Below are positions 1-64,000 of a DNA stretch of 64,000 nt, piece by piece (positions within the stretch are counted from its first letter, which is position 1; the number at the start of each line of letters is the position of its first letter). The position numbers were made by a program, and so were the translations under genes. Origin of the DNA: an uncultured Chloroflexia bacterium (lineage in GTDB: Bacteria > Chloroflexota > Limnocylindria > Limnocylindrales > CSP1-4); NCBI GenBank assembly GCA_963749705.1, contig CAVVNQ010000003.1, forward strand, positions 128,001 to 192,000, read 5' to 3'. Below the pieces are notes generated by a model. The model was not told the DNA's origin. It saw only the letters and a list, made by a program, of their open reading frames with translations, and did not search any database.

Positions 1-2432
1 TGCCCCTCGTCGCCCTCCGGGAGACGGTCATCTTCCCGGAGATGATCGTTCCGCTCCAGGTGGGGCGCGAGAAGAGCGTCGCGGCGCTCAATGCCGCCGT
101 CGAGAGCGGCGGCCCCATCGCGCTGGTGACCCAGCGTCACCCGGAGCAGGAGGAGATCGGCGACCCGTCCGAGCTCTACCCGATCGGTACCCTGGCCAAG
201 ATCGCCCAGGTGGTCCAGCTCCAGGACGGCACCGTGCGTGCGATCGTGCAGGGCCAGGGCCGGATCCGCGTCAACGGGTTCGTCCACACGTCGCCATATC
301 TCGCGGCGCGCGTGGAGGAGCTGGCCGACGCGAGCCCGGGCGGCCTCGAGATCCAGGCCCTGATGCGCAGCGTCCAGGCCCAGATCGAGCAGTACGTCGC
401 CAACGGGGCACCCGTGCCGCCCGAGGCGGCCGTCGCCGCCCGCAACATCACCGAGCCGGGCCTGCTCGCCGACATGGTGGCGTACAGCCCCGACATGTCC
501 ACCGAGCAGCGCCAGGAGCTGCTCGAGACGATCGACGTCGAGGAGCGGCTCAAGCTCGTCTCGACGTTCCTCGCCCGCCAGATCGAGATCCTCGAGCTCA
601 AGGGGAAGATCCAGAGCGAGGTCAAGTCCGAGATGGACAAGACCCAGCGCGAGTACATCCTGCGCGAGCAGCTCAAGGCCATCCAGCGCGAGCTGGGCGA
701 GGACGATCCGCAGCAGGCGGAGATCAACGAGCTTCGCGAGAAGGTCGAGGCCGCCGGCATGCCCGAGGAGGTCCGGACCCGGGCGATCAAGGAGATCGAC
801 CGGATGAGCCGGATCCCGTCCGCCTCACCCGAGGTCGGCGTGATCCGCACCTACGTCGACTGGCTGGTCGCGCTGCCGTGGAACGTGTCGACGGACGACC
901 GGCTCGACATCAAGGAGGCCGCCCAGATCCTCGAGGAGGATCACTACGGGCTGGAGAAGGTCAAGGAGCGCATCCTCGAGTACCTCGCGGTGCGCACCCT
1001 CGCGGACACGATCCGCAGCCCGATCCTGCTGTTCGTCGGCCCGCCCGGCGTGGGCAAGACGAGCCTGGGCAAGAGCATCGCCAAGGCGATGGGTCGCAAG
1101 TTCACCCGGATGAGCCTGGGCGGAATCCACGACGAGGCGGAGATCCGCGGCCATCGGCGCACCTACATCGGGGCGCTTCCCGGACGGATCATCCAGAGCA
1201 TCAAGACGGCGGGCACGAACAACCCGGTGTTCATGCTCGACGAGGTCGACAAGATCGGCATGGACTTCCGCGGCGATCCGTCGTCCGCGCTGCTCGAGGT
1301 CCTCGACCCGGAGCAGAACTTCAGCTTCCAGGACAACTACCTCGAGGTGCCGTTCGACCTGCGCAAGGTGCTGTTCATCGCCACCGCCAACCTGCTGGAT
1401 CCGATCCCGGCCGCCCTGCGCGACCGGATGGAGGTCATCCAGCTGCCCGGCTACACCCAGCGCGAGAAGGTGGAGATCGCCAAGCGGTTCCTGGTTCCCA
1501 AGCAGATGGAGAACCATGGCCTGACCGCGAAGCGGATCGAGCTCACCGACGCCGCGCTGGTGGAGCTGGTGCAGGCGTACACGCACGAGGCCGGCGTCCG
1601 GAACCTCGAGCGCGAGATCGCCAACATCATGCGCAAGGTTGCCCGCGCCGTCGCCGAGGGCCGCAAGCGCAAGGTCGTCGTCGACCTCAAGCAGCTCAAC
1701 GCGTATCTCGGGCCGCCGCGGTTCGAGTACGGCGAGCTCGAGGCCGAGGACCAGACGGGCAGCGCGACGGGCCTGGTCGTGACCGAGGTCGGTGGCGATG
1801 TCGTGGCCGTCGAGGTCACCAAGATGGAAGGCAAGGAGGACTTCATCCTCACCGGGCAGCTGGGCGACGTGATGCGGGAGTCGGCGCGTGCCGCGCTGTC
1901 GTGGATCCGGTCCAACGCGGCGGACCTCGGCATCGCCCGCGAGGTGTTCGAGAAGAACACCCTGCACATCCACGTCCCGGCCGGCGCGATCCCCAAGGAC
2001 GGGCCGTCCGCGGGCGTCACGATGGCCACGGCGATGGTCTCCGCGCTGGCCGGCATCCCCGTCCGCAAGGACGTCGCGATGACGGGCGAGATCACGCTCC
2101 GCGGGCGCGTCCTTCCCATCGGCGGCCTCAAGAGCAAGATCCTCGCCGCCCACCTGTCGGGTGCCGGCATGGTGATCCTTCCCCGCAAGAACGAGAAGGA
2201 CCTTCGCGACATCCCCGAGGACGTCCGGAAGCAGCTCAAGCTGGTGATGGCCGACAACATGGACCAGGTGCTCGACGCGGCGCTCCGGCGCCGCCCGAAG
2301 CCGCTCAAGCCCACGACACCCGTCGTGACCGGCGGCGGCAGCTCCAAGCCCGAGTCCGAGTCGGGGACCCGCGTCCGCCGGGCCCCCTTCCCGCCTGCCG
2401 ACCAGCCGCAGGTCGTCGTCGGCGGCCGGTAG
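1..2432 (+). CDS. lon: ATP-dependent Lon protease (5' end outside window)
   Basis: Frame open to window edge ([14 protein letters not shown]...); Walker [20 protein letters not shown], catalytic PKDGPSAG and GGLKSK. Confidence 0.97.
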
Positions 2433-2557
2433 GAGGACTGCTGGGACGCCCGATGCGCCTGTCGTCCGCACCCACTCCCGCCGGCGTGCGCGCCGTGTTG
2501 CCCCGATGGGGCCGCACGGCGCGGCTGCGCTGCGGCGCGCCCGAAGGGGGTTGAGCC

Positions 2558-3646
2558 GTGGAGTATCGGGACTACTACCAGATCCTCGGCATCCCGCGGA
2601 CCGCGTCCCAGGCCGAGGTCAAGAAGGCGTTTCGTAAGCTGGCCCGCCAGCACCACCCGGATCGCAACCCCGGTGACGCGTCGGCCGAGAAGCGGTTCAA
2701 GGACGTCAACGAGGCCAACGCGGTCCTGTCCGATCCCGACAAGCGCAAGCAGTACGACACGCTGGGCGCGGACTGGGAGCAGTTCCAGCACGCCGGCGGG
2801 AGCCGGGGCGCCGATCCGTTCGGTCCCGGCGGCCCGTTTGCGGGCTTCAGCGGCTTCAACAGCCGCGGCGGCGCCGGCCAATCGGGCAACGTCCGCTACG
2901 AGTTCCGGACGTCCAGCGACACGGATGCGGGCTTCTCCGACTTCTTCCGCATGTTCTTCTCGGGTGCCGGGTCCGCGCCGCCGGGTGGTCGCCGCGATGC
3001 CGCGGCGGACCGTGCCGCCAGGCGGGGCCGCACGGGAGGGCCGGGGTTCGAGGACATCCTGGCCGGGATGGGCCTCGACGGCGCGCCGTCCGGGCGCGCG
3101 ACTCGTTCCGGAGCGGGAGCGCGGACGAAGGTGCGCCCGCCCGAGGTCGAGGCTCCGGCCGAGCTGAGCCTCGAGGAGACGTATCACGGCACCACGCGCC
3201 TGGTCGAGGTGGAGGGCAAGCGGTACGAGGTCCGGATCCCGCGCGGCGCGGACACGGGCAGCCGAATCCGCCTGAGCGGCAAGGGACCCGACGGCCGCGA
3301 CCTGATCGTCACGGTGCGGGTACGTCCGCACGAGACCTACACGCGGCGGGGCGCAGACCTCGAGCGCGAGCTGCCGGTCACGCTCCGCGAGGCGCTGCTC
3401 GGCGGCGAGCTGCCCGTGACCACGCTCAAGGGCCGGATCCTGCTCACGATCCCCGCCGGGACGCAGAATGGCCGGACCTTCCGCCTCACCGGGCAGGGCA
3501 TGCCCAGGCTCAAGGGGGACGGCATGGGCGACCTGTACATCAAGATCCGCGTCGTGCTTCCGGCCAGCCTCAGCGACGAGGCCCGGGCCGCGGCGGCCAC
3601 CTTCCTCGACCTCGTCGACCAGCCGGACCCTCGGGCAGCCGGCTGA
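2558..3646 (+). CDS. DnaJ-class (CbpA-like, type II) co-chaperone
   Basis: J-domain with HPD, G/F-rich linker, C-terminal DnaJ_C domain; no zinc finger. Confidence 0.92.
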
Positions 3647-3679
3647 CGTTCATGCGGCCCGACCACGCAGAGACCGACC

Positions 3680-6424
<2,745 letters not shown>

Positions 6425-6449
6425 CCGCGACGCGGAGCCGGACGGCCCG

Positions 6450-7097
6450 ATGCAGCACGAGGAGGCCGTCCGACGCCTGAAACAGCTGCCCGCGCAGCTG
6501 CCGGAGGGCCCGGCCTCGTTGATGCCCGTGGTGGTCGAGACCGGCGAGGCCCGCGTCCGGCCCCCGTGGGACGAGGTCGCGGCGTCATCGTCCCGACCTG
6601 CCGCCGTGCTGGTGCTGCTATACCCCGATGCGGACGGCGTCGCCCGGATCGTGCTGACCGAACGAGCGGATCGCGGCGGGCATCACTCGGGCGAGGTCTC
6701 GTTCCCCGGCGGCCGCGAGGAGCCCGGCGATGCCGATGCTGCGGCCACCGCGCTCCGCGAAGCGTCCGAGGAGGTCGGGCTCGATGTCGCCGCCGCGGGG
6801 GTGCGCGTCCTCGGAAGCCTGCCGGTGCACTGGATCCCGGTCAGCAACTTCGCGGTGACTCCGGTCATCGCCGTCGCGGACCGGCGGCCGGCGCTGACCG
6901 CGCAGCCAACCGAGGTCGCCGCGATCCTCGAGCCACCCCTGTCCGCGTTCCTGCCCGGCGCGTCGCTGCAGATGGTGGAGCGCGACATCCGCGGGGTCCG
7001 GGTCCGCTACGCGGCCTATCCGATCGACGGGCTGGCCGTCTGGGGGATGACCGCGCGCGTGCTGGGCGGCCTGGGGGCGTGGCTGACGCGAGGCTGA
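6450..7097 (+). CDS. Nudix hydrolase, CoA pyrophosphatase (NudL-like)
   Basis: AAVLV...LTER...HSGEVSFPGG...ALREASEEVGL and WGMTA; start moved to ATG 6450. Confidence 0.88.
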   Translation: MQHEEAVRRLKQLPAQLPEGPASLMPVVVETGEARVRPPWDEVAASSSRPAAVLVLLYPDADGVARIVLTERADRGGHHSGEVSFPGGREEPGDADAAATALREASEEVGLDVAAAGVRVLGSLPVHWIPVSNFAVTPVIAVADRRPALTAQPTEVAAILEPPLSAFLPGASLQMVERDIRGVRVRYAAYPIDGLAVWGMTARVLGGLGAWLTRG

Positions 7098-7103
7098 CGT
7101 CCG

Positions 7104-8903
7104 CTACGGGGTTGCCATGACCGATCCGCCGTGCGCGCGGGTGGTCGTCCCATCCCGATAGTCGACATCCGCCGTGTACGTTTCGAAACCGTCGGCGGTC
7201 GCGAACGTCACGGCCCAGATCCACGTGGTGTCGTTTGCGCCTCCTTGTTCGTCAACCACCGCGACCGGCCCCGCCTCGGCGGACAGCAGGACGAGGTCGA
7301 CGCCCGACACCATGGAGCTCCCATTGAGGTACTGCCGGGCCGCGACCACCGCCTCATCGAGCGAGATGCCACTGGATGGCTGGGCCGCCAGGTACACCGG
7401 GGCGATCCGAGCCGCCCCGTACATCACCACGCGGTCGAGCACCGGCTTGAAGGCGCAGTCCGCCGCGGCGCAGCCCCGGTCGCGCACGTGCACCTGGAGC
7501 AGGACCGGCCGTTGCTCCGAGCGGCCCGGCAGTGCCAGGTTGTCCATGGTCGGGGTCGAGAAGATGGGCAGCGAGGCACCGCCGTCGCCCGTGGCCCGCA
7601 GCAGGATTGCCATGCATTCTTTGAAATAGACGCCGTTGGAAGCAGGGGTGCCCAAATCAAAGGAAGCGGAACAGCCGAGCTGATCGGTGCCCAACAGCCA
7701 ACCGCTGACGAAGATCGGCGAGTCGTCGGTCGCGGCGGCGATGCGGGCATCGGCCTCGGACCCGACCTGGACCACGGGCTCACCGTCGACCGACGAGGGG
7801 AACGTCTGACCCGGGTCGAGGACAGGAGAAGCACCCGACCCGATCGGTCCGCTGCCGCCCCCGAACACTGTCCCATCCATGTAGTCCACATACTCGACGC
7901 GCTCGGTATAGCCGTCGTTCAAGACCATGTTCACGACCCATTCCCAGCGAGCGGGCTGGTCGCCGGCCTGATCATCCAGCCACTGGGCCGTGCCGACCGC
8001 CACCCGGAGCACGGGCAACTGGCCCGGTGCCGGCGGCGGATAGTGCACCAACTGGCGACGAGCGCTCTCGATCGCCTGCTCGGCGGTGATCCCACCGGGC
8101 GGCATCGCGGAGGTCAGCAACCCGGGCGCAACCATGACCGCCCCGTACATCAGGACGCGGTCGAGCACCGGCATCCGGGCACAGTCGCTTCCCTCACATT
8201 GCGGGTCGCGGACATGAACCTGGACCAGCACCGGCTGTGCCCGCGCCGGGCCGGGCCGAACCAGAACCAGGTACGGACGCGCGGCGATTGTCGAGAAGAT
8301 CCGGAGCGCGGGACCGCCGTCGGCCGCAGCCCTCAGGAGTGTCCCGATGCAATCCGGTCCGAGCGTGCCATCTGGAGCCGGCACGCCGCCATTCTCCTCG
8401 GCGCAGTCGATCCAGTTCCAGTCCCCAGACACCAGCCACCCGCTGAGGTAGATCGGCGCGTCGTCGGTCGCGGCGGCGATACGGGCGTCGGCCTCGGGCC
8501 CGACCTGGACCACCGACGTGCCGTCGACCGAGGGCGGGAAGGTCTGGTTCGGGTCGAGGACCGGGACCGTGACCCCGTCCGGGTTGACGCTCGCCGACGG
8601 CGCGGGCGATCCGGTCGGCGTCGTCGGCGTCGAGATCGGGAGCGGAGACGCCGCGGTCGTGTTTGGCAGCCGCAGCCCGTTCAATCCGACAACGAGCGCA
8701 ACGACCGCCACCGCCACGACCGCGAGACCCAGGACGAGGCCGGTGCCGCGGCGGCGGGCTGCCCCGCCCCCCGCCTCGAGCGCCGTCGACACGAGGTCGC
8801 GGTCGGCGAGGTCGTGCTCGGCCCGGGACACGGCCCGGGACCAGGACGCCTGCAGTCGCTGCTCGATGTCCCGGTCGTCGTCGGGGCGCATCGGGGACGT
8901 CAT
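7104..8903 (-). CDS. Single-pass membrane protein with two tandem ~245-aa extracellular repeats; probable anti-sigma partner
   Basis: Short cytoplasmic N-terminus, one TM helix, S/T/P linker, duplicated VLDPxQTFPxSVDG...DARIAAATDD unit; ATGA overlap with ECF sigma stop. Confidence 0.7.
   Translation of the reverse strand: MTSPMRPDDDRDIEQRLQASWSRAVSRAEHDLADRDLVSTALEAGGGAARRRGTGLVLGLAVVAVAVVALVVGLNGLRLPNTTAASPLPISTPTTPTGSPAPSASVNPDGVTVPVLDPNQTFPPSVDGTSVVQVGPEADARIAAATDDAPIYLSGWLVSGDWNWIDCAEENGGVPAPDGTLGPDCIGTLLRAAADGGPALRIFSTIAARPYLVLVRPGPARAQPVLVQVHVRDPQCEGSDCARMPVLDRVLMYGAVMVAPGLLTSAMPPGGITAEQAIESARRQLVHYPPPAPGQLPVLRVAVGTAQWLDDQAGDQPARWEWVVNMVLNDGYTERVEYVDYMDGTVFGGGSGPIGSGASPVLDPGQTFPSSVDGEPVVQVGSEADARIAAATDDSPIFVSGWLLGTDQLGCSASFDLGTPASNGVYFKECMAILLRATGDGGASLPIFSTPTMDNLALPGRSEQRPVLLQVHVRDRGCAAADCAFKPVLDRVVMYGAARIAPVYLAAQPSSGISLDEAVVAARQYLNGSSMVSGVDLVLLSAEAGPVAVVDEQGGANDTTWIWAVTFATADGFETYTADVDYRDGTTTRAHGGSVMATP
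7130..8562 (-). repeat. Intragenic tandem duplication (two ~740-bp units)
   Basis: 7716-7823 closely matches 8454-8562; VHVRDxxCxxxDCxxxPVLDRV occurs twice. Confidence 0.85.
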
Positions 8904-9373
8904 GTCAGCACCTCCCGCAGCTTCGCCAGACCCAGGCGCAGCAACGTCTTGACCGTGTTCTCGCTCACGCCCATCGCGCCGGCGGTCTCCGCGACCGACA
9001 GCGACACGAGGTGGTGGAGCACGACCGCGACCCGCATCCGCGCAGGCAGCTTCGCGACCGCCATCCGGACCACCAGGTCCTCATCGGACGGGCCTCCCGC
9101 CGGCGCCTCGAGCACGCGGCCATCAAGCGACACGAGCGATCGCAGGCGGCGGCGAAGCCTGAATGCCTCCCGCATCTCGATGGTCAGCAGCCACGAACGA
9201 AGCCGCGCGGGATCCTGAAGCTGGCTCCGTCGGCGGACGGCGATCTCGAGCGTCGCCTGGACGAGGTCCTCCGCGTCGGCCTCGGAGCGCATCAGGTAGC
9301 GCGCCGTCGCCAGCAGCGTCGGCGCCAGCGCGACGATCTCGCGGTCCCCGATGACCTCCGTGTCCGCCGCCAT
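8900..9373 (-). CDS. ECF RNA polymerase sigma-70 factor
   Basis: Region 2 DAEDLVQ...LRSWLLTI; region 4 LPARMRVAVVL...SVAETAGAMGVSENTVK; start set at ATG 9373. Confidence 0.9.
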   Translation of the reverse strand: MAADTEVIGDREIVALAPTLLATARYLMRSEADAEDLVQATLEIAVRRRSQLQDPARLRSWLLTIEMREAFRLRRRLRSLVSLDGRVLEAPAGGPSDEDLVVRMAVAKLPARMRVAVVLHHLVSLSVAETAGAMGVSENTVKTLLRLGLAKLREVLT

Positions 9374-9518
9374 GCGCAGCCCAGTCCCCTCGATGCTCCA
9401 TCCCGGCGCCTCGTCCCGCGCGAGCGACGCCTCATGCAGGGTCATGCACATACAGAGGCGGCGGAAGGGCCGAATGGGTGAACGCCGATCGGGAGATCCG
9501 GGAGCGCGCCAGGCGCAG

Positions 9519-10013
9519 CTAGAGGGGCTCGCCCTCACCGGCGCCGGGGACGGGCTCGCCGGCACGCGTGTTGATCGGGCGCGGCGCGAGGCGCCCCTCA
9601 CCGCGCGCGGGCCGGCGCGCCGGAGGTGATTGCGGGTCGGGCGCGACGGCGTCGCTGTCGATGACCGATGGGAGCGCCAGCTGCGGCACCGGGAGCTCGA
9701 CCACGATCGCGCGCATCGGCGCGCCATCGGTCCAGGCAGCGTGGATGACGTCCGGCGGCCACACGGCGGCCTCACCGGCCTGGATGCGCGTCCGCTCGTC
9801 GCCCACCAGCACCCAGCCGCCGCCCTCGATCACCAGGAAGTAGGTCGTGTTGGGGTTCGTGTGCGGCGCGATCCGCGCCTGGCGGCCGAACGCGAGCTCG
9901 GCGATCGTCCCTGAGCTCGCGCCCTGGATGACCTGCGCTTCGATCCCGGTTGTTCCTGGTGGCCCATCCGGGCGCCGGTGCCCGACGCCGAACCGACGGA
10001 CGTCAATGGGCAT
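9519..10013 (-). CDS. Cupin domain protein
   Basis: PHTNP...FLVIEGGG...AGEAAVWPPDVIHA cupin motifs. Confidence 0.8.
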   Translation of the reverse strand: MPIDVRRFGVGHRRPDGPPGTTGIEAQVIQGASSGTIAELAFGRQARIAPHTNPNTTYFLVIEGGGWVLVGDERTRIQAGEAAVWPPDVIHAAWTDGAPMRAIVVELPVPQLALPSVIDSDAVAPDPQSPPARRPARGEGRLAPRPINTRAGEPVPGAGEGEPL

Positions 10014-10025
10014 CGCGGCGCGGCG

Positions 10026-10457
10026 TCAGCGGCGGCGGCGGCGCCGCGACGAGCGGGTCCGGATCGTCGCCTCGGGCTTGGCAAAGCGCTCGCGGGAGAA
10101 GTACCGCTGCTTCGCAAGCTGCCGCTCGTACGCGCGGAACTCGGGCGGGAACCGGAAGAACCGGATCCACAGCAGCGTCCCCATGCCGACCACGATCGTC
10201 GAGAACACGATGATCCAGTCGAAGCGGAACAACGCGTACACGAGGAGCAGGCTGAACACGATGATCCCGGTCCACAGGATCCACTCGTACATGTCCAGGT
10301 ACACCTTGTGCCGGTGCAGCTGCCGGGTCCTGACGTTGTACAGCACGACCGTCGCGACGAGCATGACCAGCGACCCGATCCAGATCGGGTTGTAAAGATC
10401 CGGGAAGTTCTCCAGGCTGAACGACCGGAACAGGTATTCCCAGGGATAGAGCCTCAC
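10026..10457 (-). CDS. Hypothetical membrane protein (about 3 TM, basic C-tail)
   Basis: GAGAGGA RBS then GTG at 10457; hydrophobic helices; high GC3 codon usage. Confidence 0.75.
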   Translation of the reverse strand: MRLYPWEYLFRSFSLENFPDLYNPIWIGSLVMLVATVVLYNVRTRQLHRHKVYLDMYEWILWTGIIVFSLLLVYALFRFDWIIVFSTIVVGMGTLLWIRFFRFPPEFRAYERQLAKQRYFSRERFAKPEATIRTRSSRRRRRR

Positions 10458-10505
10458 GCGGGTCCTCTCGACGTCGGCCGGCGGACCGGCCCGATGATTG
10501 GCGGT

Positions 10506-10538
10506 CCGAGTATGCCACGGGCCCCACGGTATACTCGG
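10506..10538. promoter_or_regulatory. Inverted repeat carrying back-to-back -10 boxes for purH and the divergent membrane gene
   Basis: CCGAGTAT-N17-ATACTCGG; TATACT on + (10530-10535), CATACT on - (10509-10514). Confidence 0.55.
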
Positions 10539-10638
10539 CGCCTGAACGCGCCCGCCCGAAACGGCCCGGAACCCGTCCCACGGCCCGGTCGTCGAAACGG
10601 CGTGTCGCACCCACCGCCCGGAGGGAGGACCCACGCAG

Positions 10639-12186
10639 GTGCGTGCGCTGCTCTCGGTCGCAAGCCGCGAGGGGATCTCCGGATTCGCGCGCGAGCTCAA
10701 GCAGCTGGGCGTCGAGCTGTTCGCCACGGACGGCACCCTCGAGCACCTGGCGGCTGACGGCATCGAGGCGGCGCCGATCGGCGACCTCACCTCCGTGCCA
10801 CCCCTCGTCGGCGGCCAGGTCCGGACGTTCCACCCGGCGATCTACGCGGGCATCCTCGCGCGGCGTGACGTGCCGGACCAGCTCGAGGAGCTGGCCACCA
10901 ACGGGATCGGGCTGCTGGACATCGTGGTCGTCAACGTCAAGCCGTTCGCACCCGAGGTGGGGCGCCAGCACATCGGCATCGACGAGGCGATCGAGATGAT
11001 CGATGTCGCCGGGCCCGCGCTGCTCGGTGCCGCGGCACGCAACGCGGCCGGGGTCACCGCGGTCTGCCGGCCGGAGCACTACGCGATCGTGCTCGAGGAG
11101 ATGCGCGAGATGGGCCAGGTGTCGGCCGAGACCCGGTACCGCCTGGCCGCGGACGCCTACGGCACCGTTGCCGCGTACCACGCCGAGATCGCCGCGTATC
11201 TCAACCAGATCTCGGGCAATGCCTTCCCGCAGCGCCTGGCGCTCGTGCTCGAGAAGGTGACCGACCTTGCGTACGGCGAGAATCCCCACCAGCGAGCGGC
11301 GTTCTACCGCGAGACGACGCACCGGTCGGGCTCGCTGGCCGACGCGGCGCAGGTCCACGGTGCCCCGCCGACGTTCAACAACCTGATGGACATCGATGCC
11401 GCCTACCGCATCGCAGCCGACTACACGTCGCCCACGGTGGTCATCGCCAAGCACACCGACCCGGTGGGCATCGCGACCTCGGACGAGCTCGTGGAGGCCT
11501 ATCGAAAGGCGCTCGAGACCGATCCGGTTGCCTCGTTCGGCGGCATCGTCGGCGTCAACCGGGAGCTGGACGGCGCCACGGCGCGCGAGATCGCCGCGAA
11601 CTCCTACGAGGCCGTGGTCGCGCCCGGGTTCTCGCAGGCCGCCATCGGCATCCTGCGCCAGAAGGCCGGGCTCGAGCTGCTGGCCGTCCCGCCGTCGCCG
11701 ACGGAGGGCATGCGGGACTACGGGATCGCCAACCTCGACTTCAAGCGCGTCGGCGGCGGCCTCCTGGTGGAGGCCCTCGACGCGGTCGATCTCGACCGAG
11801 GCCAGCTCCAGGTCGTGACGCGGCGCCACCCGACGCTGGGTGAGCTGACCGACATGCTGTTCGCATGGCGCGCCGTGCGGCACGTCCGGTCCAATGCCAT
11901 CGTGCTCGTGCGCAACGCCGCGACCGTCGGCATCGGCGCCGCGCAGGCCAGCCGCAACACCTCGGTGGACATCGCGCTCCGCCGTGCGGGCAGTCGCGCC
12001 AAGCTCTCGGTGATGGCGGCGGACGCCTACTTCCCGTTCCCGGATGGGATCCAGATCGCCGCCAACGCGGGGATCACGGCGATCATCCAGCCCGGCGGCT
12101 CGATCCGCGACGAGATGGCGATCGAGGTCGCCGACCGGCACCATCTCGCGATGGTGTTCACCGGCAAGCGCCACTTCCGACACTGA
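10639..12186 (+). CDS. purH: Bifunctional AICAR transformylase/IMP cyclohydrolase (divergent IMPCH site)
   Basis: YGENPHQ, KHTDPVG, SNAI, DAYFPFPD, QPGGSIRD, C-terminal RHFRH. Confidence 0.93.
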   Translation: MRALLSVASREGISGFARELKQLGVELFATDGTLEHLAADGIEAAPIGDLTSVPPLVGGQVRTFHPAIYAGILARRDVPDQLEELATNGIGLLDIVVVNVKPFAPEVGRQHIGIDEAIEMIDVAGPALLGAAARNAAGVTAVCRPEHYAIVLEEMREMGQVSAETRYRLAADAYGTVAAYHAEIAAYLNQISGNAFPQRLALVLEKVTDLAYGENPHQRAAFYRETTHRSGSLADAAQVHGAPPTFNNLMDIDAAYRIAADYTSPTVVIAKHTDPVGIATSDELVEAYRKALETDPVASFGGIVGVNRELDGATAREIAANSYEAVVAPGFSQAAIGILRQKAGLELLAVPPSPTEGMRDYGIANLDFKRVGGGLLVEALDAVDLDRGQLQVVTRRHPTLGELTDMLFAWRAVRHVRSNAIVLVRNAATVGIGAAQASRNTSVDIALRRAGSRAKLSVMAADAYFPFPDGIQIAANAGITAIIQPGGSIRDEMAIEVADRHHLAMVFTGKRHFRH

Positions 12187-12199
12187 ACGAGAGGCCACC

Positions 12200-13183
12200 A
12201 TGGAGCTGATGCTCGCGCTGGAGATGGTCCGGGTCACCGAGGCCGCGGCGATCGCGTCGGCCCGGTTCATGGGCAAGGGGCAGCGCGACGAGGCGGACCA
12301 GGCGGCGACCGAGGCGATGCGCCGGACCATGGACGAGGCCCACATCGCGGGCACGATCGTGATCGGCGAAGGCGAGCGCGACCAGGCGCCGATGCTGTAC
12401 ATCGGGGAGCAGGTCGGCCGCTCCGAGGCGTCGGACGCGGCGAGCGCCGTGGACATCGCGGTGGACCCGCTCGAAGGGACCAACCTCGTCGCGACCGGCC
12501 AGGGCGACGCGATCACCGTGCTCGCGGCGTCCGAGCGCGGCGGCCTGACGCATGCGCCGGACACGTATCTGGAGAAGCTGTGCGTGGGGCCGGTCGCCGC
12601 GGGTGCCGTGGACATCACCCGGCCGGCCGCCGAGAACTGTCACCGGATCGCGGAGGCGCTGCGACGCAAGGTCCAGGACATCACGGTGATCATCCTCGAT
12701 CGGCCCCGGCACGACGACCTGATCGCCGAGGTCCGGTCCACGGGCGCCCGGATCAAGCTGATCACCGACGGCGATCTCTCGGGCGCGATCAGCTGCGCGG
12801 TCCAGGGAACCGGCGTCCATGCCGTGATGGGCATCGGCGGGGCGCCCGAGGGCGTGATCACCGCGGCCGCGCTGCGCTGCCTCGGTGGCGAGATCCAGGC
12901 GCGGTTCCGCTTTCGCAACGACGAGGAACGAGAGCGCGCGACCCGGATGATGGGGACCGCGGACGAGGAGCGGGTCTACCGGACCGAGGATCTCGCATCG
13001 GGGGACGAGCTGGTGTTCGCGGCCACCGGCGTGACCAACGGGGAGCTGCTCCAGGGCGTGCGCTTCTTCGGCGGCGGCGCGCGGACGCACTCGCTCGTGA
13101 TGGGCTACCAGACCAAGCAGGTCCGGTTCGTCGATACGGTCCACATGTTCGACCGCGACCGTCCGCCGGCGGTCCGGCTGTAG
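12200..13183 (+). CDS. glpX: Class II fructose-1,6-bisphosphatase
   Basis: RVTEAAA, VIGEGERDQAPMLYIGE, DIAVDPLEGT, GIGGAPEGV; start at ATG 12200. Confidence 0.95.
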   Translation: MELMLALEMVRVTEAAAIASARFMGKGQRDEADQAATEAMRRTMDEAHIAGTIVIGEGERDQAPMLYIGEQVGRSEASDAASAVDIAVDPLEGTNLVATGQGDAITVLAASERGGLTHAPDTYLEKLCVGPVAAGAVDITRPAAENCHRIAEALRRKVQDITVIILDRPRHDDLIAEVRSTGARIKLITDGDLSGAISCAVQGTGVHAVMGIGGAPEGVITAAALRCLGGEIQARFRFRNDEERERATRMMGTADEERVYRTEDLASGDELVFAATGVTNGELLQGVRFFGGGARTHSLVMGYQTKQVRFVDTVHMFDRDRPPAVRL

Positions 13184-13238
13184 GCGGGCTCGACACCCGG
13201 CGGGCGGGCGATCCGCTCGCGCTTTCTCCAGCCGCGGG

Positions 13239-13835
13239 TCAGGCGAGCGGGCGCCACCCGGCGCCGTCCCATTCGGCGACCGCCTGCACCGCGTCGGCTC
13301 CCTCGACCGAGCGCTGACGCCCCGCGGCGGTCGCGACGGTCTCGCCCCAATCCGGCGGCGTGAGGCCGGGCACGAGATCGGACAGCGGGGCGAGCACGAA
13401 CAGTCGATGGCGCGCCTCGCGGTGCGGCACGGTCAGCGGAAGCGCCGCCTTGTCGGGATCCGCGCTTCGTGCGCCCGCCGGTCGGTCGACCTCGATGACA
13501 TGGCGGCCGAACACCAGCAGGTCGAGATCGACCTCACGCGGACCCCAGTGCCGGCGCGGCCGGCGGCCGAGGGCATGCTCGAGACCCTTGAGCGCGATCA
13601 GCAGGGCGACGGCACCCTCGTCGGGCGAGTGACCCGACGGGACGTCCAGCGCCACCGCCGCGTTGCTGAACCGGGGCTGGTCCAGGACACCGACCGGCGT
13701 GGTGGCATACAGGCGCGACACCCCGGCGAGCCGGGCGCCGGGGAGCGCGGCAAGCGCCCGGACGGCGGCGGCCAGCGTTGCCGGAGCGTCGCCGACGTTG
13801 GCGCCGAGCCCGATGTATGCCCGCACACGGCCCAC
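13239..13835 (-). CDS. folK: 2-amino-4-hydroxy-6-hydroxymethyldihydropteridine diphosphokinase (HPPK)
   Basis: AYIGLGANVG, QPRFSNA, WGPREVDLDLL, LTVPH...RLFVLAPL; GGAGG RBS before GTG 13835. Confidence 0.92.
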   Translation of the reverse strand: MGRVRAYIGLGANVGDAPATLAAAVRALAALPGARLAGVSRLYATTPVGVLDQPRFSNAAVALDVPSGHSPDEGAVALLIALKGLEHALGRRPRRHWGPREVDLDLLVFGRHVIEVDRPAGARSADPDKAALPLTVPHREARHRLFVLAPLSDLVPGLTPPDWGETVATAAGRQRSVEGADAVQAVAEWDGAGWRPLA

Positions 13836-13871
13836 GGCCGGAACCCTCCGCGTCGCTAGACTCGACCGGTC

Positions 13872-14963
13872 ATGCCGCCGGTCACCGTCCTCGTCCTCGC
13901 TCCCGCCCCGGCGGTCGACGCCGGACCCCTGGAGCGCGGCCTCGATGCGGCCCGCGCGGACCTCGCCGAGTGGCACCGCGCCGGGTTCCTCGCGGCCGGC
14001 GCCTCGGAGGTGATCGTCCGGCGGGAGCCGCCCGACGATACTCCATTCGGGGCACGGCTCCGCCGGCTCGCCGGCGAGCTGCGACCGGCGGGCCTGGTGG
14101 TGCTCGGCGCGGGCGCCATGCCCCTCGCGACGTCGGCGGACAGGCGTGCATTCGTCGCCGTTGCCGCGGGGACGGCGCCGGCTGCCCTGGCAAACCAGCG
14201 GTACTCGGCCGACGCGATCGCGCTCGCGTGCGCCGGATCGATCCTCGCCGGCATCCCGGACCTTGCGTCGGACAACGCCCTGCCGCGCTGGCTGGTGGAG
14301 GTCGCCGGGGTCGAGGTGGCGGACCTGGCCCGGAGGCGCCGGCTGGCGATGGACGTCGACTCGCCGCTGGACCTGCTGCTGCTCGATGGAGCGCGCGGCG
14401 CGGCGCACGTGTCGCTGCCGTCCGATGCCGACTCGGCGCCGGTCCGGGCCCGGCTGGCGGCGCTGCGCGCCGTCGCCGACGACCCGGCCGGCGAGATCCT
14501 GGTCGCCGGACGCACGTCCGCATCGGACATCGGCTGGCTCGAGCGAGCGACGCGGTCGAGGACGCGGGCGCTGGTCGAGGAACGTGGCCTCCGAACGGCC
14601 GAGGCCGCGACACAGCTCGGTCGCCCCAACCGCAGGCCGCCGCGCAGCATCCTGGGGACGCTCCTCGACGCCGACGGGCCCGAAAGCCTCGGCCGGCATG
14701 CCGGTTCGCTCGCCGACGGCGCCCTGATCGACACCCGGGTCCTGCTCGCGCACCGGCTGGGACCCGATGAGCGCGCCTGGCCGCGCCCCGAGGACCGGTA
14801 CGCGAGCGACCTCCTGCTCCCCGATCGCGTCCGCGATCCGTGGCTGCGCGCGCTGACCGCCGCCGCCGCCGGTGCCGGCATCCCCATCCAGCTCGGCGGA
14901 CACGCGCTGGTGGGTCCCGGCGTTCGGCTTGCGCTTCGTCGTCCCGGATCCGGCCGTGGATGA
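13872..14963 (+). CDS. Conserved hypothetical protein, possible CofC-like nucleotidyltransferase fold
   Basis: LAMDVDSPLDL resembles the DVDTxxDL motif of CofC/MobA-like proteins; TAGACT -10 just upstream; function uncertain. Confidence 0.5.
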   Translation: MPPVTVLVLAPAPAVDAGPLERGLDAARADLAEWHRAGFLAAGASEVIVRREPPDDTPFGARLRRLAGELRPAGLVVLGAGAMPLATSADRRAFVAVAAGTAPAALANQRYSADAIALACAGSILAGIPDLASDNALPRWLVEVAGVEVADLARRRRLAMDVDSPLDLLLLDGARGAAHVSLPSDADSAPVRARLAALRAVADDPAGEILVAGRTSASDIGWLERATRSRTRALVEERGLRTAEAATQLGRPNRRPPRSILGTLLDADGPESLGRHAGSLADGALIDTRVLLAHRLGPDERAWPRPEDRYASDLLLPDRVRDPWLRALTAAAAGAGIPIQLGGHALVGPGVRLALRRPGSGRG

Positions 14964-16167
14964 CGACACCGCCCTGGCCGGGCTGCGCCTGATCCGTGAC
15001 CCGCTCCCCGACCCGGAGTCGGTGGGGGAGGACGAGGAGCTGATCGCGCGCATCCGGGAGGAGATCGGGACCGCCGGCCCGATCACCGTTGCCCGGTTCA
15101 TGGAGCGCGCCCTGTACGAGCCGGATCACGGCTACTACCGTCGAGCCGCGGCCGGGCCGGGCCGGGCCGGGGACTTCCTCACCGCTCCCGAGACCCACCC
15201 GCTGTTCGGGGCGGCGGTGGGACGCCTGCTCGAACAGGCCTGGCAGGCACTGGGTCGTCCGGTGCCGTTCACCGTCACCGAGCCGGGCGCGGGCACGGGG
15301 ATGCTGGCGGCCGGGCTGCTGGGCGGGTTGCGGGACCTCGGGTCGCCGTTGTTCGAGGCGATCCGCTATCGCCCGGTCGAGGTGGAGCCCGAGCGCCTGG
15401 CCGCGCTGCGCACCCGGCTGATCGAAGATGGGCTGGCCGAGCGCCTGCACGCGGAGCCGCCCGGATCGAGCGGCGAGACGGGCGCCGTGGTCGCCAACGA
15501 GGTGCTGGACGCGCTGCCGGTCCACCGCGTGATCGGGCGCCAGGGGGCCCTGCGCGAGCTTCTCATCGACGTTCGGGACGGGGCGTTCGTCCAGGTGGAG
15601 GCCGAGCTGACGGATCCGCGACTCGCCACGCGGCTGGAGGCCGAGCAGGTCGCGATCGGCGAGGGCCAGGTCACCGAGGTATGCCTGGCCATCGAGCCCT
15701 GGCTCGCAGACGCGACGGCCCATCTCGCGCGGGGCATCGTCGTGCTCGTCGACTACGCGGCGGAGCCCGCCGAGCTCCACGGACCAGGCCGGCCTGCCGG
15801 GACCCTGCGGTCGTTCGCGCGCCACGCGGTCGGTGGCGATCCGTTGCGCCACGTCGGTCGCCAGGACCTGACGGCGACCGTGGACCTGGCGGCGGTGCGC
15901 ATGGCCGCGGCGGCCGCGGGCCTCGAGCCGGTGGGCGAGACGACGCAGGCGGAGCTGCTCGCGGCAGTGGGCTCCGGCGAGCTCGTCCAGGCGTTCCTTG
16001 CGCGACCCGGGGCGAGCCTCGGGGATGCCCTCGAGCTCCGTTCGGCGCTGGTGCGCCTCATGGATACGCGTGGCATGGGCGGCTTTCGCGTGCTCGCCTA
16101 CGGTCGCGGGCTGCCTCCCCGGGTCACGCTCCCGGGACTTGCCCGGATCGCCCGGCGCCCCGGGTAG
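14956..16167 (+). CDS. SAM-dependent methyltransferase, MidA/NDUFAF7 family
   Basis: GPITVARFMERALYEPDHGYY, GDFLTAPE, EPGAGTG, ANEVLDALP, QDLTATVD. Confidence 0.9.
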   Translation: MDDDTALAGLRLIRDPLPDPESVGEDEELIARIREEIGTAGPITVARFMERALYEPDHGYYRRAAAGPGRAGDFLTAPETHPLFGAAVGRLLEQAWQALGRPVPFTVTEPGAGTGMLAAGLLGGLRDLGSPLFEAIRYRPVEVEPERLAALRTRLIEDGLAERLHAEPPGSSGETGAVVANEVLDALPVHRVIGRQGALRELLIDVRDGAFVQVEAELTDPRLATRLEAEQVAIGEGQVTEVCLAIEPWLADATAHLARGIVVLVDYAAEPAELHGPGRPAGTLRSFARHAVGGDPLRHVGRQDLTATVDLAAVRMAAAAAGLEPVGETTQAELLAAVGSGELVQAFLARPGASLGDALELRSALVRLMDTRGMGGFRVLAYGRGLPPRVTLPGLARIARRPG

Positions 16168-16213
16168 GCGCCACCGGCGCGACGGCTCGCATCGGCCGTC
16201 GCCGGTACGCCGC

Positions 16214-16222
16214 TGCTAGAAT
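16214..16222 (+). promoter_or_regulatory. Extended -10 promoter of the nuo operon
   Basis: TGcTAGAAT about 105 bp upstream of nuoA. Confidence 0.55.
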
Positions 16223-16327
16223 GCTCGTGCCGTGCTTCGCATGCACCAGCGCGGCACGCCCAGCGCCACCACTTCGACCGGGTGCCGACAAACCCCCTCG
16301 TCGGACCCGCTCGACACCGAGGACCAC

Positions 16328-16684
16328 GTGACCGGGATCTGGTACGTCGTCGGGTTCGCCTTCGCCGGCGTCTCGTTCGTCTTCCTGACGATCGGGCTGG
16401 CGTGGCTGATCTCGCATCGATCGCGAGGTGACCGACACAAGGGCTATCCGTACGAGTCGGGCATCGACACGTACGGCGACACCCATGCCCGCTTCGGCAT
16501 CTCGTTCTACATCTATGCGCTGCTGTTCGTCGCGTTCGACATCGAGGTCGTGTTCATCTACCTGTGGGCGCTGGTCTTCCGGGACCTGCTGCTGGGCGGC
16601 TTCGTGAGCATGCTGATCTTCGTGGGGATCCTGCTCGTCGGGCTCGCGTACGCCTGGCGCAAGGGGGTGCTCACATGGCGATGA
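16328..16684 (+). CDS. nuoA: NADH-quinone oxidoreductase subunit A
   Basis: PYESGI, FYIYALLFVAFDIE, YAWRKGVLTW; GAGG RBS before GTG. Confidence 0.95.
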   Translation: MTGIWYVVGFAFAGVSFVFLTIGLAWLISHRSRGDRHKGYPYESGIDTYGDTHARFGISFYIYALLFVAFDIEVVFIYLWALVFRDLLLGGFVSMLIFVGILLVGLAYAWRKGVLTWR

Positions 16685-17436
16685 CCCCGCCCGGTCCGGA
16701 CGACCGGGAGCTCGGCGCCGGGCCGGACGGCGGAACCGAGACATCCGAGCCCACCGGCCAGCGTCCCTCATCGCTCGTCAGCGCCACGCCGCGCGACCTC
16801 ACCCAGCCGATCGTGGTGCCCAACACGTTGTGGACGTCGACCCGCCCCGAGGCGTACGGCGGCGGGCTGCCGACCGAGGACACGCACCTGCGCGAGCTGG
16901 TGGGATCGCCGCTCGTGACCAGGGACGATGCGCGCTGGGGCGCGCTCGACGTCATCCCCACGAAGGCCGACCTGATCCTGGACCTGATCCGGATGAACAG
17001 CCTGTGGCCGCTCCTGTCCGGGCTCGCGTGCTGCGCCTTCGAGATGATGTCGGCCGCGACGTCCAAGAACGACATGGACCGCTGGGGCATGTTCCCGTTC
17101 CGCGCCTCGCCCCGGCAGGCGGACGTGCTGATCGTTGCCGGGACCCTGACGACCAAGATGGCCGGCCCCCTGATCCGCCTGTGGGAGCAGATGCCGGAGC
17201 CCAAGTGGTGCGTGGCGATGGGCGACTGCACCTGCTCCGGTGGCCGCTACAAGCGCAGCTACTCGACCATCGAGGGGATCGACCGGGTGATGCCGGTCGA
17301 CGTCTACGTGCCCGGTTGCCCGCCCCGGCCGGAAGGCCTGATCTACGGGATGCTCAAGCTCGGGCAGCTGGTCAAGGAGCGCCGCGGGGAATGGCCGGAT
17401 CGCCCGATCGGACCCTCAGTTCCGGAGGACGTCTGA
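16681..17436 (+). CDS. nuoB: NADH-quinone oxidoreductase subunit B (N-terminally extended)
   Basis: GLACCAFEMM, RASPRQAD, MGDC, DVYVPGCPPRPE (N2 ligands); ATGA overlap with nuoA. Confidence 0.96.
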   Translation: MTPPGPDDRELGAGPDGGTETSEPTGQRPSSLVSATPRDLTQPIVVPNTLWTSTRPEAYGGGLPTEDTHLRELVGSPLVTRDDARWGALDVIPTKADLILDLIRMNSLWPLLSGLACCAFEMMSAATSKNDMDRWGMFPFRASPRQADVLIVAGTLTTKMAGPLIRLWEQMPEPKWCVAMGDCTCSGGRYKRSYSTIEGIDRVMPVDVYVPGCPPRPEGLIYGMLKLGQLVKERRGEWPDRPIGPSVPEDV

Positions 17437-17437
17437 C

Positions 17438-17986
17438 GTGGACCGGAGCCTCCGCAAGCGACTCGAGGCGCACTTTGGCGAGCGCCTGACGGGCCCGGTC
17501 CGCCAGCGCCACGACGAGACCGAGATCAGGATCCGCCCGGCCGACGTGACCCAGGTCATGCGAGACCTCCATGACGACCCGGCGTTCGGCTTCGAGATCC
17601 TCGCCGACCTCGCCGGCGTCGACACCGGAACGGACATGCAGGTCGTCTACCACCTGTGGTCGCCGCTCACGCCGGACTGGCTGCGGATCATCGCGGTCGG
17701 CATGCCGCGCGACGACCCGCGCGTCCCGTCCCTCACCGGCCTGTGGCCGGGCGCGGAGTGGATGGAGCGCGAGACGTACGACATGTTCGGGATCATCTTC
17801 GAGGGCAACCGGGACCTGCGGCGCATCTACATGCCACCCGACTACACGAGCTTTCCGCTGCGCAAGGACTTCTACCTTGCCGATGACGCGGCCCGGTCGC
17901 CCGGGGCCGGCGTCCGGCACATGGAGCAGACGCAGGTTCCCAACCAGGCGACGCCGTCGGTCGTCCGCCGGACCGTGAAGGCCTGA
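17438..17986 (+). CDS. nuoC: NADH-quinone oxidoreductase subunit C
   Basis: WPGAEWMERETYDMFGIIFEG, PLRKDF. Confidence 0.95.
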   Translation: MDRSLRKRLEAHFGERLTGPVRQRHDETEIRIRPADVTQVMRDLHDDPAFGFEILADLAGVDTGTDMQVVYHLWSPLTPDWLRIIAVGMPRDDPRVPSLTGLWPGAEWMERETYDMFGIIFEGNRDLRRIYMPPDYTSFPLRKDFYLADDAARSPGAGVRHMEQTQVPNQATPSVVRRTVKA

Positions 17987-17987
17987 C

Positions 17988-19226
17988 ATGACCGCCCCCA
18001 CCACCCCCCGCCAGCACCCGTCCGCGGACGATCCGCGGATCATGCTCGACGACCAGATCGGCGCGTTCGAGACCATTCCGCCGTACCCGCCGCGCACGGA
18101 ACGAGAATCCGAGTTCTTCGCGCTGGGCGACGGCGAGATGTTCCTCAACATGGGACCTCACCACCCGTCCACGCACGGCGTGCTCCGGGTCGTGCTCAAG
18201 ATCAACGGCGAGCAGGTCGTGGACCTGGACCCGGTCCTGGGGTACCTCCACCGCGGCGTCGAGAAGCTGTGCGAGAACTCGGACTACCACCACATCATCA
18301 GCCAGGTCGACCCGCTCGAGTACGTGAGCTCGCTGTTCTGCGAGTGGGCCCCGGTCATGTCGTTCGAGAAGCTCCTGGACGTCCAGGTTCCGCGCCGGGC
18401 CGAGTACATCCGGGTCCTCACCGGCGAGCTCCTGCGCATCTCCAGCCACGTCCTGTTCCAGGGGTTCATGGCCCTGGACCTGGGCGGCCTGACGCCGATC
18501 CTGTACGGCTTCATCGAGCGCGACGAGATCGTGGAGATGCTGGCCGCGGTCACGGGCCAGCGGATGCTGTTCAACTACTTCCGCATCGGCGGGGTCAACG
18601 GCGACCTCAACCACGAGTTCATGTCCCGGCTGGGTGACTGGATGAGCCGGGCGCTGACCCAGGCGGAGGCGAACGCCGGGCTGCTCAACGAGAACGAGAT
18701 CTTCGTCCGCCGGATGCGGGACATCGGCAGGCTCGACCGCGAGACGGCGCTGCGGATGGGCGTCACCGGCCCCAACCTGCGCGCCGCGGGCGTCGCCTAT
18801 GACCTCCGCCGGGCCCACCCGTACTCCGTCTACCCGGAGCTCGAGTTCGACATCCCGACACGTGGCGCCGAGCGCGGTGGCGACAGCCTCGACCGCTACC
18901 TGCTGCGCCTCGACGAGATCAAGCAGAGCCTGCGGATCATCGACCAGTGCCTCCACAACATGCCCGATGGACCGGTCATGGCCAAGCTGCCGCGGCTGCT
19001 GCGGCCGCGCCCGGGCCGGGCCTGGGCCGCGGTCGAGGCCCCCCGCGGCCTGTTCGGGACGTACGCGGTCTCGGATGGCACCGACCAGCCGTTCCGGCTC
19101 AAGATCCACGACCCCTCGTTCGTCAACCTCCAGCTGGTCCCGCTGCTCGTGAAGGGCAACCTGATCGCCGACACGATGGCCGTGATGTCCTCGCTGGATC
19201 CGATCATGGGCGGCGTCGACAAGTGA
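17988..19226 (+). CDS. nuoD: NADH-quinone oxidoreductase subunit D
   Basis: NMGPHHPSTHGVLR, GYLHRGVEK, EAPRG, DPIMGGVDK; no NiFe CxxC motifs. Confidence 0.96.
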   Translation: MTAPTTPRQHPSADDPRIMLDDQIGAFETIPPYPPRTERESEFFALGDGEMFLNMGPHHPSTHGVLRVVLKINGEQVVDLDPVLGYLHRGVEKLCENSDYHHIISQVDPLEYVSSLFCEWAPVMSFEKLLDVQVPRRAEYIRVLTGELLRISSHVLFQGFMALDLGGLTPILYGFIERDEIVEMLAAVTGQRMLFNYFRIGGVNGDLNHEFMSRLGDWMSRALTQAEANAGLLNENEIFVRRMRDIGRLDRETALRMGVTGPNLRAAGVAYDLRRAHPYSVYPELEFDIPTRGAERGGDSLDRYLLRLDEIKQSLRIIDQCLHNMPDGPVMAKLPRLLRPRPGRAWAAVEAPRGLFGTYAVSDGTDQPFRLKIHDPSFVNLQLVPLLVKGNLIADTMAVMSSLDPIMGGVDK

Positions 19227-20575
19227 CCACGCTCAACCGCGCCTGGGGCAACCTGACCGTGACCGGCAAGGTCCTGCTGCCGCTGCTGTTCCTGGTGCTG
19301 GTCGCGGGTCCGATCCTGATCGTGCTGATCGCCCAGTTCGTGGCGCCGTTCCTGGTGGACCTGCTGGGCGCGAACCTGGACATCGTCCGGTTCGTCGTCG
19401 CGGTCACGGGCGTGCTGGTGTTCAGCATCCCGACCGCGTTCATCATCATCTACATGGAGCTCAAGGTCATCGCCCGGATGAACCTGCGGATCGGGCCCAA
19501 CCGGATCGGGCCGGCCGGAGCCGCGATGTCCGTGGTGCACGGGCTCAAGGTCCTCATGAAGGAGGACTTCACGCCGACCGGCGCCGACCACCTGGTGTTC
19601 ACGATCGCACCGGTGATCGTGTTCCTGACCGCCGTCATGACCTTCCTGGTCATCCCGTTCGGGCCCGGGCTCGTCGGGCAGGACTTCAACATCGGCCTGC
19701 TGTACCTGTTCGCGGTCGGTGGCATGAGCGTCGTCGGCCTGCTGATCGCCGGCTGGGCGAGCACCAACAAGTACTCGCTGCTGGGCGGCCTCCGTGCGGC
19801 GGCACAGGTCGTGAGCTACGAGATCCCGCTCACGCTGTCCGTCGTCGGCCTCATCCTGCTGGCGGGCACGATGAGCCTCAACCAGATCGCGGGGCAGCAG
19901 GCGGGCTGGTTCACGGACTGGTTCGTGTTCCGCCAGCCGCTGGGGGCGCTGATCTTCTTCATCGCGGCCACCGCCGAGGCGAACCGAACCCCGTTCGACC
20001 TGTCCGAAGCGGACTCGGAGATCGTGGCCGGCTTCGCGACCGAGTACTCGGGGATGCGGTTCGGGTTCCTTTTCTTCGCCGAGTACGTCAACGTGTTCAT
20101 CATCTCGGCGCTGCTGGTGACCCTGTTCTTCGGCGCCTGGAACGCGCCGTTCCCGTTCCCGCAGGTCGAGGTCGCCCTCGATCCGGGCACGCTGGGGATC
20201 GGCCTGCTGATCCTGATCGCCGCGGCCCCGGTGGTGCTGACCCTGGTGTTCGCCGCGCCGATCTACCTCATGCGCAGCTCCACCCCCGCCTGGCAGGCGC
20301 TGGTGCTCGGCTTCGTGATGTTCAACGTGGTCGCCATCGGCGCCGTGTTCGGCATCGCGTATGCCGGGCTCGACTGGATGGCCGGCCTCGTGTGGTTCAT
20401 GGGCAAGTCGTACGTGTTCGTGTTCGTGTTCGTGTGGATGCGCGCCACGTTCCCGCGCGTGCGCATCGACCAGCTGATGGGGTTCGCCTGGAAGTGGCTG
20501 CTGCCCGCGGCGCTGCTCAACCTGTTCGTGACGGCCGCGGCGATCGTGGTCGTCGACACGCTGAAGGCCGGCTGA
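19223..20575 (+). CDS. nuoH: NADH-quinone oxidoreductase subunit H (enlarged, ~450 aa)
   Basis: RIGPNRIG, KYSLLGGLRAAAQVVSYE, AEANRTPFDLSEADSEIVAG, PRVRIDQLM; GTGA overlap with nuoD. Confidence 0.95.
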   Translation: MTTLNRAWGNLTVTGKVLLPLLFLVLVAGPILIVLIAQFVAPFLVDLLGANLDIVRFVVAVTGVLVFSIPTAFIIIYMELKVIARMNLRIGPNRIGPAGAAMSVVHGLKVLMKEDFTPTGADHLVFTIAPVIVFLTAVMTFLVIPFGPGLVGQDFNIGLLYLFAVGGMSVVGLLIAGWASTNKYSLLGGLRAAAQVVSYEIPLTLSVVGLILLAGTMSLNQIAGQQAGWFTDWFVFRQPLGALIFFIAATAEANRTPFDLSEADSEIVAGFATEYSGMRFGFLFFAEYVNVFIISALLVTLFFGAWNAPFPFPQVEVALDPGTLGIGLLILIAAAPVVLTLVFAAPIYLMRSSTPAWQALVLGFVMFNVVAIGAVFGIAYAGLDWMAGLVWFMGKSYVFVFVFVWMRATFPRVRIDQLMGFAWKWLLPAALLNLFVTAAAIVVVDTLKAG

Positions 20576-20579
20576 GCCG

Positions 20580-21245
20580 ATGAGCATGATCCCCGGCATG
20601 GGCCTGGTCCGCGGCATGAGCCTGACGCTGCGGCGGTTCTTCGCGCCCAAGGCGACCATCCAGTGGCCCGAGGTCCGCGCGGACGTCGCGCCCAAGTTCC
20701 GCGGCCGGCTGCAGCTCCTCTACGACGAGTACGGCACGCTCAAGTGCGAGACCTGCTTCCAGTGCGCCCAGGCCTGCCCGATCGAGTGCATCGACATGGG
20801 TGGCATCGACACCAAGGGCCGCTTCCACGTCCACTGGGGCGCACCCGAGACGTACGACGAGCGGCGCGAGGAATCGGCGATGCGACGCGCCGGGCGACCG
20901 GTTGCCGACGCCGCGTTCACCCGCTTCGAGGGGATCGACCTCGCCCCGCTCGACGCGATCCTCGAGGCGCACGACTACGACCCCAAGGACATGCTCGCGA
21001 TCCTCGAGGAGACACAGGCCGAGTACGGCTACCTGCCGGTCGCGTCGCTCAAGCACATCTCGCGGGTGACGGGCGCCTGGTACGCGATGATCTACGGCAC
21101 CGCGACGTACTACCGGCACCTGCGGTTCGAGCCGCCCGCGGTCGACGACGCGCCGGCGGCCGGCGAGGCGCACCTGGCCGCGGAGCAGGCCTACCGGTCG
21201 TCGCTCGGCGCCTCGCTGGGCTATGGCGACGGGGGCGCACGCTGA
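20580..21245 (+). CDS. Fusion of NuoI N-terminal half and NuoE-like N-terminal helical domain
   Basis: GMSLTLRRFF...TIQWPE...FRGR...CETCFQCAQACP (single ferredoxin motif), then MLAILEETQAEYGYLP...IYGTATYY; no NuoE [2Fe-2S] cysteines. Confidence 0.85.
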   Translation: MSMIPGMGLVRGMSLTLRRFFAPKATIQWPEVRADVAPKFRGRLQLLYDEYGTLKCETCFQCAQACPIECIDMGGIDTKGRFHVHWGAPETYDERREESAMRRAGRPVADAAFTRFEGIDLAPLDAILEAHDYDPKDMLAILEETQAEYGYLPVASLKHISRVTGAWYAMIYGTATYYRHLRFEPPAVDDAPAAGEAHLAAEQAYRSSLGASLGYGDGGAR

Positions 21246-22573
21246 TGGCCCCGTTCCTCACCACGCCGCCGGACTGGCCCCGGATCCTCACCGGTCGCGC
21301 GGACGCGATCTCGGCGGATCCGTCGGACCTCGACGCCGCGGTCGCCGCCGGCGCGTTCGACGGCCTGAGGGTCGCGGTTCGCGACCTGGGCGCCACGGGA
21401 ACGATCGCCACGATCGCCGCGTCCGGACTGCGCGGCCGCGGCGGCGGCGGCTTCCCCACCGCCCGCAAGTGGCGCGCGGCCGCCGGACGTCCCGTGGACC
21501 AGCGATACGTGGTGGCCAACGGCTACGGCGCGGACCCCGCGGTCCGGACCGACGCGACGCTGATGGCCGCCGATCCGTGGGCGGTCATCGAGGGCCTGGT
21601 CATCGCGGCCTTCGCCACCGGCGCGACCGAGGCCATCATCGCGGTCCGCGCCGAGGATGCCGCCCTGATCACGCTGCTCGAGGGCGCCGCCGCGGCGGCG
21701 GAGGAGGCCGGCTTCGCCGGCGATGACGTGCTCGGCTCCCGCCATCGCGTGGGGATCACGATCCGTCCCGTCCAGGGCGCGTACATGCTGGGCGAGGAGA
21801 CGGTGCTGCTCAAGGCGCTCGAGGGACGGCGCGGCCAGCCCGAGCAGCGACCGCCGTACCCCACCGAGCGGGGCCTGTTCGGCAAGCCGACGGTGGTCAA
21901 CAACATCCAGACGCTGGCCGCGGTCCCGTGGATCGTGAAGCAGGGCGGACCGGCGTACGCCGCGATCGGCAGCCCGGCGAGCCCGGGCACCATGCTGGTC
22001 CAGCTCCGCGGCCCCCAGGGGGCGGGCATCGCGGAGGTCCCGCTCGGGACGCCGTTGCGCGACCTGGTCGAGCTCGCCGGCGGGACCGGCAAGCACACCC
22101 TGAAGGCCGTCCTGGTCGGCGGCCCGACGGGCGGGCTGCTGCCACCCGGGATGCTCGACACGCCGTTCGAGTTCGACGCGCTGCGTGCCGCCGGCGCCCA
22201 CATCGGCTCCGGCTCGGTGGTCGTGGCCGACGAGCGCGCCTGCATCGTGGACCTCGCGCGTCTCCTGACCCGGTTCTCCGCCGACGAGGCGTGCGGCAAG
22301 TCGATCCCCTGCCGGATCGGCCTCCGCCGCCTGTACGAGATCGGCGAACGCGTCGCATCCGGGCGGCCGCTGCCGACCGACGCCACGCTCATCGAGGACC
22401 TCGCCCACGACGTGGCCGCCTCCGGCCTGTGCGACCACGAGCGCCTGGCGACCCTGCCGTTCACCAGCGGGATGCGATACTTCCGCTCCGAGATCGATGA
22501 CCACATTCTCCGCAGCTCCTGCCCCGCCGGCGTGTGTCAGCCGATCGCGGTGGCGGCGGGCGCCGCGCACTAG
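21245..22573 (+). CDS. nuoF: NuoF/HydB-like flavoprotein subunit (degenerate)
   Basis: SGLRGRGGGGFPT, GAYMLGEET, PPYP...GKPTVVNN, GGPTGG, CGKSIPCRIG, C-terminal HxxxxxCPAGVC. Confidence 0.85.
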   Translation: MAPFLTTPPDWPRILTGRADAISADPSDLDAAVAAGAFDGLRVAVRDLGATGTIATIAASGLRGRGGGGFPTARKWRAAAGRPVDQRYVVANGYGADPAVRTDATLMAADPWAVIEGLVIAAFATGATEAIIAVRAEDAALITLLEGAAAAAEEAGFAGDDVLGSRHRVGITIRPVQGAYMLGEETVLLKALEGRRGQPEQRPPYPTERGLFGKPTVVNNIQTLAAVPWIVKQGGPAYAAIGSPASPGTMLVQLRGPQGAGIAEVPLGTPLRDLVELAGGTGKHTLKAVLVGGPTGGLLPPGMLDTPFEFDALRAAGAHIGSGSVVVADERACIVDLARLLTRFSADEACGKSIPCRIGLRRLYEIGERVASGRPLPTDATLIEDLAHDVAASGLCDHERLATLPFTSGMRYFRSEIDDHILRSSCPAGVCQPIAVAAGAAH

Positions 22574-22584
22574 GACCCGAGCGA

Positions 22585-25233
22585 ATGGCCGACCTGATCA
22601 CGCGCCCCGACAGCCCCATCGAGCGGCGTGACGCCCGTCCCGATCAGCCCACGCTGCTGGACACCGTCACGGCCCGCGAGGACACGCTCGCCGAGCGCCT
22701 GATCACGACCCAGTCGCCGCAGCGGCCGCAGAGCACGCCGCGGATCCGGATCGAGGTCGATGGCCGGGTCGTCGAGGGGTTCGAGGGCCAGACGATCCTC
22801 GAGGTCTGCCGCGACAACGGGATCGAGATCCCGACCCTGTGCTACGAGCCCAAGCTGCCCGGCTTCGGCGCCTGCCGGATGTGCGTGGTCGAGGTCGAGG
22901 GCGAGGACACGCCGCCCATCTCCTGCTCGCGGGTCGCCGATGCGGGGATGGTGGTCCAGACGCAGACGGACGAGCTGCGGCGCCTGCGCAGGACCAACCT
23001 GGAGCTGATCTTCAGCGACCACAACGCCTACTGCCTGCCACCGTGCCAGAACAAGTGCCCCAGCCACATCGACATCCCGGGCTTCCTCAAGGCCAACGCC
23101 GAAGCCGACTGGCGCGAGTCCGCGCGGATCTTCAAGCGCACGATCCCCTTCCCGAGCGTGCTCGGCCGGGTGTGCCCGGCCCCGTGCGAGGAGCACTGCC
23201 GCCGCGACGAGGTGGACGAGGCGATCGCCATCCGCGACAGCCACCGGTACGCCGGCGACCAGGTGCTGCGGGCGATGCTCGACGAGGACGTCGATCCGCC
23301 GATCCCGTTCGAGCGCCAGGCGCCGTCCGGTCGCCGGGCCGCGGTCATCGGGTCCGGGCCGGCGGGCATGAGCGCCGCCTACTACCTCCTGCTCAACGGC
23401 CACGACGTCACCGTGTTCGAGCGCGATCCCGCGCCGGGCGGCATGCTGCGGTACGGGATCCCGCAGTACCGGCTGCCCAAGGTGGAGGTCCTCGAGGCCG
23501 AGTACGAGTCCGTGTGGCGGCTGGGCGGCAAGCTCGAGTGCAACCAGGCACTGGGCCGCGACTTCACGCTCGACGACCTCCAGAACCAGGGCTACGACGC
23601 GGTCGTCGTCGCGATCGGCTGCTACAACACCAACAAGCTGGGCATCCCCAACGAGGACGCCGACGGCGTCATCGACGGACTGGAGTATCTCCGCACCGCC
23701 ACGCTCGGGCTGCCCTACCCGGGGCATGCCGGGACCCGGGTGGTGGTCATCGGCGGCGGCTTCACGTCGATGGACTGCAGCCGCACCTCGATCCGCCAGG
23801 GCGCCAGCGACGTGACCCTGGTGTACCGCCGCGACATGAAGGACATGCCGGCGTCGGGCGAGGTCCACGAGGCGATCGAGGAAGGCGTCACGGCGATCTT
23901 CCAGGCCGGCCCGACGCGCGTGATCACGGATGACAAGACGGGCAAGGTCACCGGGGTCGAGTTCATCCGGATGGCGCTGGGCGAGCCCGATGCGTCCGGC
24001 CGGCGGCGCCCGGAGCCCGCACCGGGCACCGAGTTCACGGTCCCCTGCGATCGCGTCCTGCTCGCGATCGGGCAGGGTCCGGAGCTGGACTGGATCGGAC
24101 CCGGGTCCGAGGGACCGGTCGCGACGCGACAGCATCGGCTGGCCTCGGATGCGGTGACCTTCGAGACCGCGCGCCCGGGCGTGTTCGGCACCGGCGACGT
24201 GCGGATCGGCGCGGCGACGGTCGTCCAGGCGATCGCGGAGGGCCGCCGCGCGGCGTACGCCGTGGACGCCTACCTCAAGGGCCAGGACCTCGCCGCGATC
24301 CGCACCCGCCAGACCCTCGCCGAGCCGCAGCCCGAGTTCCTCTCGATCGTGCCGTTCACGGGCGAGGTCAAGGAGCCGCGCTACCGCCTCAAGGCGCTCG
24401 AGGCCGAGGCGCGCAACGACAGCTACGTCGAGTACGAGATCCCGTACACCCGGGACGAGGCGGTCGCGGAGTCGACGCGCTGCCTCCAGTGCACCTGCGA
24501 GGCGATCGGGTTCTGCGACCTGCGTCGGCTGGGCATCGAGTACGGGACGACGCTCAGGACGCTCGAGCCCGCGTTCCACCAGGGCGCCGGCTACCGGAGC
24601 GTGACCGAGAACCGGTTCACCGGGCGCAACCACGACTACGTCCGCGACGACAGCCACGCGTTCATCCTGCGCGAGCCCGCCCGGTGCATCGACTGCGGCC
24701 GATGCGCCAACGTGTGCGCCGAGGTCGTCGGTGCCGCGTGCTACGACTTCATGCGGATCGGCTTCGACACACTGGTCACGACGCCGCTCGACATGAGCCT
24801 CAACGACACGCCCTGCGTGTCCTGCGGCCGGTGCGCCGAGACGTGCCCGACCGGAGCCCTGATGCCCAAGCCACGGGTGCTCCAGAAGTACGAGGTCGAC
24901 GAGAGCCGCTGCATCCTGTGCGGGATCTGCGTCGACGCCTGCCCCTACGATGCCGTGCGCGACAGCGACCAGTTCGAGCTCAGCCACACGTCGCGCGTGG
25001 AGCCGATGATCGACCTCCTCGCGCTGGCCGCGGTCGAGCGCGAGACCGAGATGAGCTATATCCGCCGCGAGCGTGACTGGGCGGAGCGAGCCCGGGCCGA
25101 GGGCCGTGTCCTCGACTCGTCCCGGCTGCTCCCCGTCCTGCCCGCCTCGTTTGCGAGCGGCAATGGAAACGGGAACGGCCACGGAAGCGGACCTGCGTCC
25201 GCGTCCGCGACGGCCCATGCCCACGATCACTGA
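22585..25233 (+). CDS. Multidomain Fe-S flavoprotein: NuoG-like [2Fe-2S] + GltD-type FAD/NAD(P)H domain + 2x[4Fe-4S] + NuoI C-terminal half
   Basis: IPTLC...GACRMC...SC; PCQNKCP...GRVCPAPCEEHC; GSGPAG, GGMLRYGIPQYRLP, GGGFTSMD, YRR; CIDCGRCANVC, CVSCGRCAETCP; YEVDESRCILCGICVDACP...FELS. Confidence 0.88.
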   Translation: MADLITRPDSPIERRDARPDQPTLLDTVTAREDTLAERLITTQSPQRPQSTPRIRIEVDGRVVEGFEGQTILEVCRDNGIEIPTLCYEPKLPGFGACRMCVVEVEGEDTPPISCSRVADAGMVVQTQTDELRRLRRTNLELIFSDHNAYCLPPCQNKCPSHIDIPGFLKANAEADWRESARIFKRTIPFPSVLGRVCPAPCEEHCRRDEVDEAIAIRDSHRYAGDQVLRAMLDEDVDPPIPFERQAPSGRRAAVIGSGPAGMSAAYYLLLNGHDVTVFERDPAPGGMLRYGIPQYRLPKVEVLEAEYESVWRLGGKLECNQALGRDFTLDDLQNQGYDAVVVAIGCYNTNKLGIPNEDADGVIDGLEYLRTATLGLPYPGHAGTRVVVIGGGFTSMDCSRTSIRQGASDVTLVYRRDMKDMPASGEVHEAIEEGVTAIFQAGPTRVITDDKTGKVTGVEFIRMALGEPDASGRRRPEPAPGTEFTVPCDRVLLAIGQGPELDWIGPGSEGPVATRQHRLASDAVTFETARPGVFGTGDVRIGAATVVQAIAEGRRAAYAVDAYLKGQDLAAIRTRQTLAEPQPEFLSIVPFTGEVKEPRYRLKALEAEARNDSYVEYEIPYTRDEAVAESTRCLQCTCEAIGFCDLRRLGIEYGTTLRTLEPAFHQGAGYRSVTENRFTGRNHDYVRDDSHAFILREPARCIDCGRCANVCAEVVGAACYDFMRIGFDTLVTTPLDMSLNDTPCVSCGRCAETCPTGALMPKPRVLQKYEVDESRCILCGICVDACPYDAVRDSDQFELSHTSRVEPMIDLLALAAVERETEMSYIRRERDWAERARAEGRVLDSSRLLPVLPASFASGNGNGNGHGSGPASASATAHAHDH

Positions 25234-25242
25234 GAGGGACGC

Positions 25243-25779
25243 GTGACGCTGCCGGATACGATCCCGCTGATCGGGATCGGGTGGGATGACCTGCTGTTCC
25301 TGGCCCTGGCCGGGGTGATGGTCGGTGCCGCGCTGCTGGTCGTCACGATGCGCGACATCATCCGCTGCGGCCTGGCCATGATCGTGTGCTTCGGCGCCCT
25401 GGCGGGGCTGTACGTGCTTGCCGGGGCCCCGTTCGTCGCCGCCGCGCAGGTGCTGGTGTACATCGGCGCGATCAGCGTCCTGGTCCTGTTCGCGATCATG
25501 CTCACGCAGACGAAGGCGGGCCCGAGGGCGCTGGTGTTCCAGACGCAGGCGGTCCCCGCGGCGATCGCGGCGGTGATCCTCGCGATCCTGATCGCGGTCA
25601 CGGTCACGGCGACCGACTGGCCCCAGTCGGCGGGACGGATCTGGACGCGAACCGCCGACGTCGCGGCGACCCTGTTCTCCTCGTTCGTGCTCCCGTTCGA
25701 GGTGGTGAGCGTGCTGCTGCTCGCGGCCGTGATCGGCGGGGTGTTCATCGCCAAGCGGGAGCGGGGAGGGCCTGACTGA
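25243..25779 (+). CDS. nuoJ: NADH-quinone oxidoreductase subunit J
   Basis: AAQVLVYIGAISVLVLFAIML, LPFEVVSVLLLAAVIG. Confidence 0.95.
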   Translation: MTLPDTIPLIGIGWDDLLFLALAGVMVGAALLVVTMRDIIRCGLAMIVCFGALAGLYVLAGAPFVAAAQVLVYIGAISVLVLFAIMLTQTKAGPRALVFQTQAVPAAIAAVILAILIAVTVTATDWPQSAGRIWTRTADVAATLFSSFVLPFEVVSVLLLAAVIGGVFIAKRERGGPD

Positions 25780-26111
25780 TGCTGGCCGCCCTGCACAACC
25801 TGTCCCAGACCCTGGATGCGTATCTCGTGCTCGCGGGGCTGCTGTTCGCGATCGGTGCGTTCGGCTTCCTGGCCCGGCGCAACGCGATCAGCATGCTGAT
25901 GTCGATCGAGCTGATGCTCAACGGCGTCAACCTCGCGATCATCGCGTTCGGCGCGTTCAGCCCCTCGCTCAAGACCAGCGCCTCGGTGATCGCGCTGATC
26001 GTGATGGCCGCCGCCGCCGCCGAGGCGACCGTCGGCCTCGCCATCGTGATCGCGATCTACCGCAACCGGAAGACGCCGCTCGTCGACGAGTACGACGACA
26101 TGCGGCAGTAG
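25779..26111 (+). CDS. nuoK: NADH-quinone oxidoreductase subunit K
   Basis: RRNAISMLMSIELMLN, AAAEATVGLAI. Confidence 0.96.
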   Translation: MLAALHNLSQTLDAYLVLAGLLFAIGAFGFLARRNAISMLMSIELMLNGVNLAIIAFGAFSPSLKTSASVIALIVMAAAAAEATVGLAIVIAIYRNRKTPLVDEYDDMRQ

Positions 26112-26121
26112 GCGCCGATCG

Positions 26122-28110
26122 ATGTACGAGACCCTGATCCCGCTGATCGTGCTGCTGCCGATCGCCGGCTTCGCGTTCACGGCGCTGTTCGGTCGCCGGC
26201 TCCAGCTCACATTCGGACGCTGGGCGTCGGAGATCGTGCCGGTGGGCGGCGTGATCGCGGTGTGGGTGATCGCGATGATCGTGGTCGCCGGGGCGCTCGG
26301 CCACAACGAGGCGTTCGGCGAGCACGGCCTCGACGTCAAGCTCTGGACGTGGATCCCGGCCGGGGCGTTCAGCGTGGACCTCGGCTTCCACGTGGACACG
26401 CTGACGGCCGCGCTGCTGATCGTGGTCACCACGATCGGCATGCTCGTCCACGTGTACTCGATCGGGTACATGGCGCACGACGACGGGACGTGGCGCTTCT
26501 TCGCCTACCTCAACCTGTTCATGTTCTCGATGCTGCTGCTGGTGCTCGCCAACAGCTGGCTGCTGGTGTTCGCGGGCTGGGAGCTGGTCGGGCTGTGCAG
26601 CTACCTGCTGATCGGCTTCTGGTACCGCAAGCGCTCGGCATCGCTGGCGGCCAAGAAGGCGTTCATCGTCAACCGCGTGGGCGACGTCGGGTTCGCGCTG
26701 GGGATCATGGCGATCTTCGTCAACACCGGCACGCTCAACATCCAGGACTCGCTGGCGAAGCTGATCGAGGCGCCGGCCGGGACGCTGACGATCCCGCTCT
26801 CGATCATCGCCCTGCTCGTGTTCGCGGGCGCGATGGGGAAGAGCGCGCAGTTCCCGCTCCACGTGTGGCTCCCGGACGCGATGGAAGGTCCGACCCCCGT
26901 CTCGGCCCTGATCCACGCGGCGACCATGGTCAACGCCGGCGTCTACCTCATCGCCCGCGCCAACCCGCTGTTCGCCCACGCCCAGGACGCGATGGTGGTG
27001 GTGGCCGCGATCGGCATCTTCACGGCGATCCTGGCCGCCTCGATCGCGTTCACCCAGACCGACATCAAGCGCGTGCTCGCGTACTCCACGCTGAGCCAGC
27101 TGGGGTACATGTTCGCGGCCCTCGGCGTCGGCGCGTTCGTGCCCGCGATCTTCCACCTGATGACCCACGGGTTCTTCAAGGGCCTGCTGTTCCTCGGTTC
27201 GGGCTCGGTGATCCACGCCGTCCACGAGGAGCAGGACATGAACCGCATGGGCGCCCTGTGGCGGAAGATCCCGATCACGCACTGGACGATGTTCGTGGCC
27301 ACGTTCGCCATCGCGGGCATCCCGCCGCTGGCCGGGTTCTTCTCCAAGGACGAGATCCTGGGCGAGTCGTTCAAGTTCGGCTTCACCTGGGTGTGGCTGA
27401 TCGGCGTCGTCGTCGCGGTCATGACGGCGTTCTACATGTGGCGCCTGATGGGCAAGACGTTCTACGGCGAGAGCCGCGTCGACCCGCACGTCGAGCCCAA
27501 AATCCACGAGTCCGCGTGGCAGATGACGCTGCCCCTGGTCCTGCTCGCGATCCCGGCCGCGCTGCTGGGCATTGCGCTGACGTGGGGCGGGCCGCCGCTG
27601 TTCTCCGGCACGGGCCTGCTGGCCGGCTGGCTGGAGCCCGTGTTCGCCGACTCGGAGCACCTGCTCCACGGCAACCCGGAGGCGTTCGCGCTGGCGGGCG
27701 TCGACGGGATCCTGATCCTGATCAGCGTGGCCGCGGCCACGCTCGGCCTGGTCGCCGGCCTGTGGCTGTTCGGTGCCTTCCGCGCCCGTGGCAACCGCGA
27801 GCTGGTGGACCGGATCGCCGGCGCCAACGGCGCCACGCGGTTCCTGTATCGGGCCACCCTCAACAAGTGGTGGTTCGACGAGCTCAACGACCTGCTGTTC
27901 ATCCGGATCGGCGGGCGGGTGGCGGCGGCCATGTGGTGGTTCGACCGGACGATCGTCGATGGCACAGTCAACGGCGTCGGCGCGCTCACGCGTGACGCGG
28001 GCGGGGGCCTGCGCCGGATCCAGACCGGACACGTCCAGAACTACGCGCTGGGGATCGCGATCGGCCTGCTCGTGATGGCAGGCTCGTTCCTCGTGATCGT
28101 GAGCCGCTGA
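26122..28110 (+). CDS. nuoL: NADH-quinone oxidoreductase subunit L
   Basis: GKSAQFPLHVWLPDAMEGPTPVSALIHAATMV, HGFFKGLLFLGSG, QTGHVQNY. Confidence 0.97.
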   Translation: MYETLIPLIVLLPIAGFAFTALFGRRLQLTFGRWASEIVPVGGVIAVWVIAMIVVAGALGHNEAFGEHGLDVKLWTWIPAGAFSVDLGFHVDTLTAALLIVVTTIGMLVHVYSIGYMAHDDGTWRFFAYLNLFMFSMLLLVLANSWLLVFAGWELVGLCSYLLIGFWYRKRSASLAAKKAFIVNRVGDVGFALGIMAIFVNTGTLNIQDSLAKLIEAPAGTLTIPLSIIALLVFAGAMGKSAQFPLHVWLPDAMEGPTPVSALIHAATMVNAGVYLIARANPLFAHAQDAMVVVAAIGIFTAILAASIAFTQTDIKRVLAYSTLSQLGYMFAALGVGAFVPAIFHLMTHGFFKGLLFLGSGSVIHAVHEEQDMNRMGALWRKIPITHWTMFVATFAIAGIPPLAGFFSKDEILGESFKFGFTWVWLIGVVVAVMTAFYMWRLMGKTFYGESRVDPHVEPKIHESAWQMTLPLVLLAIPAALLGIALTWGGPPLFSGTGLLAGWLEPVFADSEHLLHGNPEAFALAGVDGILILISVAAATLGLVAGLWLFGAFRARGNRELVDRIAGANGATRFLYRATLNKWWFDELNDLLFIRIGGRVAAAMWWFDRTIVDGTVNGVGALTRDAGGGLRRIQTGHVQNYALGIAIGLLVMAGSFLVIVSR

Positions 28111-29645
28111 TGAACGTCTCGGACTTCCCGATCGTCTCGCTGATCACGTTCCTGCCCCTCGCCGGCGCGATCGTGGTCGCGTTCCTGCCGGGCAGCCGCC
28201 CGAACCTCGCCCGGTACACCGCCCTCGGGTTCGCGCTGGCCGCGTGGGTCGCCTCGCTGATCCTCCTGGTCGGCTTCACGCCCGGGCGTCCCGGGTTCGA
28301 GTACATCGACCAGCAGGCGTGGGTGCCCCTGTTCGGGATCCAGTACAAGGTGGGCGTCGACGGGCTGTCGCTGGCGATGGTCGTGCTGACGACGACGCTG
28401 ACCTGGATCAGCATCCTTGCCTCGTTCCGGCCGATCCAGAACCGGGTCAAGGAGTACATGGTCTCGTTCCTGGTCCTCGAGGTCGGCATGACCGGGGTGT
28501 TCGTGTCGCTCGACCTGTTCCTGTTCTACGTGTTCTGGGAGATCGTCCTCGTCCCGATGTACCTGATCATCGGGATCTGGGGCGGCGCGAACCGGATCTA
28601 CGCGACGATCAAGTTCGTCCTGTACACGCTGGTCGGCTCGCTGCTGATGCTGGTCGCGATCCTGGCGACCGCGTTCACGTACCAGGCCGCGACGGGCAGC
28701 TGGGCCGGGGCGTTCGACCTCACCGTGCTGCGCGGCTTCCCGTTCGACTCGACGTTCCAGATGCTCGCGTTCGGTGCGTTCTTCCTCGCGTTCGCGATCA
28801 AGGTCCCGATGTTCCCGTTCCACACCTGGCTGCCCGACGCGCACGTCGAGGCGCCGACCGCCGGGTCGGTGATCCTGGCCGGCGTCCTGCTCAAGTTGGG
28901 CGGCTACGGGTTCATCCGGTTCGCGCTGCCGTTGTATCCGGATGCGGCCCAGACCTTTGCCCCCGCGATCATCGTGCTCAGCCTGATCGCGATCATCTAC
29001 GGCGCCATCGTGGCGCTGGTCCAGCCCGACCTCAAGAAGCTGGTCGCCTACTCCTCGGTCAGCCACATGGGCTTCGTGACCCTCGGCATCTTCGTGTTCC
29101 AGCAGCAGGCGCTCCAGGGCGCGATCCTCCAGATGGTCAACCACGGGCTGATCACCGGGGCCCTGTTCCTGCTGGTGGGCGTGATCTACGAACGGACCCA
29201 CGACCGCACGATCGCCAAGATGGGCGGCCTCGGCGCGCCGGTACCCGTCTATGCGGCCGCGTTCGGGTTCTTCGTGTTCGCGTCAGTCGGGCTGCCGGGC
29301 CTGTCGGGCTTCGTCGGGGAGTTCCTGACCCTGGTCGGGACGTTCTCCGTGTACCCGGTGGCAGCCGCCGTGGCGACGTTCGTGATGATCCTGGCCGCCG
29401 GCTACCTGCTGTGGATGGTCCAGCGGGTGGCGTTCGGCGAGCTGTCCGAGTTCCTCAAAGGTCTGGGCGACCACCTGACCGACATGAAGCCGGTGGAGGC
29501 GCTGACCCTCGTGCCGCTGGGCGCACTGGTCGTCGTGTTCGGGCTGTTCCCCGGGCTGGTCCTGGATCTTGTGTCCGGGTCGGTGACCTCGACGCTCAAC
29601 GCCGTGGCGCAGGGCGCGCCGATCGCGTTCGGGCTGTGGCGGTAG
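28110..29645 (+). CDS. nuoM: NADH-quinone oxidoreductase subunit M
   Basis: KVPMFPFHTWLPDAHVEAPTAGSVILAGVLLK, AYSSVSHMG. Confidence 0.97.
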   Translation: MNVSDFPIVSLITFLPLAGAIVVAFLPGSRPNLARYTALGFALAAWVASLILLVGFTPGRPGFEYIDQQAWVPLFGIQYKVGVDGLSLAMVVLTTTLTWISILASFRPIQNRVKEYMVSFLVLEVGMTGVFVSLDLFLFYVFWEIVLVPMYLIIGIWGGANRIYATIKFVLYTLVGSLLMLVAILATAFTYQAATGSWAGAFDLTVLRGFPFDSTFQMLAFGAFFLAFAIKVPMFPFHTWLPDAHVEAPTAGSVILAGVLLKLGGYGFIRFALPLYPDAAQTFAPAIIVLSLIAIIYGAIVALVQPDLKKLVAYSSVSHMGFVTLGIFVFQQQALQGAILQMVNHGLITGALFLLVGVIYERTHDRTIAKMGGLGAPVPVYAAAFGFFVFASVGLPGLSGFVGEFLTLVGTFSVYPVAAAVATFVMILAAGYLLWMVQRVAFGELSEFLKGLGDHLTDMKPVEALTLVPLGALVVVFGLFPGLVLDLVSGSVTSTLNAVAQGAPIAFGLWR

Positions 29646-29655
29646 GAGGACGATC

Positions 29656-31119
29656 GTGAGCTTCTCCGACGCCGCGACCGTCGCGCCGTTCATCGCCGCC
29701 ATCCTGGTCGCCGGCGCGATCCTCGTGGTCGACTTCATCGCCCCCGGACGCAAGGGCCCGGCCCTGGCGGCCGCGTTCATCGGGCTGGCGCTCGTGGCCG
29801 CGCTGGCGGCGGTGGTGGGGCAGGACGAGCGCACGGCATTCCAGGGGGCCTACGTCGTCGATCCCCTGACGACCTTCCTGGACATCCTGTTCGTCGCGAT
29901 CGTCGCGCTGACCATCGCGTTCGCGCCCGACTACCTGGAGGAACGCGGCCTCCCGGTGCCCGAGTTCGCTGCCGTGCTCGTGTTCGCGATGGCCGGCGCG
30001 ATGCTGATCTCGGCCTCCGCGGACCTGCTGGTCCTGTTCCTGGGACTCGAGCTGATGGTCCTGCCGGGCTACCTGCTCGCCGGCTACCACAAGTCGGACG
30101 GCTACTCAACCGAGGGCGCGATCAAGTACTTCCTGCTGGGCTCGTTCTCGAGCGCGATCTTCCTGTTCGGCCTCGTGTTCGTGTGGGGCACGACCGGCAC
30201 CACCAGCATCGCGGGCGTGGGCGCCGCGCTGACGCTGATCTCGGGTGGTGGCGCGGCCCTGTCTCCGGGGCTGGGCATGGGTCTCGCGTTCCTGACCACG
30301 GGCGTCGCGTTCAAGATCGCGGCGGTCCCGTTCCACTACTGGACACCCGACGCGTACCAGGGCTCACCCACGCCGGTGACCGGCTGGCTGTCGGTCGGCC
30401 CGAAGGTGGGCGCCTTCGCCCTGATCATCCGGCTGTTCGCGTCGGCGCTGGGACCGCTCGCCGCCGACTGGAACATCGTGATCATGGTCCTCGCGGCGAC
30501 CACGATGACCCTGGGCAACCTCGTCGCCCTGACCCAGGACAACGTCAAGCGCATGCTCGCCTACTCCTCGATCGCGCATACCGGCTACATGCTGGTGGGC
30601 TTTGCGGCGTTCGGCGCCGGGCAGATCCAGGGTCTCGAGGGGCTCCTGTACTACGGCGCGGCCTACGCGTTCATGAACCTGGGCGCGTTCGCGGTCATCG
30701 CCGCCGTTCAGAAGCGGCTCGGCGTGAGCAGCAACCTGTCGACCTTCGCCGGCCTGGTCCGCCGGGAGCCGGCGTTGGCGATCCTGATGACGCTGTTCCT
30801 GCTGTCGCTCACCGGGATCCCCCCGACGGCCGGGTTCTTCGGCAAGTTCTACGTCATCCTGGCGGCCGTCCAGGCCGGGGGCTGGCTGAACGTCCTGGCC
30901 GTCCTGGCCATGCTCAACGCCGCTGCTGCCGCCTTCTACTACCTGCGCGTGGTCGTGTACATGTACATGCGCGATCCCGCCGGCGAGGTGCCGGTCGTGC
31001 CGCATGGCCGTCTCGTGTGGACCGGGCTCGCCGTGACGTCGGTGCTCACGATCGTGCTGGGGATGTTCCCGGGCGTCCTGCTCGAGATCGTCGGCAGCGC
31101 CGCCCGCGCGGTCGGATAG
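29656..31119 (+). CDS. nuoN: NADH-quinone oxidoreductase subunit N
   Basis: EGAIKYFLLG, FKIAAVPFHYWTPDAYQGSP, KRMLAYSSIAHTGY, GIPPTAGFFGK. Confidence 0.96.
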   Translation: MSFSDAATVAPFIAAILVAGAILVVDFIAPGRKGPALAAAFIGLALVAALAAVVGQDERTAFQGAYVVDPLTTFLDILFVAIVALTIAFAPDYLEERGLPVPEFAAVLVFAMAGAMLISASADLLVLFLGLELMVLPGYLLAGYHKSDGYSTEGAIKYFLLGSFSSAIFLFGLVFVWGTTGTTSIAGVGAALTLISGGGAALSPGLGMGLAFLTTGVAFKIAAVPFHYWTPDAYQGSPTPVTGWLSVGPKVGAFALIIRLFASALGPLAADWNIVIMVLAATTMTLGNLVALTQDNVKRMLAYSSIAHTGYMLVGFAAFGAGQIQGLEGLLYYGAAYAFMNLGAFAVIAAVQKRLGVSSNLSTFAGLVRREPALAILMTLFLLSLTGIPPTAGFFGKFYVILAAVQAGGWLNVLAVLAMLNAAAAAFYYLRVVVYMYMRDPAGEVPVVPHGRLVWTGLAVTSVLTIVLGMFPGVLLEIVGSAARAVG

Positions 31120-31233
31120 CCGGCGCCGACCCCGGTCGGACGGGCGCAGCGGCGCGCTCCCGGGCACGCTGCGCATCACGGTCGCACGGCTCCGGCTCGA
31201 GGTCCGATTCGACCCGTCGGGCATACTTGAGGC

Positions 31234-32901
31234 GTGACTGTCGATCGACCGCGCGTGCTGGATGACCTCCTCGGAGCCGCCGGTCGCCTGATCGTCGTCT
31301 CGAATCGGGGCCCGATCACCTTCCATCTCGAGCCCAATGCCCCCGGCGGCCTGACGGCGGCGCGTGGCGCGGGGGGCCTCGTGACCGCCCTGGGCGAGCT
31401 GGGCCGGCATGCCCCGCTGAGCTGGGTTGCCGTCGCGATCACGCCGGGCGATCGGGCCGTGGCCCAGACCCTCGAGGAGCTCGCGCGGCCCGAGCGCCGC
31501 GTGCGGCGTCGACGGAACGGCGGCGCCCGGAATGAGCCGGGCTTTGACAGGGCCGTCGTCGGCGATCTGGTCGAGTCCGTGCTGCCGAATCAGGACGTCC
31601 GGCTCCACCTCGTGAGCCTCGATGCCTCGGTCTTCCAGCCGTTCTACAACATCGTCGCGAACCCGTTCCTGTGGTTCCTCCAGCACCGGATGTTCTCGCC
31701 GGCCTATGGCCCCAACGTGGACGCCGCGTTGCTCGCCGCCTGGCGCGGGGGGTACGTGCCGGCGAACGATGCCATTGCCGATGCCGCGGTGGCGGCGGCC
31801 GGGGATGATCCGCGGCCGATCATCCTGCTCCAGGACTACCACCTGTACCTTGCGGCGGCGCGCATCCGGCAGAAGCTGCCGTCGGCGACGATCCTCCACT
31901 TCAACCACATCCCGTGGCCGGCCGCGAGCGAGTGGCAGATCCTCCCCGCGAGCATGCGACGGACGATCTGCGAGGGGCTGCTCGAATGCGACATCGTGGG
32001 CCTGCAGACCGATCGCTATGCGTCGAGCTTCCTGGACACGGTGGCGACCTCGGTCCACGACGCCCGGGTGGATCCGGACAGCCGGACGGTCCGCTGGCGC
32101 GGACGGCGCGTGCCGGTGCGGACCTACCCGATCTCGGTCGACCCCGACGGCCTGGCCCGGTTCGCCCGCAGTGACGCCGTCGAGCAGCGGGTCGTCCGCC
32201 TTCGAGAGCGACTCGGTCGCGCGGGGAACCCGTGGCTGATCGTCCGCGCCGACCGGATCGAGCCGTCGAAGAACGCGCTGCGCGGCTTCCTTGCGTTCGA
32301 GGAGCTGCTGTCGCGAGATCCGCAGCTCCGCGATCACGTCCGGTTCCTGGCCGTGATGGCGCCGACGCGGACCTCGATCACGGAGTACGCGGAGTACGCC
32401 GCGGCGGTCCGGGAGGTGGTCGCCCGGATCAACGGGCTGAGCGACCCGGATGATGCCCCGGTCTGGATCTCGGATGGCTCGGACTACGCGATGGCGATCG
32501 CGGCCCTCCGGATGGCCGACGTGGTGCTGGTCAACCCGCTGGTCGACGGCATGAACCTGGTGGCCAAGGAGGCGGTGCTGGTCGGCGAGCGCAACCCGGT
32601 GCTCGTGCTGTCCGAGACCGCGGGCGCCGCGGAGCAGCTGGCCGCGGACTCGCTGGTGGTCGCGCCCGCCGACATCGCCGGCACGGCCGCCCAGCTGCGC
32701 CGCGCGCTCGAGATGCCCGCCGAGGAACGCCGGACCCGCCTCCGACACCTGCGCCAGTCCGTCCGCCACGAGGACGTGCGCTGGTGGCTGGACCGCCAGC
32801 TGCGCGACATCGCGGCCATTCGCCGCGGCGCGCCGCCGCCGTCACGGCGCCTCCGGGACACGCTGCGCCGCGTCGAGAGCCCGGGCCTCACCTCCGACTA
32901 G
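31234..32901 (+). CDS. otsA: Trehalose-6-phosphate synthase (GT20)
   Basis: VSNRGP, GGLVTAL, QDYHL, HIPWP, DGMNLVAKE, LSETAGA; CATACT -10 six nt upstream. Confidence 0.88.
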   Translation: MTVDRPRVLDDLLGAAGRLIVVSNRGPITFHLEPNAPGGLTAARGAGGLVTALGELGRHAPLSWVAVAITPGDRAVAQTLEELARPERRVRRRRNGGARNEPGFDRAVVGDLVESVLPNQDVRLHLVSLDASVFQPFYNIVANPFLWFLQHRMFSPAYGPNVDAALLAAWRGGYVPANDAIADAAVAAAGDDPRPIILLQDYHLYLAAARIRQKLPSATILHFNHIPWPAASEWQILPASMRRTICEGLLECDIVGLQTDRYASSFLDTVATSVHDARVDPDSRTVRWRGRRVPVRTYPISVDPDGLARFARSDAVEQRVVRLRERLGRAGNPWLIVRADRIEPSKNALRGFLAFEELLSRDPQLRDHVRFLAVMAPTRTSITEYAEYAAAVREVVARINGLSDPDDAPVWISDGSDYAMAIAALRMADVVLVNPLVDGMNLVAKEAVLVGERNPVLVLSETAGAAEQLAADSLVVAPADIAGTAAQLRRALEMPAEERRTRLRHLRQSVRHEDVRWWLDRQLRDIAAIRRGAPPPSRRLRDTLRRVESPGLTSD

Positions 32902-33878
32902 GGCGACCCTCGCCCAGGCGGCGAGCTCGCTCCCGCGCCCGGCTGCGCCTCCAGCGCGTCGGCCAGCGCATCGAGCACGGCGGCCATCGCGTCCGGCGAC
33001 GCGACCATGACATCGGCGGTCGCGAGCACCTCCGGGGGCGTCTCGGCTGCGCCGCTGACCCCGACGATCAAGGCCTGCACGGCCTCCGCGTCGCGCAGGC
33101 GCCGGACGACCCGGAAGCCGTCGGCATCGGTGCGGTCGTCGCCCGTGATCAGGACCGAGGCGGGTCGAACCTCGTCGATCAGGCGCTGCGCCGCGTCGCC
33201 CTTGCCCGGCGCGCCGCCCGGCCGCAGCTCGACGACCCGGCGACTCTCGAGGCGATCGACGTGCTGCGGCCCCAGGTCCCGTGCGGCCGCCTCGAGCTCG
33301 GCATCGAGCGCCGCATGGATCGACGCCCTGGCAGCTTCGGGGTCGTCGGCGCGGCGGTAATGCAGCCCGATCGAGGCGCCCTTGGGCTCGATCGACAGCC
33401 ACTCCGGTCGGCCCATGCCCTCGGCCGCACGCTCGGCGAGCCGCAGCAGCCCCGTCCCGGCCGCATCGATGCCGGGGTCGGTCCGGACGACCGGACGTGC
33501 GTCCGGTTCCGGTCCCAGATAGCCCTGCTCGATCCCGTGCTGGCCCAGGTACCGGATCCCCGGCACCCCGACCCGGCGCGCAACGTCGGCGGCGTCACGC
33601 CCCGACAGGACGGCGACGACCAGCGCGCCCGCGGGCAGCGCATCCGCGGCCGCGCCCAGGCGCCCCAGCGCGCGCCGCGCCGCGGGCACGATGCGGGCAT
33701 CCCCCGGAACCTCGACGATCGGTGACAGGGTGCCGTCGAAGTCGGTGATGACGAGGATCGGCCGGGTGCGTGCCAGCGTGGCCGCGCGACGCGTGGCCGC
33801 TCGAAGGATGGCCGATGCACGGGCCGGACGGCCGCCGGGCCCGTCCGGGTCGCCGGCGCGCGACGCGGTCGGGGTCAC
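32898..33878 (-). CDS. otsB: Trehalose-6-phosphate phosphatase (HAD IIB)
   Basis: TDFDGTLSPIV, SGR, HYRRA, ELRP...KG, GDDRTDADGF. Confidence 0.9.
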   Translation of the reverse strand: MTPTASRAGDPDGPGGRPARASAILRAATRRAATLARTRPILVITDFDGTLSPIVEVPGDARIVPAARRALGRLGAAADALPAGALVVAVLSGRDAADVARRVGVPGIRYLGQHGIEQGYLGPEPDARPVVRTDPGIDAAGTGLLRLAERAAEGMGRPEWLSIEPKGASIGLHYRRADDPEAARASIHAALDAELEAAARDLGPQHVDRLESRRVVELRPGGAPGKGDAAQRLIDEVRPASVLITGDDRTDADGFRVVRRLRDAEAVQALIVGVSGAAETPPEVLATADVMVASPDAMAAVLDALADALEAQPGAGASSPPGRGSP

Positions 33879-34534
33879 GGTGCGCTGACGGTGACGCCCG
33901 GCATGATCGTCTCCAGCCCGGCGGTCATCAGATCGGGCCCGATGCCGCCCAGGGCGCCGTCACGCACGATCCCGTCGGTGTCGATCCAGTAGTGGACGGG
34001 CAACGCGAACGCGCCCCACGCGGCCTGTGCCACGCCGTCCACGTCGGTCCCGACGGGCAGCGTCACGCCGAGGCCGCGCATGTAGCCGTCGACCGTCGTC
34101 TGGTCCTCGCGGACGTCGATCACCAGCACCACCAGGCCGGCGTCCGAGTACTTGGCGGCGTAGCCGGCCATCAGGGGAAGCTCGTCCCGGCACGACGGGC
34201 ACCAGGTCGCCATGAAGTTGACCCAGACCGGCTGGCCCTTGAGCGACGCGAGGGTGATCCGGCCGCCGCCCAGCTGCGCCACGTCGAGCGGCGGGGCAGC
34301 CTCACCGACCCCGAACGCCGCAGATGCGCCGCTGGCCGAAGCTGACGGCGTCGCCGCGGGCGAGGGTGTGGACGCTGCGGGCGAGGGTGTCACCGGCACC
34401 TGGCTCGCGGCGACCGATGCGGCGGGGCCCTGGACAACGGGTGGCGGCACCAGGAGCAGCAGCCCGCCGAGCGCGATGGCGCCGACCACCACACCCGCGA
34501 TCAGGCCCGCCACGACGTTCGCTCTCCCACCCAT
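33875..34534 (-). CDS. Membrane-anchored TlpA/ResA-type thiol-disulfide oxidoreductase
   Basis: N-terminal TM, S/P/T linker, VNFMATWCPSCRDE. Confidence 0.9.
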   Translation of the reverse strand: MGGRANVVAGLIAGVVVGAIALGGLLLLVPPPVVQGPAASVAASQVPVTPSPAASTPSPAATPSASASGASAAFGVGEAAPPLDVAQLGGGRITLASLKGQPVWVNFMATWCPSCRDELPLMAGYAAKYSDAGLVVLVIDVREDQTTVDGYMRGLGVTLPVGTDVDGVAQAAWGAFALPVHYWIDTDGIVRDGALGGIGPDLMTAGLETIMPGVTVSAP

Positions 34535-34600
34535 CAGTGCGAGCCTACCAGTACGACTCGGTCGGGGCGGGATCGTGAGGCGTCCACTAGGATCTCCGCG

Positions 34601-35323
34601 ATGCTCCCGCCGATCGAGACCGTCCGCACCCGGATCCTGCCCGCCCTGCTCACGGCGCTGGGCGTGGTGCTGCTGACCGCCGGCCTGCTGTCGTACGCGG
34701 ATCCCACCACGGCGGGAACGACGCTCGAGGAATCACCCACGACGTACGTCCTGACGCCGTCGACGGCGCCGACGGCGTCCACGGTGGGCCCGTCGGCGAC
34801 GCCGACCGCCGAGGCCTCCGCCGCCCAGTCCGAGGCCCCCACCGTCAGCCCGGCCGTGCGGGCGCTCGCCACGCGGGTCGTCATCCCGGCGCTCAAGATC
34901 GACCTGCCCGTCATCGAGGGGCCCGACGGCTACCCGCTGTGCAACGTCGCGATGTACTTCAAGGAGCTCGGCCAGCCGGGCGAAGGCCGCGCGACGTACC
35001 TGTTCGCGCACGCACGGGACGGGATGTTCGGGCCGATCTACGAGCTCGCCCACGCCGGCCAGCAGCGAAAGATGCTGGGCATGATCGTCCAGGTGTTCAC
35101 CAGCGACGACAAGCTGTACCTGTACGAGGTCCACGAGGTCCGGCTGCACCAGCTCAACCTCAACGCCGCCCAGGCCGCGACCACCGAGGAGCTGTGGCTC
35201 CAGACGTCCGAAGGGCCGAAGGGGACACCGGGCAAGACGCAGCTGGTCGCGGTTCCGATCTCGGTCGGCGACGCGGATCCGGCCGATGCCCACCCCAAGC
35301 CGAAGCCCGTGGCCTGCGGCTGA
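34601..35323 (+). CDS. Sortase-fold protein with Ser in place of the catalytic Cys
   Basis: TM anchor, T/S/P linker, RVVIPALKIDLPV, YLFAHAR, LWLQTS (canonical LxTC). Confidence 0.72.
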   Translation: MLPPIETVRTRILPALLTALGVVLLTAGLLSYADPTTAGTTLEESPTTYVLTPSTAPTASTVGPSATPTAEASAAQSEAPTVSPAVRALATRVVIPALKIDLPVIEGPDGYPLCNVAMYFKELGQPGEGRATYLFAHARDGMFGPIYELAHAGQQRKMLGMIVQVFTSDDKLYLYEVHEVRLHQLNLNAAQAATTEELWLQTSEGPKGTPGKTQLVAVPISVGDADPADAHPKPKPVACG

Positions 35324-35336
35324 CCGCCCGACGGTC

Positions 35337-36944
35337 TCAGCTGGCGCCGGCCCCGGGCTCCGGGCCGCGGCGGCGGCGGTCGAGGACCAGCGACGGCGGC
35401 ACGGCGATCGCGGTCACGGCACCCGCGACCAGGAAGATGCCGACCATGATCCTGGCCGCCTCGCTGGCCGCCCAGCTCTCGAGCGCCTCGACGACGAGCC
35501 CGTCGTGGAGCGGCCGGTCGCGCAGCGAGGCCGGGATGTACTGGCGGTACGAGTCGGGCGTGGCGTACACCTGGTCGTAGAGGCGATCGATCGTGGTCGA
35601 CCCGTACGCCGTCAGGATCGCGAGACCCACGGCCATCCCGATCATCCGCGCCACAGTCACCGTCGACGACGCCATCCCGTACGCCTCACGCGAGACGGAC
35701 TGGACCGCCGCGGTTGACCGGGGCGTCACGGTCAGCCCGAACCCCGCCCCGAACAGCCCGAGAGCGGCGGCGGTCTGCTCGATGGTGGTGGCCGGGGTCC
35801 ACGCCGACATCACGACCAGCGCCACGATCGATGCGCCGAGGCCGAGCAGGGTGACCAGGCGCAGCGAGAGCACGCGCACGGCGAACCCGGACACGAGCGC
35901 GCCAGCGGCCGTTGCCGCGCCCAGCGCCCCCAGCGCCAGCCGCTGGTCGTCGGCGCCGCCGTACAGCACCCGGTCCACGAACACCGCGCCGCCCACGATC
36001 GCGGTCGCGAATCCATACCCCGTCAGCGCCGAGACCAGTGCCGCGGCCGTGAACGGGGCATGGCGGAACAGCCGCGGGTCGAGGAACGGGTCGCCCGTGC
36101 GCAGCCCGCGCACGATGCTCACGGGTCCGGCAACCGCGGCCACGACGACGAGGATGATCGTCACGATGAACGGGTCGATGGACCCGGGGCCCGGATCGGT
36201 GCGGCTGCCGAGCAGCGTGAGGGCGCCCAGCGCGCCGATCAGGAACGCCGAGAACAGCACCGCACCAACCAGGTCGACCCGTCCGGCGCGGCGCGGCGTC
36301 TCCCAGCCGCTGCTCGCGGCCCACGCGAGGACGACCGCGATGATCCCGATCGGCACGTTGACGTAGAACACCCAGCGCCACGCCGGCGCCAGCGCGTCCG
36401 GGAGCGGCGAGCCGGGCGTCAGGCCGAGTCGCGCCAACGCGGCGTCCGGATGGAAGGCGTCGAGGATGGCCGCGCCGAGGAACGGGCCGGCGGCCATGCC
36501 CAGGAACGTGAGCGCGCCGATGATCCCCAGCGCCCTCGGACGTGCCGGGCCTTCGAACAGGTGCGAGACGGCCGATGTCGCCACCGGGATCAGGGCACCG
36601 CCGCCCGCCGCCTGCACGAGGCGCGCCGCGACCAGCTCCTCCAGCGACTGCGCCCGGCCCGCGAGGGCCGAGCCGATCGTGAACACCACCAGCGCCGCCA
36701 GGAACAGCCGGCGATTGCCCCACAGGTCGGCCAGGCGACCGGCCAGGGGCATGGTCACCACGTACACCAGGAGATAGCCGTTGATGATCCACGACGCCTC
36801 GCGCAGGCGGGTCCAGTCTGCGAGGTCGACAACGATCGCCGGCAGCGCGACCGCCGTGATCATGAGCTCCAGGCCGGCGAGGAACACGCCCGCGCCCAGG
36901 ACGGCAAGGAGAACGAGGGCATCGCGTCGCGGCAACCGGTCCAC
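35337..36944 (-). CDS. MFS transporter, DHA2 (EmrB/QacA-like) family
   Basis: VALPAI, WIINGYLL, GRLADLWGNRR, WRWVFYVNVPIG; start GTG 36944. Confidence 0.9.
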   Translation of the reverse strand: MDRLPRRDALVLLAVLGAGVFLAGLELMITAVALPAIVVDLADWTRLREASWIINGYLLVYVVTMPLAGRLADLWGNRRLFLAALVVFTIGSALAGRAQSLEELVAARLVQAAGGGALIPVATSAVSHLFEGPARPRALGIIGALTFLGMAAGPFLGAAILDAFHPDAALARLGLTPGSPLPDALAPAWRWVFYVNVPIGIIAVVLAWAASSGWETPRRAGRVDLVGAVLFSAFLIGALGALTLLGSRTDPGPGSIDPFIVTIILVVVAAVAGPVSIVRGLRTGDPFLDPRLFRHAPFTAAALVSALTGYGFATAIVGGAVFVDRVLYGGADDQRLALGALGAATAAGALVSGFAVRVLSLRLVTLLGLGASIVALVVMSAWTPATTIEQTAAALGLFGAGFGLTVTPRSTAAVQSVSREAYGMASSTVTVARMIGMAVGLAILTAYGSTTIDRLYDQVYATPDSYRQYIPASLRDRPLHDGLVVEALESWAASEAARIMVGIFLVAGAVTAIAVPPSLVLDRRRRGPEPGAGAS

Positions 36945-36971
36945 GGCCCGAGTGTAGGTCGACGACCGGGC

Positions 36972-37000
36972 TTGACACCACGAACCCGCGCCAATAGGAT
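36972..37000 (+). promoter_or_regulatory. Sigma70-type promoter of the arsR-pgsA-ino1 operon
   Basis: TTGACA-N17-TAGGAT. Confidence 0.8.
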
Positions 37001-37030
37001 CAACGTCCATTGATATAAATGGTGGTTGAT
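36999..37030. promoter_or_regulatory. Tandem ArsR-type operators overlapping the transcription start
   Basis: ATCAA-N6-TTGAT directly followed by ATAAA-N6-TTGAT; AT-rich island in a GC-rich genome. Confidence 0.7.
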
Positions 37031-37076
37031 CCGTAGATCGATATCGCCGTGTCGTGTCGTCGGACCATCGCAGCAG

Positions 37077-37454
37077 GTGCCTCAAGACTTGTCGCCATCT
37101 CGCGCACGCATCCGGAGCACGCTCGCATCGGTCGTCGACCAGCCCGATGACCTGCGCGAGCTGCGGCTGTTCCACAAGGTGCTCGCGGACGTCAACCGGC
37201 TGCGGATCGTGCGCAGGCTGGCCATCGGCCCGGCCACGGTGACCCAGCTGATCGACCATGTCGGGCTGTCCCAGCCGCTGGTCTCGTGGCACCTGGGCAA
37301 GCTCCGCGAGGTCGGGCTGGTCACCGCACGGCGCCATGGTCGCGAGACCGTCCACACGATCGAGCCCGAGGCGTTTGCGCGGTTCGCCGACCGACAGGCG
37401 CAGGTCCTGGGGTTCGGCGCGACCGGCGGGGCCACGCCGCGAGCGGTCTCGTGA
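37077..37454 (+). CDS. ArsR/SmtB family transcriptional regulator (start uncertain)
   Basis: HKVLADVNRLRIV...TVTQL...LSQPLVSWHLGKLREVGLV...RHGRE. Confidence 0.88.
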   Translation: MPQDLSPSRARIRSTLASVVDQPDDLRELRLFHKVLADVNRLRIVRRLAIGPATVTQLIDHVGLSQPLVSWHLGKLREVGLVTARRHGRETVHTIEPEAFARFADRQAQVLGFGATGGATPRAVS

Positions 37455-38161
37455 CGGGCTCGCTGGTCACGCCCGGCCTGCGCTCCCGGGTTCGCGGCCT
37501 GATGGAGCCGATCGCGCTCGGCCTCGGACGTCTGGGCCTCACGCCGAACGCGCTCACGGTCATCGGCTTCCTGATCGCGTGCATCGCGGCGGTCGCGGCG
37601 GCCGCCCAATGGTGGCTCGTGGCCGGGCTCCTGGTCGTGTTCGGCGGCGTGTTCGACCTGTTCGACGGCGCCCTGGCGCGAGCGACCGGCAGGGTGAGCC
37701 GGCTGGGCGCGTTCATGGACTCGACCTTCGACCGGTGGGGGGAGGGCGTCGTCTACGTGGGTGTCGTGGCGGGCTCGCTTGCCGATGATTTCCGCCTCGG
37801 CGCGGTGCTCGCCGCCGCCGCGATGGCTTCCGCGTTCATGGTCAGCTATACCCGGGCCAAGGCCGAGAGCCTCGGTTTCACGCCCGGGACGGGCATGGCC
37901 AACGTGGGCCTCGCGCCGCGCGAGGTCCGGATCGTCATCCTCACGATCGGCCTGGTCCTTGCCGGCATCCAGGGGACCGCCAACCCCCTGCTACGCCTCG
38001 AGACCTATTCGCTCCCCGGCGGCATCGAGATCGCCCTGCCGTGGGCCGGCCAGGTCTGGCTCGCATGGAGCCTCGGCCTGATCGCCATCCTCGCCACCAT
38101 CACGACCATCCAGCGAATCGTCCACACCATCAACCAGGCATCCAAGCAGGAGCAGGAGTAA
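37451..38161 (+). CDS. pgsA: CDP-alcohol phosphatidyltransferase (phosphatidylinositol-phosphate synthase-like)
   Basis: [18 protein letters not shown]...[18 protein letters not shown]; adjacent to ino1. Confidence 0.88.
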
Positions 38162-38168
38162 CAGCAGC

Positions 38169-39386
38169 ATGGAGCAAGAGCGGGTGAGCACGAACGGCAC
38201 CAACGGGGGCACCCCCAAGGCGCGCGGCAAGAAGATCCGGGTCGCCATCGTGGGCGTCGGGAACTGCGCCAGCAGCCTGGTCCAGGGTCGCTACTACTAC
38301 GAGAACGCGAAGGCCGGCGAATTCGTCCCCGGGCTGATGCACGTCCAGCTGGGCGACTACCACATCAGCGATGTCGAGTTCGTCGCCGCGTTCGACGTCG
38401 ACAAGGAGAAGGTCGGCAAGGACATCTCCGAGGCGATCTTCTCGGGCCAGAACAACACCTACAAGTTCATGGACGTTCCGCACATGGGCGTCAAGGTCGA
38501 CCGGGGCATGACCCACGACGGCCTGGGCAAGTACCTGTCGCAGATCATCGAGAAGGCCCCCGGGCCCACGGCGGACGTGGTCGGGATCCTGCGCGATCGC
38601 GAGGTCGACGTCATGGTGTCGTACCTGCCGGTCGGCAGCGAGGAGGCCACCAAGTGGTACGTCGAGCAGGCACTCAAGGCCGGCGTCGCGTTCGTCAACG
38701 CGATCCCCGTGTTCATCGGTCGCGAGCCCTACTGGCAGCGCCGGTTTGCCGAGGAAGGGCTGCCCGTCATCGGCGATGACATCAAGAGCCAGGTCGGCGC
38801 GACGATCACCCACCGGGTGATGACCCGCCTGTTCATGGACCGCGGCGTCCGCCTCGACCGCACGTACCAGCTCAACTTCGGCGGCAACACGGACTTCCTC
38901 AACATGCTCGAGCGCGAGCGCCTCGAGTCCAAGAAGATCAGCAAGACCAACGCGGTCACCTCGATGCTCGACTACGACATGGAGCCGACCGACGTGCACG
39001 TCGGCCCGTCGGACTACGTGCCGTGGCTCAAGGACCGCAAGTACTGCCACATCGTCATGGAGGGCACGACGTTCGGCGACGTGCCGCTCAAGGCCGAGCT
39101 CAAGCTCGAGGTGTGGGACAGCCCCAACAGCGCGGGCGTCATCATCGACGCCATCCGCTGCGTGCGGATCGGGCTGGACCGGGGCCTCAAGGGCACCCTC
39201 GTGGCTCCCTCGAGCTACTTCATGAAGAGCCCCCCGCTCCAGATCCACGACGACATCGCGTTCAACCGGGTCGAGGCGTTCATCCGGGGCGAGGACAACG
39301 AGACGCTGGTCGGCAACGAGGAGTCGAAGAAGGACTCCAAGGCGCTGGCCGGCCAGGCAAAGGCGAAGGCTGCCGCCAACCGGTGA
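38169..39386 (+). CDS. ino1: Inositol-3-phosphate synthase
   Basis: [48 protein letters not shown]. Confidence 0.96.
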
Positions 39387-40465
39387 CCCAGCGCACTCCC
39401 GGGCTCGAGGCGCCCCACCGGCGCCTCGAGCCACCCTCCCGCCTGCTCGAGCGGTCCGCGGTCCTCGGCTACCGGGCCGCGGCCGTCGTCCTTGCGCACG
39501 TGCCGCCGCGGCTGTCGCGAGCGGTGATCGGGACCGCCGTGCAGGCGAGCTACCTCGCCTGGCCCGCCAAGCGGCGGTTCTCCAACACGAACTTCGGGCA
39601 CGTGCTCGGGCTCCCGCCCGGGGATCCGCGCGTGAGGCGGCTCGCGCTGCGGGCATACCGCGAGTACGCGCGCTACATCGTGGAGCTGATGCGGCTCCCG
39701 TCACGCCCCGAGGCCGAGGTCTCAGCGGCCGTCGAGCTGGGCGATATCGAACGCGTCGCCCGGCTGTGGCGCGAGTCCGGACTGCCACTGATCGTGGTCG
39801 CCGGGCACATCGGCAACAACGAGGCGGCGGCCGCAGCCATCGCCGAGCACGGCTACCCGACCAACGTGATCGCCGACGACTCGTCATTCCCGGAGCTGTT
39901 CGACCTGCTGCGGCGACAGCGCGAGTCGTGGGGCGTCAAGCTCATCCCGTGGCGGAACCTGCGCGACCTGTTCGGGGTCCTGCGCCGCAACGAGATCCTG
40001 GCCCTGCTGATCGACTGGGGGTACCGGCCGGACGGGATCCCCGTCCGGATGTTCGATGCCTGGACAACGCTGCCGGCAGGACCGGCGACGCTGGCCGCGA
40101 AGTCGGGCGCCATGATCGTGCCGATCGCCATCCGACGCGACGCTGCGGGTCGCTTCCACATCGAGCTCGACGAGCACTTCACGGTGCCGTCATCGGCCCC
40201 GGCCGACCTGCTCGGTGCGACGCAGCGGATCGCCGACTTCCTCGAGCGTGCGGTGGCCGAGGCCCCCGAGCAGTGGTACAGCTTCAAGCCCGTGTGGCCG
40301 GCCGATCCCGGCGAGGGCCTCGCCCTCGAGGCGCGGGCCGCTGCGATGCGCGCCGACAGGGGCCGGGCTGGCCAAAGCCGAGCCGGTGTCCGGCCCGCCA
40401 CGGCGGGCAAGCCGGACGACACCGTCGGGACCGACGCCCGCGCATTCGAGGCGACGGGGTCGTGA
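39383..40465 (+). CDS. PatA/HtrB-like lipid acyltransferase 1
   Basis: GHIGNNE (HxxxxE), [18 protein letters not shown]. Confidence 0.85.
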
Positions 40466-41544
40466 TCTCGGCCACGCCGCCCGGCCCGGCCAGTGCCCCC
40501 GGTGGACCGGTGGCGGATGCGCCGGATGCGGCGCGTGGCCTCCGTGGGACCCTGCTGGTCGGCGGAGCGAAGCTGATCTCGCGGCTCCCGGAACGGCCGC
40601 TCGTCGCGGCCGCGGATGCCGCGGGCGAGCTGTGGTACCGCCTGGCGCCGGCGCGCGCCGCGCAGGCGCGGGCGAACCTCGGGCGCGTGTGCGAGGGCCT
40701 GGCCGCATCGAACCGTGGCACCGGTCTCGCCCGGCGCGCGGCCACGGACCCCGACGCACTCGAGCGGCTGGTGCGCGCCGCCTTCCGGCACGCGGCCCGG
40801 TACTACCTCGAGGTTGCGCGCAGCGGCGCCTTCGACCTGGCGCTGGCGCAGGAGCGGATCGAGATCGAGACCCCGGCGGAGGTCAGCGAGGCGCTTGCGA
40901 GCGGACGCCCGATCGTGCTCGTGGGCATGCACTTCGGCTCGATCGAGCTCCCGGTCGTGATCGTGTCCCACCTCGTCGGACACCCGGTCACCGCACCCAT
41001 GGAGTCGGTGTCGGACCCGGGCCTCCAGCGCTGGTTCATCGAGTCGCGGAGCCGCGTGGGCGTGCAAATCGTGCCGATCACCGATGCTCGCCGAACCCTG
41101 CTCCGCGCACTCCGGCGGGGCGAGTCGGTGGGGCTGGTCGCGGACCGGGACCTGACCCACAACGGGTTGCTGGTCCCGCTGTTCGGCCACCCGGCGCCGA
41201 TCCCCGCCGGGCCGGCGCTGCTGGCCGTCGAGGCCGGCGTGCCGGTCTACGCCGGGTCCGCACGCCGGACGGCCGGTGGGAGGGTGATCGGCCGGTTGCT
41301 CGAGGTGCCGGTCCCGCAGACCGGGACCCGGCGCGAGCGCGTGACCGCGCTGACCGCCCGGATCGCAGCCGCGTTCGAGTCGCTGCTGGCGGACAGCCCC
41401 GAGCAGTGGTGGGGCGCCTTCCACCCGATCTGGCCCGATCTCGTTCCAGCCGGCCGATCGGCTGCTGCATCGACCGCGGCTCCGACCGCGGCGCCGGCGA
41501 CGGATCTGCCCGGCGGCGACGCCGCGCCCGAGGCTCGTGCATGA
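40462..41544 (+). CDS. PatA/HtrB-like lipid acyltransferase 2
   Basis: MHFGSIE, VGLVADRDL, FGHPAPIPAGPALLA, PEQWW. Confidence 0.85.
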   Translation: MISATPPGPASAPGGPVADAPDAARGLRGTLLVGGAKLISRLPERPLVAAADAAGELWYRLAPARAAQARANLGRVCEGLAASNRGTGLARRAATDPDALERLVRAAFRHAARYYLEVARSGAFDLALAQERIEIETPAEVSEALASGRPIVLVGMHFGSIELPVVIVSHLVGHPVTAPMESVSDPGLQRWFIESRSRVGVQIVPITDARRTLLRALRRGESVGLVADRDLTHNGLLVPLFGHPAPIPAGPALLAVEAGVPVYAGSARRTAGGRVIGRLLEVPVPQTGTRRERVTALTARIAAAFESLLADSPEQWWGAFHPIWPDLVPAGRSAAASTAAPTAAPATDLPGGDAAPEARA

Positions 41545-42416
41545 CCGGCGAGCCGCAGGAGCGCATGGGCCGCGCAGACCTGCACATCCACACGATGGCA
41601 TCCGACGGCACGTCGTCCGTACAGGAGATCCTCGATCACGTGGAGCGCGTCGGGATGCTCGACGTCATCGCGATCGCCGACCACGAGCGGATCGACGCGG
41701 CCCTCGCGGCGCGCCGCATGGCCGAGGACCGGGGCCTGGGCTTCTCGGTCGTCATCGGCGAGGAGATCACGACCCGCGGCGGGCACCTGCTGGCGCTGTA
41801 CCTCGAACGCCGGGTGCCGTCGCTCCGATCGCTCGGATGGACGATCGAGGCCGTCCACGATCAGGGGGGCCTGGCGATCCCCGCCCACCCGCTGGTTCCG
41901 TACCCGCTGTGCGCCCAGGGCTTCGTGCTCCGCCGGCTGCTGGCGAGCGACAATCCGGCCGTACGCCCCGACACCATCGAGACGTTCAACCCCACGGCGC
42001 TCGGCCGCTACCGTCACAGGCGCGTGCTCGAGTTCGCGGCCGAGCTCGGGCTCGCCGAGATCGGCAACAGCGATGCCCACGCGACCGCCGCGGTCGGCTC
42101 GGGCTGGACGTCGTTCCCCGGCCGGACTCCCGACGATGTGCGCGCCGCGATCCTCGCCGGGACCAGCCGGCACCACGGCGACTTCCACGGCACCGCCGGC
42201 CAGCTGGGAACGTTCGGCAGGCAGCTCCGGAAGTACGGGCGCGACGCCCGGGCCGATCTTGGCGGGCGCCTCCGGCGCGACGGGACGGGCCGGGACCACG
42301 GCTATCCGGGTGGCCACCTCCGACCGCCCCGGTACGCGCCCGGCGGAGCGTCGCCCGCGCCCGATCCTGGTGGAGCGTCGTCAACAGCCGAGCCCGGCGA
42401 GGCGTCTCGCAGATGA
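41541..42416 (+). CDS. PHP-family metal-dependent phosphoesterase
   Basis: DLHIHTMASDG, IADHE, GEEI...GHLL, AHP, GNSDAH. Confidence 0.88.
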   Translation: MTGEPQERMGRADLHIHTMASDGTSSVQEILDHVERVGMLDVIAIADHERIDAALAARRMAEDRGLGFSVVIGEEITTRGGHLLALYLERRVPSLRSLGWTIEAVHDQGGLAIPAHPLVPYPLCAQGFVLRRLLASDNPAVRPDTIETFNPTALGRYRHRRVLEFAAELGLAEIGNSDAHATAAVGSGWTSFPGRTPDDVRAAILAGTSRHHGDFHGTAGQLGTFGRQLRKYGRDARADLGGRLRRDGTGRDHGYPGGHLRPPRYAPGGASPAPDPGGASSTAEPGEASRR

Positions 42417-43642
42417 AGATCGGCCTCGTCTCCCCGTACGTCTACCCGCTGCCGGGCGGCGTCACGCAGCACGTCCGCTACCTCTACGAGAACCTGCGGC
42501 TGCGCGGCCACGACGTCCGGATCCTGACCTCGTCCCACGGCCTCCAGCGCGCATCCGAGGGCGACGTGATCCGGCTGGGCAAGGGGTTCTCGGTTCCCAC
42601 GAACGGGTCGGTCGGCACGATCACGCTGTCGCCCCGGTACATCTCCCAGGTCCGGGCCGTGCTCGAGCGCGAGCGGTTCGACGTGCTCCACTTCCACGAG
42701 CCGTTCGTGCCGTTCCTGTCGCTCGTCCTGCTGCGGGAATCCCACAGCGTGAACGTTGCCACCTTCCACGCCTACGGCGGCTGGTCGCCGGCGTACGAGT
42801 TCGGCAGTCGTGCCCTGCGCGGCTATGCGGAACGGCTCCACGGCCGGATCGCGGTGTCGGCCGCCGCGCGGCACTTCATCGACCGCTACTTCCCCGGCGA
42901 CTACAAGGTGATCCCCAACGGCGTGGACCTGGACCGCTTCCGGCGGGCGGTCCCGCTGGCGCGCTGGCAGGACGGGACCCGGAACATCCTGTTCGTCGGA
43001 CGGTTCGAGCCGCGCAAGGGCGTGCTGGACCTGCTCAAGGCCTACCGGATCCTGCGCAAGACGGGCTGCGAGTGCCGGCTCCTGCTGGTCGGTGGCGGGC
43101 CGCAGGAGCGCGAGGCCCGCCGCTACGTGGCCACGCGCCGGCTGCGCGGGGTGGAGTTCGTCGGTCGCGTCTCGGACGACGAGCGGGACCAGCTGTTCCG
43201 CACGGCCGACGTCTACGTGTCCCCCGCAACCGGCCGCGAATCGTTCGGGATCGTCCTGCTCGAGGCGATGGCGGCCGGGGCGCCGATCGTCGCGTCCGAC
43301 ATCCACGGCTACAAGGGCGTGGTCCGGCGTGGCCGCGAGGCGCTGCTGGTCCCGCCTCGAGCGCCCAAGCAGATCGCGCTGTCGGTCGGTCGCCTGCTGC
43401 GCGATCCGGAGCTCGCCGCCGCCATGTCCGAGGCCGGGATCCAGCGCGCCGAGGAGTTCAGCTGGCCACGGGTGACCGCCAAGGTGGACGACTACTACGG
43501 GTTCGTGATCCGGCGGCTCGACGCCGCCGGCGCCCTGCCCGCGCACTTCTCGGCCGACGTCCCGCCATCGCCGCGGGCGGCTGGGTCGGACCAGGCCGGG
43601 GACGCGAGCGGCACCGCGGACGAGGTTTCGCGCCCCGCCTGA
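42413..43642 (+). CDS. GT4 glycosyltransferase, PimA-like phosphatidylinositol mannosyltransferase
   Basis: MKIGLVSPY...PGGVTQH, NGSV, HFHEP, ATFH, EPRKG, ESFGIVLLEAMA; context with pgsA and patA. Confidence 0.85.
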   Translation: MKIGLVSPYVYPLPGGVTQHVRYLYENLRLRGHDVRILTSSHGLQRASEGDVIRLGKGFSVPTNGSVGTITLSPRYISQVRAVLERERFDVLHFHEPFVPFLSLVLLRESHSVNVATFHAYGGWSPAYEFGSRALRGYAERLHGRIAVSAAARHFIDRYFPGDYKVIPNGVDLDRFRRAVPLARWQDGTRNILFVGRFEPRKGVLDLLKAYRILRKTGCECRLLLVGGGPQEREARRYVATRRLRGVEFVGRVSDDERDQLFRTADVYVSPATGRESFGIVLLEAMAAGAPIVASDIHGYKGVVRRGREALLVPPRAPKQIALSVGRLLRDPELAAAMSEAGIQRAEEFSWPRVTAKVDDYYGFVIRRLDAAGALPAHFSADVPPSPRAAGSDQAGDASGTADEVSRPA

Positions 43643-43673
43643 CCGCACGCTCGCGGGGCGGCGCGGCGCTCGC

Positions 43674-46600
43674 TCAGGTCGCTCCCGGCTCACCCGCCGG
43701 GCCACCGGCCACGCGATCCGGGGCCTGGTCCGCCGGCTCGTCGGCCAGGGACTGGCGCCAGATCCACGCCGAGTAGGCGACCACGACGGCCGCGATCGCG
43801 ATGAACGCCAGGAGCAGCACGAAGCGCGGATCCGCGAACGAGATCGAGCCGCTGCGGTCGATCGTGTTGACCGAGAACTGGAACGCGTACAGGTAGGTCG
43901 GCAGCAGCCCCTGGTAGGCGTTGACCACCGTCGCCGGCAGCGGCAGCGCCGAGATGTTGGGATACAGGATCACGAACCAGATCGCGACCGCCGAGATCAG
44001 CCCGATCACGAACCGCCGGGCGTCCCGGGCCGTCACGACCTGGATCGCGACGAGCCCGAGCGGGATGGCGATCACGAGCGCGATCAGCTCGGGCACGATC
44101 CCCGGGAAGTCGAGCAACGGCTCGGTCGACGGGAGCACCCGCGACAGCGCCAGCAACGCTCCGCCGATGACGGCGGTCGCCAGCAGCGGCACGAGATCGC
44201 GTCCGTCAAGCGGACGCCCGTCCGAGCGCGGCCGCCCCAGGTCGATGAGCTGCCGGACGAGGATCACCAGCGTCACCAGCACGATGACGGCCATGGCGGC
44301 CGCCGCCGGCGTGATGACCAGGTTGCCGGGGTTCCCGTGGCACGCGGCCGAGCCCTCGTTGACGGAGTCGACGCCCGCGAACGTGCACAGCGGCAGGCGA
44401 AGGACCCACAGGATCACCGGTCCCATCAGCGCCACCGCGGCCGCCACCCGCGCCAGCAGCCAGGTCCGCCGCGAGGCGCCATGCCACAGCTCGGCGACGA
44501 AGTAGGCGAGCGCCATGACCACGAACGGCAGGCTCGTGTAGTAGTGGTACTCGAACGCCGCGCGGTCGATCCGCGCCCAGGACACCCACTGGCACAGGAA
44601 CCCGATCACGATCAGGCCGAGGGCAAGGCTCCGGCGACGGAACGCCTGGTAGGTGACGAACACGAGCGCCGGGACACCCAGCCACCAGATGACCAGGTTG
44701 CCCGCGTCGTAGATCGATCCCGCCGTCGATTCGGCGAACCCGCCCTGGTAGAACCACACGGGCTTCAGGTTGAGCGGCCACGCCCACCACGGCGAGCTGG
44801 CCGGATGCGCGGCCGTCAGGTTGTTGTGATAGCGGTACATCTCGCCGGTGAGATCCAGCAGGGTCTGGCCGTTGTGCCCCGGCGGCCAGCCCGTCACGAT
44901 CTGGTGCCCCTCGATCGCCGCCCACGGCAGGTACGAGATGACATAGACCACGATCGGGATCACGAGCAGCGAGCCCAGCATCCACACGATCGGCAGCCCG
45001 AGGCCCGATCCCAGGCGAAGCCAGCCCTCCGCGGGCGGTGAGGCCGGTGGGATCCCGGCGACGGTCCCGGTCGACGGGACGGGCGCCATCGGACCGAACC
45101 CGAGCCGCCCGCCCAGCTGGAACATGGCGTACGCCGCGAGACCGGCGAGGACCAGCACGAACGCGGCGGAGATCGGCGTCACCAGCACCGGGCCGAGGGC
45201 GATCGCCGTATCCGCCCGCCCCAGCGCGATGGACGAGAGCGCGAGCAGGATGCCCAGCGCCGGAGGTCCGCCCACCGCCAGCCGGATCTCGTCGTCCGAC
45301 CAGGCGATCGGGTGGTACGCGCTGATCGCGACCGCGGCCAGCGTGAGGCCGATCATCATCAGGGCGAAGGTGACGTTCCCGCTTGCCTCGCTCCCGGTCG
45401 GCACCGCGAGCGCCATCCAGCCGAGCACGCCGGTGAGCCCGATCATGCCCAGGATCAGCAGCACGCGACCCAGCGCGGAGCGGGCGAGGATCAGGATGCC
45501 CAGGGCACCGATGGCGTATGCCGCCACCCACTTCGAGGCCAGGGCGAGGCCGAGCAGCACCCCGATCGCGGGCATCGCCACCCAGAACGACCAGCGGCGC
45601 CTTGCGGGCTGGAGCCACAGCCAGGCGAACAGCAGGTACGCCGCGAGGATGAAGAAGCCGACGTACACGTCGTTCATCGCGATCCGGCTCTGGACGAAGA
45701 ACATCCCATCGAGGACGGCGAACAGGCCGACGAGCACGCCCACCTCGCGGCGACGGAACAGCACCCGGGTGAGCAGGTACAGCAGGCCCGCGGACAGGGC
45801 GCCGAGGATGACGCCCGGCAGGCGCCAGGCAAAGGCGTAGTCGTCGACGTTGAGCGCGCCGGTGGCCCCGCCCGCCGAGAACACCAGGATCGCGCCATGG
45901 CTGTCGGTCGGGTAGTCCTTGTTGCTGTCGAGGACCCAGGCCGCCGCGTCGAACGGCAGCCGATGGTCGGCGAACACCGTCTTGCCATGTGGCTCGATCA
46001 CGTACACGGTGGGGCTTCCGTCGGGCGCGACCCCCAGCGCGTCCACGAGCCCCGCCGCCTCGTCGTACACGATCCGGGACGTCGCCCCGGGCATCTGCAT
46101 CGTCGCGGTCATGCGCGGGCCGTCCTTGGCCGAGTCGCCGGACATCGCGACGATCGCCACCTGCGGCTGACCGATGGCCGCGTCGGTGCTCGTGGCGTAC
46201 AACTGCGTGCCGTCCTCCACCCCGCTGACGTAGGCGACCGAGGTCGCCGGCCCCTTGAGGGCGATGGTCGCGGCCAGGGCGCCGCGCGTGGTCACGAGGT
46301 CCACGCCGGCGGTGTCGGCCACCGCCAGCACGGGGACCTTGTCGATCCGGATCCCGGCCAGCTGTCCGCCATCGATCGCCGCCTGGAGGCTCGATCGCAC
46401 CTCGGGCGTCAGCGTGCCGGGCAGGGTCACGGTGTCGGCGTCGAGCTGTGTCAGGCCGGATGCATAGTCGGCGGCGTCCCCGCCCAGGATGCTCGCCAGC
46501 GTTGCCGCCTCGGCCGTGGCATCGGTGACGTCGACCGGCGTCGCGACGACGGCGTCGCTCTGACCCGCCGCCAGCATGTCGGCGGCACCGGGCAGCACCA

Positions 46601-49088
46601 CGCGCCCGTTCTCGGTGCCGGTGCCGCCATCGACGACCGCGACCGTGTCCCCGGGCAGCAGCGCGGCGATGGCCTGGCCGCCATCGAACGTGGCCAGGCG
46701 GCGGATCGATCCGTCGAGGGTGGCGATCGGCGTCGGCGAGACCGGCGGTGACGCCGCGTCGAACCCGCCCAGGTCATCGAGCGAGGACACGTCGAGCGCC
46801 AGGACCTGCCCCGCGTCCGTGCCCACCAGCACCTGAAGCCCGTCCGGGTCGAAGGTGACGGCAGATGCGCCGGGCACGGACCAGCGTGCGGCGACCGCGC
46901 GCGTCCGGAGGTCGTAGCCGACGAGCTCGTCGCCCGTGGCCACCCACACCCGGTCGCCGGCGCGATCGCCGGTTGCAAGGAGGTCCGGCCGCATCGGCTC
47001 GATCGCCGCGTCGCGGACCTTGACATCAAGCTGGCTCGTGGCCTCCACGTCATGCCCGGCGAACAGGACGATCCCCGCTGCGATCGCGTACTTCGCGAGG
47101 TGGGGGTGCGTCCATTCGTAGATCGGATGCTCGATCCCGTACCGCCAGTCCTGGAGGAACTCGGCGGCCGTGCGGGCGTGGTAGACCTCGTCGAAGTGCA
47201 TCCGCACCGGCTCCGCGAGCCGGAACATCCGCAGGCCCATGGCCGCCGCCACGATCACGACCAGGATCCAGATGTCGAGGCGATCGAGGCGGCCACGTCC
47301 CTCGCGGGCGAGCTGGTGCGACCGGTCCGGCCGGATCGGTGTCTCGTTGATGCGGGCCCGGAACCACCCGACGATGCCCAGGTCGGACAGCGACGGGCGG
47401 TCGTACCAGGCGGGCAGGCGGCGACGCGGTCGCGCGGAGTCCGGGTCCGCGGCCGGGTCCGGGACCGATCCGCCGACTCCTGATGCGTGCGGCACGGCCG
47501 GTGGCCCCGACGCTGCCGTCGCGACCGAGGCCGGGGCCGGGGGGATCGCGGTCTGGGCCGGAGGGATTGCGGCAGGCCCCGGGGAGGCCGTCGGGTCCGG
47601 TGGCGCGTAGGCGGGCGCACTGTCGCCGATCGAGCCGCGGAGGCGCTCCGCGGCGAGCCGGCGCCTCGCGGCCGGCCGGAGCTGCGCGATGGCCCACACC
47701 AGCACCGCGGTGTGCATCGCCGCGATGATCGCGACCCCCCAGAACGAGCGGACGGCCTCGCCGATGCCCAGCCAGTCGGCGATCCCGGGGTTCCCCGGGT
47801 ACACCGTGGTCAGGACGACGTACATGTTGAGGAACGTCGCCACCCCGGCGATCGCGTAGGCGATCCGCCATCGCCACGAGAACGCGATCAGGATCCCCGC
47901 CAGACCGAACAGCGGGAACAGGTATCGCTCGTGCACGCGGGTGGGCACCGCGAAGAACGCGAGCGCCAGCACCGACACGCCGACCAGGATCGTCAGCCGA
48001 TCCGGGCGCCGTGCGACGATGAACGAGGTGACCAGGATCACCGCCACCAGCAGCAGCGCCCCGACCAGAGCGGCCGGCAGCCCGCCGACCTGCGCCCACG
48101 TGGCGGCGTCGGGGACGGGCGCGTCCGGGATCCACTGCGTCGATCCCGACGATGCGAGGCTGACGCCGTCGACCGGGAACAGCGCCCACGCGTTGTACGC
48201 GTTCACGGTCACGAACGAGTAGGTGGCCGCGGTGCTCAGGACCAGGCGGACCAGCGCCGAATCGACGAACGGGGCGGTGGTGCTGAACGAGACCACCGAC
48301 AGCCCGAACGGCGCCGACACCACCACGGCCGTCAGGAAGCCGGCCACGGCCGTGGTCAGGATCCGGATCGGGCCGGTCGTCCGTCGCTCCCAGGCGGTGC
48401 CGGACGGCTCGGGTGCCGGATCATCACCCCAGCCACCGGACGGCCAGACCGCGCGGCGGATGACGACCAGGGCGAGGATCGGCACGAGGATGCCCAGCTG
48501 GGGCTTGATCAGGGCCGCGACCATGGCGAGGATGGCCGATCGCTCACTGCGGCCCTTCCACAGCTCGCGGATCGCGAGCAGCAGGAACACGGTCCCGAAG
48601 GAGTCCACCTGGCCCCAGATCGTGGAGTCGAACCAGCTGATCGGGTTGAAGATCACGACCGCGGCCGCGATCGTGGCGCGCCGCTCCGTGGTGCCGAGGT
48701 CGAGCGCCATGCGGTACACGACCAGCCCCAGCGCGATGTCGGTCACGATCGCGGGCAGCTTGATCAGGTCGCCGACCCCGCCCGCGACCTGCCCGACCAG
48801 GCCGACCAGCCACAGTGCGTACAGGTATCCGGGGGTGTAATCGGCGAAGAAGCCGCGGTCGTAGAACCCGAACGGTCCCTGCTGGCCGAGGTTCGAGGCC
48901 CAGTAGCGGAACAGCTTCAGGTCGGAGTCGAAGCCCGATCCGCGGAGTCCATCGATGCCGTATGCCATGATCAACCGGAAGACGAGCCCGATCGCCATCA
49001 CGATCAGGATCTGCCGGCCGATACCTCGCCAGGAGGTGTGGGCCGCGAGCATGTTCCGGTCGGGCGCGCCCGAACCCGAACCGGTCAC
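43674..49088 (-). CDS. ~1800-aa double GT-C protein: N-terminal polyprenyl-P-sugar transferase fused to a PMT (GT39)-like domain with a large insertion
   Basis: AGGAGG RBS before GTG 49088; DYTPGY, WGQVDS, HERY; FDEVYH, HPHLAK, SRIAMND, SKW, HPASSPWWAWPL, FEYHY. Confidence 0.85.
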   Translation of the reverse strand: MTGSGSGAPDRNMLAAHTSWRGIGRQILIVMAIGLVFRLIMAYGIDGLRGSGFDSDLKLFRYWASNLGQQGPFGFYDRGFFADYTPGYLYALWLVGLVGQVAGGVGDLIKLPAIVTDIALGLVVYRMALDLGTTERRATIAAAVVIFNPISWFDSTIWGQVDSFGTVFLLLAIRELWKGRSERSAILAMVAALIKPQLGILVPILALVVIRRAVWPSGGWGDDPAPEPSGTAWERRTTGPIRILTTAVAGFLTAVVVSAPFGLSVVSFSTTAPFVDSALVRLVLSTAATYSFVTVNAYNAWALFPVDGVSLASSGSTQWIPDAPVPDAATWAQVGGLPAALVGALLLVAVILVTSFIVARRPDRLTILVGVSVLALAFFAVPTRVHERYLFPLFGLAGILIAFSWRWRIAYAIAGVATFLNMYVVLTTVYPGNPGIADWLGIGEAVRSFWGVAIIAAMHTAVLVWAIAQLRPAARRRLAAERLRGSIGDSAPAYAPPDPTASPGPAAIPPAQTAIPPAPASVATAASGPPAVPHASGVGGSVPDPAADPDSARPRRRLPAWYDRPSLSDLGIVGWFRARINETPIRPDRSHQLAREGRGRLDRLDIWILVVIVAAAMGLRMFRLAEPVRMHFDEVYHARTAAEFLQDWRYGIEHPIYEWTHPHLAKYAIAAGIVLFAGHDVEATSQLDVKVRDAAIEPMRPDLLATGDRAGDRVWVATGDELVGYDLRTRAVAARWSVPGASAVTFDPDGLQVLVGTDAGQVLALDVSSLDDLGGFDAASPPVSPTPIATLDGSIRRLATFDGGQAIAALLPGDTVAVVDGGTGTENGRVVLPGAADMLAAGQSDAVVATPVDVTDATAEAATLASILGGDAADYASGLTQLDADTVTLPGTLTPEVRSSLQAAIDGGQLAGIRIDKVPVLAVADTAGVDLVTTRGALAATIALKGPATSVAYVSGVEDGTQLYATSTDAAIGQPQVAIVAMSGDSAKDGPRMTATMQMPGATSRIVYDEAAGLVDALGVAPDGSPTVYVIEPHGKTVFADHRLPFDAAAWVLDSNKDYPTDSHGAILVFSAGGATGALNVDDYAFAWRLPGVILGALSAGLLYLLTRVLFRRREVGVLVGLFAVLDGMFFVQSRIAMNDVYVGFFILAAYLLFAWLWLQPARRRWSFWVAMPAIGVLLGLALASKWVAAYAIGALGILILARSALGRVLLILGMIGLTGVLGWMALAVPTGSEASGNVTFALMMIGLTLAAVAISAYHPIAWSDDEIRLAVGGPPALGILLALSSIALGRADTAIALGPVLVTPISAAFVLVLAGLAAYAMFQLGGRLGFGPMAPVPSTGTVAGIPPASPPAEGWLRLGSGLGLPIVWMLGSLLVIPIVVYVISYLPWAAIEGHQIVTGWPPGHNGQTLLDLTGEMYRYHNNLTAAHPASSPWWAWPLNLKPVWFYQGGFAESTAGSIYDAGNLVIWWLGVPALVFVTYQAFRRRSLALGLIVIGFLCQWVSWARIDRAAFEYHYYTSLPFVVMALAYFVAELWHGASRRTWLLARVAAAVALMGPVILWVLRLPLCTFAGVDSVNEGSAACHGNPGNLVITPAAAAMAVIVLVTLVILVRQLIDLGRPRSDGRPLDGRDLVPLLATAVIGGALLALSRVLPSTEPLLDFPGIVPELIALVIAIPLGLVAIQVVTARDARRFVIGLISAVAIWFVILYPNISALPLPATVVNAYQGLLPTYLYAFQFSVNTIDRSGSISFADPRFVLLLAFIAIAAVVVAYSAWIWRQSLADEPADQAPDRVAGGPAGEPGAT

Positions 49089-49115
49089 GGGGAGCCTCCT
49101 ACACAAGCGTTGAAG

Positions 49116-50612
49116 GTGAAGCGGAGTATAGCCGAGGGTCGCGTCGCGACCCCCCTGCCGGACACCCATGGCCTCAACCCCGCGACGATCGTCGTCGGGG
49201 TGCTCCTCGCGTGCGCCGCACTGGCCCTGTACGGGATCTCGAACCCCGTCCACCTGAACCAGTACAACCACTTCGTGTGGCAGGCGGACGCGTTCCTCCA
49301 CGGGCGTGACTGGTTCCCGTACCCGGTCCCCGACGGCACCGGCCAGCCGGGCAACTGGTACTTCCAGGACGTGTATCCGCTGACCGACGCCAGCGGCGTT
49401 CCCGACGGGCGCGGGCTGCTGCCGTTCCCGCCGCTCCCCGCACTGGTGCTGGTGCCGTTCGTGTGGCTGTTCGGCCTGTTCGCGGACCAGGAGGGCGTCG
49501 GGATCCTGCTGGCCGCGGCCGGGGTCGGGATCGCGTACTGGATGCTGGGCCGGCTGCCGATCCGGCCGTCGGTCCGGATCCTGACCACGATCCTGTTCGC
49601 CACCGGAACGGTCTGGTGGTGGTCGGCGGCCGTCGGCAGCACCTGGTACTTCGCCCATCTCGTCGCGGTCGACATCGCCCTGGTCGCGGTGGGCGTGTCG
49701 CTGGGTGCCGACCGGCTGGCAAGCGTCGAGGATCCATGGGACGAGGCCGACCGCGAGGCCGATCGGCTGGACCTGGAGAACGCGCCGGATCGAGGAGCGC
49801 TCGGCGGGCTGGCCGCGGGGATCTGGCCGCTCGACCGGTCCCAGGTGCTGGCCGGATTCCTGCTCGGCCTGGCTGCCACGGCACGCCTGCCGCTGGTGTT
49901 CGCGGCGCCCTGGCTGATGATGGTCGGGGGAGGCGGCTCGTGGCCCCGTCGCACGGCCTCGGCCGCGGTCGGCGCCGCCGGGCCGGTCGGGGCGCTGCTC
50001 CTGTACACGCTGATCACCACGGGCTCGCTGATCCACCCCGGCTACGACTACCAGTACCAGCTCGAGGCCAACGGCTATCCGACGCTCGGCTACCACCCCG
50101 AGTGGGCCGTCGAGGACATCCGGTACATTCCCCAGAACCTGGGGATCATGTTCGGAGCCCTGCCCGTGGTCGATCCCGACCTCAAGCCCGACACCCTCGG
50201 GTTCGCGGCGCCGCATCCGCTGTGCACGGCCCCGGGGGCGCAGCGCTCGCTGTTCGACCTCGAGTGCCCGCTCGTGCTGCCGATCGACATCGGGACCAGC
50301 ATCGTGCTCAGCGCGCCCGGCCTGTTCCTCGCCCTGTTCGCCGTCAGACGCCGGCCGCTCGCCCGGTTGACGCTCGGCGCCGGGGTCGCGGTGGTCACGA
50401 TCGCGCTGTTCAACCTCGCCCACTTCAGCCAGGGCTGGGTCCAGTGGGGCTACCGCTTCTCGCTGGACTTCATCCCGTTCCTGCTGCCGCTGGTCGCGCT
50501 GGGCGCCGCGCGCCTCGACGGCCGGCCGCGGACGACCGCGGTCGTGCTCGTCGCGGCGGGCGCGGCGATCAACCTGTGGGGCGTCGTCTGGGGCCAGATC
50601 CTTGGCTGGTAG
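49116..50612 (+). CDS. Polytopic membrane protein, putative GT-C glycosyltransferase (start uncertain)
   Basis: Many TM helices; QADAFLHG, PFPPLPA, WYFAH, WGYRFSLDF; high GC3. Confidence 0.65.
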   Translation: MKRSIAEGRVATPLPDTHGLNPATIVVGVLLACAALALYGISNPVHLNQYNHFVWQADAFLHGRDWFPYPVPDGTGQPGNWYFQDVYPLTDASGVPDGRGLLPFPPLPALVLVPFVWLFGLFADQEGVGILLAAAGVGIAYWMLGRLPIRPSVRILTTILFATGTVWWWSAAVGSTWYFAHLVAVDIALVAVGVSLGADRLASVEDPWDEADREADRLDLENAPDRGALGGLAAGIWPLDRSQVLAGFLLGLAATARLPLVFAAPWLMMVGGGGSWPRRTASAAVGAAGPVGALLLYTLITTGSLIHPGYDYQYQLEANGYPTLGYHPEWAVEDIRYIPQNLGIMFGALPVVDPDLKPDTLGFAAPHPLCTAPGAQRSLFDLECPLVLPIDIGTSIVLSAPGLFLALFAVRRRPLARLTLGAGVAVVTIALFNLAHFSQGWVQWGYRFSLDFIPFLLPLVALGAARLDGRPRTTAVVLVAAGAAINLWGVVWGQILGW

Positions 50613-50664
50613 CCCGCTCGCCGACCGGGTGGCCGGCAGCCGCGCGGCGAGCCGGCTCCGTGCC

Positions 50665-52248
50665 ATGGACGGAACCACCCTGGCCGCCGCGCTGACCGGG
50701 ATCGCGGCCGCGGCCGTCATCCGGACGACGATGCTGCCCACGCTCGGCGCCTGGGATACCGGCGAGGCCCAGGTCGTGCTGCCGACGCTGGGCACGATGC
50801 ATCCGACCGGGTTTCCGGCGTTCGTCGTGCTGGGCTGGCTGTTCTCGATCGTGTTCCGGCCGCTGGGAAGCCCCGCATTCCTCATGAACCTGATGTCGGT
50901 CGTGCTCGTCGGGGCGGCCACCGGCGGCATCGTCCTGGTGGGCCGTCGCCTGGGCGCGCCGCTGGCGATCGCGGTCGCGGTCGGGATCGGATTTGCCCTG
51001 ACGCCCCTGGTGTGGGCCATCGGGACCGCGGTCGACGTGCACGCGCTGCACCTGGCGCTGCTGGTCGCCGTGGTGCTCGGGCTGCTCCGCTGGGCGGCCC
51101 TGGTGGATCGATGGCGAGCGAGCGGGGACGACGCCCGGCTCGGGCGGCGGGCGGATCGCACGATCGTGGTCACCGCGGCGGTGTTCGGCCTCGCGCTCGC
51201 GAATCATGGCCTCGCAGTGCTGCTCATCCCGCCAGTCGGCCTGTACGTCCTCGCCGTCGAGCCACAGGTGCTCCGACGCCCCCGGCTCATCGTCGCGGCC
51301 CTGGGGGCATGCCTGGGCGTCGCTGCGCTGCTCTACCTCGAGCTCCCGCTCCGGGCCGGCATCTTCCGGGCGCCGCTCGTCTACGGCCACCCCGAGACCT
51401 GGAACGGCTTCTGGGAGATCATCATGGCCCGGCAGTTCCAGGCGGACGTCGTCGGCCCGCTGGCCGATCCGCTGGGCAAGGGGAAGGCCCTGCTGGACCT
51501 CGCGTCCGCCCAGTTCGGCCCGCTGCTCGCGCTGATCCCGCTGGGAATCCTGGCAACCGTGATCCGGCGGCCGCGATACGCGCTGCTGTCGGTCACGGCC
51601 ACGGCGATCACCTGCTTCTTCGCCGCCTCCTACGTCAATGCCCGGATCGACCGCTACTACCTGGGGCCGGTGTTCTTCTCCTGGACGTGGCTCGGGATCC
51701 TGGCCGATACGGCCGTGCGGCGCGTGCTCCGGGTCCGCGGCACGGACCGGGTGACGGGACCCGAGCCGGGCGGCGAGGATCTGCCGCCGCTGCCGCTCCC
51801 GGGTCGGCCACGGGCGAGCACGCTGGTCGCCATCGCCGTGGGGATCGCCCTGCTGGTGCCGACGATGGCCGGCCTCTCCACCCGCTGGCACACCCTGGAC
51901 CGGTCGCGCGAGACGTGGGTCGATACGTGGCTGAACCAGGCGTTCGCCGCCCTGGAGCCGAACGCGGTGGTGGTCTCGTGGTGGTCGTACTCGACGCCCC
52001 TGTGGTACGGCCAGCTGGTCGAGGGCCGCCGGCCGGACGTGTGGGTGGTCGATGATCGGACGCGCCTCGACCTGTACCTGGGTGAGGTCGATGACGTGAT
52101 CGACGCCAACCTCGGCCGGCGGCCGGTGTACGTCATGCGCGTGACAGAATCGGACGTGCAGGATCTCGCCAAGCGCTACGCGATCGAGCCCGTCGGTCGC
52201 CCGGGCAACCTGTATCGAGTGACGGGCCGGCAGGAGACCAGCCCGTGA
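50665..52248 (+). CDS. DUF2723 / TMEM260-like GT-C protein (putative protein O-mannosyltransferase)
   Basis: WDTGEAQ...LGTMHPTGFP matches the DUF2723 D.GE...HP.G.P pattern; ANH, YLELPLRA; start may be up to 63 nt upstream. Confidence 0.78.
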   Translation: MDGTTLAAALTGIAAAAVIRTTMLPTLGAWDTGEAQVVLPTLGTMHPTGFPAFVVLGWLFSIVFRPLGSPAFLMNLMSVVLVGAATGGIVLVGRRLGAPLAIAVAVGIGFALTPLVWAIGTAVDVHALHLALLVAVVLGLLRWAALVDRWRASGDDARLGRRADRTIVVTAAVFGLALANHGLAVLLIPPVGLYVLAVEPQVLRRPRLIVAALGACLGVAALLYLELPLRAGIFRAPLVYGHPETWNGFWEIIMARQFQADVVGPLADPLGKGKALLDLASAQFGPLLALIPLGILATVIRRPRYALLSVTATAITCFFAASYVNARIDRYYLGPVFFSWTWLGILADTAVRRVLRVRGTDRVTGPEPGGEDLPPLPLPGRPRASTLVAIAVGIALLVPTMAGLSTRWHTLDRSRETWVDTWLNQAFAALEPNAVVVSWWSYSTPLWYGQLVEGRRPDVWVVDDRTRLDLYLGEVDDVIDANLGRRPVYVMRVTESDVQDLAKRYAIEPVGRPGNLYRVTGRQETSP

Positions 52249-53036
52249 CGACGACCAGCGAAGGGACCCCGGCGGCGGCCCCGCACCGGGTGCCCCGCCT
52301 GTCCTACTTCTTCCCGGCCCACAACGAGGAGGCCAACCTCGAGGGGCTGGTCGAGGAGGCGCTCGAGGCGCTGCCGTCGCTCGCCGACGTGTTCGAGATC
52401 ATCGCCGTCGACGACGGGTCGCGAGACGGGACCGGCGAGATCGCGGATCGCCTGGCGGCCGCCCACCCGGACGTCGTGCGCGTCGTCCACCATCCCGTGA
52501 ACCGCGGGTATGGCGGCGCGGTCCGGTCGGGGTTCGAGGCGGCGCGCTACGAGCTGCTCGCGTTCACCGACGGTGATCGCCAGTTCCGGGTCGCCGACCT
52601 GGGGCTGCTCACGTCGCGCCTGACCGAGCCGGACGCGCCCGATGTCGTGGTCGGCTACCGCATCCGGCGGGCGGATCCGCTGATCCGGATCATCTACGCC
52701 CGCAGCTACAAGCTGGCAAACCGGATCTTCTTCGGCCTCCGGGTCCGCGACGTGGACTGCGCCGCCAAGCTGTTCCGGCGAGCGGCGCTCGAGGGGGTCC
52801 GGGTCGAATCCGGCGGCGCCTTCTTCTCGGCCGAGCTGCTGATCAAGGTCATCCTCGAGCGGCGCTCGATCGTCGAGGTCGGCGTCCCGCACTACCCGCG
52901 CACCGCCGGCTCCCCGACGGGCGCCCGACCGTCCGTCATCTGGCGCGCGGTCAAGGACTTCTGGAGCCTGCGGCTGCGGCTGTGGGCGAACCGGGAGCGG
53001 GCGCTGCGCCGGGGCCGCCCGATCCTGGGCGACTGA
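52245..53036 (+). CDS. GT2 polyprenol-phosphate glycosyl (mannose) synthase-like
   Basis: PAHNEE, VDDGSRDGT, NRGYGGA, FTDGDRQF, RDVDCAAKLFRR. Confidence 0.85.
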   Translation: MTTTSEGTPAAAPHRVPRLSYFFPAHNEEANLEGLVEEALEALPSLADVFEIIAVDDGSRDGTGEIADRLAAAHPDVVRVVHHPVNRGYGGAVRSGFEAARYELLAFTDGDRQFRVADLGLLTSRLTEPDAPDVVVGYRIRRADPLIRIIYARSYKLANRIFFGLRVRDVDCAAKLFRRAALEGVRVESGGAFFSAELLIKVILERRSIVEVGVPHYPRTAGSPTGARPSVIWRAVKDFWSLRLRLWANRERALRRGRPILGD

Positions 53037-53105
53037 CCCACCGGACCGCCTGGGGCCCGCGCCAGGCCCGCGCCGCGCCGGCTGGACGAACCGCCGGGTC
53101 TCGTG

Positions 53106-53702
53106 TCAGCTGGACGGGCCGGCGCCCCCTCGCTGGTCGCCCTCGGCGTCGAGCGAGTTCACGAACTCGCGGAAGATGTCCAGCCTGGTGGGATCGATCT
53201 TCTCGCCCGTGGCCTCGAGCGCGGCTCCCGCACGTCCCGCCCCACTCGCTTCGCCCCCCTCGTCGTCCGCATCCTGCGCCGAGTCCGCCCCGAGCGAGGC
53301 CTGGTCCAGCACGGCCGCGGCGGCGTAGATCGGCACGCCCATCCGGACGGCGAGCGCGATCGCATCCGAGGGACGCGCATCGATCTCGTGGCGGGCGTCG
53401 GGCTGGACGAGCACCAGCCGGGCGTGGAACGTCTCGTCCGCGAGCGAGGTGATCAGGACCCGGTCCAGGCGAACGCCGAGCTCGCCCAGAACGCCGGCGA
53501 ACAGGTCATGCGTGAGCGGACGCTCGGGCGTCAGGCCCTGCAGGCGCATCGCGATCGCGCTTGCCTCCCAGGGCCCGATCCAGATCGGCAGGTAGCGTTC
53601 GTGGGCGGCATCCTTGAGGATCACGACGTGGCGGCTCGAGAGCATGTGCACGCGCACGCTCTCGACGACCATCTCGATGTTGTCGGCGGGGTCGTCGGCC
53701 AT
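53106..53702 (-). CDS. Bifunctional nuclease family protein (DUF151)
   Basis: LPIWIGPWEA, RPLTHDL, DARPSDAIALA. Confidence 0.92.
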   Translation of the reverse strand: MADDPADNIEMVVESVRVHMLSSRHVVILKDAAHERYLPIWIGPWEASAIAMRLQGLTPERPLTHDLFAGVLGELGVRLDRVLITSLADETFHARLVLVQPDARHEIDARPSDAIALAVRMGVPIYAAAAVLDQASLGADSAQDADDEGGEASGAGRAGAALEATGEKIDPTRLDIFREFVNSLDAEGDQRGGAGPSS

Positions 53703-53753
53703 GCACCGATTATCCCACGACGGCGGGCGAGCCCGGCTGCGGCGTCCCCGGGG

Positions 53754-54455
53754 TCACCAGGCGCGTCGTGGGCCGCGCAGGCGGAGGGGCAGCGCCAGCA
53801 CGGCGCCCACGACGAATCCCCCGATGTGGGCGAACACGGCGACGCCGCCGCCGGTCCCGGTGGTGGCGCCGAGGGACCCGATGCCGTCGACGACCTGGAG
53901 CACGAACCAGAACCCGAGGACGATCACCGCCGGCACCGCGATCAGCTGGTAGAAGAAGCCCAGGAACACCAGCGACTGGACCCGGGCGCGCGGGTACAGG
54001 ACGAGGTAGGCGCCCAGCGCGGCCGAGATCGCGCCAGATGCGCCGATCATGGGCACCTCGGACGACGGGTCGATCAGGGTCTGGGCGGCCACGGCGGCGA
54101 CGCCGCCGAACAGGTAGAACACCAGGAACGCCGGGCGGCCCATCCGGTCCTCGACGTTGTTGCCGAAGATCCACAGGTACAGCAGGTTGCCCAGGAGATG
54201 GAGCCAGCCGGCGTGGAGGAACATGCTGGTGAACACGTCGAGCACGGGCCCGGAGATGAGGTCCCCGCGACCCAGCGCGGCCGCCAGCTCGGCGGGCACC
54301 ACGCCGTGATCGTCGACGAACCTCGCCAGGGCGTCGTCGCCGCCCTGGGCGAGCACGCCCAGCTCCCACGCGAACGCGATCGCGCAGGCGGCGACGATCG
54401 CGATCGTCACGACCGGCAACCGCCGCGTCGGGTTCGCGTCGCGGAGCGGGATCAC
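53754..54455 (-). CDS. Rhomboid intramembrane serine protease
   Basis: IPLRD, SMFLHAGWLHLLGN, GASGA, AHIGGF; start GTG 54455. Confidence 0.93.
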   Translation of the reverse strand: MIPLRDANPTRRLPVVTIAIVAACAIAFAWELGVLAQGGDDALARFVDDHGVVPAELAAALGRGDLISGPVLDVFTSMFLHAGWLHLLGNLLYLWIFGNNVEDRMGRPAFLVFYLFGGVAAVAAQTLIDPSSEVPMIGASGAISAALGAYLVLYPRARVQSLVFLGFFYQLIAVPAVIVLGFWFVLQVVDGIGSLGATTGTGGGVAVFAHIGGFVVGAVLALPLRLRGPRRAW

Positions 54456-54471
54456 CGGCCGGCGGCCCCGC

Positions 54472-56784
54472 TCACGGCTTGGCGGTGGCCTTGGTCGTCC
54501 CGTCCGGGGAGGGCGCCGAGGAGTCTCCCGCGGACGACGCCGGCGACGGTGTCGCGATGGCCGTCGCGTCCTCGAGGGTGGTGGTATGGAGGCCGGTGGA
54601 CGAGATCCACCACATCGTCGGAGGCGTGGTCGGGTCGGAGCCGGGCAGCACGACCATCCCGAGCAGGTCCGACCAGGGCTCCTCGCCGTCCGCGGGCCGG
54701 TACTGTGCGATGTACGAGCCATTCGCCTTGCTGAACGCGACGAGCCGATCGTTGATCGAGTCGAACGCGTAGAGCGCCCCGTCGCGACGGCTCGAGGAGC
54801 CGTCGGACTTGCTCGGCGAGGACAGCCAGACGTAGCGAGAGGTCGGGCGCAGGAGCGTGTCGTCCGGGGGCTTCGCCTCCCAGCCGGTCGCCGGGATGAC
54901 CCTCGCGACACCGCCGTCCTCGGCCACGAAGATGTCCCCGTCGATCAGCAGGTCGGTGATCCCGTCGACGGGGCGATCGGTGGGCAGCCGGCCCGTCGGC
55001 GGCACCGGGTAGCCGGATCCATCGTTGGCGGGCGACAGGACCATGATGTTCTGCTCGGATGGATCGACGATGTAGAGCTTGTAGAAGCCGGCGTCGAAGT
55101 TGGAAACGAACGTCGCGATCGCGCGGATGTCGTTGCCCCACGACGCGGAGTCGACGACCGGGATCTTGCGCAGCGTCCCCTTTCCCGAGCTGTTGGTCGG
55201 GCGCCACCGCCAGAGCACGTTCTTGGAGTCGAGGATCAGGACGTCGAGCCCGCCCACGGCCAGGAAGGCGGGGTCCGCCACGGTCACGCCCGACACCTTC
55301 TGCCCGGCGCGGGCGACCGCGGTTGCGGTCTTCTTCGCGAGATCGATCCGCCACACCGTCTTGGCGGCGGTGTCGAGCACGTACGGCGCCCCGTCGGATC
55401 CGCGCACGATGGAGCTCAGCGAAACCGGCCCCTTGTCCGTGGGAAACGTGAACAGGGTGGTCGACCGCACGGGAACGACGCCATACAGCTTGTCCAGCCC
55501 GGCGATCGTCCGGGCGCGCAGCGGGCCGATCTCCGAGGTGGGGTATCCCGCGTTGGCCGCCTTGGACAGCTCCGAGTAGCTCGTCTTGAGCAGGTCGAGC
55601 GCCCGGTGTGGGTCGTCGGCGATCAGGTCGATCCCCGGTCCGCTGACCTGGTCGAGCGCGGTCCGGGCCGCCTCGAACGCCTGCTGGGCGACGGTGATCG
55701 ACTTGACGGCGTCCGCGGGCTGCTTCTGGCCCCCGAAGGCGTACACGGCGAGCCCGAGGGTTGCGGCGAGCCCGACGAACGCGAGCAGCGCGACCGCCGC
55801 GCGCCGCTGGGTCTCCATCCGGCTTGCGGCCGCCGTGACGCGCGTCACCGGCGGCCGGCGGCGGGGCAGCAGGTCCTGGAACCGCCACACGGCGCGCTGG
55901 AAGCTGGTTCCGGCCGCGCTCCTGGCCTTGGTCGCGCCGGCACCGATCGCGGCGGCGCCGGCGGTCACCGAATCCGCGAGCGGGATCGGCGACCGGTCCG
56001 GGACCCCCGCCAGCGGCTCGGCCGGACGGACGGGCACCAGCGTCCGTGACTTGTAGGTCGCGCCAACCTCGGTGGCCTCGAACGCGAGGGCGCCGTCACT
56101 GCCCCGACCCTCGGCCGCCACGAACCGTGCGTGCAGGTGCTCGACGGCCGACTGCGGATGCAGCGTGACCAGCGCGTCCTTGAGGGGGTCGGTCCCGATC
56201 CGGCCGACGACGTTCGCCGACACCAGGCACAGCGAGTCGCCCACCGACAGCTCGCCCCGCCACACGTCGGGCTCGACATCCTCGGCCGGGAGCCCCCGGT
56301 CCCGATACGGGTCGGGCAGCGTGGACAGCCGCGCCTGGCGGATCAGGTACGCCTCCGCCGGACCCACCGTCGCGACGTACAGCTCCCGGCCGCGCACCAC
56401 CGCGACCGCCACCCCGACCGGGCCGGCCCCGTCGGCCTGGTGCCCGAGGCCGAGGCGGTCCCGCTGGTGTCCGAGGCGCTTGTTGGCCACGCCGAGCGCC
56501 TTCGTGAGGCACTGGCGGATCCCGGCCGACTCGTCGTAGTAGTACTCGTTGCGGATCGTGTCCGCGATGATCCGGGTCGCCTCGCGGGCCCGGCTCGTGG
56601 ACAGGCGGCAGGTCACCAGCAGGTACAGGTTGCCCTTGGTTCGCGAGATCGAGCCGATCGACGGCTCAACGACGACGACCGTGTCCGGCGAATCGGGCAG
56701 CCGGTCCTGCTCCGTGACGGCGCCGAGCTTCAGCTGGAGACGGACGGCCAAGAGCAACCCCTCGTTGGGTGTGATGGTGCGCAT
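54472..56784 (-). CDS. Membrane protein: degenerate PP2C-like domain, TM helix, extracellular beta-propeller-like domain
   Basis: LYVATVGPAEAYLIR and GDSLCLVS resemble the PP2C core without catalytic Asp; repeated YVLD/ILD/YIVD blades; start may be TTG 56751. Confidence 0.65.
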   Translation of the reverse strand: MRTITPNEGLLLAVRLQLKLGAVTEQDRLPDSPDTVVVVEPSIGSISRTKGNLYLLVTCRLSTSRAREATRIIADTIRNEYYYDESAGIRQCLTKALGVANKRLGHQRDRLGLGHQADGAGPVGVAVAVVRGRELYVATVGPAEAYLIRQARLSTLPDPYRDRGLPAEDVEPDVWRGELSVGDSLCLVSANVVGRIGTDPLKDALVTLHPQSAVEHLHARFVAAEGRGSDGALAFEATEVGATYKSRTLVPVRPAEPLAGVPDRSPIPLADSVTAGAAAIGAGATKARSAAGTSFQRAVWRFQDLLPRRRPPVTRVTAAASRMETQRRAAVALLAFVGLAATLGLAVYAFGGQKQPADAVKSITVAQQAFEAARTALDQVSGPGIDLIADDPHRALDLLKTSYSELSKAANAGYPTSEIGPLRARTIAGLDKLYGVVPVRSTTLFTFPTDKGPVSLSSIVRGSDGAPYVLDTAAKTVWRIDLAKKTATAVARAGQKVSGVTVADPAFLAVGGLDVLILDSKNVLWRWRPTNSSGKGTLRKIPVVDSASWGNDIRAIATFVSNFDAGFYKLYIVDPSEQNIMVLSPANDGSGYPVPPTGRLPTDRPVDGITDLLIDGDIFVAEDGGVARVIPATGWEAKPPDDTLLRPTSRYVWLSSPSKSDGSSSRRDGALYAFDSINDRLVAFSKANGSYIAQYRPADGEEPWSDLLGMVVLPGSDPTTPPTMWWISSTGLHTTTLEDATAIATPSPASSAGDSSAPSPDGTTKATAKP

Positions 56785-56830
56785 CGCGGCGCTCGCGTGG
56801 CACGACCGGAGCGCCGGCGGGGGAGTCGGA

Positions 56831-57208
56831 TTATACGCGGCTGCCCGGGCCCGCCTCCGAGCCGCCTTCCCGGGCTCCGATGAGGCGCAGCCGGCGCGTC
56901 CGATGCCCGCCCGGAGCCTCGGCGAACGCGGCCAGCAGCTCGAGGGCACGCATGCGGAGCTCGGCCGCGACGATGGGCTCGTCGACCGCGACGACGACCG
57001 CATCCGCCTCCAGGCGGACCAGCCGGCAGGCGCCGACCGCCGGCGGGACCCGCTCGGCGATCAGGGCGTCCCAGGTCGTGATCGCGCGTGCGAGCCGGAG
57101 CTCGTCGCCCAGCCCGAGCCGGCGGGCGGCCTCGGGCAGGAGGTCGCCCAGGCGCTCGGGTCGTCGCCGCCGGACGGCGTCACGGTCCTCCGGGTCGCGG
57201 TCGCTCAT
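56831..57208 (-). CDS. DUF721/DciA family protein
   Basis: ERLGDLL...LARAITTWDALI...AELRM; directly downstream of recF with ATGA overlap. Confidence 0.78.
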   Translation of the reverse strand: MSDRDPEDRDAVRRRRPERLGDLLPEAARRLGLGDELRLARAITTWDALIAERVPPAVGACRLVRLEADAVVVAVDEPIVAAELRMRALELLAAFAEAPGGHRTRRLRLIGAREGGSEAGPGSRV

Positions 57209-58377
57209 CCGCCTCGCTCCAGCCGGGCCGGGCCGCCACCGGGGGCCGCGACCTCCCACGCGACGCCGACGGAGCGGAGCGCCGGATCGAGGTCGTCGAG
57301 CGTCGTCGTCGTGACGAACGCCTGGGGCAGCGCCGAGATGCGGCGGACGAGATGGGCGCGCCGGTCCGGGTCAAGCTCCGAGAACACGTCGTCGAGCAGG
57401 AGCAGCGGCGGGTGCCCGTCGAGCGCGGTCAGCAGGTCCACCTCGGCCAGCTTGAAGGCAAGGATCGCCGTCCGCTGCTGGCCGCGCGAAGCGAACGAGA
57501 TCAGCGGGCGGCCGTCGAGCTCGAACACGGCGTCGTCGCGATGCGGCCCCACCAGCGTGGACCCGTTCCAGATCTCCTTGTCGGCCGTCTCGGCCAGCCG
57601 GCGGGCGAGCGCATCACGTGGTGACTCACCGGGCTGTTGCGGGGCATTGCCGGCGTACCGCAGCGTCAGTCGCCCGGCCGCCGCCTCGTCGGGCGCGATC
57701 TCGGCGTGCGCCGCCGCGAGCGGACCCTCCAGCGCCTCGAACAACCGGAGGCGCTCGTCGAGCACCGCGCCGCCGGCGTCGATCAGCGACGCATCCCAGA
57801 ACCGCAGCTCGCCTCGTGTCGCCTGGTCCTCGCGAATCAGGCGCAGCAGGCCGTTCCGCTGCTGGAGCGCCCGGCCGTAGGTCGACAGGTCGCGGGCGTA
57901 GGCCTGGGACCGCTGGCCGGCGAGACGGTCGATCGCGTCCCGGCGCAGCGACGGGGAGCCGGCGATGAGCTGCATCTCCTCCGGCGCGAACATGACGGCT
58001 CGCAGCACGCCCACGAGCGCGGCGGCGCGACGGGGGACGCCGTTGACGCGGATTCGCTTGCGGGCTCCACCGCTCGCGGTGCGCACCAGGGCGACCTCCA
58101 GGAGCGCTCCGTCGTCGGGCCCGCCACCGGCCGGCGTCACCTGCGCCTCGATCCGGGCGAGCTCCTGGTTCCACCGCACGAGCTCGCCGTCGGCCGTCGT
58201 CCGGTGCGATCGGCCCCAGGCGACCAGAACGATCGCCTCGAGCAGGCTCGTCTTGCCTGCGGCATTCGGTCCCCAGACCAGCTGCGGCCCCTCGCCGAAG
58301 GCGACATCGAGCGACGCGTAGCCGCGCAGATCCCGGATCGAGAGCCCCTGCAGGATCGGGGCGCGGGTATCCGTCAG
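57205..58377 (-). CDS. recF: DNA replication/repair protein RecF (probable CTG start)
   Basis: Frame extends to IRDLRGY...GPNAAGKTSLLEAI; GPHRDD, SRGQQR, LLLDDVFSELD. Confidence 0.94.
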   Translation of the reverse strand: MTDTRAPILQGLSIRDLRGYASLDVAFGEGPQLVWGPNAAGKTSLLEAIVLVAWGRSHRTTADGELVRWNQELARIEAQVTPAGGGPDDGALLEVALVRTASGGARKRIRVNGVPRRAAALVGVLRAVMFAPEEMQLIAGSPSLRRDAIDRLAGQRSQAYARDLSTYGRALQQRNGLLRLIREDQATRGELRFWDASLIDAGGAVLDERLRLFEALEGPLAAAHAEIAPDEAAAGRLTLRYAGNAPQQPGESPRDALARRLAETADKEIWNGSTLVGPHRDDAVFELDGRPLISFASRGQQRTAILAFKLAEVDLLTALDGHPPLLLLDDVFSELDPDRRAHLVRRISALPQAFVTTTTLDDLDPALRSVGVAWEVAAPGGGPARLERGG

Positions 58378-59492
58378 GAGGTGGTCCGAACCGGCATCAC
58401 GACGTGCACGTACGCGTCGTCACCCACCGGGCGGAACACGCCGGGCGACAGCGGTCCGTTGAGCTCGAGCGCGAACCGGTCCACCGGGACGTTGCTCAGG
58501 ACGTCGTTCAGGTAGCGGGCATTGAAGGCGATCGTGGTCGGATCACCCTCGACGGCCGCCTCGACGTCCCCCGTGTAGTCGCCGACCTCGGCGGTCGCGG
58601 TGACCACGATGCCCGCGCCGTCCTCGCCCCCGACGGACAGCTTGACGATGTTCGCGGAGGAGCTTGCGATCAGGGCGGCGGGGCGCACGGCACGCAGCAG
58701 CTCCTCGCGGTCGAACTCGGCCCGCGCGGCGTGTGTGGCCGGGAGCACCTGCTGGTAGTTCGGGAACTGGCCGTCGATGAGCCGCGACACCAGGTCGACG
58801 CCGTCGAGATGGAACAGGACCTGGTTTCGTGCCTGCGCGAGCACCAGCTCGACGGGATCGTCGGTGTCCGCAAGGACGCGGCCGAGCTCGCCCAGCGCCC
58901 GGCCGGGGATGACCACGGACGCCGCCTCGACGGGATCCAGGATGTCGATGGTGCGAACGGCGATCCGGTAGTTGTCGGCGGCGGCGAGCGTCAGCCGGCT
59001 GCCCTCGAACCTGGCCAGGACGCCGGTCAGGATCGGTCTGGCCTCGTCGCTCGCGGCCGCGAACACGGTCTCGTCGAGGGCGCGCTTGAGGACCTTCTGG
59101 GCAACCCTGGTGGTCGGCCGCTCGCCGGCCGTCTGGATCGTCGGGAACTCGTCGGCGTCGATCCCCTTGACGTGCGTGGCGAACCGGCCGCAGCGGAGGT
59201 GCAGGGTGTCCGCACCCTGGAGCTCGAGGTCGACGCGCTCGGAGCCCGGCAACGAGCTGACCAGGTCGGTGAGCAGCCGGGCGGGGACGGTCGTCGCGCC
59301 GTCCGTCTCGATCTTGCCGGGGACCCAGTAGGTGATCCCGATCTCGAGGTTCGTCGCGGTCAGCTTGAGGCCCGCATCCTCGGTTCGGAGGAGCACGTTG
59401 GCGAGCACGGGCAGGGTGCTTCGGCTGGAGACGGCTCGCGAGACCACCGACAGGCCGCGAGCGAGGTTCTCCTGCATGACCGAGAGTTTCAC
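58374..59492 (-). CDS. dnaN: DNA polymerase III beta clamp
   Basis: ATNLEI, RPILTGV, SRLIDGQFPNY, FNARYL, VVMPVR. Confidence 0.97.
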   Translation of the reverse strand: MKLSVMQENLARGLSVVSRAVSSRSTLPVLANVLLRTEDAGLKLTATNLEIGITYWVPGKIETDGATTVPARLLTDLVSSLPGSERVDLELQGADTLHLRCGRFATHVKGIDADEFPTIQTAGERPTTRVAQKVLKRALDETVFAAASDEARPILTGVLARFEGSRLTLAAADNYRIAVRTIDILDPVEAASVVIPGRALGELGRVLADTDDPVELVLAQARNQVLFHLDGVDLVSRLIDGQFPNYQQVLPATHAARAEFDREELLRAVRPAALIASSSANIVKLSVGGEDGAGIVVTATAEVGDYTGDVEAAVEGDPTTIAFNARYLNDVLSNVPVDRFALELNGPLSPGVFRPVGDDAYVHVVMPVRTTS

Positions 59493-59599
59493 GTCGTGTC
59501 GTCTCCAAGCAGCTCGGGGCGGGGAATCAGCCAGGCCGCGGTCGTCGGTGTCCCGGTGCGACGACGATGCGTCCGCATCCGCGAGGTCGATCCTTTGGT

Positions 59600-59935
59600 G
59601 GAGTGGTCGTCCTTATCTTCTCATTCCGTCATCACCATCATCATGCCGTGGATCCGGTGGACGGGCGAGCACGTTCGTGCGGGACGGGCGCGTGGACGGC
59701 CGGCCGGTCACGGTGGACCGGCGGCCGGAAACGCGGGAGCGGCGCGGGTATCCGGCGTGGGTAACGCGGCGATCGCCGTCAGGTTATCCACGCGGGCCCG
59801 GCTGACGGGCGAGCGGTCCACCGCCGGATCCCCCATCGGGGCCTCGGTGCTCCACGGGTCACCGGTCTTGTCCACGGGTTGTCCGCAGCCCGAGCCCGCG
59901 GCCGGTCGCGCGCGGATGCACAGATCCCACGGCGG
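59600..59935. other. Replication origin oriC (dnaA-dnaN intergenic) with DnaA boxes and DnaA-trio-like repeats
   Basis: TTATCCACG 59784-59792, TTGTCCACG 59868-59876, TTGTCCGCA 59879-59887, TTACCCACG (- strand, ~59756-59764); CAT-CAC-CAT-CAT-CAT 59630-59644 next to a box pair. Confidence 0.82.
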
Positions 59936-60006
59936 GATGACCCGGATGGATGGACAGCGAAGACGCAGGGAGCCCGCGGTGCCGGTCGCCGGGGCGGCTC
60001 GGCGAA

Positions 60007-61371
60007 TCACTCGGAGTAGATCAGCTCCCGGACGGCGGCGACCTCGCGCCGCATCTCGTCGTTGACCTGCATCTCGCGGTTGATCTTGTCGCACGCGTGG
60101 AGCACGGTGGAGTGGTCGCGTCCGCCGAGCTCGGCGCCGATGCGGAGCAGGGAGACGTCCGTCTCCTCGCGCATCAGGTACATCGCGATCTGGCGCGGCA
60201 CCACGATGCTCTTCTCGCGCTTCTGGCCCTGGAGCGCGTCCATGCCGACGCCGTAGTAGTCGGACACGGCCCGGGCGATCCGCTCCGGGGTCACCTGGCG
60301 CTTCTTGGGGTTGTACAGGACGTTCGAGAGCACGGCCTGCGCCAGCTCGATCGAGACGGGCATCGCCCCCATCGAGGCGTACGCGACGATCCGGTTGAGG
60401 GCGCCCTCGAGCTCGCGGATGTTGGACACGACCTTGCGCGCGATGAACTCGATCACATCGGACGTGATGGGCGTTCCCTGCTCCTCGGCCTTCGCCCGCA
60501 GGATCGCGATCCGCGTCTCCAGGTCCGGGGCCGTGAGGTCCGCGATCAGGCCCCATTCGAACCGGCTGCGGAGGCGCTCCTCGAGCGTCAGGATGCCCTT
60601 GGGTGGCCGGTCCGAGGACAGCACGATCTGCTTGCCGTCCTCGTGGATCGCGTTGAACGTGTGGAAGAACTCCTCCTGGGTCCGTTCCTTGTCGGCGATG
60701 AACTGGATGTCGTCGATCAGGAGCAGGTCGATCCGGCGGTAGCGGGCGCGAAACTCGTCGATCTTGCCCTGCTGGATCGAGGTGATGAACTCGTTGGTGA
60801 ACTTCTCCGAGGTCGCGTAGACGACGCGCTTGCGCGGGAACTTGCCCACGACCGCGTTGCCGATGGCGTGCATCAGGTGGGTCTTGCCCAGCCCGACGCC
60901 GCCGTACAGGAACAGCGGGTTGTAGGCGTGTCCGGGACGCTCGGCGACCGACAGCGACGCGGCATGGGCAAGCCGGTTGGCCGACCCGACGATGAAGTTC
61001 GAGAAGGTGTACCGCGCGTTGAGGTACGTCGCACCACCTGCCGCGCCCTCGGGCGCGCCGACCCGCGTGGGCTCCACGCGGACGGGCTGGGCCGCGGTTT
61101 CGGCGGCCGCCACCTTGGCGTCGCCGTTGGCGGTGACCACGAACTCGACCTGGACGCTGTAGCCGACGACCCGGGCCAGCGTCTGGGAGATCAGCGACCG
61201 GTAGCGGGTCTCGAGCCAGTCCTTGGCGAAACCGTTGGGGACCGCGATCCTGAACCGCTGGTCGTCCACGTCCACCAGGTGCGTGTCGCGGAGCCACGTC
61301 TCGTAGTTGGCGGGCGACAGGGATACCTGCAGCTCTCCGAGTGCGGCACGCCAGACCTGCTTCGCGTCCAT
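60007..61371 (-). CDS. dnaA: Chromosomal replication initiator DnaA
   Basis: YNPLFLYGGVGLGKTHL, LLIDDIQF, RLRSRFEWGL, GGRDHSTVLHA; start ATG 61371. Confidence 0.98.
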   Translation of the reverse strand: MDAKQVWRAALGELQVSLSPANYETWLRDTHLVDVDDQRFRIAVPNGFAKDWLETRYRSLISQTLARVVGYSVQVEFVVTANGDAKVAAAETAAQPVRVEPTRVGAPEGAAGGATYLNARYTFSNFIVGSANRLAHAASLSVAERPGHAYNPLFLYGGVGLGKTHLMHAIGNAVVGKFPRKRVVYATSEKFTNEFITSIQQGKIDEFRARYRRIDLLLIDDIQFIADKERTQEEFFHTFNAIHEDGKQIVLSSDRPPKGILTLEERLRSRFEWGLIADLTAPDLETRIAILRAKAEEQGTPITSDVIEFIARKVVSNIRELEGALNRIVAYASMGAMPVSIELAQAVLSNVLYNPKKRQVTPERIARAVSDYYGVGMDALQGQKREKSIVVPRQIAMYLMREETDVSLLRIGAELGGRDHSTVLHACDKINREMQVNDEMRREVAAVRELIYSE

Positions 61372-61549
61372 TCCTGCGATCGTGATCCTGGCTGCAAGAG
61401 GGGCTTCGATGGGTAACGCCGACCGCGGAGACCTGGTCAAGGAAGGGTCGCCGCACAACCGCGCAACAATCCTGCCGGAGCCGCTGGACTGCAGTGCAGG
61501 CTTCCCCTCGGGAGGTGACCCGCGGCGTCCCGGCGCCTGAGGCTCGGGA

Positions 61550-61579
61550 ACAATACACCGGTCTGCGGGGCCGTCGCAA
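61550..61579 (-). promoter_or_regulatory. Putative dnaA promoter
   Basis: TTGCGA-N18-TATTGT on the minus strand. Confidence 0.5.
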
Positions 61580-61677
61580 GGCGAATCCGGGATACTCCCC
61601 TGGGGTATCGTGCGGGATGCCCCGGGGGTGGTCCGTGCGGGCGCCGCGGCCGGGTCGTCCGGGCCGGGGTCGGGCGT

Positions 61678-61707
61678 TTGACACCCCTTCCCGAACCGCC
61701 ATATCAT
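61678..61707 (+). promoter_or_regulatory. Putative rpmH operon promoter
   Basis: TTGACA-N18-TATCAT. Confidence 0.65.
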
Positions 61708-61821
61708 CCCCCGGACGAACACGCGCCGTCGCGCTTCAGGGCGCTCGGCGCGTTTGCGTGCCTCTAGGGGTCGGAGCTTCCGGGTCCCAGGGCCGGACGG
61801 AGAGGATCACGGACAGTCCCG

Positions 61822-61959
61822 ATGGGCAAGCCGACATTTCAGCCCAAGAAGCGGCATCGCGCCAAGGAGCACGGGTTCCGCGCCCGAATGCGGACGACCG
61901 GCGGGCGGCGCGTGATCGCAACGCGGCGCGCGAGAGGCCGGAAGAAGCTCACGGCCTGA
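61822..61959 (+). CDS. rpmH: 50S ribosomal protein L34
   Basis: Read manually (absent from ORF track): [45 protein letters not shown]. Confidence 0.97.
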
Positions 61960-61994
61960 CCGGCGAGCGCAGTCACAACTCGCTGCGACTCGTC

Positions 61995-62330
61995 ATGCTC
62001 TCCCACCCGGGCGACTTTGCCCGGCTGGCGGAGGGAGGCGTCGGAAGGACGCACCCGCTGCTCGTCGGACGCTTCGTCCACACCGGCCTTGACCAGACCA
62101 GGATCGGACTGGCCACCGGCAAGCGGCTCGGGGGGGCCGTGGACCGGAACCGCGTCCGGCGACGGATCCGCGAGGTGCTCAGGGTGATGGCGCCCTCGTT
62201 CCAGCCCGGCTGGGATGTCCTCATCATCGCCCGGCCCGCACTCGTCGCGGCCGACCACGACGCACTGGTCGGTGCACTGCGCCGGGTCCTCCGTTCGGGG
62301 GGCGTGCTCGGAGGTCAATCGGAGTCATGA
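61995..62330 (+). CDS. rnpA: Ribonuclease P protein component
   Basis: [25 protein letters not shown]; an in-frame CTG at 61956 is an alternative start. Confidence 0.93.
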
Positions 62331-62545
62331 GTCGCGTCGGGGTCACGATCGGTGTGGGACTGATCCGCCTGTATCGGGTCCTGTTCGCATGGCTCCCGTC
62401 CGGATGCCGCTTCGAGCCCACGTGCTCGCGTTATACAGAACAGGCAATCCGCAAGTACGGCCTGCTCCGTGGGAGCTGGATGGGTGCCCGGCGCATCGCC
62501 CGCTGCCACCCGTGGAACCCCGGCGGCTACGACCCCGTTCGCTGA
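62327..62545 (+). CDS. yidD: Membrane protein insertion efficiency factor
   Basis: [26 protein letters not shown]. Confidence 0.95.
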
Positions 62546-62561
62546 GGAGCGAGAACACCGC

Positions 62562-63734
62562 GTGACCCGTCTCCAGAGCCTGCTCGTCCGGTTGGCGCCG
62601 CTGCTCCTGATCATCGGCGTCGCCCTGTTCGTCTCCGCGTGTGTCGCGGCGCCCGGCGGCGGCGGCAGCGGCGGCTCGCTCGCGCCGTCGCCGACGCTGA
62701 GCCAGGGTCCGCTGAACCCATCGAGCCCGGGTGCAAACCCCGTCGACCTGCTGGCGTGGGCGTTCACGCCGATCTTCCAGCTGCTGTTCCTGTTGCTCGT
62801 GGTCTTCGACCAGCTGACGGGCAGCATCATCATCGCGATCATCATGCTGACGATCGTGATCCGGATCGCGGTCATCCCCCTGTACCGCAAGCAGCTCGTC
62901 GGCACCCGGCAGATGCAGCTGCTCCAGCCCGAGGTCAAGGAGCTCCAGCGCAAGTACAAGGGCGACCGCGTCAAGTCGCAGGCGGCCGTCCAGGAGTTCT
63001 ACAAGCAGCGAGGCGTCAACCCCGCGCAGGGCTGTCTGCCGATCGTTCTCCAGTTCGGGCTCCTGATCCCGATGTACTCGGTGTTCAACCAGGGGCTGAC
63101 CAACCACGACGTCAACCCGATGCTCAACGTGTTCGGCGTCCAGCTGTTCAAGCTCGACTGCGCGCCACAGGCGATCTTCAGCGCGGCCGGGCACGTCACC
63201 AATCCCTGCCTCAATCCCAACGCGCTGGGAATCAACTGGAGCCTCGCCGAGCCGGTGACCACGGGCCTGGCGATCGCGGGCTTCGGGATCAGCATCCTTG
63301 CGATCGTGTCGTCCCTCGTCCAGCTGGTCGCGTCACGCATGACGCTCCCGGTCACGGACCCCAAGAACGACGACCAGAACACGAAGGTCCAGCGGCAGAT
63401 GGCCTACTTCCTGCCGCTGATCTCGATCGTCTACGGCGGCTTCCTGCCGGCCGGCCTGTTCCTGTACTGGATCACGGCGACGATCATCCAGATCATCCAG
63501 CAATATCTGATCATCGGCTGGGGCGGGATGTTCCCCATCTTTGGCTGGTATCCGGCATTCGCGCGGGGTCACACGCCGCGGTTCCCGGTCCAGATCCCGA
63601 AAGCCAAGCCGCCCGCACCGGGTCAACCCACAAGCGCGGCGGAGCGCGCAAAATCTGTCGACCGCGACCTCTCGGCCAAGTCGACGATCCGGCCCAACCG
63701 AACGCGGGGCGGCCGACGAGGGAGACGACGCTGA
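62562..63734 (+). CDS. yidC: Membrane protein insertase YidC (short form with lipobox-like signal)
   Basis: GAGGAG RBS before GTG; LFVSAC; LQPEVKELQRKYK, NPAQGCLP, LPAGLFLYW. Confidence 0.93.
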   Translation: MTRLQSLLVRLAPLLLIIGVALFVSACVAAPGGGGSGGSLAPSPTLSQGPLNPSSPGANPVDLLAWAFTPIFQLLFLLLVVFDQLTGSIIIAIIMLTIVIRIAVIPLYRKQLVGTRQMQLLQPEVKELQRKYKGDRVKSQAAVQEFYKQRGVNPAQGCLPIVLQFGLLIPMYSVFNQGLTNHDVNPMLNVFGVQLFKLDCAPQAIFSAAGHVTNPCLNPNALGINWSLAEPVTTGLAIAGFGISILAIVSSLVQLVASRMTLPVTDPKNDDQNTKVQRQMAYFLPLISIVYGGFLPAGLFLYWITATIIQIIQQYLIIGWGGMFPIFGWYPAFARGHTPRFPVQIPKAKPPAPGQPTSAAERAKSVDRDLSAKSTIRPNRTRGGRRGRRR

Positions 63735-63735
63735 C

Positions 63736-64000
63736 ATGAGCGAATACCAGGAGTTCACCGGCAAGTCCGTCGAGGAAGCCATCAAGGGGGCCTGCGAGGC
63801 GTTCGGGGTGGGGCTCTCGGATCTCGACTTCGAGATCCTGACGCCGGGCAGCCGCGGTGTGCTGGGCATGGGCGCGGAGCCGGCCCGGATCGTCGCGGCA
63901 CCGCGCAGCGCCCTGGGCGGTGCCGCCCCCAAGCGCGCCAAGGCCGAGGCGACGCCGCTTCCCGCACCGGCACCACAGGAAGACCGCGGCTTCGATCGCG
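63736..64000 (+). CDS. jag: Jag/KhpB RNA-binding protein (truncated by window end)
   Basis: MSEYQEFTGKSVEEAI...GSRGVLGMGAEPARI Jag_N domain after yidC. Confidence 0.9.
   Translation, partial: MSEYQEFTGKSVEEAIKGACEAFGVGLSDLDFEILTPGSRGVLGMGAEPARIVAAPRSALGGAAPKRAKAEATPLPAPAPQEDRGFDR

Follow-up and report, generated by a model that had tools for sequence, protein, structure and literature searches.

A complex I locus of Chloroflexota in which the two halves of NuoI reside in separate fusion proteins flanking a flavoprotein gene

The locus

The window, by which we mean the whole stretch of 64,000 nucleotides that was analysed, originates from a soil Chloroflexota bacterium whose genome is available as a MAG in 22 contigs (88% complete). 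It contains a complex I operon in which all flanking core genes (10/10) could be assigned using NCBIfam models: nuoA, B, C, D and H upstream, and nuoJ, K, L, M and N downstream (Table 1). Inspection of the open reading frames confirmed the initial annotation in that three genes, here called g1, g2 and g3, occupy the position of nuoI in the interval between nuoH and nuoJ. The four Cys residues of NuoB listed in Table 1 are invariant in 30/30 sequences and represent the ligands of cluster N2. The MidA/NDUFAF7-like gene stays linked to this complex I in two differing gene orders, and its product is possibly an accessory or assembly factor.

Table 1. Genes and domains of the complex I locus (positions in the window; Cys numbering per protein)
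Feature	Position	Strand	Description
MidA/NDUFAF7-like methyltransferase	14872..16167	+	PF02636, E 3.5e-46; directly 5' of nuoA
nuoA	16241..16684	+	NCBIfam NuoA; start uncertain: 16232, 16241 or 16328
nuoB	16675..17436	+	TIGR01957, 208 bits, above cut-off; C119, C120, C185, C215
nuoC	17438..17986	+	NCBIfam NuoC
nuoD	17988..19226	+	NCBIfam; sole NuoD of the genome
nuoH	19223..20575	+	NCBIfam; start probably GTG at 19223, overlapping nuoD stop
g1	20580..21245	+	221 aa; NuoI N-half fused to NuoE/NfnC-like helical N-domain
g1 residues 1-85, NuoI N-half	20580..20834	+	amphipathic helix, TIQWPE, FRGR, one CxxCxxCxxxCP
g1 Cys motif	20745-20780	+	C56-x2-C59-x2-C62-x3-C66-P67
g1 residues 120-190, NuoE/NfnC/StnA-like helical N-domain	20937..21149	+	PF01257, PDB 9bov_C
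g2	21245..22573	+	442 aa; PF01512 + PF10589; ATG overlaps g1 TGA
g3	22585..25233	+	882 aa; 2Fe-2S + GltD-type FAD/NADPH + NuoG-type FeS + NuoI C-half
g3 residues 53-128, N1b/A1-type 2Fe-2S domain	22741..22968	+	PF13510; C86, C97, C100, C114 invariant
g3 residues 146-570, GltD/NfnB-type domain	23020..24294	+	PF14691 + PF07992; two 4Fe-4S sites
g3 residues 633-759, N5-position Cys cluster + NuoG/HydA-type ferredoxin domain	24481..24861	+	PF22117 at 694-759
g3 residues 762-820, NuoI C-half	24868..25044	+	TIGR01971, PDB NuoI/TYKY; directly after ferredoxin domain
g3 third motif	24910-24945 (Cys motif)	+	YEVDESRC776-x2-C779-x2-C782-x3-C786-P787 ... FELS
nuoJ	25243..25779	+	NCBIfam
nuoK	25779..26111	+	NCBIfam
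nuoL	26122..28110	+	NCBIfam
nuoM	28110..29645	+	NCBIfam
nuoN	29656..31119	+	NCBIfam

NuoI is divided between two proteins

The g1 protein starts as a NuoI and continues as a NuoE-type helical domain (partial matches to NF004536, TIGR01971 and PF01257), as had been read from the sequence earlier. Its residues 8-82 cover just the N-terminal half of the NuoI models (NF004536 positions 12-87/180; TIGR01971 1-65/121). NuoI-specific sequence is found at residues 8-55, far beyond the Cys motif, of which the four Cys and the Pro are invariant in 29/29 homologues. The missing half is located at the end of g3, where an orphan third motif follows the paired ferredoxin domain, again in line with the initial annotation. 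Residues 764-807 of g3 match TIGR01971 positions about 71-115/121, the C-half matches the second halves of NuoI/TYKY proteins in the PDB (E about 1e-10), and the Cys and Pro of the third motif are invariant in 28/28 homologues. Both CxxCxxCxxxCP motifs of NuoI are present, but divided between two proteins, and comparison of the halves with the NuoI HMMs, a check proposed at the outset, found them to be complementary. Where the phylum has canonical operons, the regions matched by g1 and g3 abut inside one intact NuoI ORF (5/5 loci).

When all six frames of the genome were searched with TIGR01971, 16 matches were obtained (compared with this model as proteins, g1 scores 47 bits and g3 45 bits). 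The top two were g1 (20613-20810, 47.5 bits) and g3 (42.4 bits), the next-best match reached 29.7 bits, and none of the 16 exceeded the cut-off of 113.05; the suspected lack of an intact nuoI in this genome was thereby borne out. An intact NuoI above the cut-off was found in 3/121 genomes of the class, with 0/44 in the family of the window (f1) and 0/5 in a second family (f2). Neither the NuoI halves nor g2 or g3 reach the curated cut-off of the respective NuoI, NuoF, NuoG or PRK12814 model.

The module between the NuoI halves

The helical domain of g1 (residues 125-186) aligns to only the first 63 of the 145 profile positions of the NuoE fold PF01257 (2-63/145) and to residues 18-88 of 9bov_C. 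When g1 was modelled alone with AF2, this domain obtained a pLDDT of about 97, residues 39-115 remaining below 50. The thioredoxin-like 2Fe-2S domain (N1a/C1) is absent from g1, in which the PF01257 match and the homologue alignment gave no Cys after C70, and the C1 ligands are degenerate in the g1 homologues of f2 and f4.

The best PDB matches of g2 are NfnB, HydB and StnB, with 334-345 bits versus 215-251 bits for NuoF of solved complex I; against the NuoF model TIGR01959 it scores 324.1 bits, under the equivalog cut-off of 558.65. The alignment is confined to the cores (NfnB residues 126-537, StnB 113-527), and a Pfam search of g2 gave no N- or C-terminal extra domains and no Fer4. The protein contains the FMN loop, GEET, the N3/B1 motif and the set C333/H420/C426/C431. 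Among the homologues the loop RGxGGxG and GEE(T/S) are conserved, and the members of the latter set, at least 90% conserved, align with Cys and His residues of NfnB. Ser353 takes the place of the second Cys of the N3/B1 motif in the window, and Ser, Thr or Ala is found there in 14/28 homologues, covering all sequences of f2 and f4 and most aligned sequences of f1, and none outside these three families. Because of this replacement, the link from FMN to the cluster chain may be altered or lost in exactly the lineage of the window.

For g3 the best PDB match is 9bov_A, the NfnA of Csac (E 9.5e-160 over residues 54-786), accompanied by 9n5u_A and 8oh5_C; the score against PRK12814 is 551.5 bits, under the cut-off of 916. 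According to Pfam it has the layout of NfnA/StnC, with a 2Fe-2S domain, an inserted GltD FAD/NADPH domain and a NuoG-type FeS domain; the FdhF-like C-domain of NfnA/StnC is missing from g3. Within the GltD-type domain we found the FAD motif GxGxxG (256-261), the nucleotide motif GGG (390-392) and Y414-R415-R416. All Cys sets of g3, both glycine motifs and Y414/R416 are invariant in 28/28 homologues. The N5-position cluster consists of C633/636/638/644. The ferredoxin domain that follows holds motif A (C701-C711) and motif B (C744-C754-P), of which the Cys are invariant, and the two motifs are collinear with the ferredoxin domain of Nqo3/HydA (2fug_3 residues 119-271; 9bov_A 584-699). The AF2 model gives a pLDDT of 80-96 for the GltD-type domain and below 50 for residues 620-827. 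An earlier proposal that a three-gene oxidoreductase cassette sits within nuoI was right as to the fusions with both halves, but the PDB matches point to a trimmed Nfn-Bfu/Stn-type NADH/NADPH module rather than a generic oxidoreductase cassette.

Conservation in the Chloroflexota

A g1-type protein was found in 40/41 relatives and in 192/201 genomes of the class, and all carriers of the split system that were seen are uncultured MAGs. The survey of synteny suggested earlier showed that the g1-g2-g3 unit is retained at all examined loci across the class Limnocylindria, and g2 is kept in 29/29 loci. The order nuoABCDH-g1-g2-g3-JKLMN is found in f1 (11/11, i.e. 10 loci and the window), in f2 (1/1) and, with a small insert, in f4 (6/6 loci), while the one locus of f20 (1/1) has nuoABCDH-g1-g2-g3. 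The genes are arranged as a nuoB-nuoD-g1-g2-g3 unit in f3 (4/4 loci); in the f3 genome G087 this unit is located apart from nuoA-C-H-J-K-L-M-N, and NuoB, NuoD, NuoH and NuoK occur once each. Four other, Ktedonobacterales-like families have nuoB-g1-g2-g3 as a stand-alone operon (7/7 loci), with companion nuoA-C-D-H operons that do not include nuoB and nuoI (3/3 fetched). Their genomes also contain another nuoK at a different site and, separately, a canonical operon of 14 genes. The module is accompanied by nuoB at all loci examined. In the NuoD tree, the sequences linked to the split system branch outside the canonical clade (support 97/90), the support for their monophyly being just 55/9.

The same arrangement across the Limnocylindria, together with the separate operons in the Ktedonobacterales-like genomes, implies that we are not dealing with an assembly error. 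The split arrangement is old and widespread in the Chloroflexota. A local insertion in this one operon, as was initially envisaged, has to be abandoned, given that the arrangement also exists as nuoB-g1-g2-g3 or nuoB-nuoD-g1-g2-g3 apart from the membrane-arm genes.

Proposed enzyme and alternative explanations

Considering the gene content, the motifs, the lack of an intact NuoI and the conserved, complementary partition of its halves, we estimate a probability of roughly 0.7 that g1-g3 are subunits of the only respiratory complex I of the organism, a NAD(P)H:quinone proton pump in which NuoI would be broken within the loop that joins its two Cys motifs and N6a and N6b would be built across two polypeptides. 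The module would descend from an Nfn-Bfu/Stn-type transhydrogenase stripped of its ferredoxin-bifurcation parts (the NfnC 2Fe-2S cluster C1, the C-terminal B3/B4 domain and the N-terminal domain of NfnB), with the FdhF-like end of NfnA swapped for the C-half of NuoI. The helical domain of g1 would anchor the flavoprotein g2, which corresponds to the NuoF/NfnB core and would contain FMN and an NADH site. Hydride would enter at the FAD (from NADPH) and probably also at the FMN (from NADH), and the electrons would run along the cluster chain of g3 into the ferredoxin-domain branch, a dead end in Nfn, and from there over N6a/N6b to N2 in NuoB and to quinone, the reduction of which would drive the NuoH/J-N proton pump. 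In each of N6a and N6b, one polypeptide would supply three Cys and its partner the fourth, and the shared clusters would lock the input module onto NuoB/NuoD. Since A and B line up collinearly with the ferredoxin domain of Nqo3/HydA, motif 3 of g3 and the motif of g1 are left as partners, and we infer that sharing of N6a/N6b between g1 and g3 is the sole pairing consistent with homology. The cluster pairing, electron path, substrates and direction of operation in this scheme are likewise predictions made from sequence.

A different pairing is improbable in our view. Motifs B and 3 of g3 alone could form a NuoI-like two-cluster domain, so that NuoI would have been relocated rather than shared, and the g1 motif would pair with A or hold a single cluster or none. 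BLASTP indeed aligns g3 744-826 to residues 52-155 of canonical NuoI, a stretch that includes both motifs, with E values from 6e-13 to 8e-9. Alignments to polyferredoxins span B and 3, and the spacing of 32 residues between these two motifs resembles that of small ferredoxins. The collinearity of A and B with the Nqo3/HydA/NfnA ferredoxin domain (PF22117; 2fug_3; 9bov_A) nevertheless argues for A and B as a pair; in such a domain, as in the Thermus structure, the cluster of A receives its last ligand from the CP-Cys of B. Moreover, the NuoI model takes motif 3 with its flanks at 42.4 bits and A to B weakly at 22.9, and the different pairing would leave the whole NuoI N-terminus of g1, with its invariant motif, without a role. 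It is very improbable that g1-g3 form a soluble Nfn/Stn-like enzyme encoded in the nuo operon, with generic ferredoxin motifs as the NuoI-like pieces and a complex devoid of NuoI. The module is homologous to soluble enzymes and generic ferredoxins also match the third motif of g3, but residues 8-55 of g1 are specific for NuoI, the halves are complementary, and the module travels with nuoB, the partner nuoA-C-D-H or nuoA-C-H-J-N operons lacking exactly nuoB and nuoI. Electron transfer to N2 in complex I requires N6a/N6b, and N2 would get no electrons in their absence. The chance of an assembly or binning artefact at the junctions is practically nil: although the genome is a fragmented MAG, the same order was seen in independent genomes examined, some of them single-contig, and the requested verification of the junctions found all four (nuoH/g1, g1/g2, g2/g3, g3/nuoJ) bridged by contigs from other public runs, two in an RNA library in which DNA carry-over is possible.

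Two further explanations concern the function of a complex composed as proposed. The FMN/NADH site might be cut off or vestigial in the lineage of the window, or regulatory, leaving an NADPH:quinone oxidoreductase that works via the GltD-type FAD. The loss of the second N3/B1 Cys described above, the lost or degenerate NuoE 2Fe-2S domain and the invariant motifs of the GltD domain agree with this, yet we consider it unlikely in view of the conserved RGxGGxG and GEE(T/S) motifs and the presence of g2 at 29/29 loci. The N3/B1 motif, furthermore, keeps three Cys, and three Cys can still hold a cluster. Operation in reverse, in which pmf and quinol yield NADPH or NADH, or a main task in balancing NADH against NADPH by way of the common FeS chain, is quite unlikely. 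Both nucleotide sites would lie on a single cluster chain, the ancestor would be a transhydrogenase, and a precedent exists in the reverse electron flow through complex I for NADPH supply proposed in other bacteria (PMC4758237), but the enzyme is the sole complex I in nearly all genomes of the class that were searched, which fits a forward respiratory role.

With respect to the proposed proton pump, the chances are about even that in the Limnocylindria, and as a second enzyme in the Ktedonobacterales-like genomes, it oxidises NADPH directly via the GltD-type FAD, besides or instead of NADH, with N6a/N6b at the interface of the fusion proteins. If true, this would be a natural case of a split core subunit of complex I acting as a covalent dock for an exchangeable input module, and the design may allow NADPH, in addition to NADH, to fuel a proton pump.

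Comparison with known systems

A literature search gave no published description of a complex I with a split NuoI, in agreement with the initial impression that such an architecture had not been described. The closest solved relatives of the module are the Nfn-Bfu/Stn enzymes (Caldicellulosiruptor NfnABC, 9BOV/9BP5; Sporomusa StnABC, 8OH5; archaeal NfnABC, 9N5U). These share with g1-g2-g3 the gene order E-like, F-like, G-like and the 2Fe-2S, GltD insertion and NuoG-type FeS layout of NfnA; the core of g2, whose 3Cys-1His set may correspond to the B2 Zn site, aligns to NfnB, and the helical domain of g1 to NfnC. They are soluble and bifurcate to ferredoxin, whereas g1-g3 are encoded inside the nuo operon, without the C1 cluster, the B3/B4 ferredoxin-binding domain, the NfnB N-terminal domain (B5) and the FdhF-like NfnA domain, and with NuoI halves fused at both ends. 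Relative to a bifurcating Bfu enzyme, g2 lacks the C-terminal 2x[4Fe-4S] domain and the N-terminal domain, and the flavobicluster B1-FMN-C1 is incomplete, the C1 domain being absent in g1 and B1 one Cys short. Electrons in NfnABC of Csac follow the path FAD-A7-A6-A3-A2-A1-[B1-FMN-C1]-B3/B4, while A4/A5 branch off into a dead end; C1 is indispensable for the minimal bifurcating site (PMC11829005). Deletion of the StnA 2Fe-2S cluster abolished ferredoxin reduction while NADPH oxidation was retained (PMC10482914).

The canonical 14-subunit complex I, including operons of the same phylum (L155-L157, L161), has the membrane arm, the Q-module genes and the N2 ligands in common with the window, as well as E-, F- and G-like proteins of an N-module feeding NuoI. 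It differs in that NuoI is one polypeptide, the NuoEFG genes lie between nuoD and nuoH, NuoE carries N1a, and NuoG has a molybdopterin-like domain and no GltD/NADPH domain. The predicted Nuo-Bfu, where a Bfu-type module encoded midway through the nuo cluster takes the place of NuoEFG (Schut et al. 2022, PMC9304861), follows the same idea. It was reported from Deferribacteres, Proteobacteria, Planctomycetes and Nitrospirae, combines an ordinary NuoI with a complete BfuBC core capable of bifurcation, and is predicted to use NADH plus ferredoxin (PMC9304861). The BfuB set of that paper required a C-terminal ferredoxin domain, which g2 does not have, and its passages on Nuo-Bfu mention no GltD domain or split NuoI. 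In Mbx-like operons of Thermotoga and proteobacteria a gltD-related flavoprotein replaces NuoI (Degli Esposti 2015, PMC4758237). There, too, a GltD-type NAD(P)H flavoprotein is placed on a complex-I-like membrane module at the position of NuoI, but the Mbx/Mrp-like complex is thought to reduce NADP+ and has neither a NuoF-like subunit nor a split NuoI.

Finally, complex I-like enzymes of 11 subunits, such as NDH-1, which have no N-module, share the nuoABCDHIJKLMN set, but their NuoI is intact and their electrons come from a separate donor. An 11-subunit enzyme that gained an input module is a plausible ancestor of the split type.

The divided NuoI of the nuo operon

The window has a G+C content of about 70% and contains, as judged from ORFs and start codons, a plus-strand operon in the order nuoA, B, C, D, H, g1, g2, g3, nuoJ, K, L, M, N. 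All ten nuo genes flanking g1-g3 are recognised by NCBIfam models, and the ORF calls reproduced exactly the coordinates that the initial annotation had given for g1, g2 and g3. The description of g1 as a NuoI-like start with one CxxCxxCxxxCP motif, followed by a NuoE-type domain, agrees with the profile matches. Residues 8-82 match positions 12-87 of 180 in NF004536 and 1-65 of 121 in TIGR01971, i.e. the N-terminal half only, and the TYKY/NuoI chains of solved structures align with residues 9-73, far past the single Cys motif (C56, C59, C62, C66, P67). From about residue 120 onward the match is to the NuoE fold, limited to its first 63 of 145 positions, and since there is no Cys in this C-terminal part, the thioredoxin-like 2Fe-2S domain of NuoE is missing. 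The missing half of NuoI was indeed found at the end of g3 (YEVDESRC-IL-C-GI-C-VDA-CP...FELS), which matches the second halves of solved NuoI/TYKY chains (E ~1e-10) and positions 71-114 of TIGR01971, complementary to the piece in g1.

The operon was also said to lack an intact nuoI. A six-frame search covering all 22 contigs of the assembly (88% complete) gave no TIGR01971 match at or above the cut-off of 113; the g1 and g3 pieces were the top two of 16 matches (47.5 and 42.4 bits), followed by a third at 29.7 bits. The genome has one NuoD locus. As an internal control, the g1-type and g3-type matches abut in one NuoI ORF in all five canonical nuo operons taken from the same phylum. A fusion of g1 and g2, to which open frames of some 700 aa in relatives had pointed, was rejected, because in all 10 loci checked a stop ends g1 and g2 lies in another frame.

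Features of the window (window coordinates)
Feature	Position	Strand	Remarks
MidA/NDUFAF7-type methyltransferase (PF02636)	14872-16167	+	directly upstream of nuoA
g1	20580-21245	+	221 aa ORF
g2	21245-22573	+	442 aa ORF; ATG overlaps g1 stop
g2 residue 353	22301-22303		Ser
g3	22585-25233	+	882 aa ORF
otsA/otsB-like trehalose genes	31234-33878		directly after nuoN
2499-aa ORF	43674-51173	-	protein O-mannosyltransferase domains near C-terminus only
dnaA	60007-61722	-	

The presence of dnaA places the window near the replication origin. No tRNA and no Rfam match was found within the 64 kb.

Distribution in the Limnocylindria

Of 41 relatives, 40 encode a g1-type protein spanning both domains, and so do 192 of the 201 class genomes; by family, the counts are 59/60 for the window's family f1, 7/7 for f2, 65/66 for f4 and 59/66 for f3. 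The 201-genome tally takes in eight unpublished genomes (G131, G122, G190, G156, G126, G102, G183, G145), and another tally takes in the unpublished G362, G387, G474, G266 and G435; these enter the tallies only, and no fetched locus or other claim derives from them. The carriers are named Chloroflexota, 'Candidatus Limnocylindrales' or Limnocylindria in their sources, which label g1 no more closely than ferredoxin, hypothetical protein or 'NAD(P)H-dependent oxidoreductase subunit E'. An intact NuoI scoring above the cut-off was seen at E<=1e-15 in three of 121 class genomes, and in none of 44 f1 and none of five f2 genomes; the remaining 16 matches at this threshold are g1 N-halves. A pattern search derived from A1, the alignment of g1 homologues, returned at least 493 relatives among at least 600 stretches, the best 80 of which are all close relatives (66-89% identity), so that the reach of this search is the phylum. 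A representative search gave 75 clusters at E<=1e-30, many of them fragments, so that this number indicates only a rough family size.

Two loci labelled as Acidobacteriota MAGs (L103 and L145; Sulfomarinibacteraceae and Polarisedimenticolia) carry a g1 with 71-73% identity to that of the window and are probably mis-binned Limnocylindrales contigs. Several genes (g3 in L062, g1 in L056, nuoD and g2 in L160) give more than one match, in different frames: g3 in L062 falls into two pieces, g1 in L056 into two, and nuoD in the canonical operon of G110, one of just three class genomes with an intact NuoI, into five. These are either assembly-error frameshifts or decaying genes.

Gene order and phylogeny

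The window's proteins were mapped on 29 loci fetched from other genomes, and g1, g2 and g3 occur together in all of them.

Gene order at the split-NuoI loci by family (f1, family of the window)
Family	Gene order	Loci
f1	nuoABCDH-g1-g2-g3-JKLMN	11/11 (10 loci + window)
f2	nuoABCDH-g1-g2-g3-JKLMN	1/1
f4	nuoABCDH-g1-g2-g3-JKLMN with 1.4-5 kb insert ahead of nuoJ	6/6
f20	nuoABCDH-g1-g2-g3	1/1
f3	nuoB-nuoD-g1-g2-g3	4/4
f10, f25, f29, f47	stand-alone nuoB-g1-g2-g3	7/7

In the f3 genome G087, which has one NuoB, one NuoD, one NuoH and one NuoK, the rest of the enzyme is encoded at another place as nuoA-C-H-J-K-L-M-N. The stand-alone cassettes come from genomes named Ktedonobacterales, where named, and lie between unrelated genes. 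Three such genomes also contain a nuoA-C-D-H operon from which exactly nuoB and nuoI are absent (3 of 3 fetched), a second nuoK at a third place and, apart from these, a canonical nuoA-N operon whose NuoI is intact. The split halves thus always accompany nuoB and complement operons devoid of nuoB and nuoI. We take this linkage and complementation as the strongest evidence that g1-g3 are true complex I subunits, and suggest that the stand-alone operons represent a unit for the peripheral arm, with its genes at a distance from those of the membrane arm.

In the NuoD tree the four canonical NuoD sequences form one clade (support 97/90). The split-linked sequences fall outside it in two clades, f1+f2+f4 (99/100) and f3+f20+Ktedonobacterales-type (99/98), with support of only 55/9 for all of them as one group. 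The tree indicates that the split arrangement is old and did not arise by recent insertion into a canonical operon. Of the proposal that a cassette had been inserted into nuoI, the three genes and the split nuoI stand.

Two other explanations of the arrangement, an assembly artefact and an unrelated soluble enzyme merely placed within the operon, are effectively excluded by the comparative data. In addition, the junctions nuoH/g1, g1/g2, g2/g3 and g3/nuoJ are all bridged by contigs from other public runs, two of them from an RNA library that possibly still contained DNA. These contigs are short and no run contained half of the sampled words; they speak for the junctions and not for depth, expression or habitat, and the uncovered bins (~21518-22213) carry no meaning.

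Some loci show further variation. In f4 the insert between g3 and nuoJ occurs in L042 and L060-L064; that of L060 (11129-12375) contains a 134-aa and a 281-aa ORF, the latter with an HxHxDH motif and metallo-beta-lactamase-like by eye. In G259 (locus L046, 51% G+C) nuoB-g1-g2 is followed by tandem g3 copies (3422-5827 and 6065-8470), the last 230 residues of which are identical. Homologues of the MidA/NDUFAF7-type gene precede nuoA in the window, in seven of ten f1 loci and in the f2 locus (L049, L051-L054, L056, L059, L070), and follow g3 directly in all four f3 loci (L043, L065-L067); the stretches retrieved for f4 and for the stand-alone cassettes showed none. Since mitochondrial NDUFAF7 methylates the NuoD homologue, the protein may, by analogy, be a bacterial complex I maturation factor.

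Origin of the input module

The best solved relatives of g3 are NfnA of Caldicellulosiruptor NfnABC (9bov_A, E 9.5e-160, over residues 54-786), archaeal NfnA (9n5u_A) and Sporomusa StnC (8oh5_C). The g2 protein scores higher with NfnB, HydB and StnB (334-345 bits) than with NuoF of solved complex I (215-251 bits); as only the cores align (NfnB residues 126-537), the N- and C-terminal domains of NfnB/HydB/StnB are absent from g2. The nearest relatives of the C-terminal part of g1 are NfnC and StnA.

In the relevant passages of Li et al. (2025, PMC11829005) the electron path of NfnABC is given as FAD-A7-A6-A3-A2-A1-[B1-FMN-C1]-B3/B4, with B1-FMN-C1 as the minimal bifurcating site. Loss of the 2Fe-2S cluster from StnA is reported in those of Kumar et al. 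(2023, PMC10482914) to abolish ferredoxin reduction while NADPH oxidation is kept. Unlike NfnABC, the module of the window lacks C1 and the domains carrying B3/B4 and B5, and it is thus not a bifurcating Bfu enzyme by the definitions in these parts of the two papers. Moreover, the FdhF-like end of NfnA is replaced in g3 by the NuoI C-half. The module looks like a Bfu-type enzyme rebuilt for electron delivery to NuoI.

Two more NuoF-like genes lie outside nuo operons in the window's assembly. At one locus (G000:C3:565847-569362, L011) a NuoG-like gene comes after the gene for a 750-aa NuoE-NuoF fusion; at the other (G000:C8:249321-252806, L013) a 604-aa NuoF-like gene adjoins ApbE.

Cofactor sites and proposed electron path

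In all 28 aligned g3 sequences the Cys residues of the 2Fe-2S site, the two GltD-type sites and motifs A, B and 3 are invariant, as are the four Cys of a site placed like N5 (C633, C636, C638, C644), the FAD GxGxxG, the nucleotide GGG, Y414 and R416; YRR has a role in NADPH binding. Going by the Cys sets, g3 would by itself bind one 2Fe-2S and five 4Fe-4S clusters and would share two clusters with g1, to which N3/B1 and N2 would be added. The four Cys of NuoB are invariant in 30 of 30 sequences, and g2 retains the FMN loop and GEE(T/S). In the N3/B1 motif CGKCxPC beside the FMN, the second Cys (position 353 in the window's g2) has given way to Ser, Thr or Ala; this applies to 14 of 28 g2 sequences, all from f1, f2 and f4. 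The f3 sequences and every stand-alone cassette retain the full motif. The altered site may carry a 3-Cys 4Fe-4S cluster, a 3Fe-4S cluster or nothing. The NuoE thioredoxin-like domain decays stepwise among the g1 homologues (A1 columns 230-300): some f1 genera have CxCxxC and one more Cys further on, f2 and f4 are left with three Cys, and the window's genus, like a few others, has the domain deleted.

Two-cluster (2x[4Fe-4S]) ferredoxins follow a cross-ligation rule. Along g3, motifs A and B run collinear with the ferredoxin domain of Nqo3, HydA and NfnA, in which the CP-Cys of motif B completes the cluster of motif A (the Thermus Nqo1, Nqo3 and Nqo9 ligand numbers and the HydA motif spacing serve as background). 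With A and B paired in this domain, motif 3 and the lone g1 motif are left as partners, and by the cross-ligation rule they would build N6a and N6b across two proteins. Alternatively, motifs B and 3 could pair with each other, in line with a BLASTP alignment of g3 744-826 with both motifs of canonical NuoI. The AlphaFold2 models (mean pLDDT 64 for g1, with a confident NuoE-like domain; 61 for g3, with a confident GltD domain) are silent on this pairing, since residues 620-827 of g3 are all below 50. A complex prediction of g1 1-100, g3 690-830 and four 4Fe-4S clusters gave 0.29/0.25 against a mark of 0.32 and, run without controls, was counted neither way. The position of motif 3 in the Nqo3, FdsA and NfnA alignments also suggested a remnant of the molybdopterin-type N7/A5 motif. 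This was rejected for its present form, which is CxxCxxCxxxCP with NuoI-like flanks and no fourth Cys following; a molybdopterin-type domain is absent from the Pfam families listed for g3 (25 of 29).

With N6a and N6b shared between g1 and g3, electrons from either flavin, FAD or FMN, would travel along the g3 clusters and the A/B domain, reach N6a/N6b and then N2, and end on quinone, NADPH entering at the GltD-type FAD and NADH at the FMN. As predicted from sequence, the complex would be a proton-pumping NAD(P)H:quinone oxidoreductase. Given the altered N3/B1 site, NADH entry may be weakened in the window's lineage; competing proposals are that the enzyme uses NADPH only, or that it runs in reverse or as a transhydrogenase. 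At the level of sequence and comparative data the split-NuoI complex is well supported, and the mechanism is inferred.

Implications and comparison with known systems

NuoI (TYKY) belongs to the 14 conserved core subunits of complex I and counts as a fixed connector between the input and quinone modules. A lineage-wide split of this subunit, with both halves joined to another kind of input module, shows how the head through which electrons enter complex I can be exchanged, and offers a concrete intermediate for the modular evolution from an 11-subunit enzyme and soluble oxidoreductases to complex I. A further prediction is an energy-conserving path for electrons from NADPH into the quinone pool, absent from ordinary complex I. 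As the carriers make up a whole Chloroflexota class known here from metagenome-assembled genomes alone, automated reconstructions probably mis-score them.

The initial annotation knew of no complex I with this architecture, and our searches of openly accessible full texts, supplements aside, likewise brought up neither a split NuoI nor NuoI fused to NuoE nor a complex I whose NuoG carries a GltD domain; related gene orders could stand in supplementary fig. S2 of PMC4758237 or the clade tables of PMC9304861. In the pertinent sections of earlier studies, many Chloroflexi appear to lack NuoG only (Spero et al. 2015, PMC4453560), and Mbx-like operons have a gltD-like flavoprotein in place of NuoI (Degli Esposti 2015, PMC4758237). 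Closest among published ideas comes the predicted 'Nuo-Bfu' (Schut et al. 2022, PMC9304861). As outlined in the corresponding part of that paper, it combines an intact NuoI with a complete bifurcating core and is found in other phyla; the enzyme described here has a split NuoI and was seen in Chloroflexota.

Follow-up and report, generated by a model that had tools for sequence, protein, structure and literature searches.

A putative Nfn/Stn-type NAD(P)H input module within a split nuoI in the complex I operon of Limnocylindria

The complex I operon of an uncultured Limnocylindria bacterium carries a three-gene module that by homology resembles the NfnABC/Stn-type transhydrogenases of the Bfu family. 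We consider it probable that this module is the input arm of complex I, in which case the enzyme would be a non-bifurcating, proton-pumping, dual-entry NAD(P)H:quinone oxidoreductase. For the wider evolutionary statement we see even chances: that an 11-subunit complex I gained an NAD(P)H arm a second, independent time, by entry of an nfnCBA-type (Bfu) operon into nuoI, with the NuoI ferredoxin fold built from two chains that tether the module, the Nfn/Stn dead-end branch (A2-A4) turned into the lead to N6a/N6b, and NADH (FMN) and NADPH (FAD) entry to a proton pump, as the sole complex I in Limnocylindria and a second one in Ktedonobacteria. Two features appear undescribed so far: the swap of an FdhF-like C-terminal domain for the C-terminal half of NuoI, with nuoI split around the module, and such a complex I as the only one found in the 88%-complete genome studied, with the module in about 94% of 201 sampled Limnocylindria genomes and also in Ktedonobacterales. 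To our knowledge, natural complex I has been taken as NADH-specific, or as fed by ferredoxin or F420H2.

Operon layout and the split nuoI

The window, meaning the whole stretch of DNA analysed, comprises 64,000 nt (positions 128,001 to 192,000, forward strand, of contig CAVVNQ010000003.1, assembly GCA_963749705.1) from an uncultured Chloroflexia bacterium (Chloroflexota; Limnocylindria; Limnocylindrales; CSP1-4), whose genome is 88% complete. Its relevant features are:

16232..16684, + strand: nuoA (Pfam Oxidored_q4, E 2.5e-31)
16564..17436, + strand: nuoB (Pfam Oxidored_q6, E 5e-26)
17438..17986, + strand: nuoC (Pfam Complex1_30kDa, E 8e-39)
17988..19226, + strand: nuoD (Pfam Complex1_49kDa, E 1e-83)
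19223..20575, + strand: nuoH (Pfam NADHdh, E 4e-106)
20580..21245, + strand: fusion gene, 221 aa, NuoI N-half plus NuoE/BfuC N-terminal helical stub (PDB phmmer, NCBIfam, alignment A1)
20601..20825, + strand: NuoI N-half within the fusion gene, residues 8-82 (PDB phmmer, TIGR01971, canonical Chloroflexota NuoI)
20925..21140, + strand: NuoE-like stub within the fusion gene, residues 116-187 (Pfam 2Fe-2S_thioredx, PDB 9bov_C)
21245..22573, + strand: NuoF/BfuB-like FMN subunit, 442 aa (Pfam Complex1_51K, NADH_4Fe-4S; PDB; alignment A3)
22585..25233, + strand: NfnA/StnC-like subunit (G'), 882 aa, C-terminus = NuoI C-half (Pfam, PDB, TIGR01971, alignment A2)
22741..22968, + strand: [2Fe-2S] domain of G', residues 53-128 (Pfam Fer2_4; A2)
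23032..24294, + strand: GltD/NfnB-like domain of G', residues 150-570 (Pfam Fer4_20, Pyr_redox_2; PDB matches to NfnI, GltD, DPD)
24481..24516, + strand: second half of the His-ligated (N5/A3-type) motif of G' (aligned with 9bov_A, 9n5u_A; A2)
24664..24861, + strand: 2x[4Fe-4S] ferredoxin-like domain of G' (Pfam Fer4_Nqo3, sub-threshold, and Fer4_7; A2)
24874..25005, + strand: NuoI C-half of G', residues 764-807 (TIGR01971; NuoI chains 8qby_I, 9f5x_G; canonical NuoI)
25243..25779, + strand: nuoJ (Pfam Oxidored_q3)
25779..26111, + strand: nuoK (Pfam Oxidored_q2)
26122..28110, + strand: nuoL (Pfam Proton_antipo_M, Proton_antipo_N)
28110..29645, + strand: nuoM (Pfam Proton_antipo_M)
29656..31119, + strand: nuoN (Pfam Proton_antipo_M)

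The complex I core is encoded together, with nuoA, B, C, D and H upstream of the module, nuoJ, K, L, M and N downstream (Pfam), and I in two halves. NuoB, whose true start probably lies later within its ORF, keeps the N2-type cysteines (CC 156/157, C222 and C252 in the Cys list), and NuoD reads as 49-kDa family (Pfam), in keeping with a NuoD, which has no NiFe ligands. Judged by homology, the host operon is of the 11-subunit type, A-B-C-D-H-[I']-J-K-L-M-N, and its nuoI is interrupted by an nfnCBA-like operon.

The first protein of the module opens with an amphipathic N-terminus and the first NuoI motif, C56xxC59xxC62xxxC66P. Its residues 9-73 match residues 23-87 of the TYKY chain 7ar7_I (E 3e-11, PDB phmmer), its residues 12-77 match positions 1-65 of the 121 of TIGR01971, and residues 5-67 of a canonical Chloroflexota NuoI align with it (E 1e-13). 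The last protein, G', bears C776xxC779xxC782xxxC786P and an FEL motif in its C-half, which covers TIGR01971 positions 71-114 of 121 (E 6e-12), aligns with residues 93-144 of 8qby_I and 161-209 of 9f5x_G (E about 1e-11) and with residues 80-121 of the canonical Chloroflexota NuoI (E 3e-8), and corresponds to residues 99-145 of 7ar7_I; it starts about 20 residues past the A4 motif (alignment A2). Against TIGR01971 the pieces score 47 and 45 bits (cut-off 113); their complementary positions, with one motif per piece, thus point to a split NuoI and not to a standard single-chain protein. No intact NuoI was found in any of the five genomes searched (G000 and four of four representatives of families f1-f4). 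The initial annotation had missed this structural link to complex I, with NuoI halves on the first and last proteins of the module.

The predicted complex of the two halves scored 0.33 (0.33, 0.25 and 0.34 in separate runs) against 0.01 for the best control, with a partner pLDDT of at least 52 and at least 82% of contacts in agreement between runs. Of the calibration set, 58 of 80 solved complexes and 2 of 110 mismatches scored high enough to pass; at 0.60 or below, only 7 of the 80 solved complexes passed, together with both passing mismatches. The structure of NuoI has been solved, and resemblance to it may account for the pass; the modelling lends weak support to the pairing.

The NfnA/StnC-like subunit and its partners

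G' is read from the ATG at 22585 to the stop codon at 25231-25233; a longer GTG start at 22534 is possible, and homologues start at MADLI. The motifs quoted in the initial annotation are present in the translation (SDHNAYC, PPCQNKCP, GRVCPAPCE, GSGPAG, YGIPQYRLP, GGGFTSMD and VYRR), as is its N-terminal [2Fe-2S] domain (Fer2_4, residues 53-128, E 7e-21), with ligands C86, C97, C100 and C114. Pfam further detected Fer4_20, the Fe-S domain of GltD and DPD (residues 150-227, E 9e-17), Pyr_redox_2 (252-553, E 1e-27) and a 4Fe-4S dicluster (744-790). The GltD-like domain holds two [4Fe-4S] sites (C150/154/158, C197/201/205 and H220), the FAD motif GxGxxG at 256-261, the NAD(P)H motif GGG at 390-392 and Y414-R415-R416; with two [4Fe-4S] sites, GxG motifs and YRR it carries the features of GltD, NfnB(L) and DPD-type proteins. 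The ferredoxin-like domain follows, with ligands C701/704/707/711 and C744/747/750/754, and G' ends about 95 residues beyond the last cluster motif. Alignment A2, made of eight G' sequences that are 45-90% identical, shows no variation at any putative ligand, in either GxG motif or in YRR.

As first proposed, the flavin domain is inserted between the His and the remainder of an N5-type cluster, which Pfam, the 9bov_A alignment and A2 all support. The motif comes in two parts, H146xxxC150 and C633xxC636xC638xxxxxC644, split by 480 residues, and is interrupted in the same way in 9bov_A and 9n5u_A. The Pfam family NADH-G_4Fe-4S_3 matched residues 135-151 only (profile positions 1-17 of 40, sub-threshold), as expected from an N5-type motif broken after His-x3-Cys. 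Among the best 25 of 29 Pfam families, there was no molybdopterin or Fe-hydrogenase catalytic domain in G', in agreement with the initial annotation. We rejected G' as a canonical 75-kDa NuoG: it reached 90 bits against the TIGR01973 cut-off of 470, over the N-terminal 98 positions only, lacks the molybdopterin-like domain, has an interrupted N5 motif where NuoG has a continuous HxxxCxxCxxxxxC, and contains a flavin domain.

In the PDB, where E-values as low as 1e-160 put the likeness well outside chance, 9bov_A (1178 aa, phmmer E 9.5e-160) aligned over residues 4-699 with residues 54-786 of G' in one continuous alignment (E 5e-159), followed by NfnA 9n5u_A (E 2e-142) and 8oh5_C (1172 aa, E 2e-139); the alignments end at about chain residue 700 of 1178. 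Matches to 4ylf_B, 5jca_L and 2vdc_G ranged from E 1e-75 to 1e-64. We take 8oh5 to be Stn and 9bov the Csac Nfn on the basis of chain lengths and of the residue numbering used in papers, not of PDB titles. By domain order and motifs, G' is of the already known 'A' subunit architecture of NfnA/StnC in Bfu-type NfnABC/Stn transhydrogenases. The idea that a flavin-domain fusion replaces NuoG is thus right in anatomy, but such a fusion did not arise anew in NuoG. An Arg pair (YRR) after the second beta-strand binds the 2'-phosphate and signals NADPH. NADPH is bound in the Stn structure, and the YRR that G' shares with its NADPH-binding relatives suggests specificity for NADPH over NADH.

In the fusion protein, the NuoE-like stub is a helical N-domain that covers only positions 2-63 of the 145 of 2Fe-2S_thioredx and matches residues 18-88 of 9bov_C (E 1e-10, PDB phmmer). 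The [2Fe-2S] thioredoxin-like domain is not present in it (Pfam): each of the eight sequences of alignment A1 either has no second Cys pair or has a truncated domain, and the fusion protein lacks the BfuC [2Fe-2S] cluster C1. The start of the next gene overlaps the fusion-gene stop by 1 nt. It encodes the NuoF-like protein, where the second flavin site envisaged in the initial annotation is found. Its best PDB matches are NfnB, HydB and StnB (345-300 bits), ahead of complex I NuoF (at most 251 bits). Its 442 residues align with residues 126-537 of the 602 of NfnB and end there; the N-terminal (B5) and C-terminal 2x[4Fe-4S] (B3/B4, ferredoxin site) domains of BfuB are absent (PDB alignment), and Pfam found no Fer4 domain. 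The protein keeps the C-terminal CPxGxC motif. Its cluster motif reads C350-G-K-S353-I-P-C356...C396, with Ser353 in place of the second Cys. In alignment A3, f1b, f2 and f4 have Thr or Ala at this position and f3 and Ktedonobacterales have Cys, so that the second Cys is missing in the four full-operon lineages examined. A Glu three residues past C396 co-varies with the lost Cys (4/4 versus 0/4) and, judging from this pattern, could substitute for it.

Comparison with known systems

The module shares the gene order C-B-A with StnABC of Sporomusa ovata, NfnABC of Caldicellulosiruptor saccharolyticus and archaeal Nfn-Bfu (8oh5, 9bov, 9n5u). Like G', their A subunit combines a [2Fe-2S] cluster, a GltD-like FAD/NADPH domain within the His-cluster motif and 2x[4Fe-4S]; their B subunit holds FMN and one [4Fe-4S], as would the NuoF-like protein. 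StnC consists of a [2Fe-2S] domain (1-101), GltD (102-565), NuoG-type clusters and a pterin-less FdhF-like C-terminal domain (683-1172), which bears further cluster(s) and mediates tetramerisation. In contrast, G' lacks the FdhF-like domain and has the NuoI C-half in that place; the C subunit of the module lacks the [2Fe-2S] cluster and is joined to the NuoI N-half, while the B subunit lacks the N- and C-terminal Fe-S domains and has a B1 motif one Cys short. In StnC the FAD-proximal cluster has K170 among its ligands, a residue reported as strictly conserved; G' has His220 there, invariant in eight of eight sequences (A2), with position 170 of 9bov_A aligned by hand count. Moreover, Stn and Nfn belong to anaerobes, whereas the module is embedded in nuo genes of aerobic-type Chloroflexota.

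The alternative complex I inputs listed in the initial annotation prove too few: two further types had already been predicted in the literature. In the 'Nuo-Bfu' of Schut et al. 2022 (PMC9304861), Bfu-type proteins replace NuoEFG in a complex I operon, as the module does here. However, that predicted complex retains the whole bifurcating BfuBC core, its NuoG-like A subunit has no GltD, and it stands at the usual E-F-G place beside an intact NuoI; the BfuB homologues in that study were picked for a ferredoxin-type domain that the NuoF-like protein lacks. Our module is Nfn-type, stripped of its bifurcation parts and inserted into nuoI. In the mbx-like operons of Degli Esposti 2015 (PMC4758237), a GltD-type NAD(P)(H) site likewise serves a complex-I-like membrane enzyme. 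There the GltD-related flavoprotein is said to substitute for NuoI in an Mbx/Mrp-type complex, whereas here the operon is a genuine Nuo operon, NuoI is kept as halves and the GltD domain lies within a multi-cluster subunit of NfnA-like type.

With the module removed and NuoI rejoined, the gene order is identical to that of the 11-subunit NDH-1 (nuoABCDHIJKLMN; Chloroflexi among others), which has no NAD(P)H module and takes electrons from ferredoxin or from unknown donors (PMC3144371); in the present operon NuoI is joined covalently to a flavoprotein module. The canonical 14-subunit complex I shares with the present one the FMN subunit, the [2Fe-2S], the His-ligated cluster, N6a/N6b/N2 and the membrane arm, but its NuoEFG lies between nuoD and nuoH, its NuoE binds N1a and its NuoI is a single chain. 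Canonical NuoG carries no flavin but does have a molybdopterin-like domain; G' is the reverse on both counts.

Electron path, alternatives and distribution

In the proposed mechanism, the two NuoI halves would come together on NuoB/D/H as the 2x[4Fe-4S] NuoI fold (N6a/N6b), which would anchor the module to the Q-module. The FAD of the GltD-like domain would be reduced by NADPH, with electrons passing through its two [4Fe-4S] clusters to the His-ligated cluster and the ferredoxin-like pair, while NADH would reduce the FMN bound by the NuoF-like subunit, and these electrons would reach the same junction by way of that subunit's [4Fe-4S] and the [2Fe-2S]. From there they would flow to N6a/N6b, N2 and quinone via the A2-A4 branch, which in Nfn/Stn leads nowhere (for NfnA/StnC, the A2-A4-A5 branch has been described as a dead end), and quinone reduction would drive NuoH, A, J, K, L, M and N to pump protons. 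The minimal bifurcation site is stated as B1-FMN-C1; as the module has neither the [2Fe-2S] cluster C1 nor a domain to bind ferredoxin, no bifurcation would occur. The cluster that contacts NuoI in canonical complex I is the His-ligated N5 and not one of A4 type, so the proposed A4-to-N6a route would be a new geometry. A direct FAD-to-FMN wire would permit uncoupled NADPH-to-NAD+ transhydrogenation, and a gate is not evident. All together, NADPH entry into complex I, as suggested in the initial annotation, is the best-supported reading, on the strength of homology and motifs.

Like complex I in general, the dual-entry enzyme would be reversible in principle, and the sequence gives no sign of direction, leaving NADPH oxidation versus NADP+ reduction undecidable at that level. 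The same assembly might run in reverse, as also put forward in the initial annotation, the pmf driving quinol electrons to NADP+ (and NAD+) with NADPH serving biosynthesis or CO2 fixation. The physiological direction of Nfn/Stn is indeed towards NADPH, and NADPH supply by some reversed Nuo operons is discussed in PMC4758237. Nevertheless, we judge this unlikely. A search of the 88%-complete genome found no other NuoD or NuoH locus: the module-bearing complex I is the only one found, and ordinary respiration would need forward NADH/NADPH oxidation. In addition, the genome encodes PntB, which is available for pmf-driven NADPH formation. PntB also counts against the main explanation, since with it the cell does not depend on the module enzyme to link its nucleotide pools.

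We also give little credence to a single working flavin site, with either the FMN branch a relic (NADPH-only) or the GltD domain a relic of an inherited scaffold (NADH-only). In favour of it, only a vestige of the NuoE partner is left, His stands where the FAD-proximal cluster would have its Lys ligand, and the replaced second Cys of the NuoF-like motif could impair the FMN branch where this is the sole complex I. However, the flavin and nucleotide motifs of both sites are invariant across 34-90% identity: the FMN loop, GRGGxG, GEET, N92 and D97 in A3, and GxGxxG, GGG, YRR and all Cys in A2; the co-varying Glu, besides, could make good the lost Cys.

The fusion gene occurs in 192 of 201 Limnocylindria genomes (124 of the 126 of high quality) and G' in 188 of 201 (about 94%; 125 of 126). 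The module is also found in Ktedonobacterales, including cultured Dictyobacter, as dispersed gene clusters that coexist with a canonical complex I operon. The module genes of Ktedonobacterales and family f3 stand apart from the membrane-subunit operon, which, like the weak complex prediction for the NuoI halves, would suit an enzyme encoded inside the nuo operon but separate from complex I, be it a soluble transhydrogenase of the Stn/Nfn kind or some other oxidoreductase. This is very improbable in view of the NuoI halves, NuoI-specific N-terminus included, on the outer proteins of the module and the failure to find another NuoI in five of five genomes. Moreover, the short module clusters include nuoB at four of four loci, plus nuoD in f3, and are matched by A-C-(D)-H clusters without B and I; in genome G001 the sole NuoB lies in the module cluster B-D-[I'E']-F-G', with A-C-H-J-K-L-M-N elsewhere. 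A bifurcating or confurcating 'Nuo-Bfu'-type complex coupling NAD(P)H and ferredoxin to quinone reduction, as predicted for Geobacter, Deferribacteres, Planctomycetes and Nitrospirae (PMC9304861), is scarcely credible: Bfu B subunits are the nearest relatives of the NuoF-like protein, which still has CPxGxC, but C1 and the B3/B4 ferredoxin-binding domain, part of or required beside the minimal site, are absent, and B1 itself is short of one Cys.

If the dual-entry reading is true, an energy-conserving NADPH:quinone route would alter redox-balance and growth-yield models for Limnocylindria, a soil and freshwater class, and Ktedonobacteria, both abundant in soils. It would be a natural modular rewiring, in which a soluble bifurcating transhydrogenase, its bifurcation parts gone, was joined to a proton pump via a split subunit, and the long-standing question of the origin of the complex I N-module would become directly testable. 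Since cultured Dictyobacter species carry the module, bench testing is possible. Existing annotation names its parts 'FAD-dependent oxidoreductase', 'formate dehydrogenase major subunit', 'ferredoxin' and 'subunit E', which hides the module, so that genome surveys would score NuoI and NuoG as missing.

Elsewhere in the genome lie a second NuoE-F fusion and a short NuoG-like gene, which we counted against the main explanation. Finally, RNA-library contigs identical to the window span the gene junction at 21245, and another, with 5 differences from the window, spans the 22573/22585 junction, a hint that the module is transcribed.

Identity of the protein encoded at 22585-25233

The reading frame lies in a tightly packed plus-strand operon (window G+C about 71%) and runs from an ATG at 22585 to a stop at 25233 (+), encoding a protein of 882 aa, hereafter G'. 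All the motifs listed in the initial annotation were present in the translation, and its domain observation was confirmed by the Pfam domains and the flanking nuo genes.

Features of the module, by position
20580-21245, plus strand: fusion gene, 221 aa, immediately 3' of nuoH
G' residues 53-128, plus strand: [2Fe-2S] domain Fer2_4 (Pfam)
G' residues 150-227, plus strand: GltD/DPD Fe-S domain Fer4_20 (Pfam)
G' residues 252-553, plus strand: Pyr_redox_2 (Pfam)
G' residues 744-790, plus strand: 4Fe-4S dicluster domain (Pfam)

Among the best 25 of 29 Pfam families, none was a molybdopterin or hydrogenase catalytic family, which upholds the earlier statement that neither a molybdopterin domain nor an H-cluster is present. 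A NuoG, HydA or FdhA identity was ruled out on this ground and by the NuoG model, which scored 90 bits (cut-off 470). PF10588, the NuoG N5-motif family, covered only G' residues 135-151 (profile positions 1-17 of 40) and was sub-threshold.

In a sequence search of PDB chains, the top match was 9bov_A (1178 aa, E 9.5e-160), aligned in one piece over residues 54-786, followed by NfnA 9n5u_A (2e-142) and 8oh5_C (1172 aa, 2e-139). Judging by chain lengths and by residue numbering in the papers, we infer that 9bov is the Caldicellulosiruptor NfnABC and 8oh5 the Sporomusa ovata Stn complex, both soluble transhydrogenases. GltD, NfnI-large and DPD ranked lower, followed by HydA, FdhA and NuoG, these three aligning at the termini only. 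StnC, as outlined in a passage of PMC10482914, consists of a [2Fe-2S] domain (1-101), a GltD-like domain (102-565), clusters of the NuoG type and, at 683-1172, an inactive FdhF-like domain. Thus, the GltD-type domain inserted in the His-cluster motif is real, but it is the known NfnA/StnC architecture and not, as first proposed, a new modification of NuoG. G' differs from NfnA/StnC at its C-terminus, where their FdhF-like domain is missing and the C-terminal half of NuoI is found instead. Moreover, StnC K170, described in the same passage as a strictly conserved Lys ligating the FAD-proximal cluster (PMC10482914), corresponds to His220 in G', invariant in 8/8 relatives.

An alignment of eight G' sequences (45-90% identity) showed the predicted cofactor sites to be invariant in 8/8: C86, C97, C100 and C114; H146, C150, C154 and C158; C197, C201, C205 and H220; GxGxxG (256-261), GGG (390-392) and Y414-R415-R416; C633, C636, C638 and C644; C701, C704, C707 and C711; C744, C747, C750 and C754; and C776, C779, C782 and C786. 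At the N-terminus, about 50 extra residues precede the [2Fe-2S] domain (window 22585-22740) in families f1 and f2 only, and the C-terminal tail (window 25050-25230) is low-complexity, Gly/Asn/His-rich and ends in HAHDH. In NCBIfam, the fusion, NuoF-like and G' proteins each fell under all cut-offs, and the database names of homologues are generic.

The divided NuoI, its operon and its distribution

The C-terminal half of NuoI is recognisable in the final ~120 residues of G' (8qby_I residues 93-144, 9f5x_G residues 161-209, E ~1e-11), which correspond to positions 71-114 of 121 in TIGR01971 and to residues 80-121 of a canonical Chloroflexota NuoI. The N-terminal half is found in the fusion protein, residues 9-73 (7ar7_I residues 23-87, E 3e-11; TIGR01971 positions 1-65; canonical NuoI residues 5-67), and each half carries one CxxCxxCxxxCP motif. 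For residues 116-186 of the fusion, the match is confined to the helical N-terminal part of NuoE/BfuC (9bov_C residues 18-88; Pfam positions 2-63 of 145). A NuoF-like protein of 442 aa is encoded between the two halves, and nuoA, B, C, D, H and nuoJ, K, L, M, N flank the module genes (Pfam). This gives the order A-B-C-D-H-[I_N::E']-F-[G'::I_C]-J-K-L-M-N, where I_N and I_C are the NuoI halves and E' the NuoE stub. As read from sequence, the operon is an nfnC-B-A-like trio placed within the nuoI of an 11-subunit-type operon; an 11-subunit complex I is on record for Chloroflexi in a passage of PMC3144371. Open frames of ~700 aa that could be read as NuoI'-E'-F fusions were rejected for locus L020, being high-GC frames that overlap nuoH in another frame.

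Directly 5' of nuoA, on the same strand, lies a Methyltransf_28 gene (14872-16167, +, E 3.5e-46), which belongs to the MidA/NDUFAF7 family, the arginine methyltransferase and assembly factor whose target in mitochondria is the NuoD homologue; its placement beside so unusual an operon may have significance. Immediately 3' of nuoN are genes for a trehalose-6-phosphate synthase-like protein (Glyco_transf_20, 31234-32901, +) and a trehalose phosphatase (32898-33878, -).

The fusion gene was found in 192/201 sampled genomes of the class Limnocylindria (124/126 high-quality ones), that is 59/60 in family f1, 7/7 in f2, 59/66 in f3, 65/66 in f4 and 1/1 in f5. G' was found in 188/201 at E <=1e-100 (125/126 high-quality), with matches extending to at least residue 805. 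Both tallies take in unpublished genomes (fusion gene: G096, G087, G159, G123, G091, G067, G151, G112; G': G159, G123, G096, G087, G112, G091, G106, G067). An assembly or frameshift artefact is ruled out by this recurrence in 188-192 of 201 class genomes.

By source name, close homologues belong to Candidatus Limnocylindria/Limnocylindrales. Of 1.84 billion representatives searched with a profile, 7133 matched at E <=1e-3, some of them 574-752 aa long, and only 64 at <=1e-30; Atlas neighbours at 0.94 or above bear Chloroflexota labels, the next (0.77) being ordinary NuoI. Two proteins 85-86% identical to G' (P0035, P0095) are labelled as 'Anaerolinea sp.' and 'Vitreimonas sp.' MAGs; since the other close homologues are from Limnocylindria only, the two bins probably carry a wrong label or contaminating sequence. 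In a phylum sample of 401 genomes, 28 outside the class matched the fusion at E <=1e-12, 10 over both halves and 18 over the NuoI part only. When species genomes with a non-Limnocylindria member were scanned, 78 loci came up: 76 belong to Ktedonobacterales or 'Chloroflexia' MAGs or to five cultured species of Dictyobacter (D. alpinus, D. aurantiacus and D. kobayashii among the cultured carriers), and two are weak partial matches to the usual NuoE/NuoI of other phyla. Three Dictyobacter genomes have G' downstream at the distance expected, accompanied by one or two further tandem copies (order B-[I_N::E']-F-G'-G' in D. alpinus). These arrays (G556:C1:877460-882478, G557:C1:1114983-1122642, G558:C1:1047923-1054217) hold 2-3 full-length copies, 72-74% identical to the G' of locus L016 and each with the NuoI C-half region; the copies may be alternative input subunits.

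Proposed association of the module with the Nuo core

A single NuoD locus and a single NuoH locus were found in the genome under study (3.6 Mb; 22 contigs; completeness 88%), and this operon contains them both. No intact NuoI was found with a canonical NuoI query in 5/5 genomes (this one and one representative each of f1-f4), only the two halves and generic dicluster domains. In an f3 genome (G001, loci L014/L023) with one NuoB and one NuoH, one contig holds B-D-[I_N::E']-F-G' and a second holds A-C-H-J-K-L-M-N. Other Chloroflexota, with Ktedonobacterales-type loci (L015-L017, L021, L022, L024; genomes G472, G317, G261, G521), carry a four-gene B-[I_N::E']-F-G' cluster and a separate A-C-D-H set lacking B and I (followed by ValRS in G521), plus a canonical A-N operon; in these four genomes, no J-N genes were found for the second complex. 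The complementary gene sets argue that the module products would assemble with the Nuo core.

Complex prediction with the two NuoI halves and two 4Fe-4S clusters gave a score of 0.33 (runs 0.33, 0.25, 0.34; best control 0.01), with a partner pLDDT of at least 52 and at least 82% contact agreement between runs. The mark applied was reached by 58/80 solved complexes and 2/110 mismatches, and at <=0.60 those passing comprise only 7 of the 80 solved complexes together with both passing mismatches. The predicted model thus weakly supports pairing of the halves; the NuoI fold being already solved, the pass may stem from likeness.

The genome also encodes PntB and two further NuoF paralogues. One, a NuoE-NuoF fusion (L006, G000:C3:565641-568981, 750-aa ORF), is followed by a 445-aa NuoG-like protein that has Fer2_4, Fer4_Nqo3 and Molybdop_Fe4S4 but lacks a molybdopterin domain; two-component regulators flank the pair. 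The second, NuoF-like and 604 aa long, adjoins ApbE (L007, G000:C8:250191-252005).

Proposed electron entry, precedents and a hint of expression

The NuoF-like protein scored highest against NfnB (345 bits), then HydB, StnB and NiFe-HydB (338-300), FdsB (264) and complex I NuoF (<=251). It aligned with NfnB residues 126-537 of 602, without the N- and C-terminal Fe-S domains. In an eight-sequence alignment, the FMN loop, N92, D97 and GEET were invariant. The four full-operon lineages have CGK(S/T/A)xPC as cluster motif, the four others CGxCxPC. Within this N3/B1 [4Fe-4S] motif (residues 350-399), the second Cys is replaced by Ser here and by Thr/Ala in L020, L019 (f2) and L018 (f4), and is present in L014-L017 (f3 and Ktedonobacterales). 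A Glu at C396+3 is found in 4/4 sequences where this Cys is lost versus 0/4 elsewhere, pointing to an exchange of ligands or to a cluster with altered properties. Seven of the eight retain a CPxGxC motif of Bfu type at the C-terminus, L019 being the exception. In the NuoE part, a complete [2Fe-2S] ligand set was present in 0/8 sequences. The f4 (L018:8665-9513) and f2 (L019:8982-9803) fusions are longer (273-282 aa) and retain a thioredoxin-like vestige in which only the first Cys pair (CxCxxC) survives; in the other sequences this domain is cut short. These forms look like different decay stages of the N1a/C1 site. In small ML trees (NuoF, 11 rows; NuoD, 9 rows; Bfu references outside both), split-type NuoF formed two supported groups (88/93, 95/93), apart from canonical NuoF and the genome's own NuoE-F fusion (90/99); deep relations were not resolved at this size and no origin is drawn.

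For NfnABC, passages of PMC11829005 give the path FAD-A7-A6-A3-A2-A1-B1-FMN with A2-A4-A5 as a dead-end branch, a minimal bifurcation site B1-FMN-C1, and B3/B4 leading to ferredoxin. Bifurcation by the present module is very unlikely, because the sites C1, B3/B4 and B5 are absent from its proteins. This absence, together with the ~20 residues separating the A4-type motif from the start of the NuoI C-half, leads us to propose that electrons enter by two converging routes. NADPH would reduce FAD and feed A7, A6, A3 and A2; NADH would reduce FMN and feed B1 (whose motif has Ser/Thr/Ala for one Cys in full-operon lineages, a change that may weaken this branch), A1 and A2. From A2, electrons would pass through A4 to N6a/N6b of the split NuoI, then to N2 and quinone. 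Alternatively, N6a might be fed from the His-ligated cluster, as it is in canonical complex I. The product would be a proton-pumping NAD(P)H:quinone oxidoreductase with two entry sites and no bifurcation. Such a complex might run in either direction in vivo, and its joined routes could let electrons pass uncoupled from NADPH to NAD+. All together, comparative sequence analysis indicates that the split-NuoI/Nfn-type complex I is a real, conserved feature with a predicted biochemical role.

An NADPH-oxidising E. coli complex I has been made by engineering. The soluble Stn/NfnABC enzymes are the in-print precedent for the module type. In passages of Schut 2022 (PMC9304861), a predicted 'Nuo-Bfu' has a full bifurcating BfuABC in place of NuoEFG, and in mbx-like operons a GltD-related flavoprotein is said, in a passage of PMC4758237, to stand in for NuoI. 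In the article texts of the open-access and bioRxiv literature searched, we found no description of a split NuoI, of an Nfn-type module in complex I or of the Limnocylindria/Ktedonobacteria enzyme.

One sediment metatranscriptome contained contigs identical to the window at 21203-21391 (spanning the 21245 junction), 24112-24280 and 25930-26134, and one with 5 differences at 22266-22622, spanning the F/G' junction. These contigs, which carry no information on transcript ends or levels, hint at transcription of the module region, DNA carry-over being another possible source. Contigs of ~90% relatives occurred in runs X17 and X19, which bear different study codes; their counts and contigs being near-identical, the two are probably one data set filed twice.
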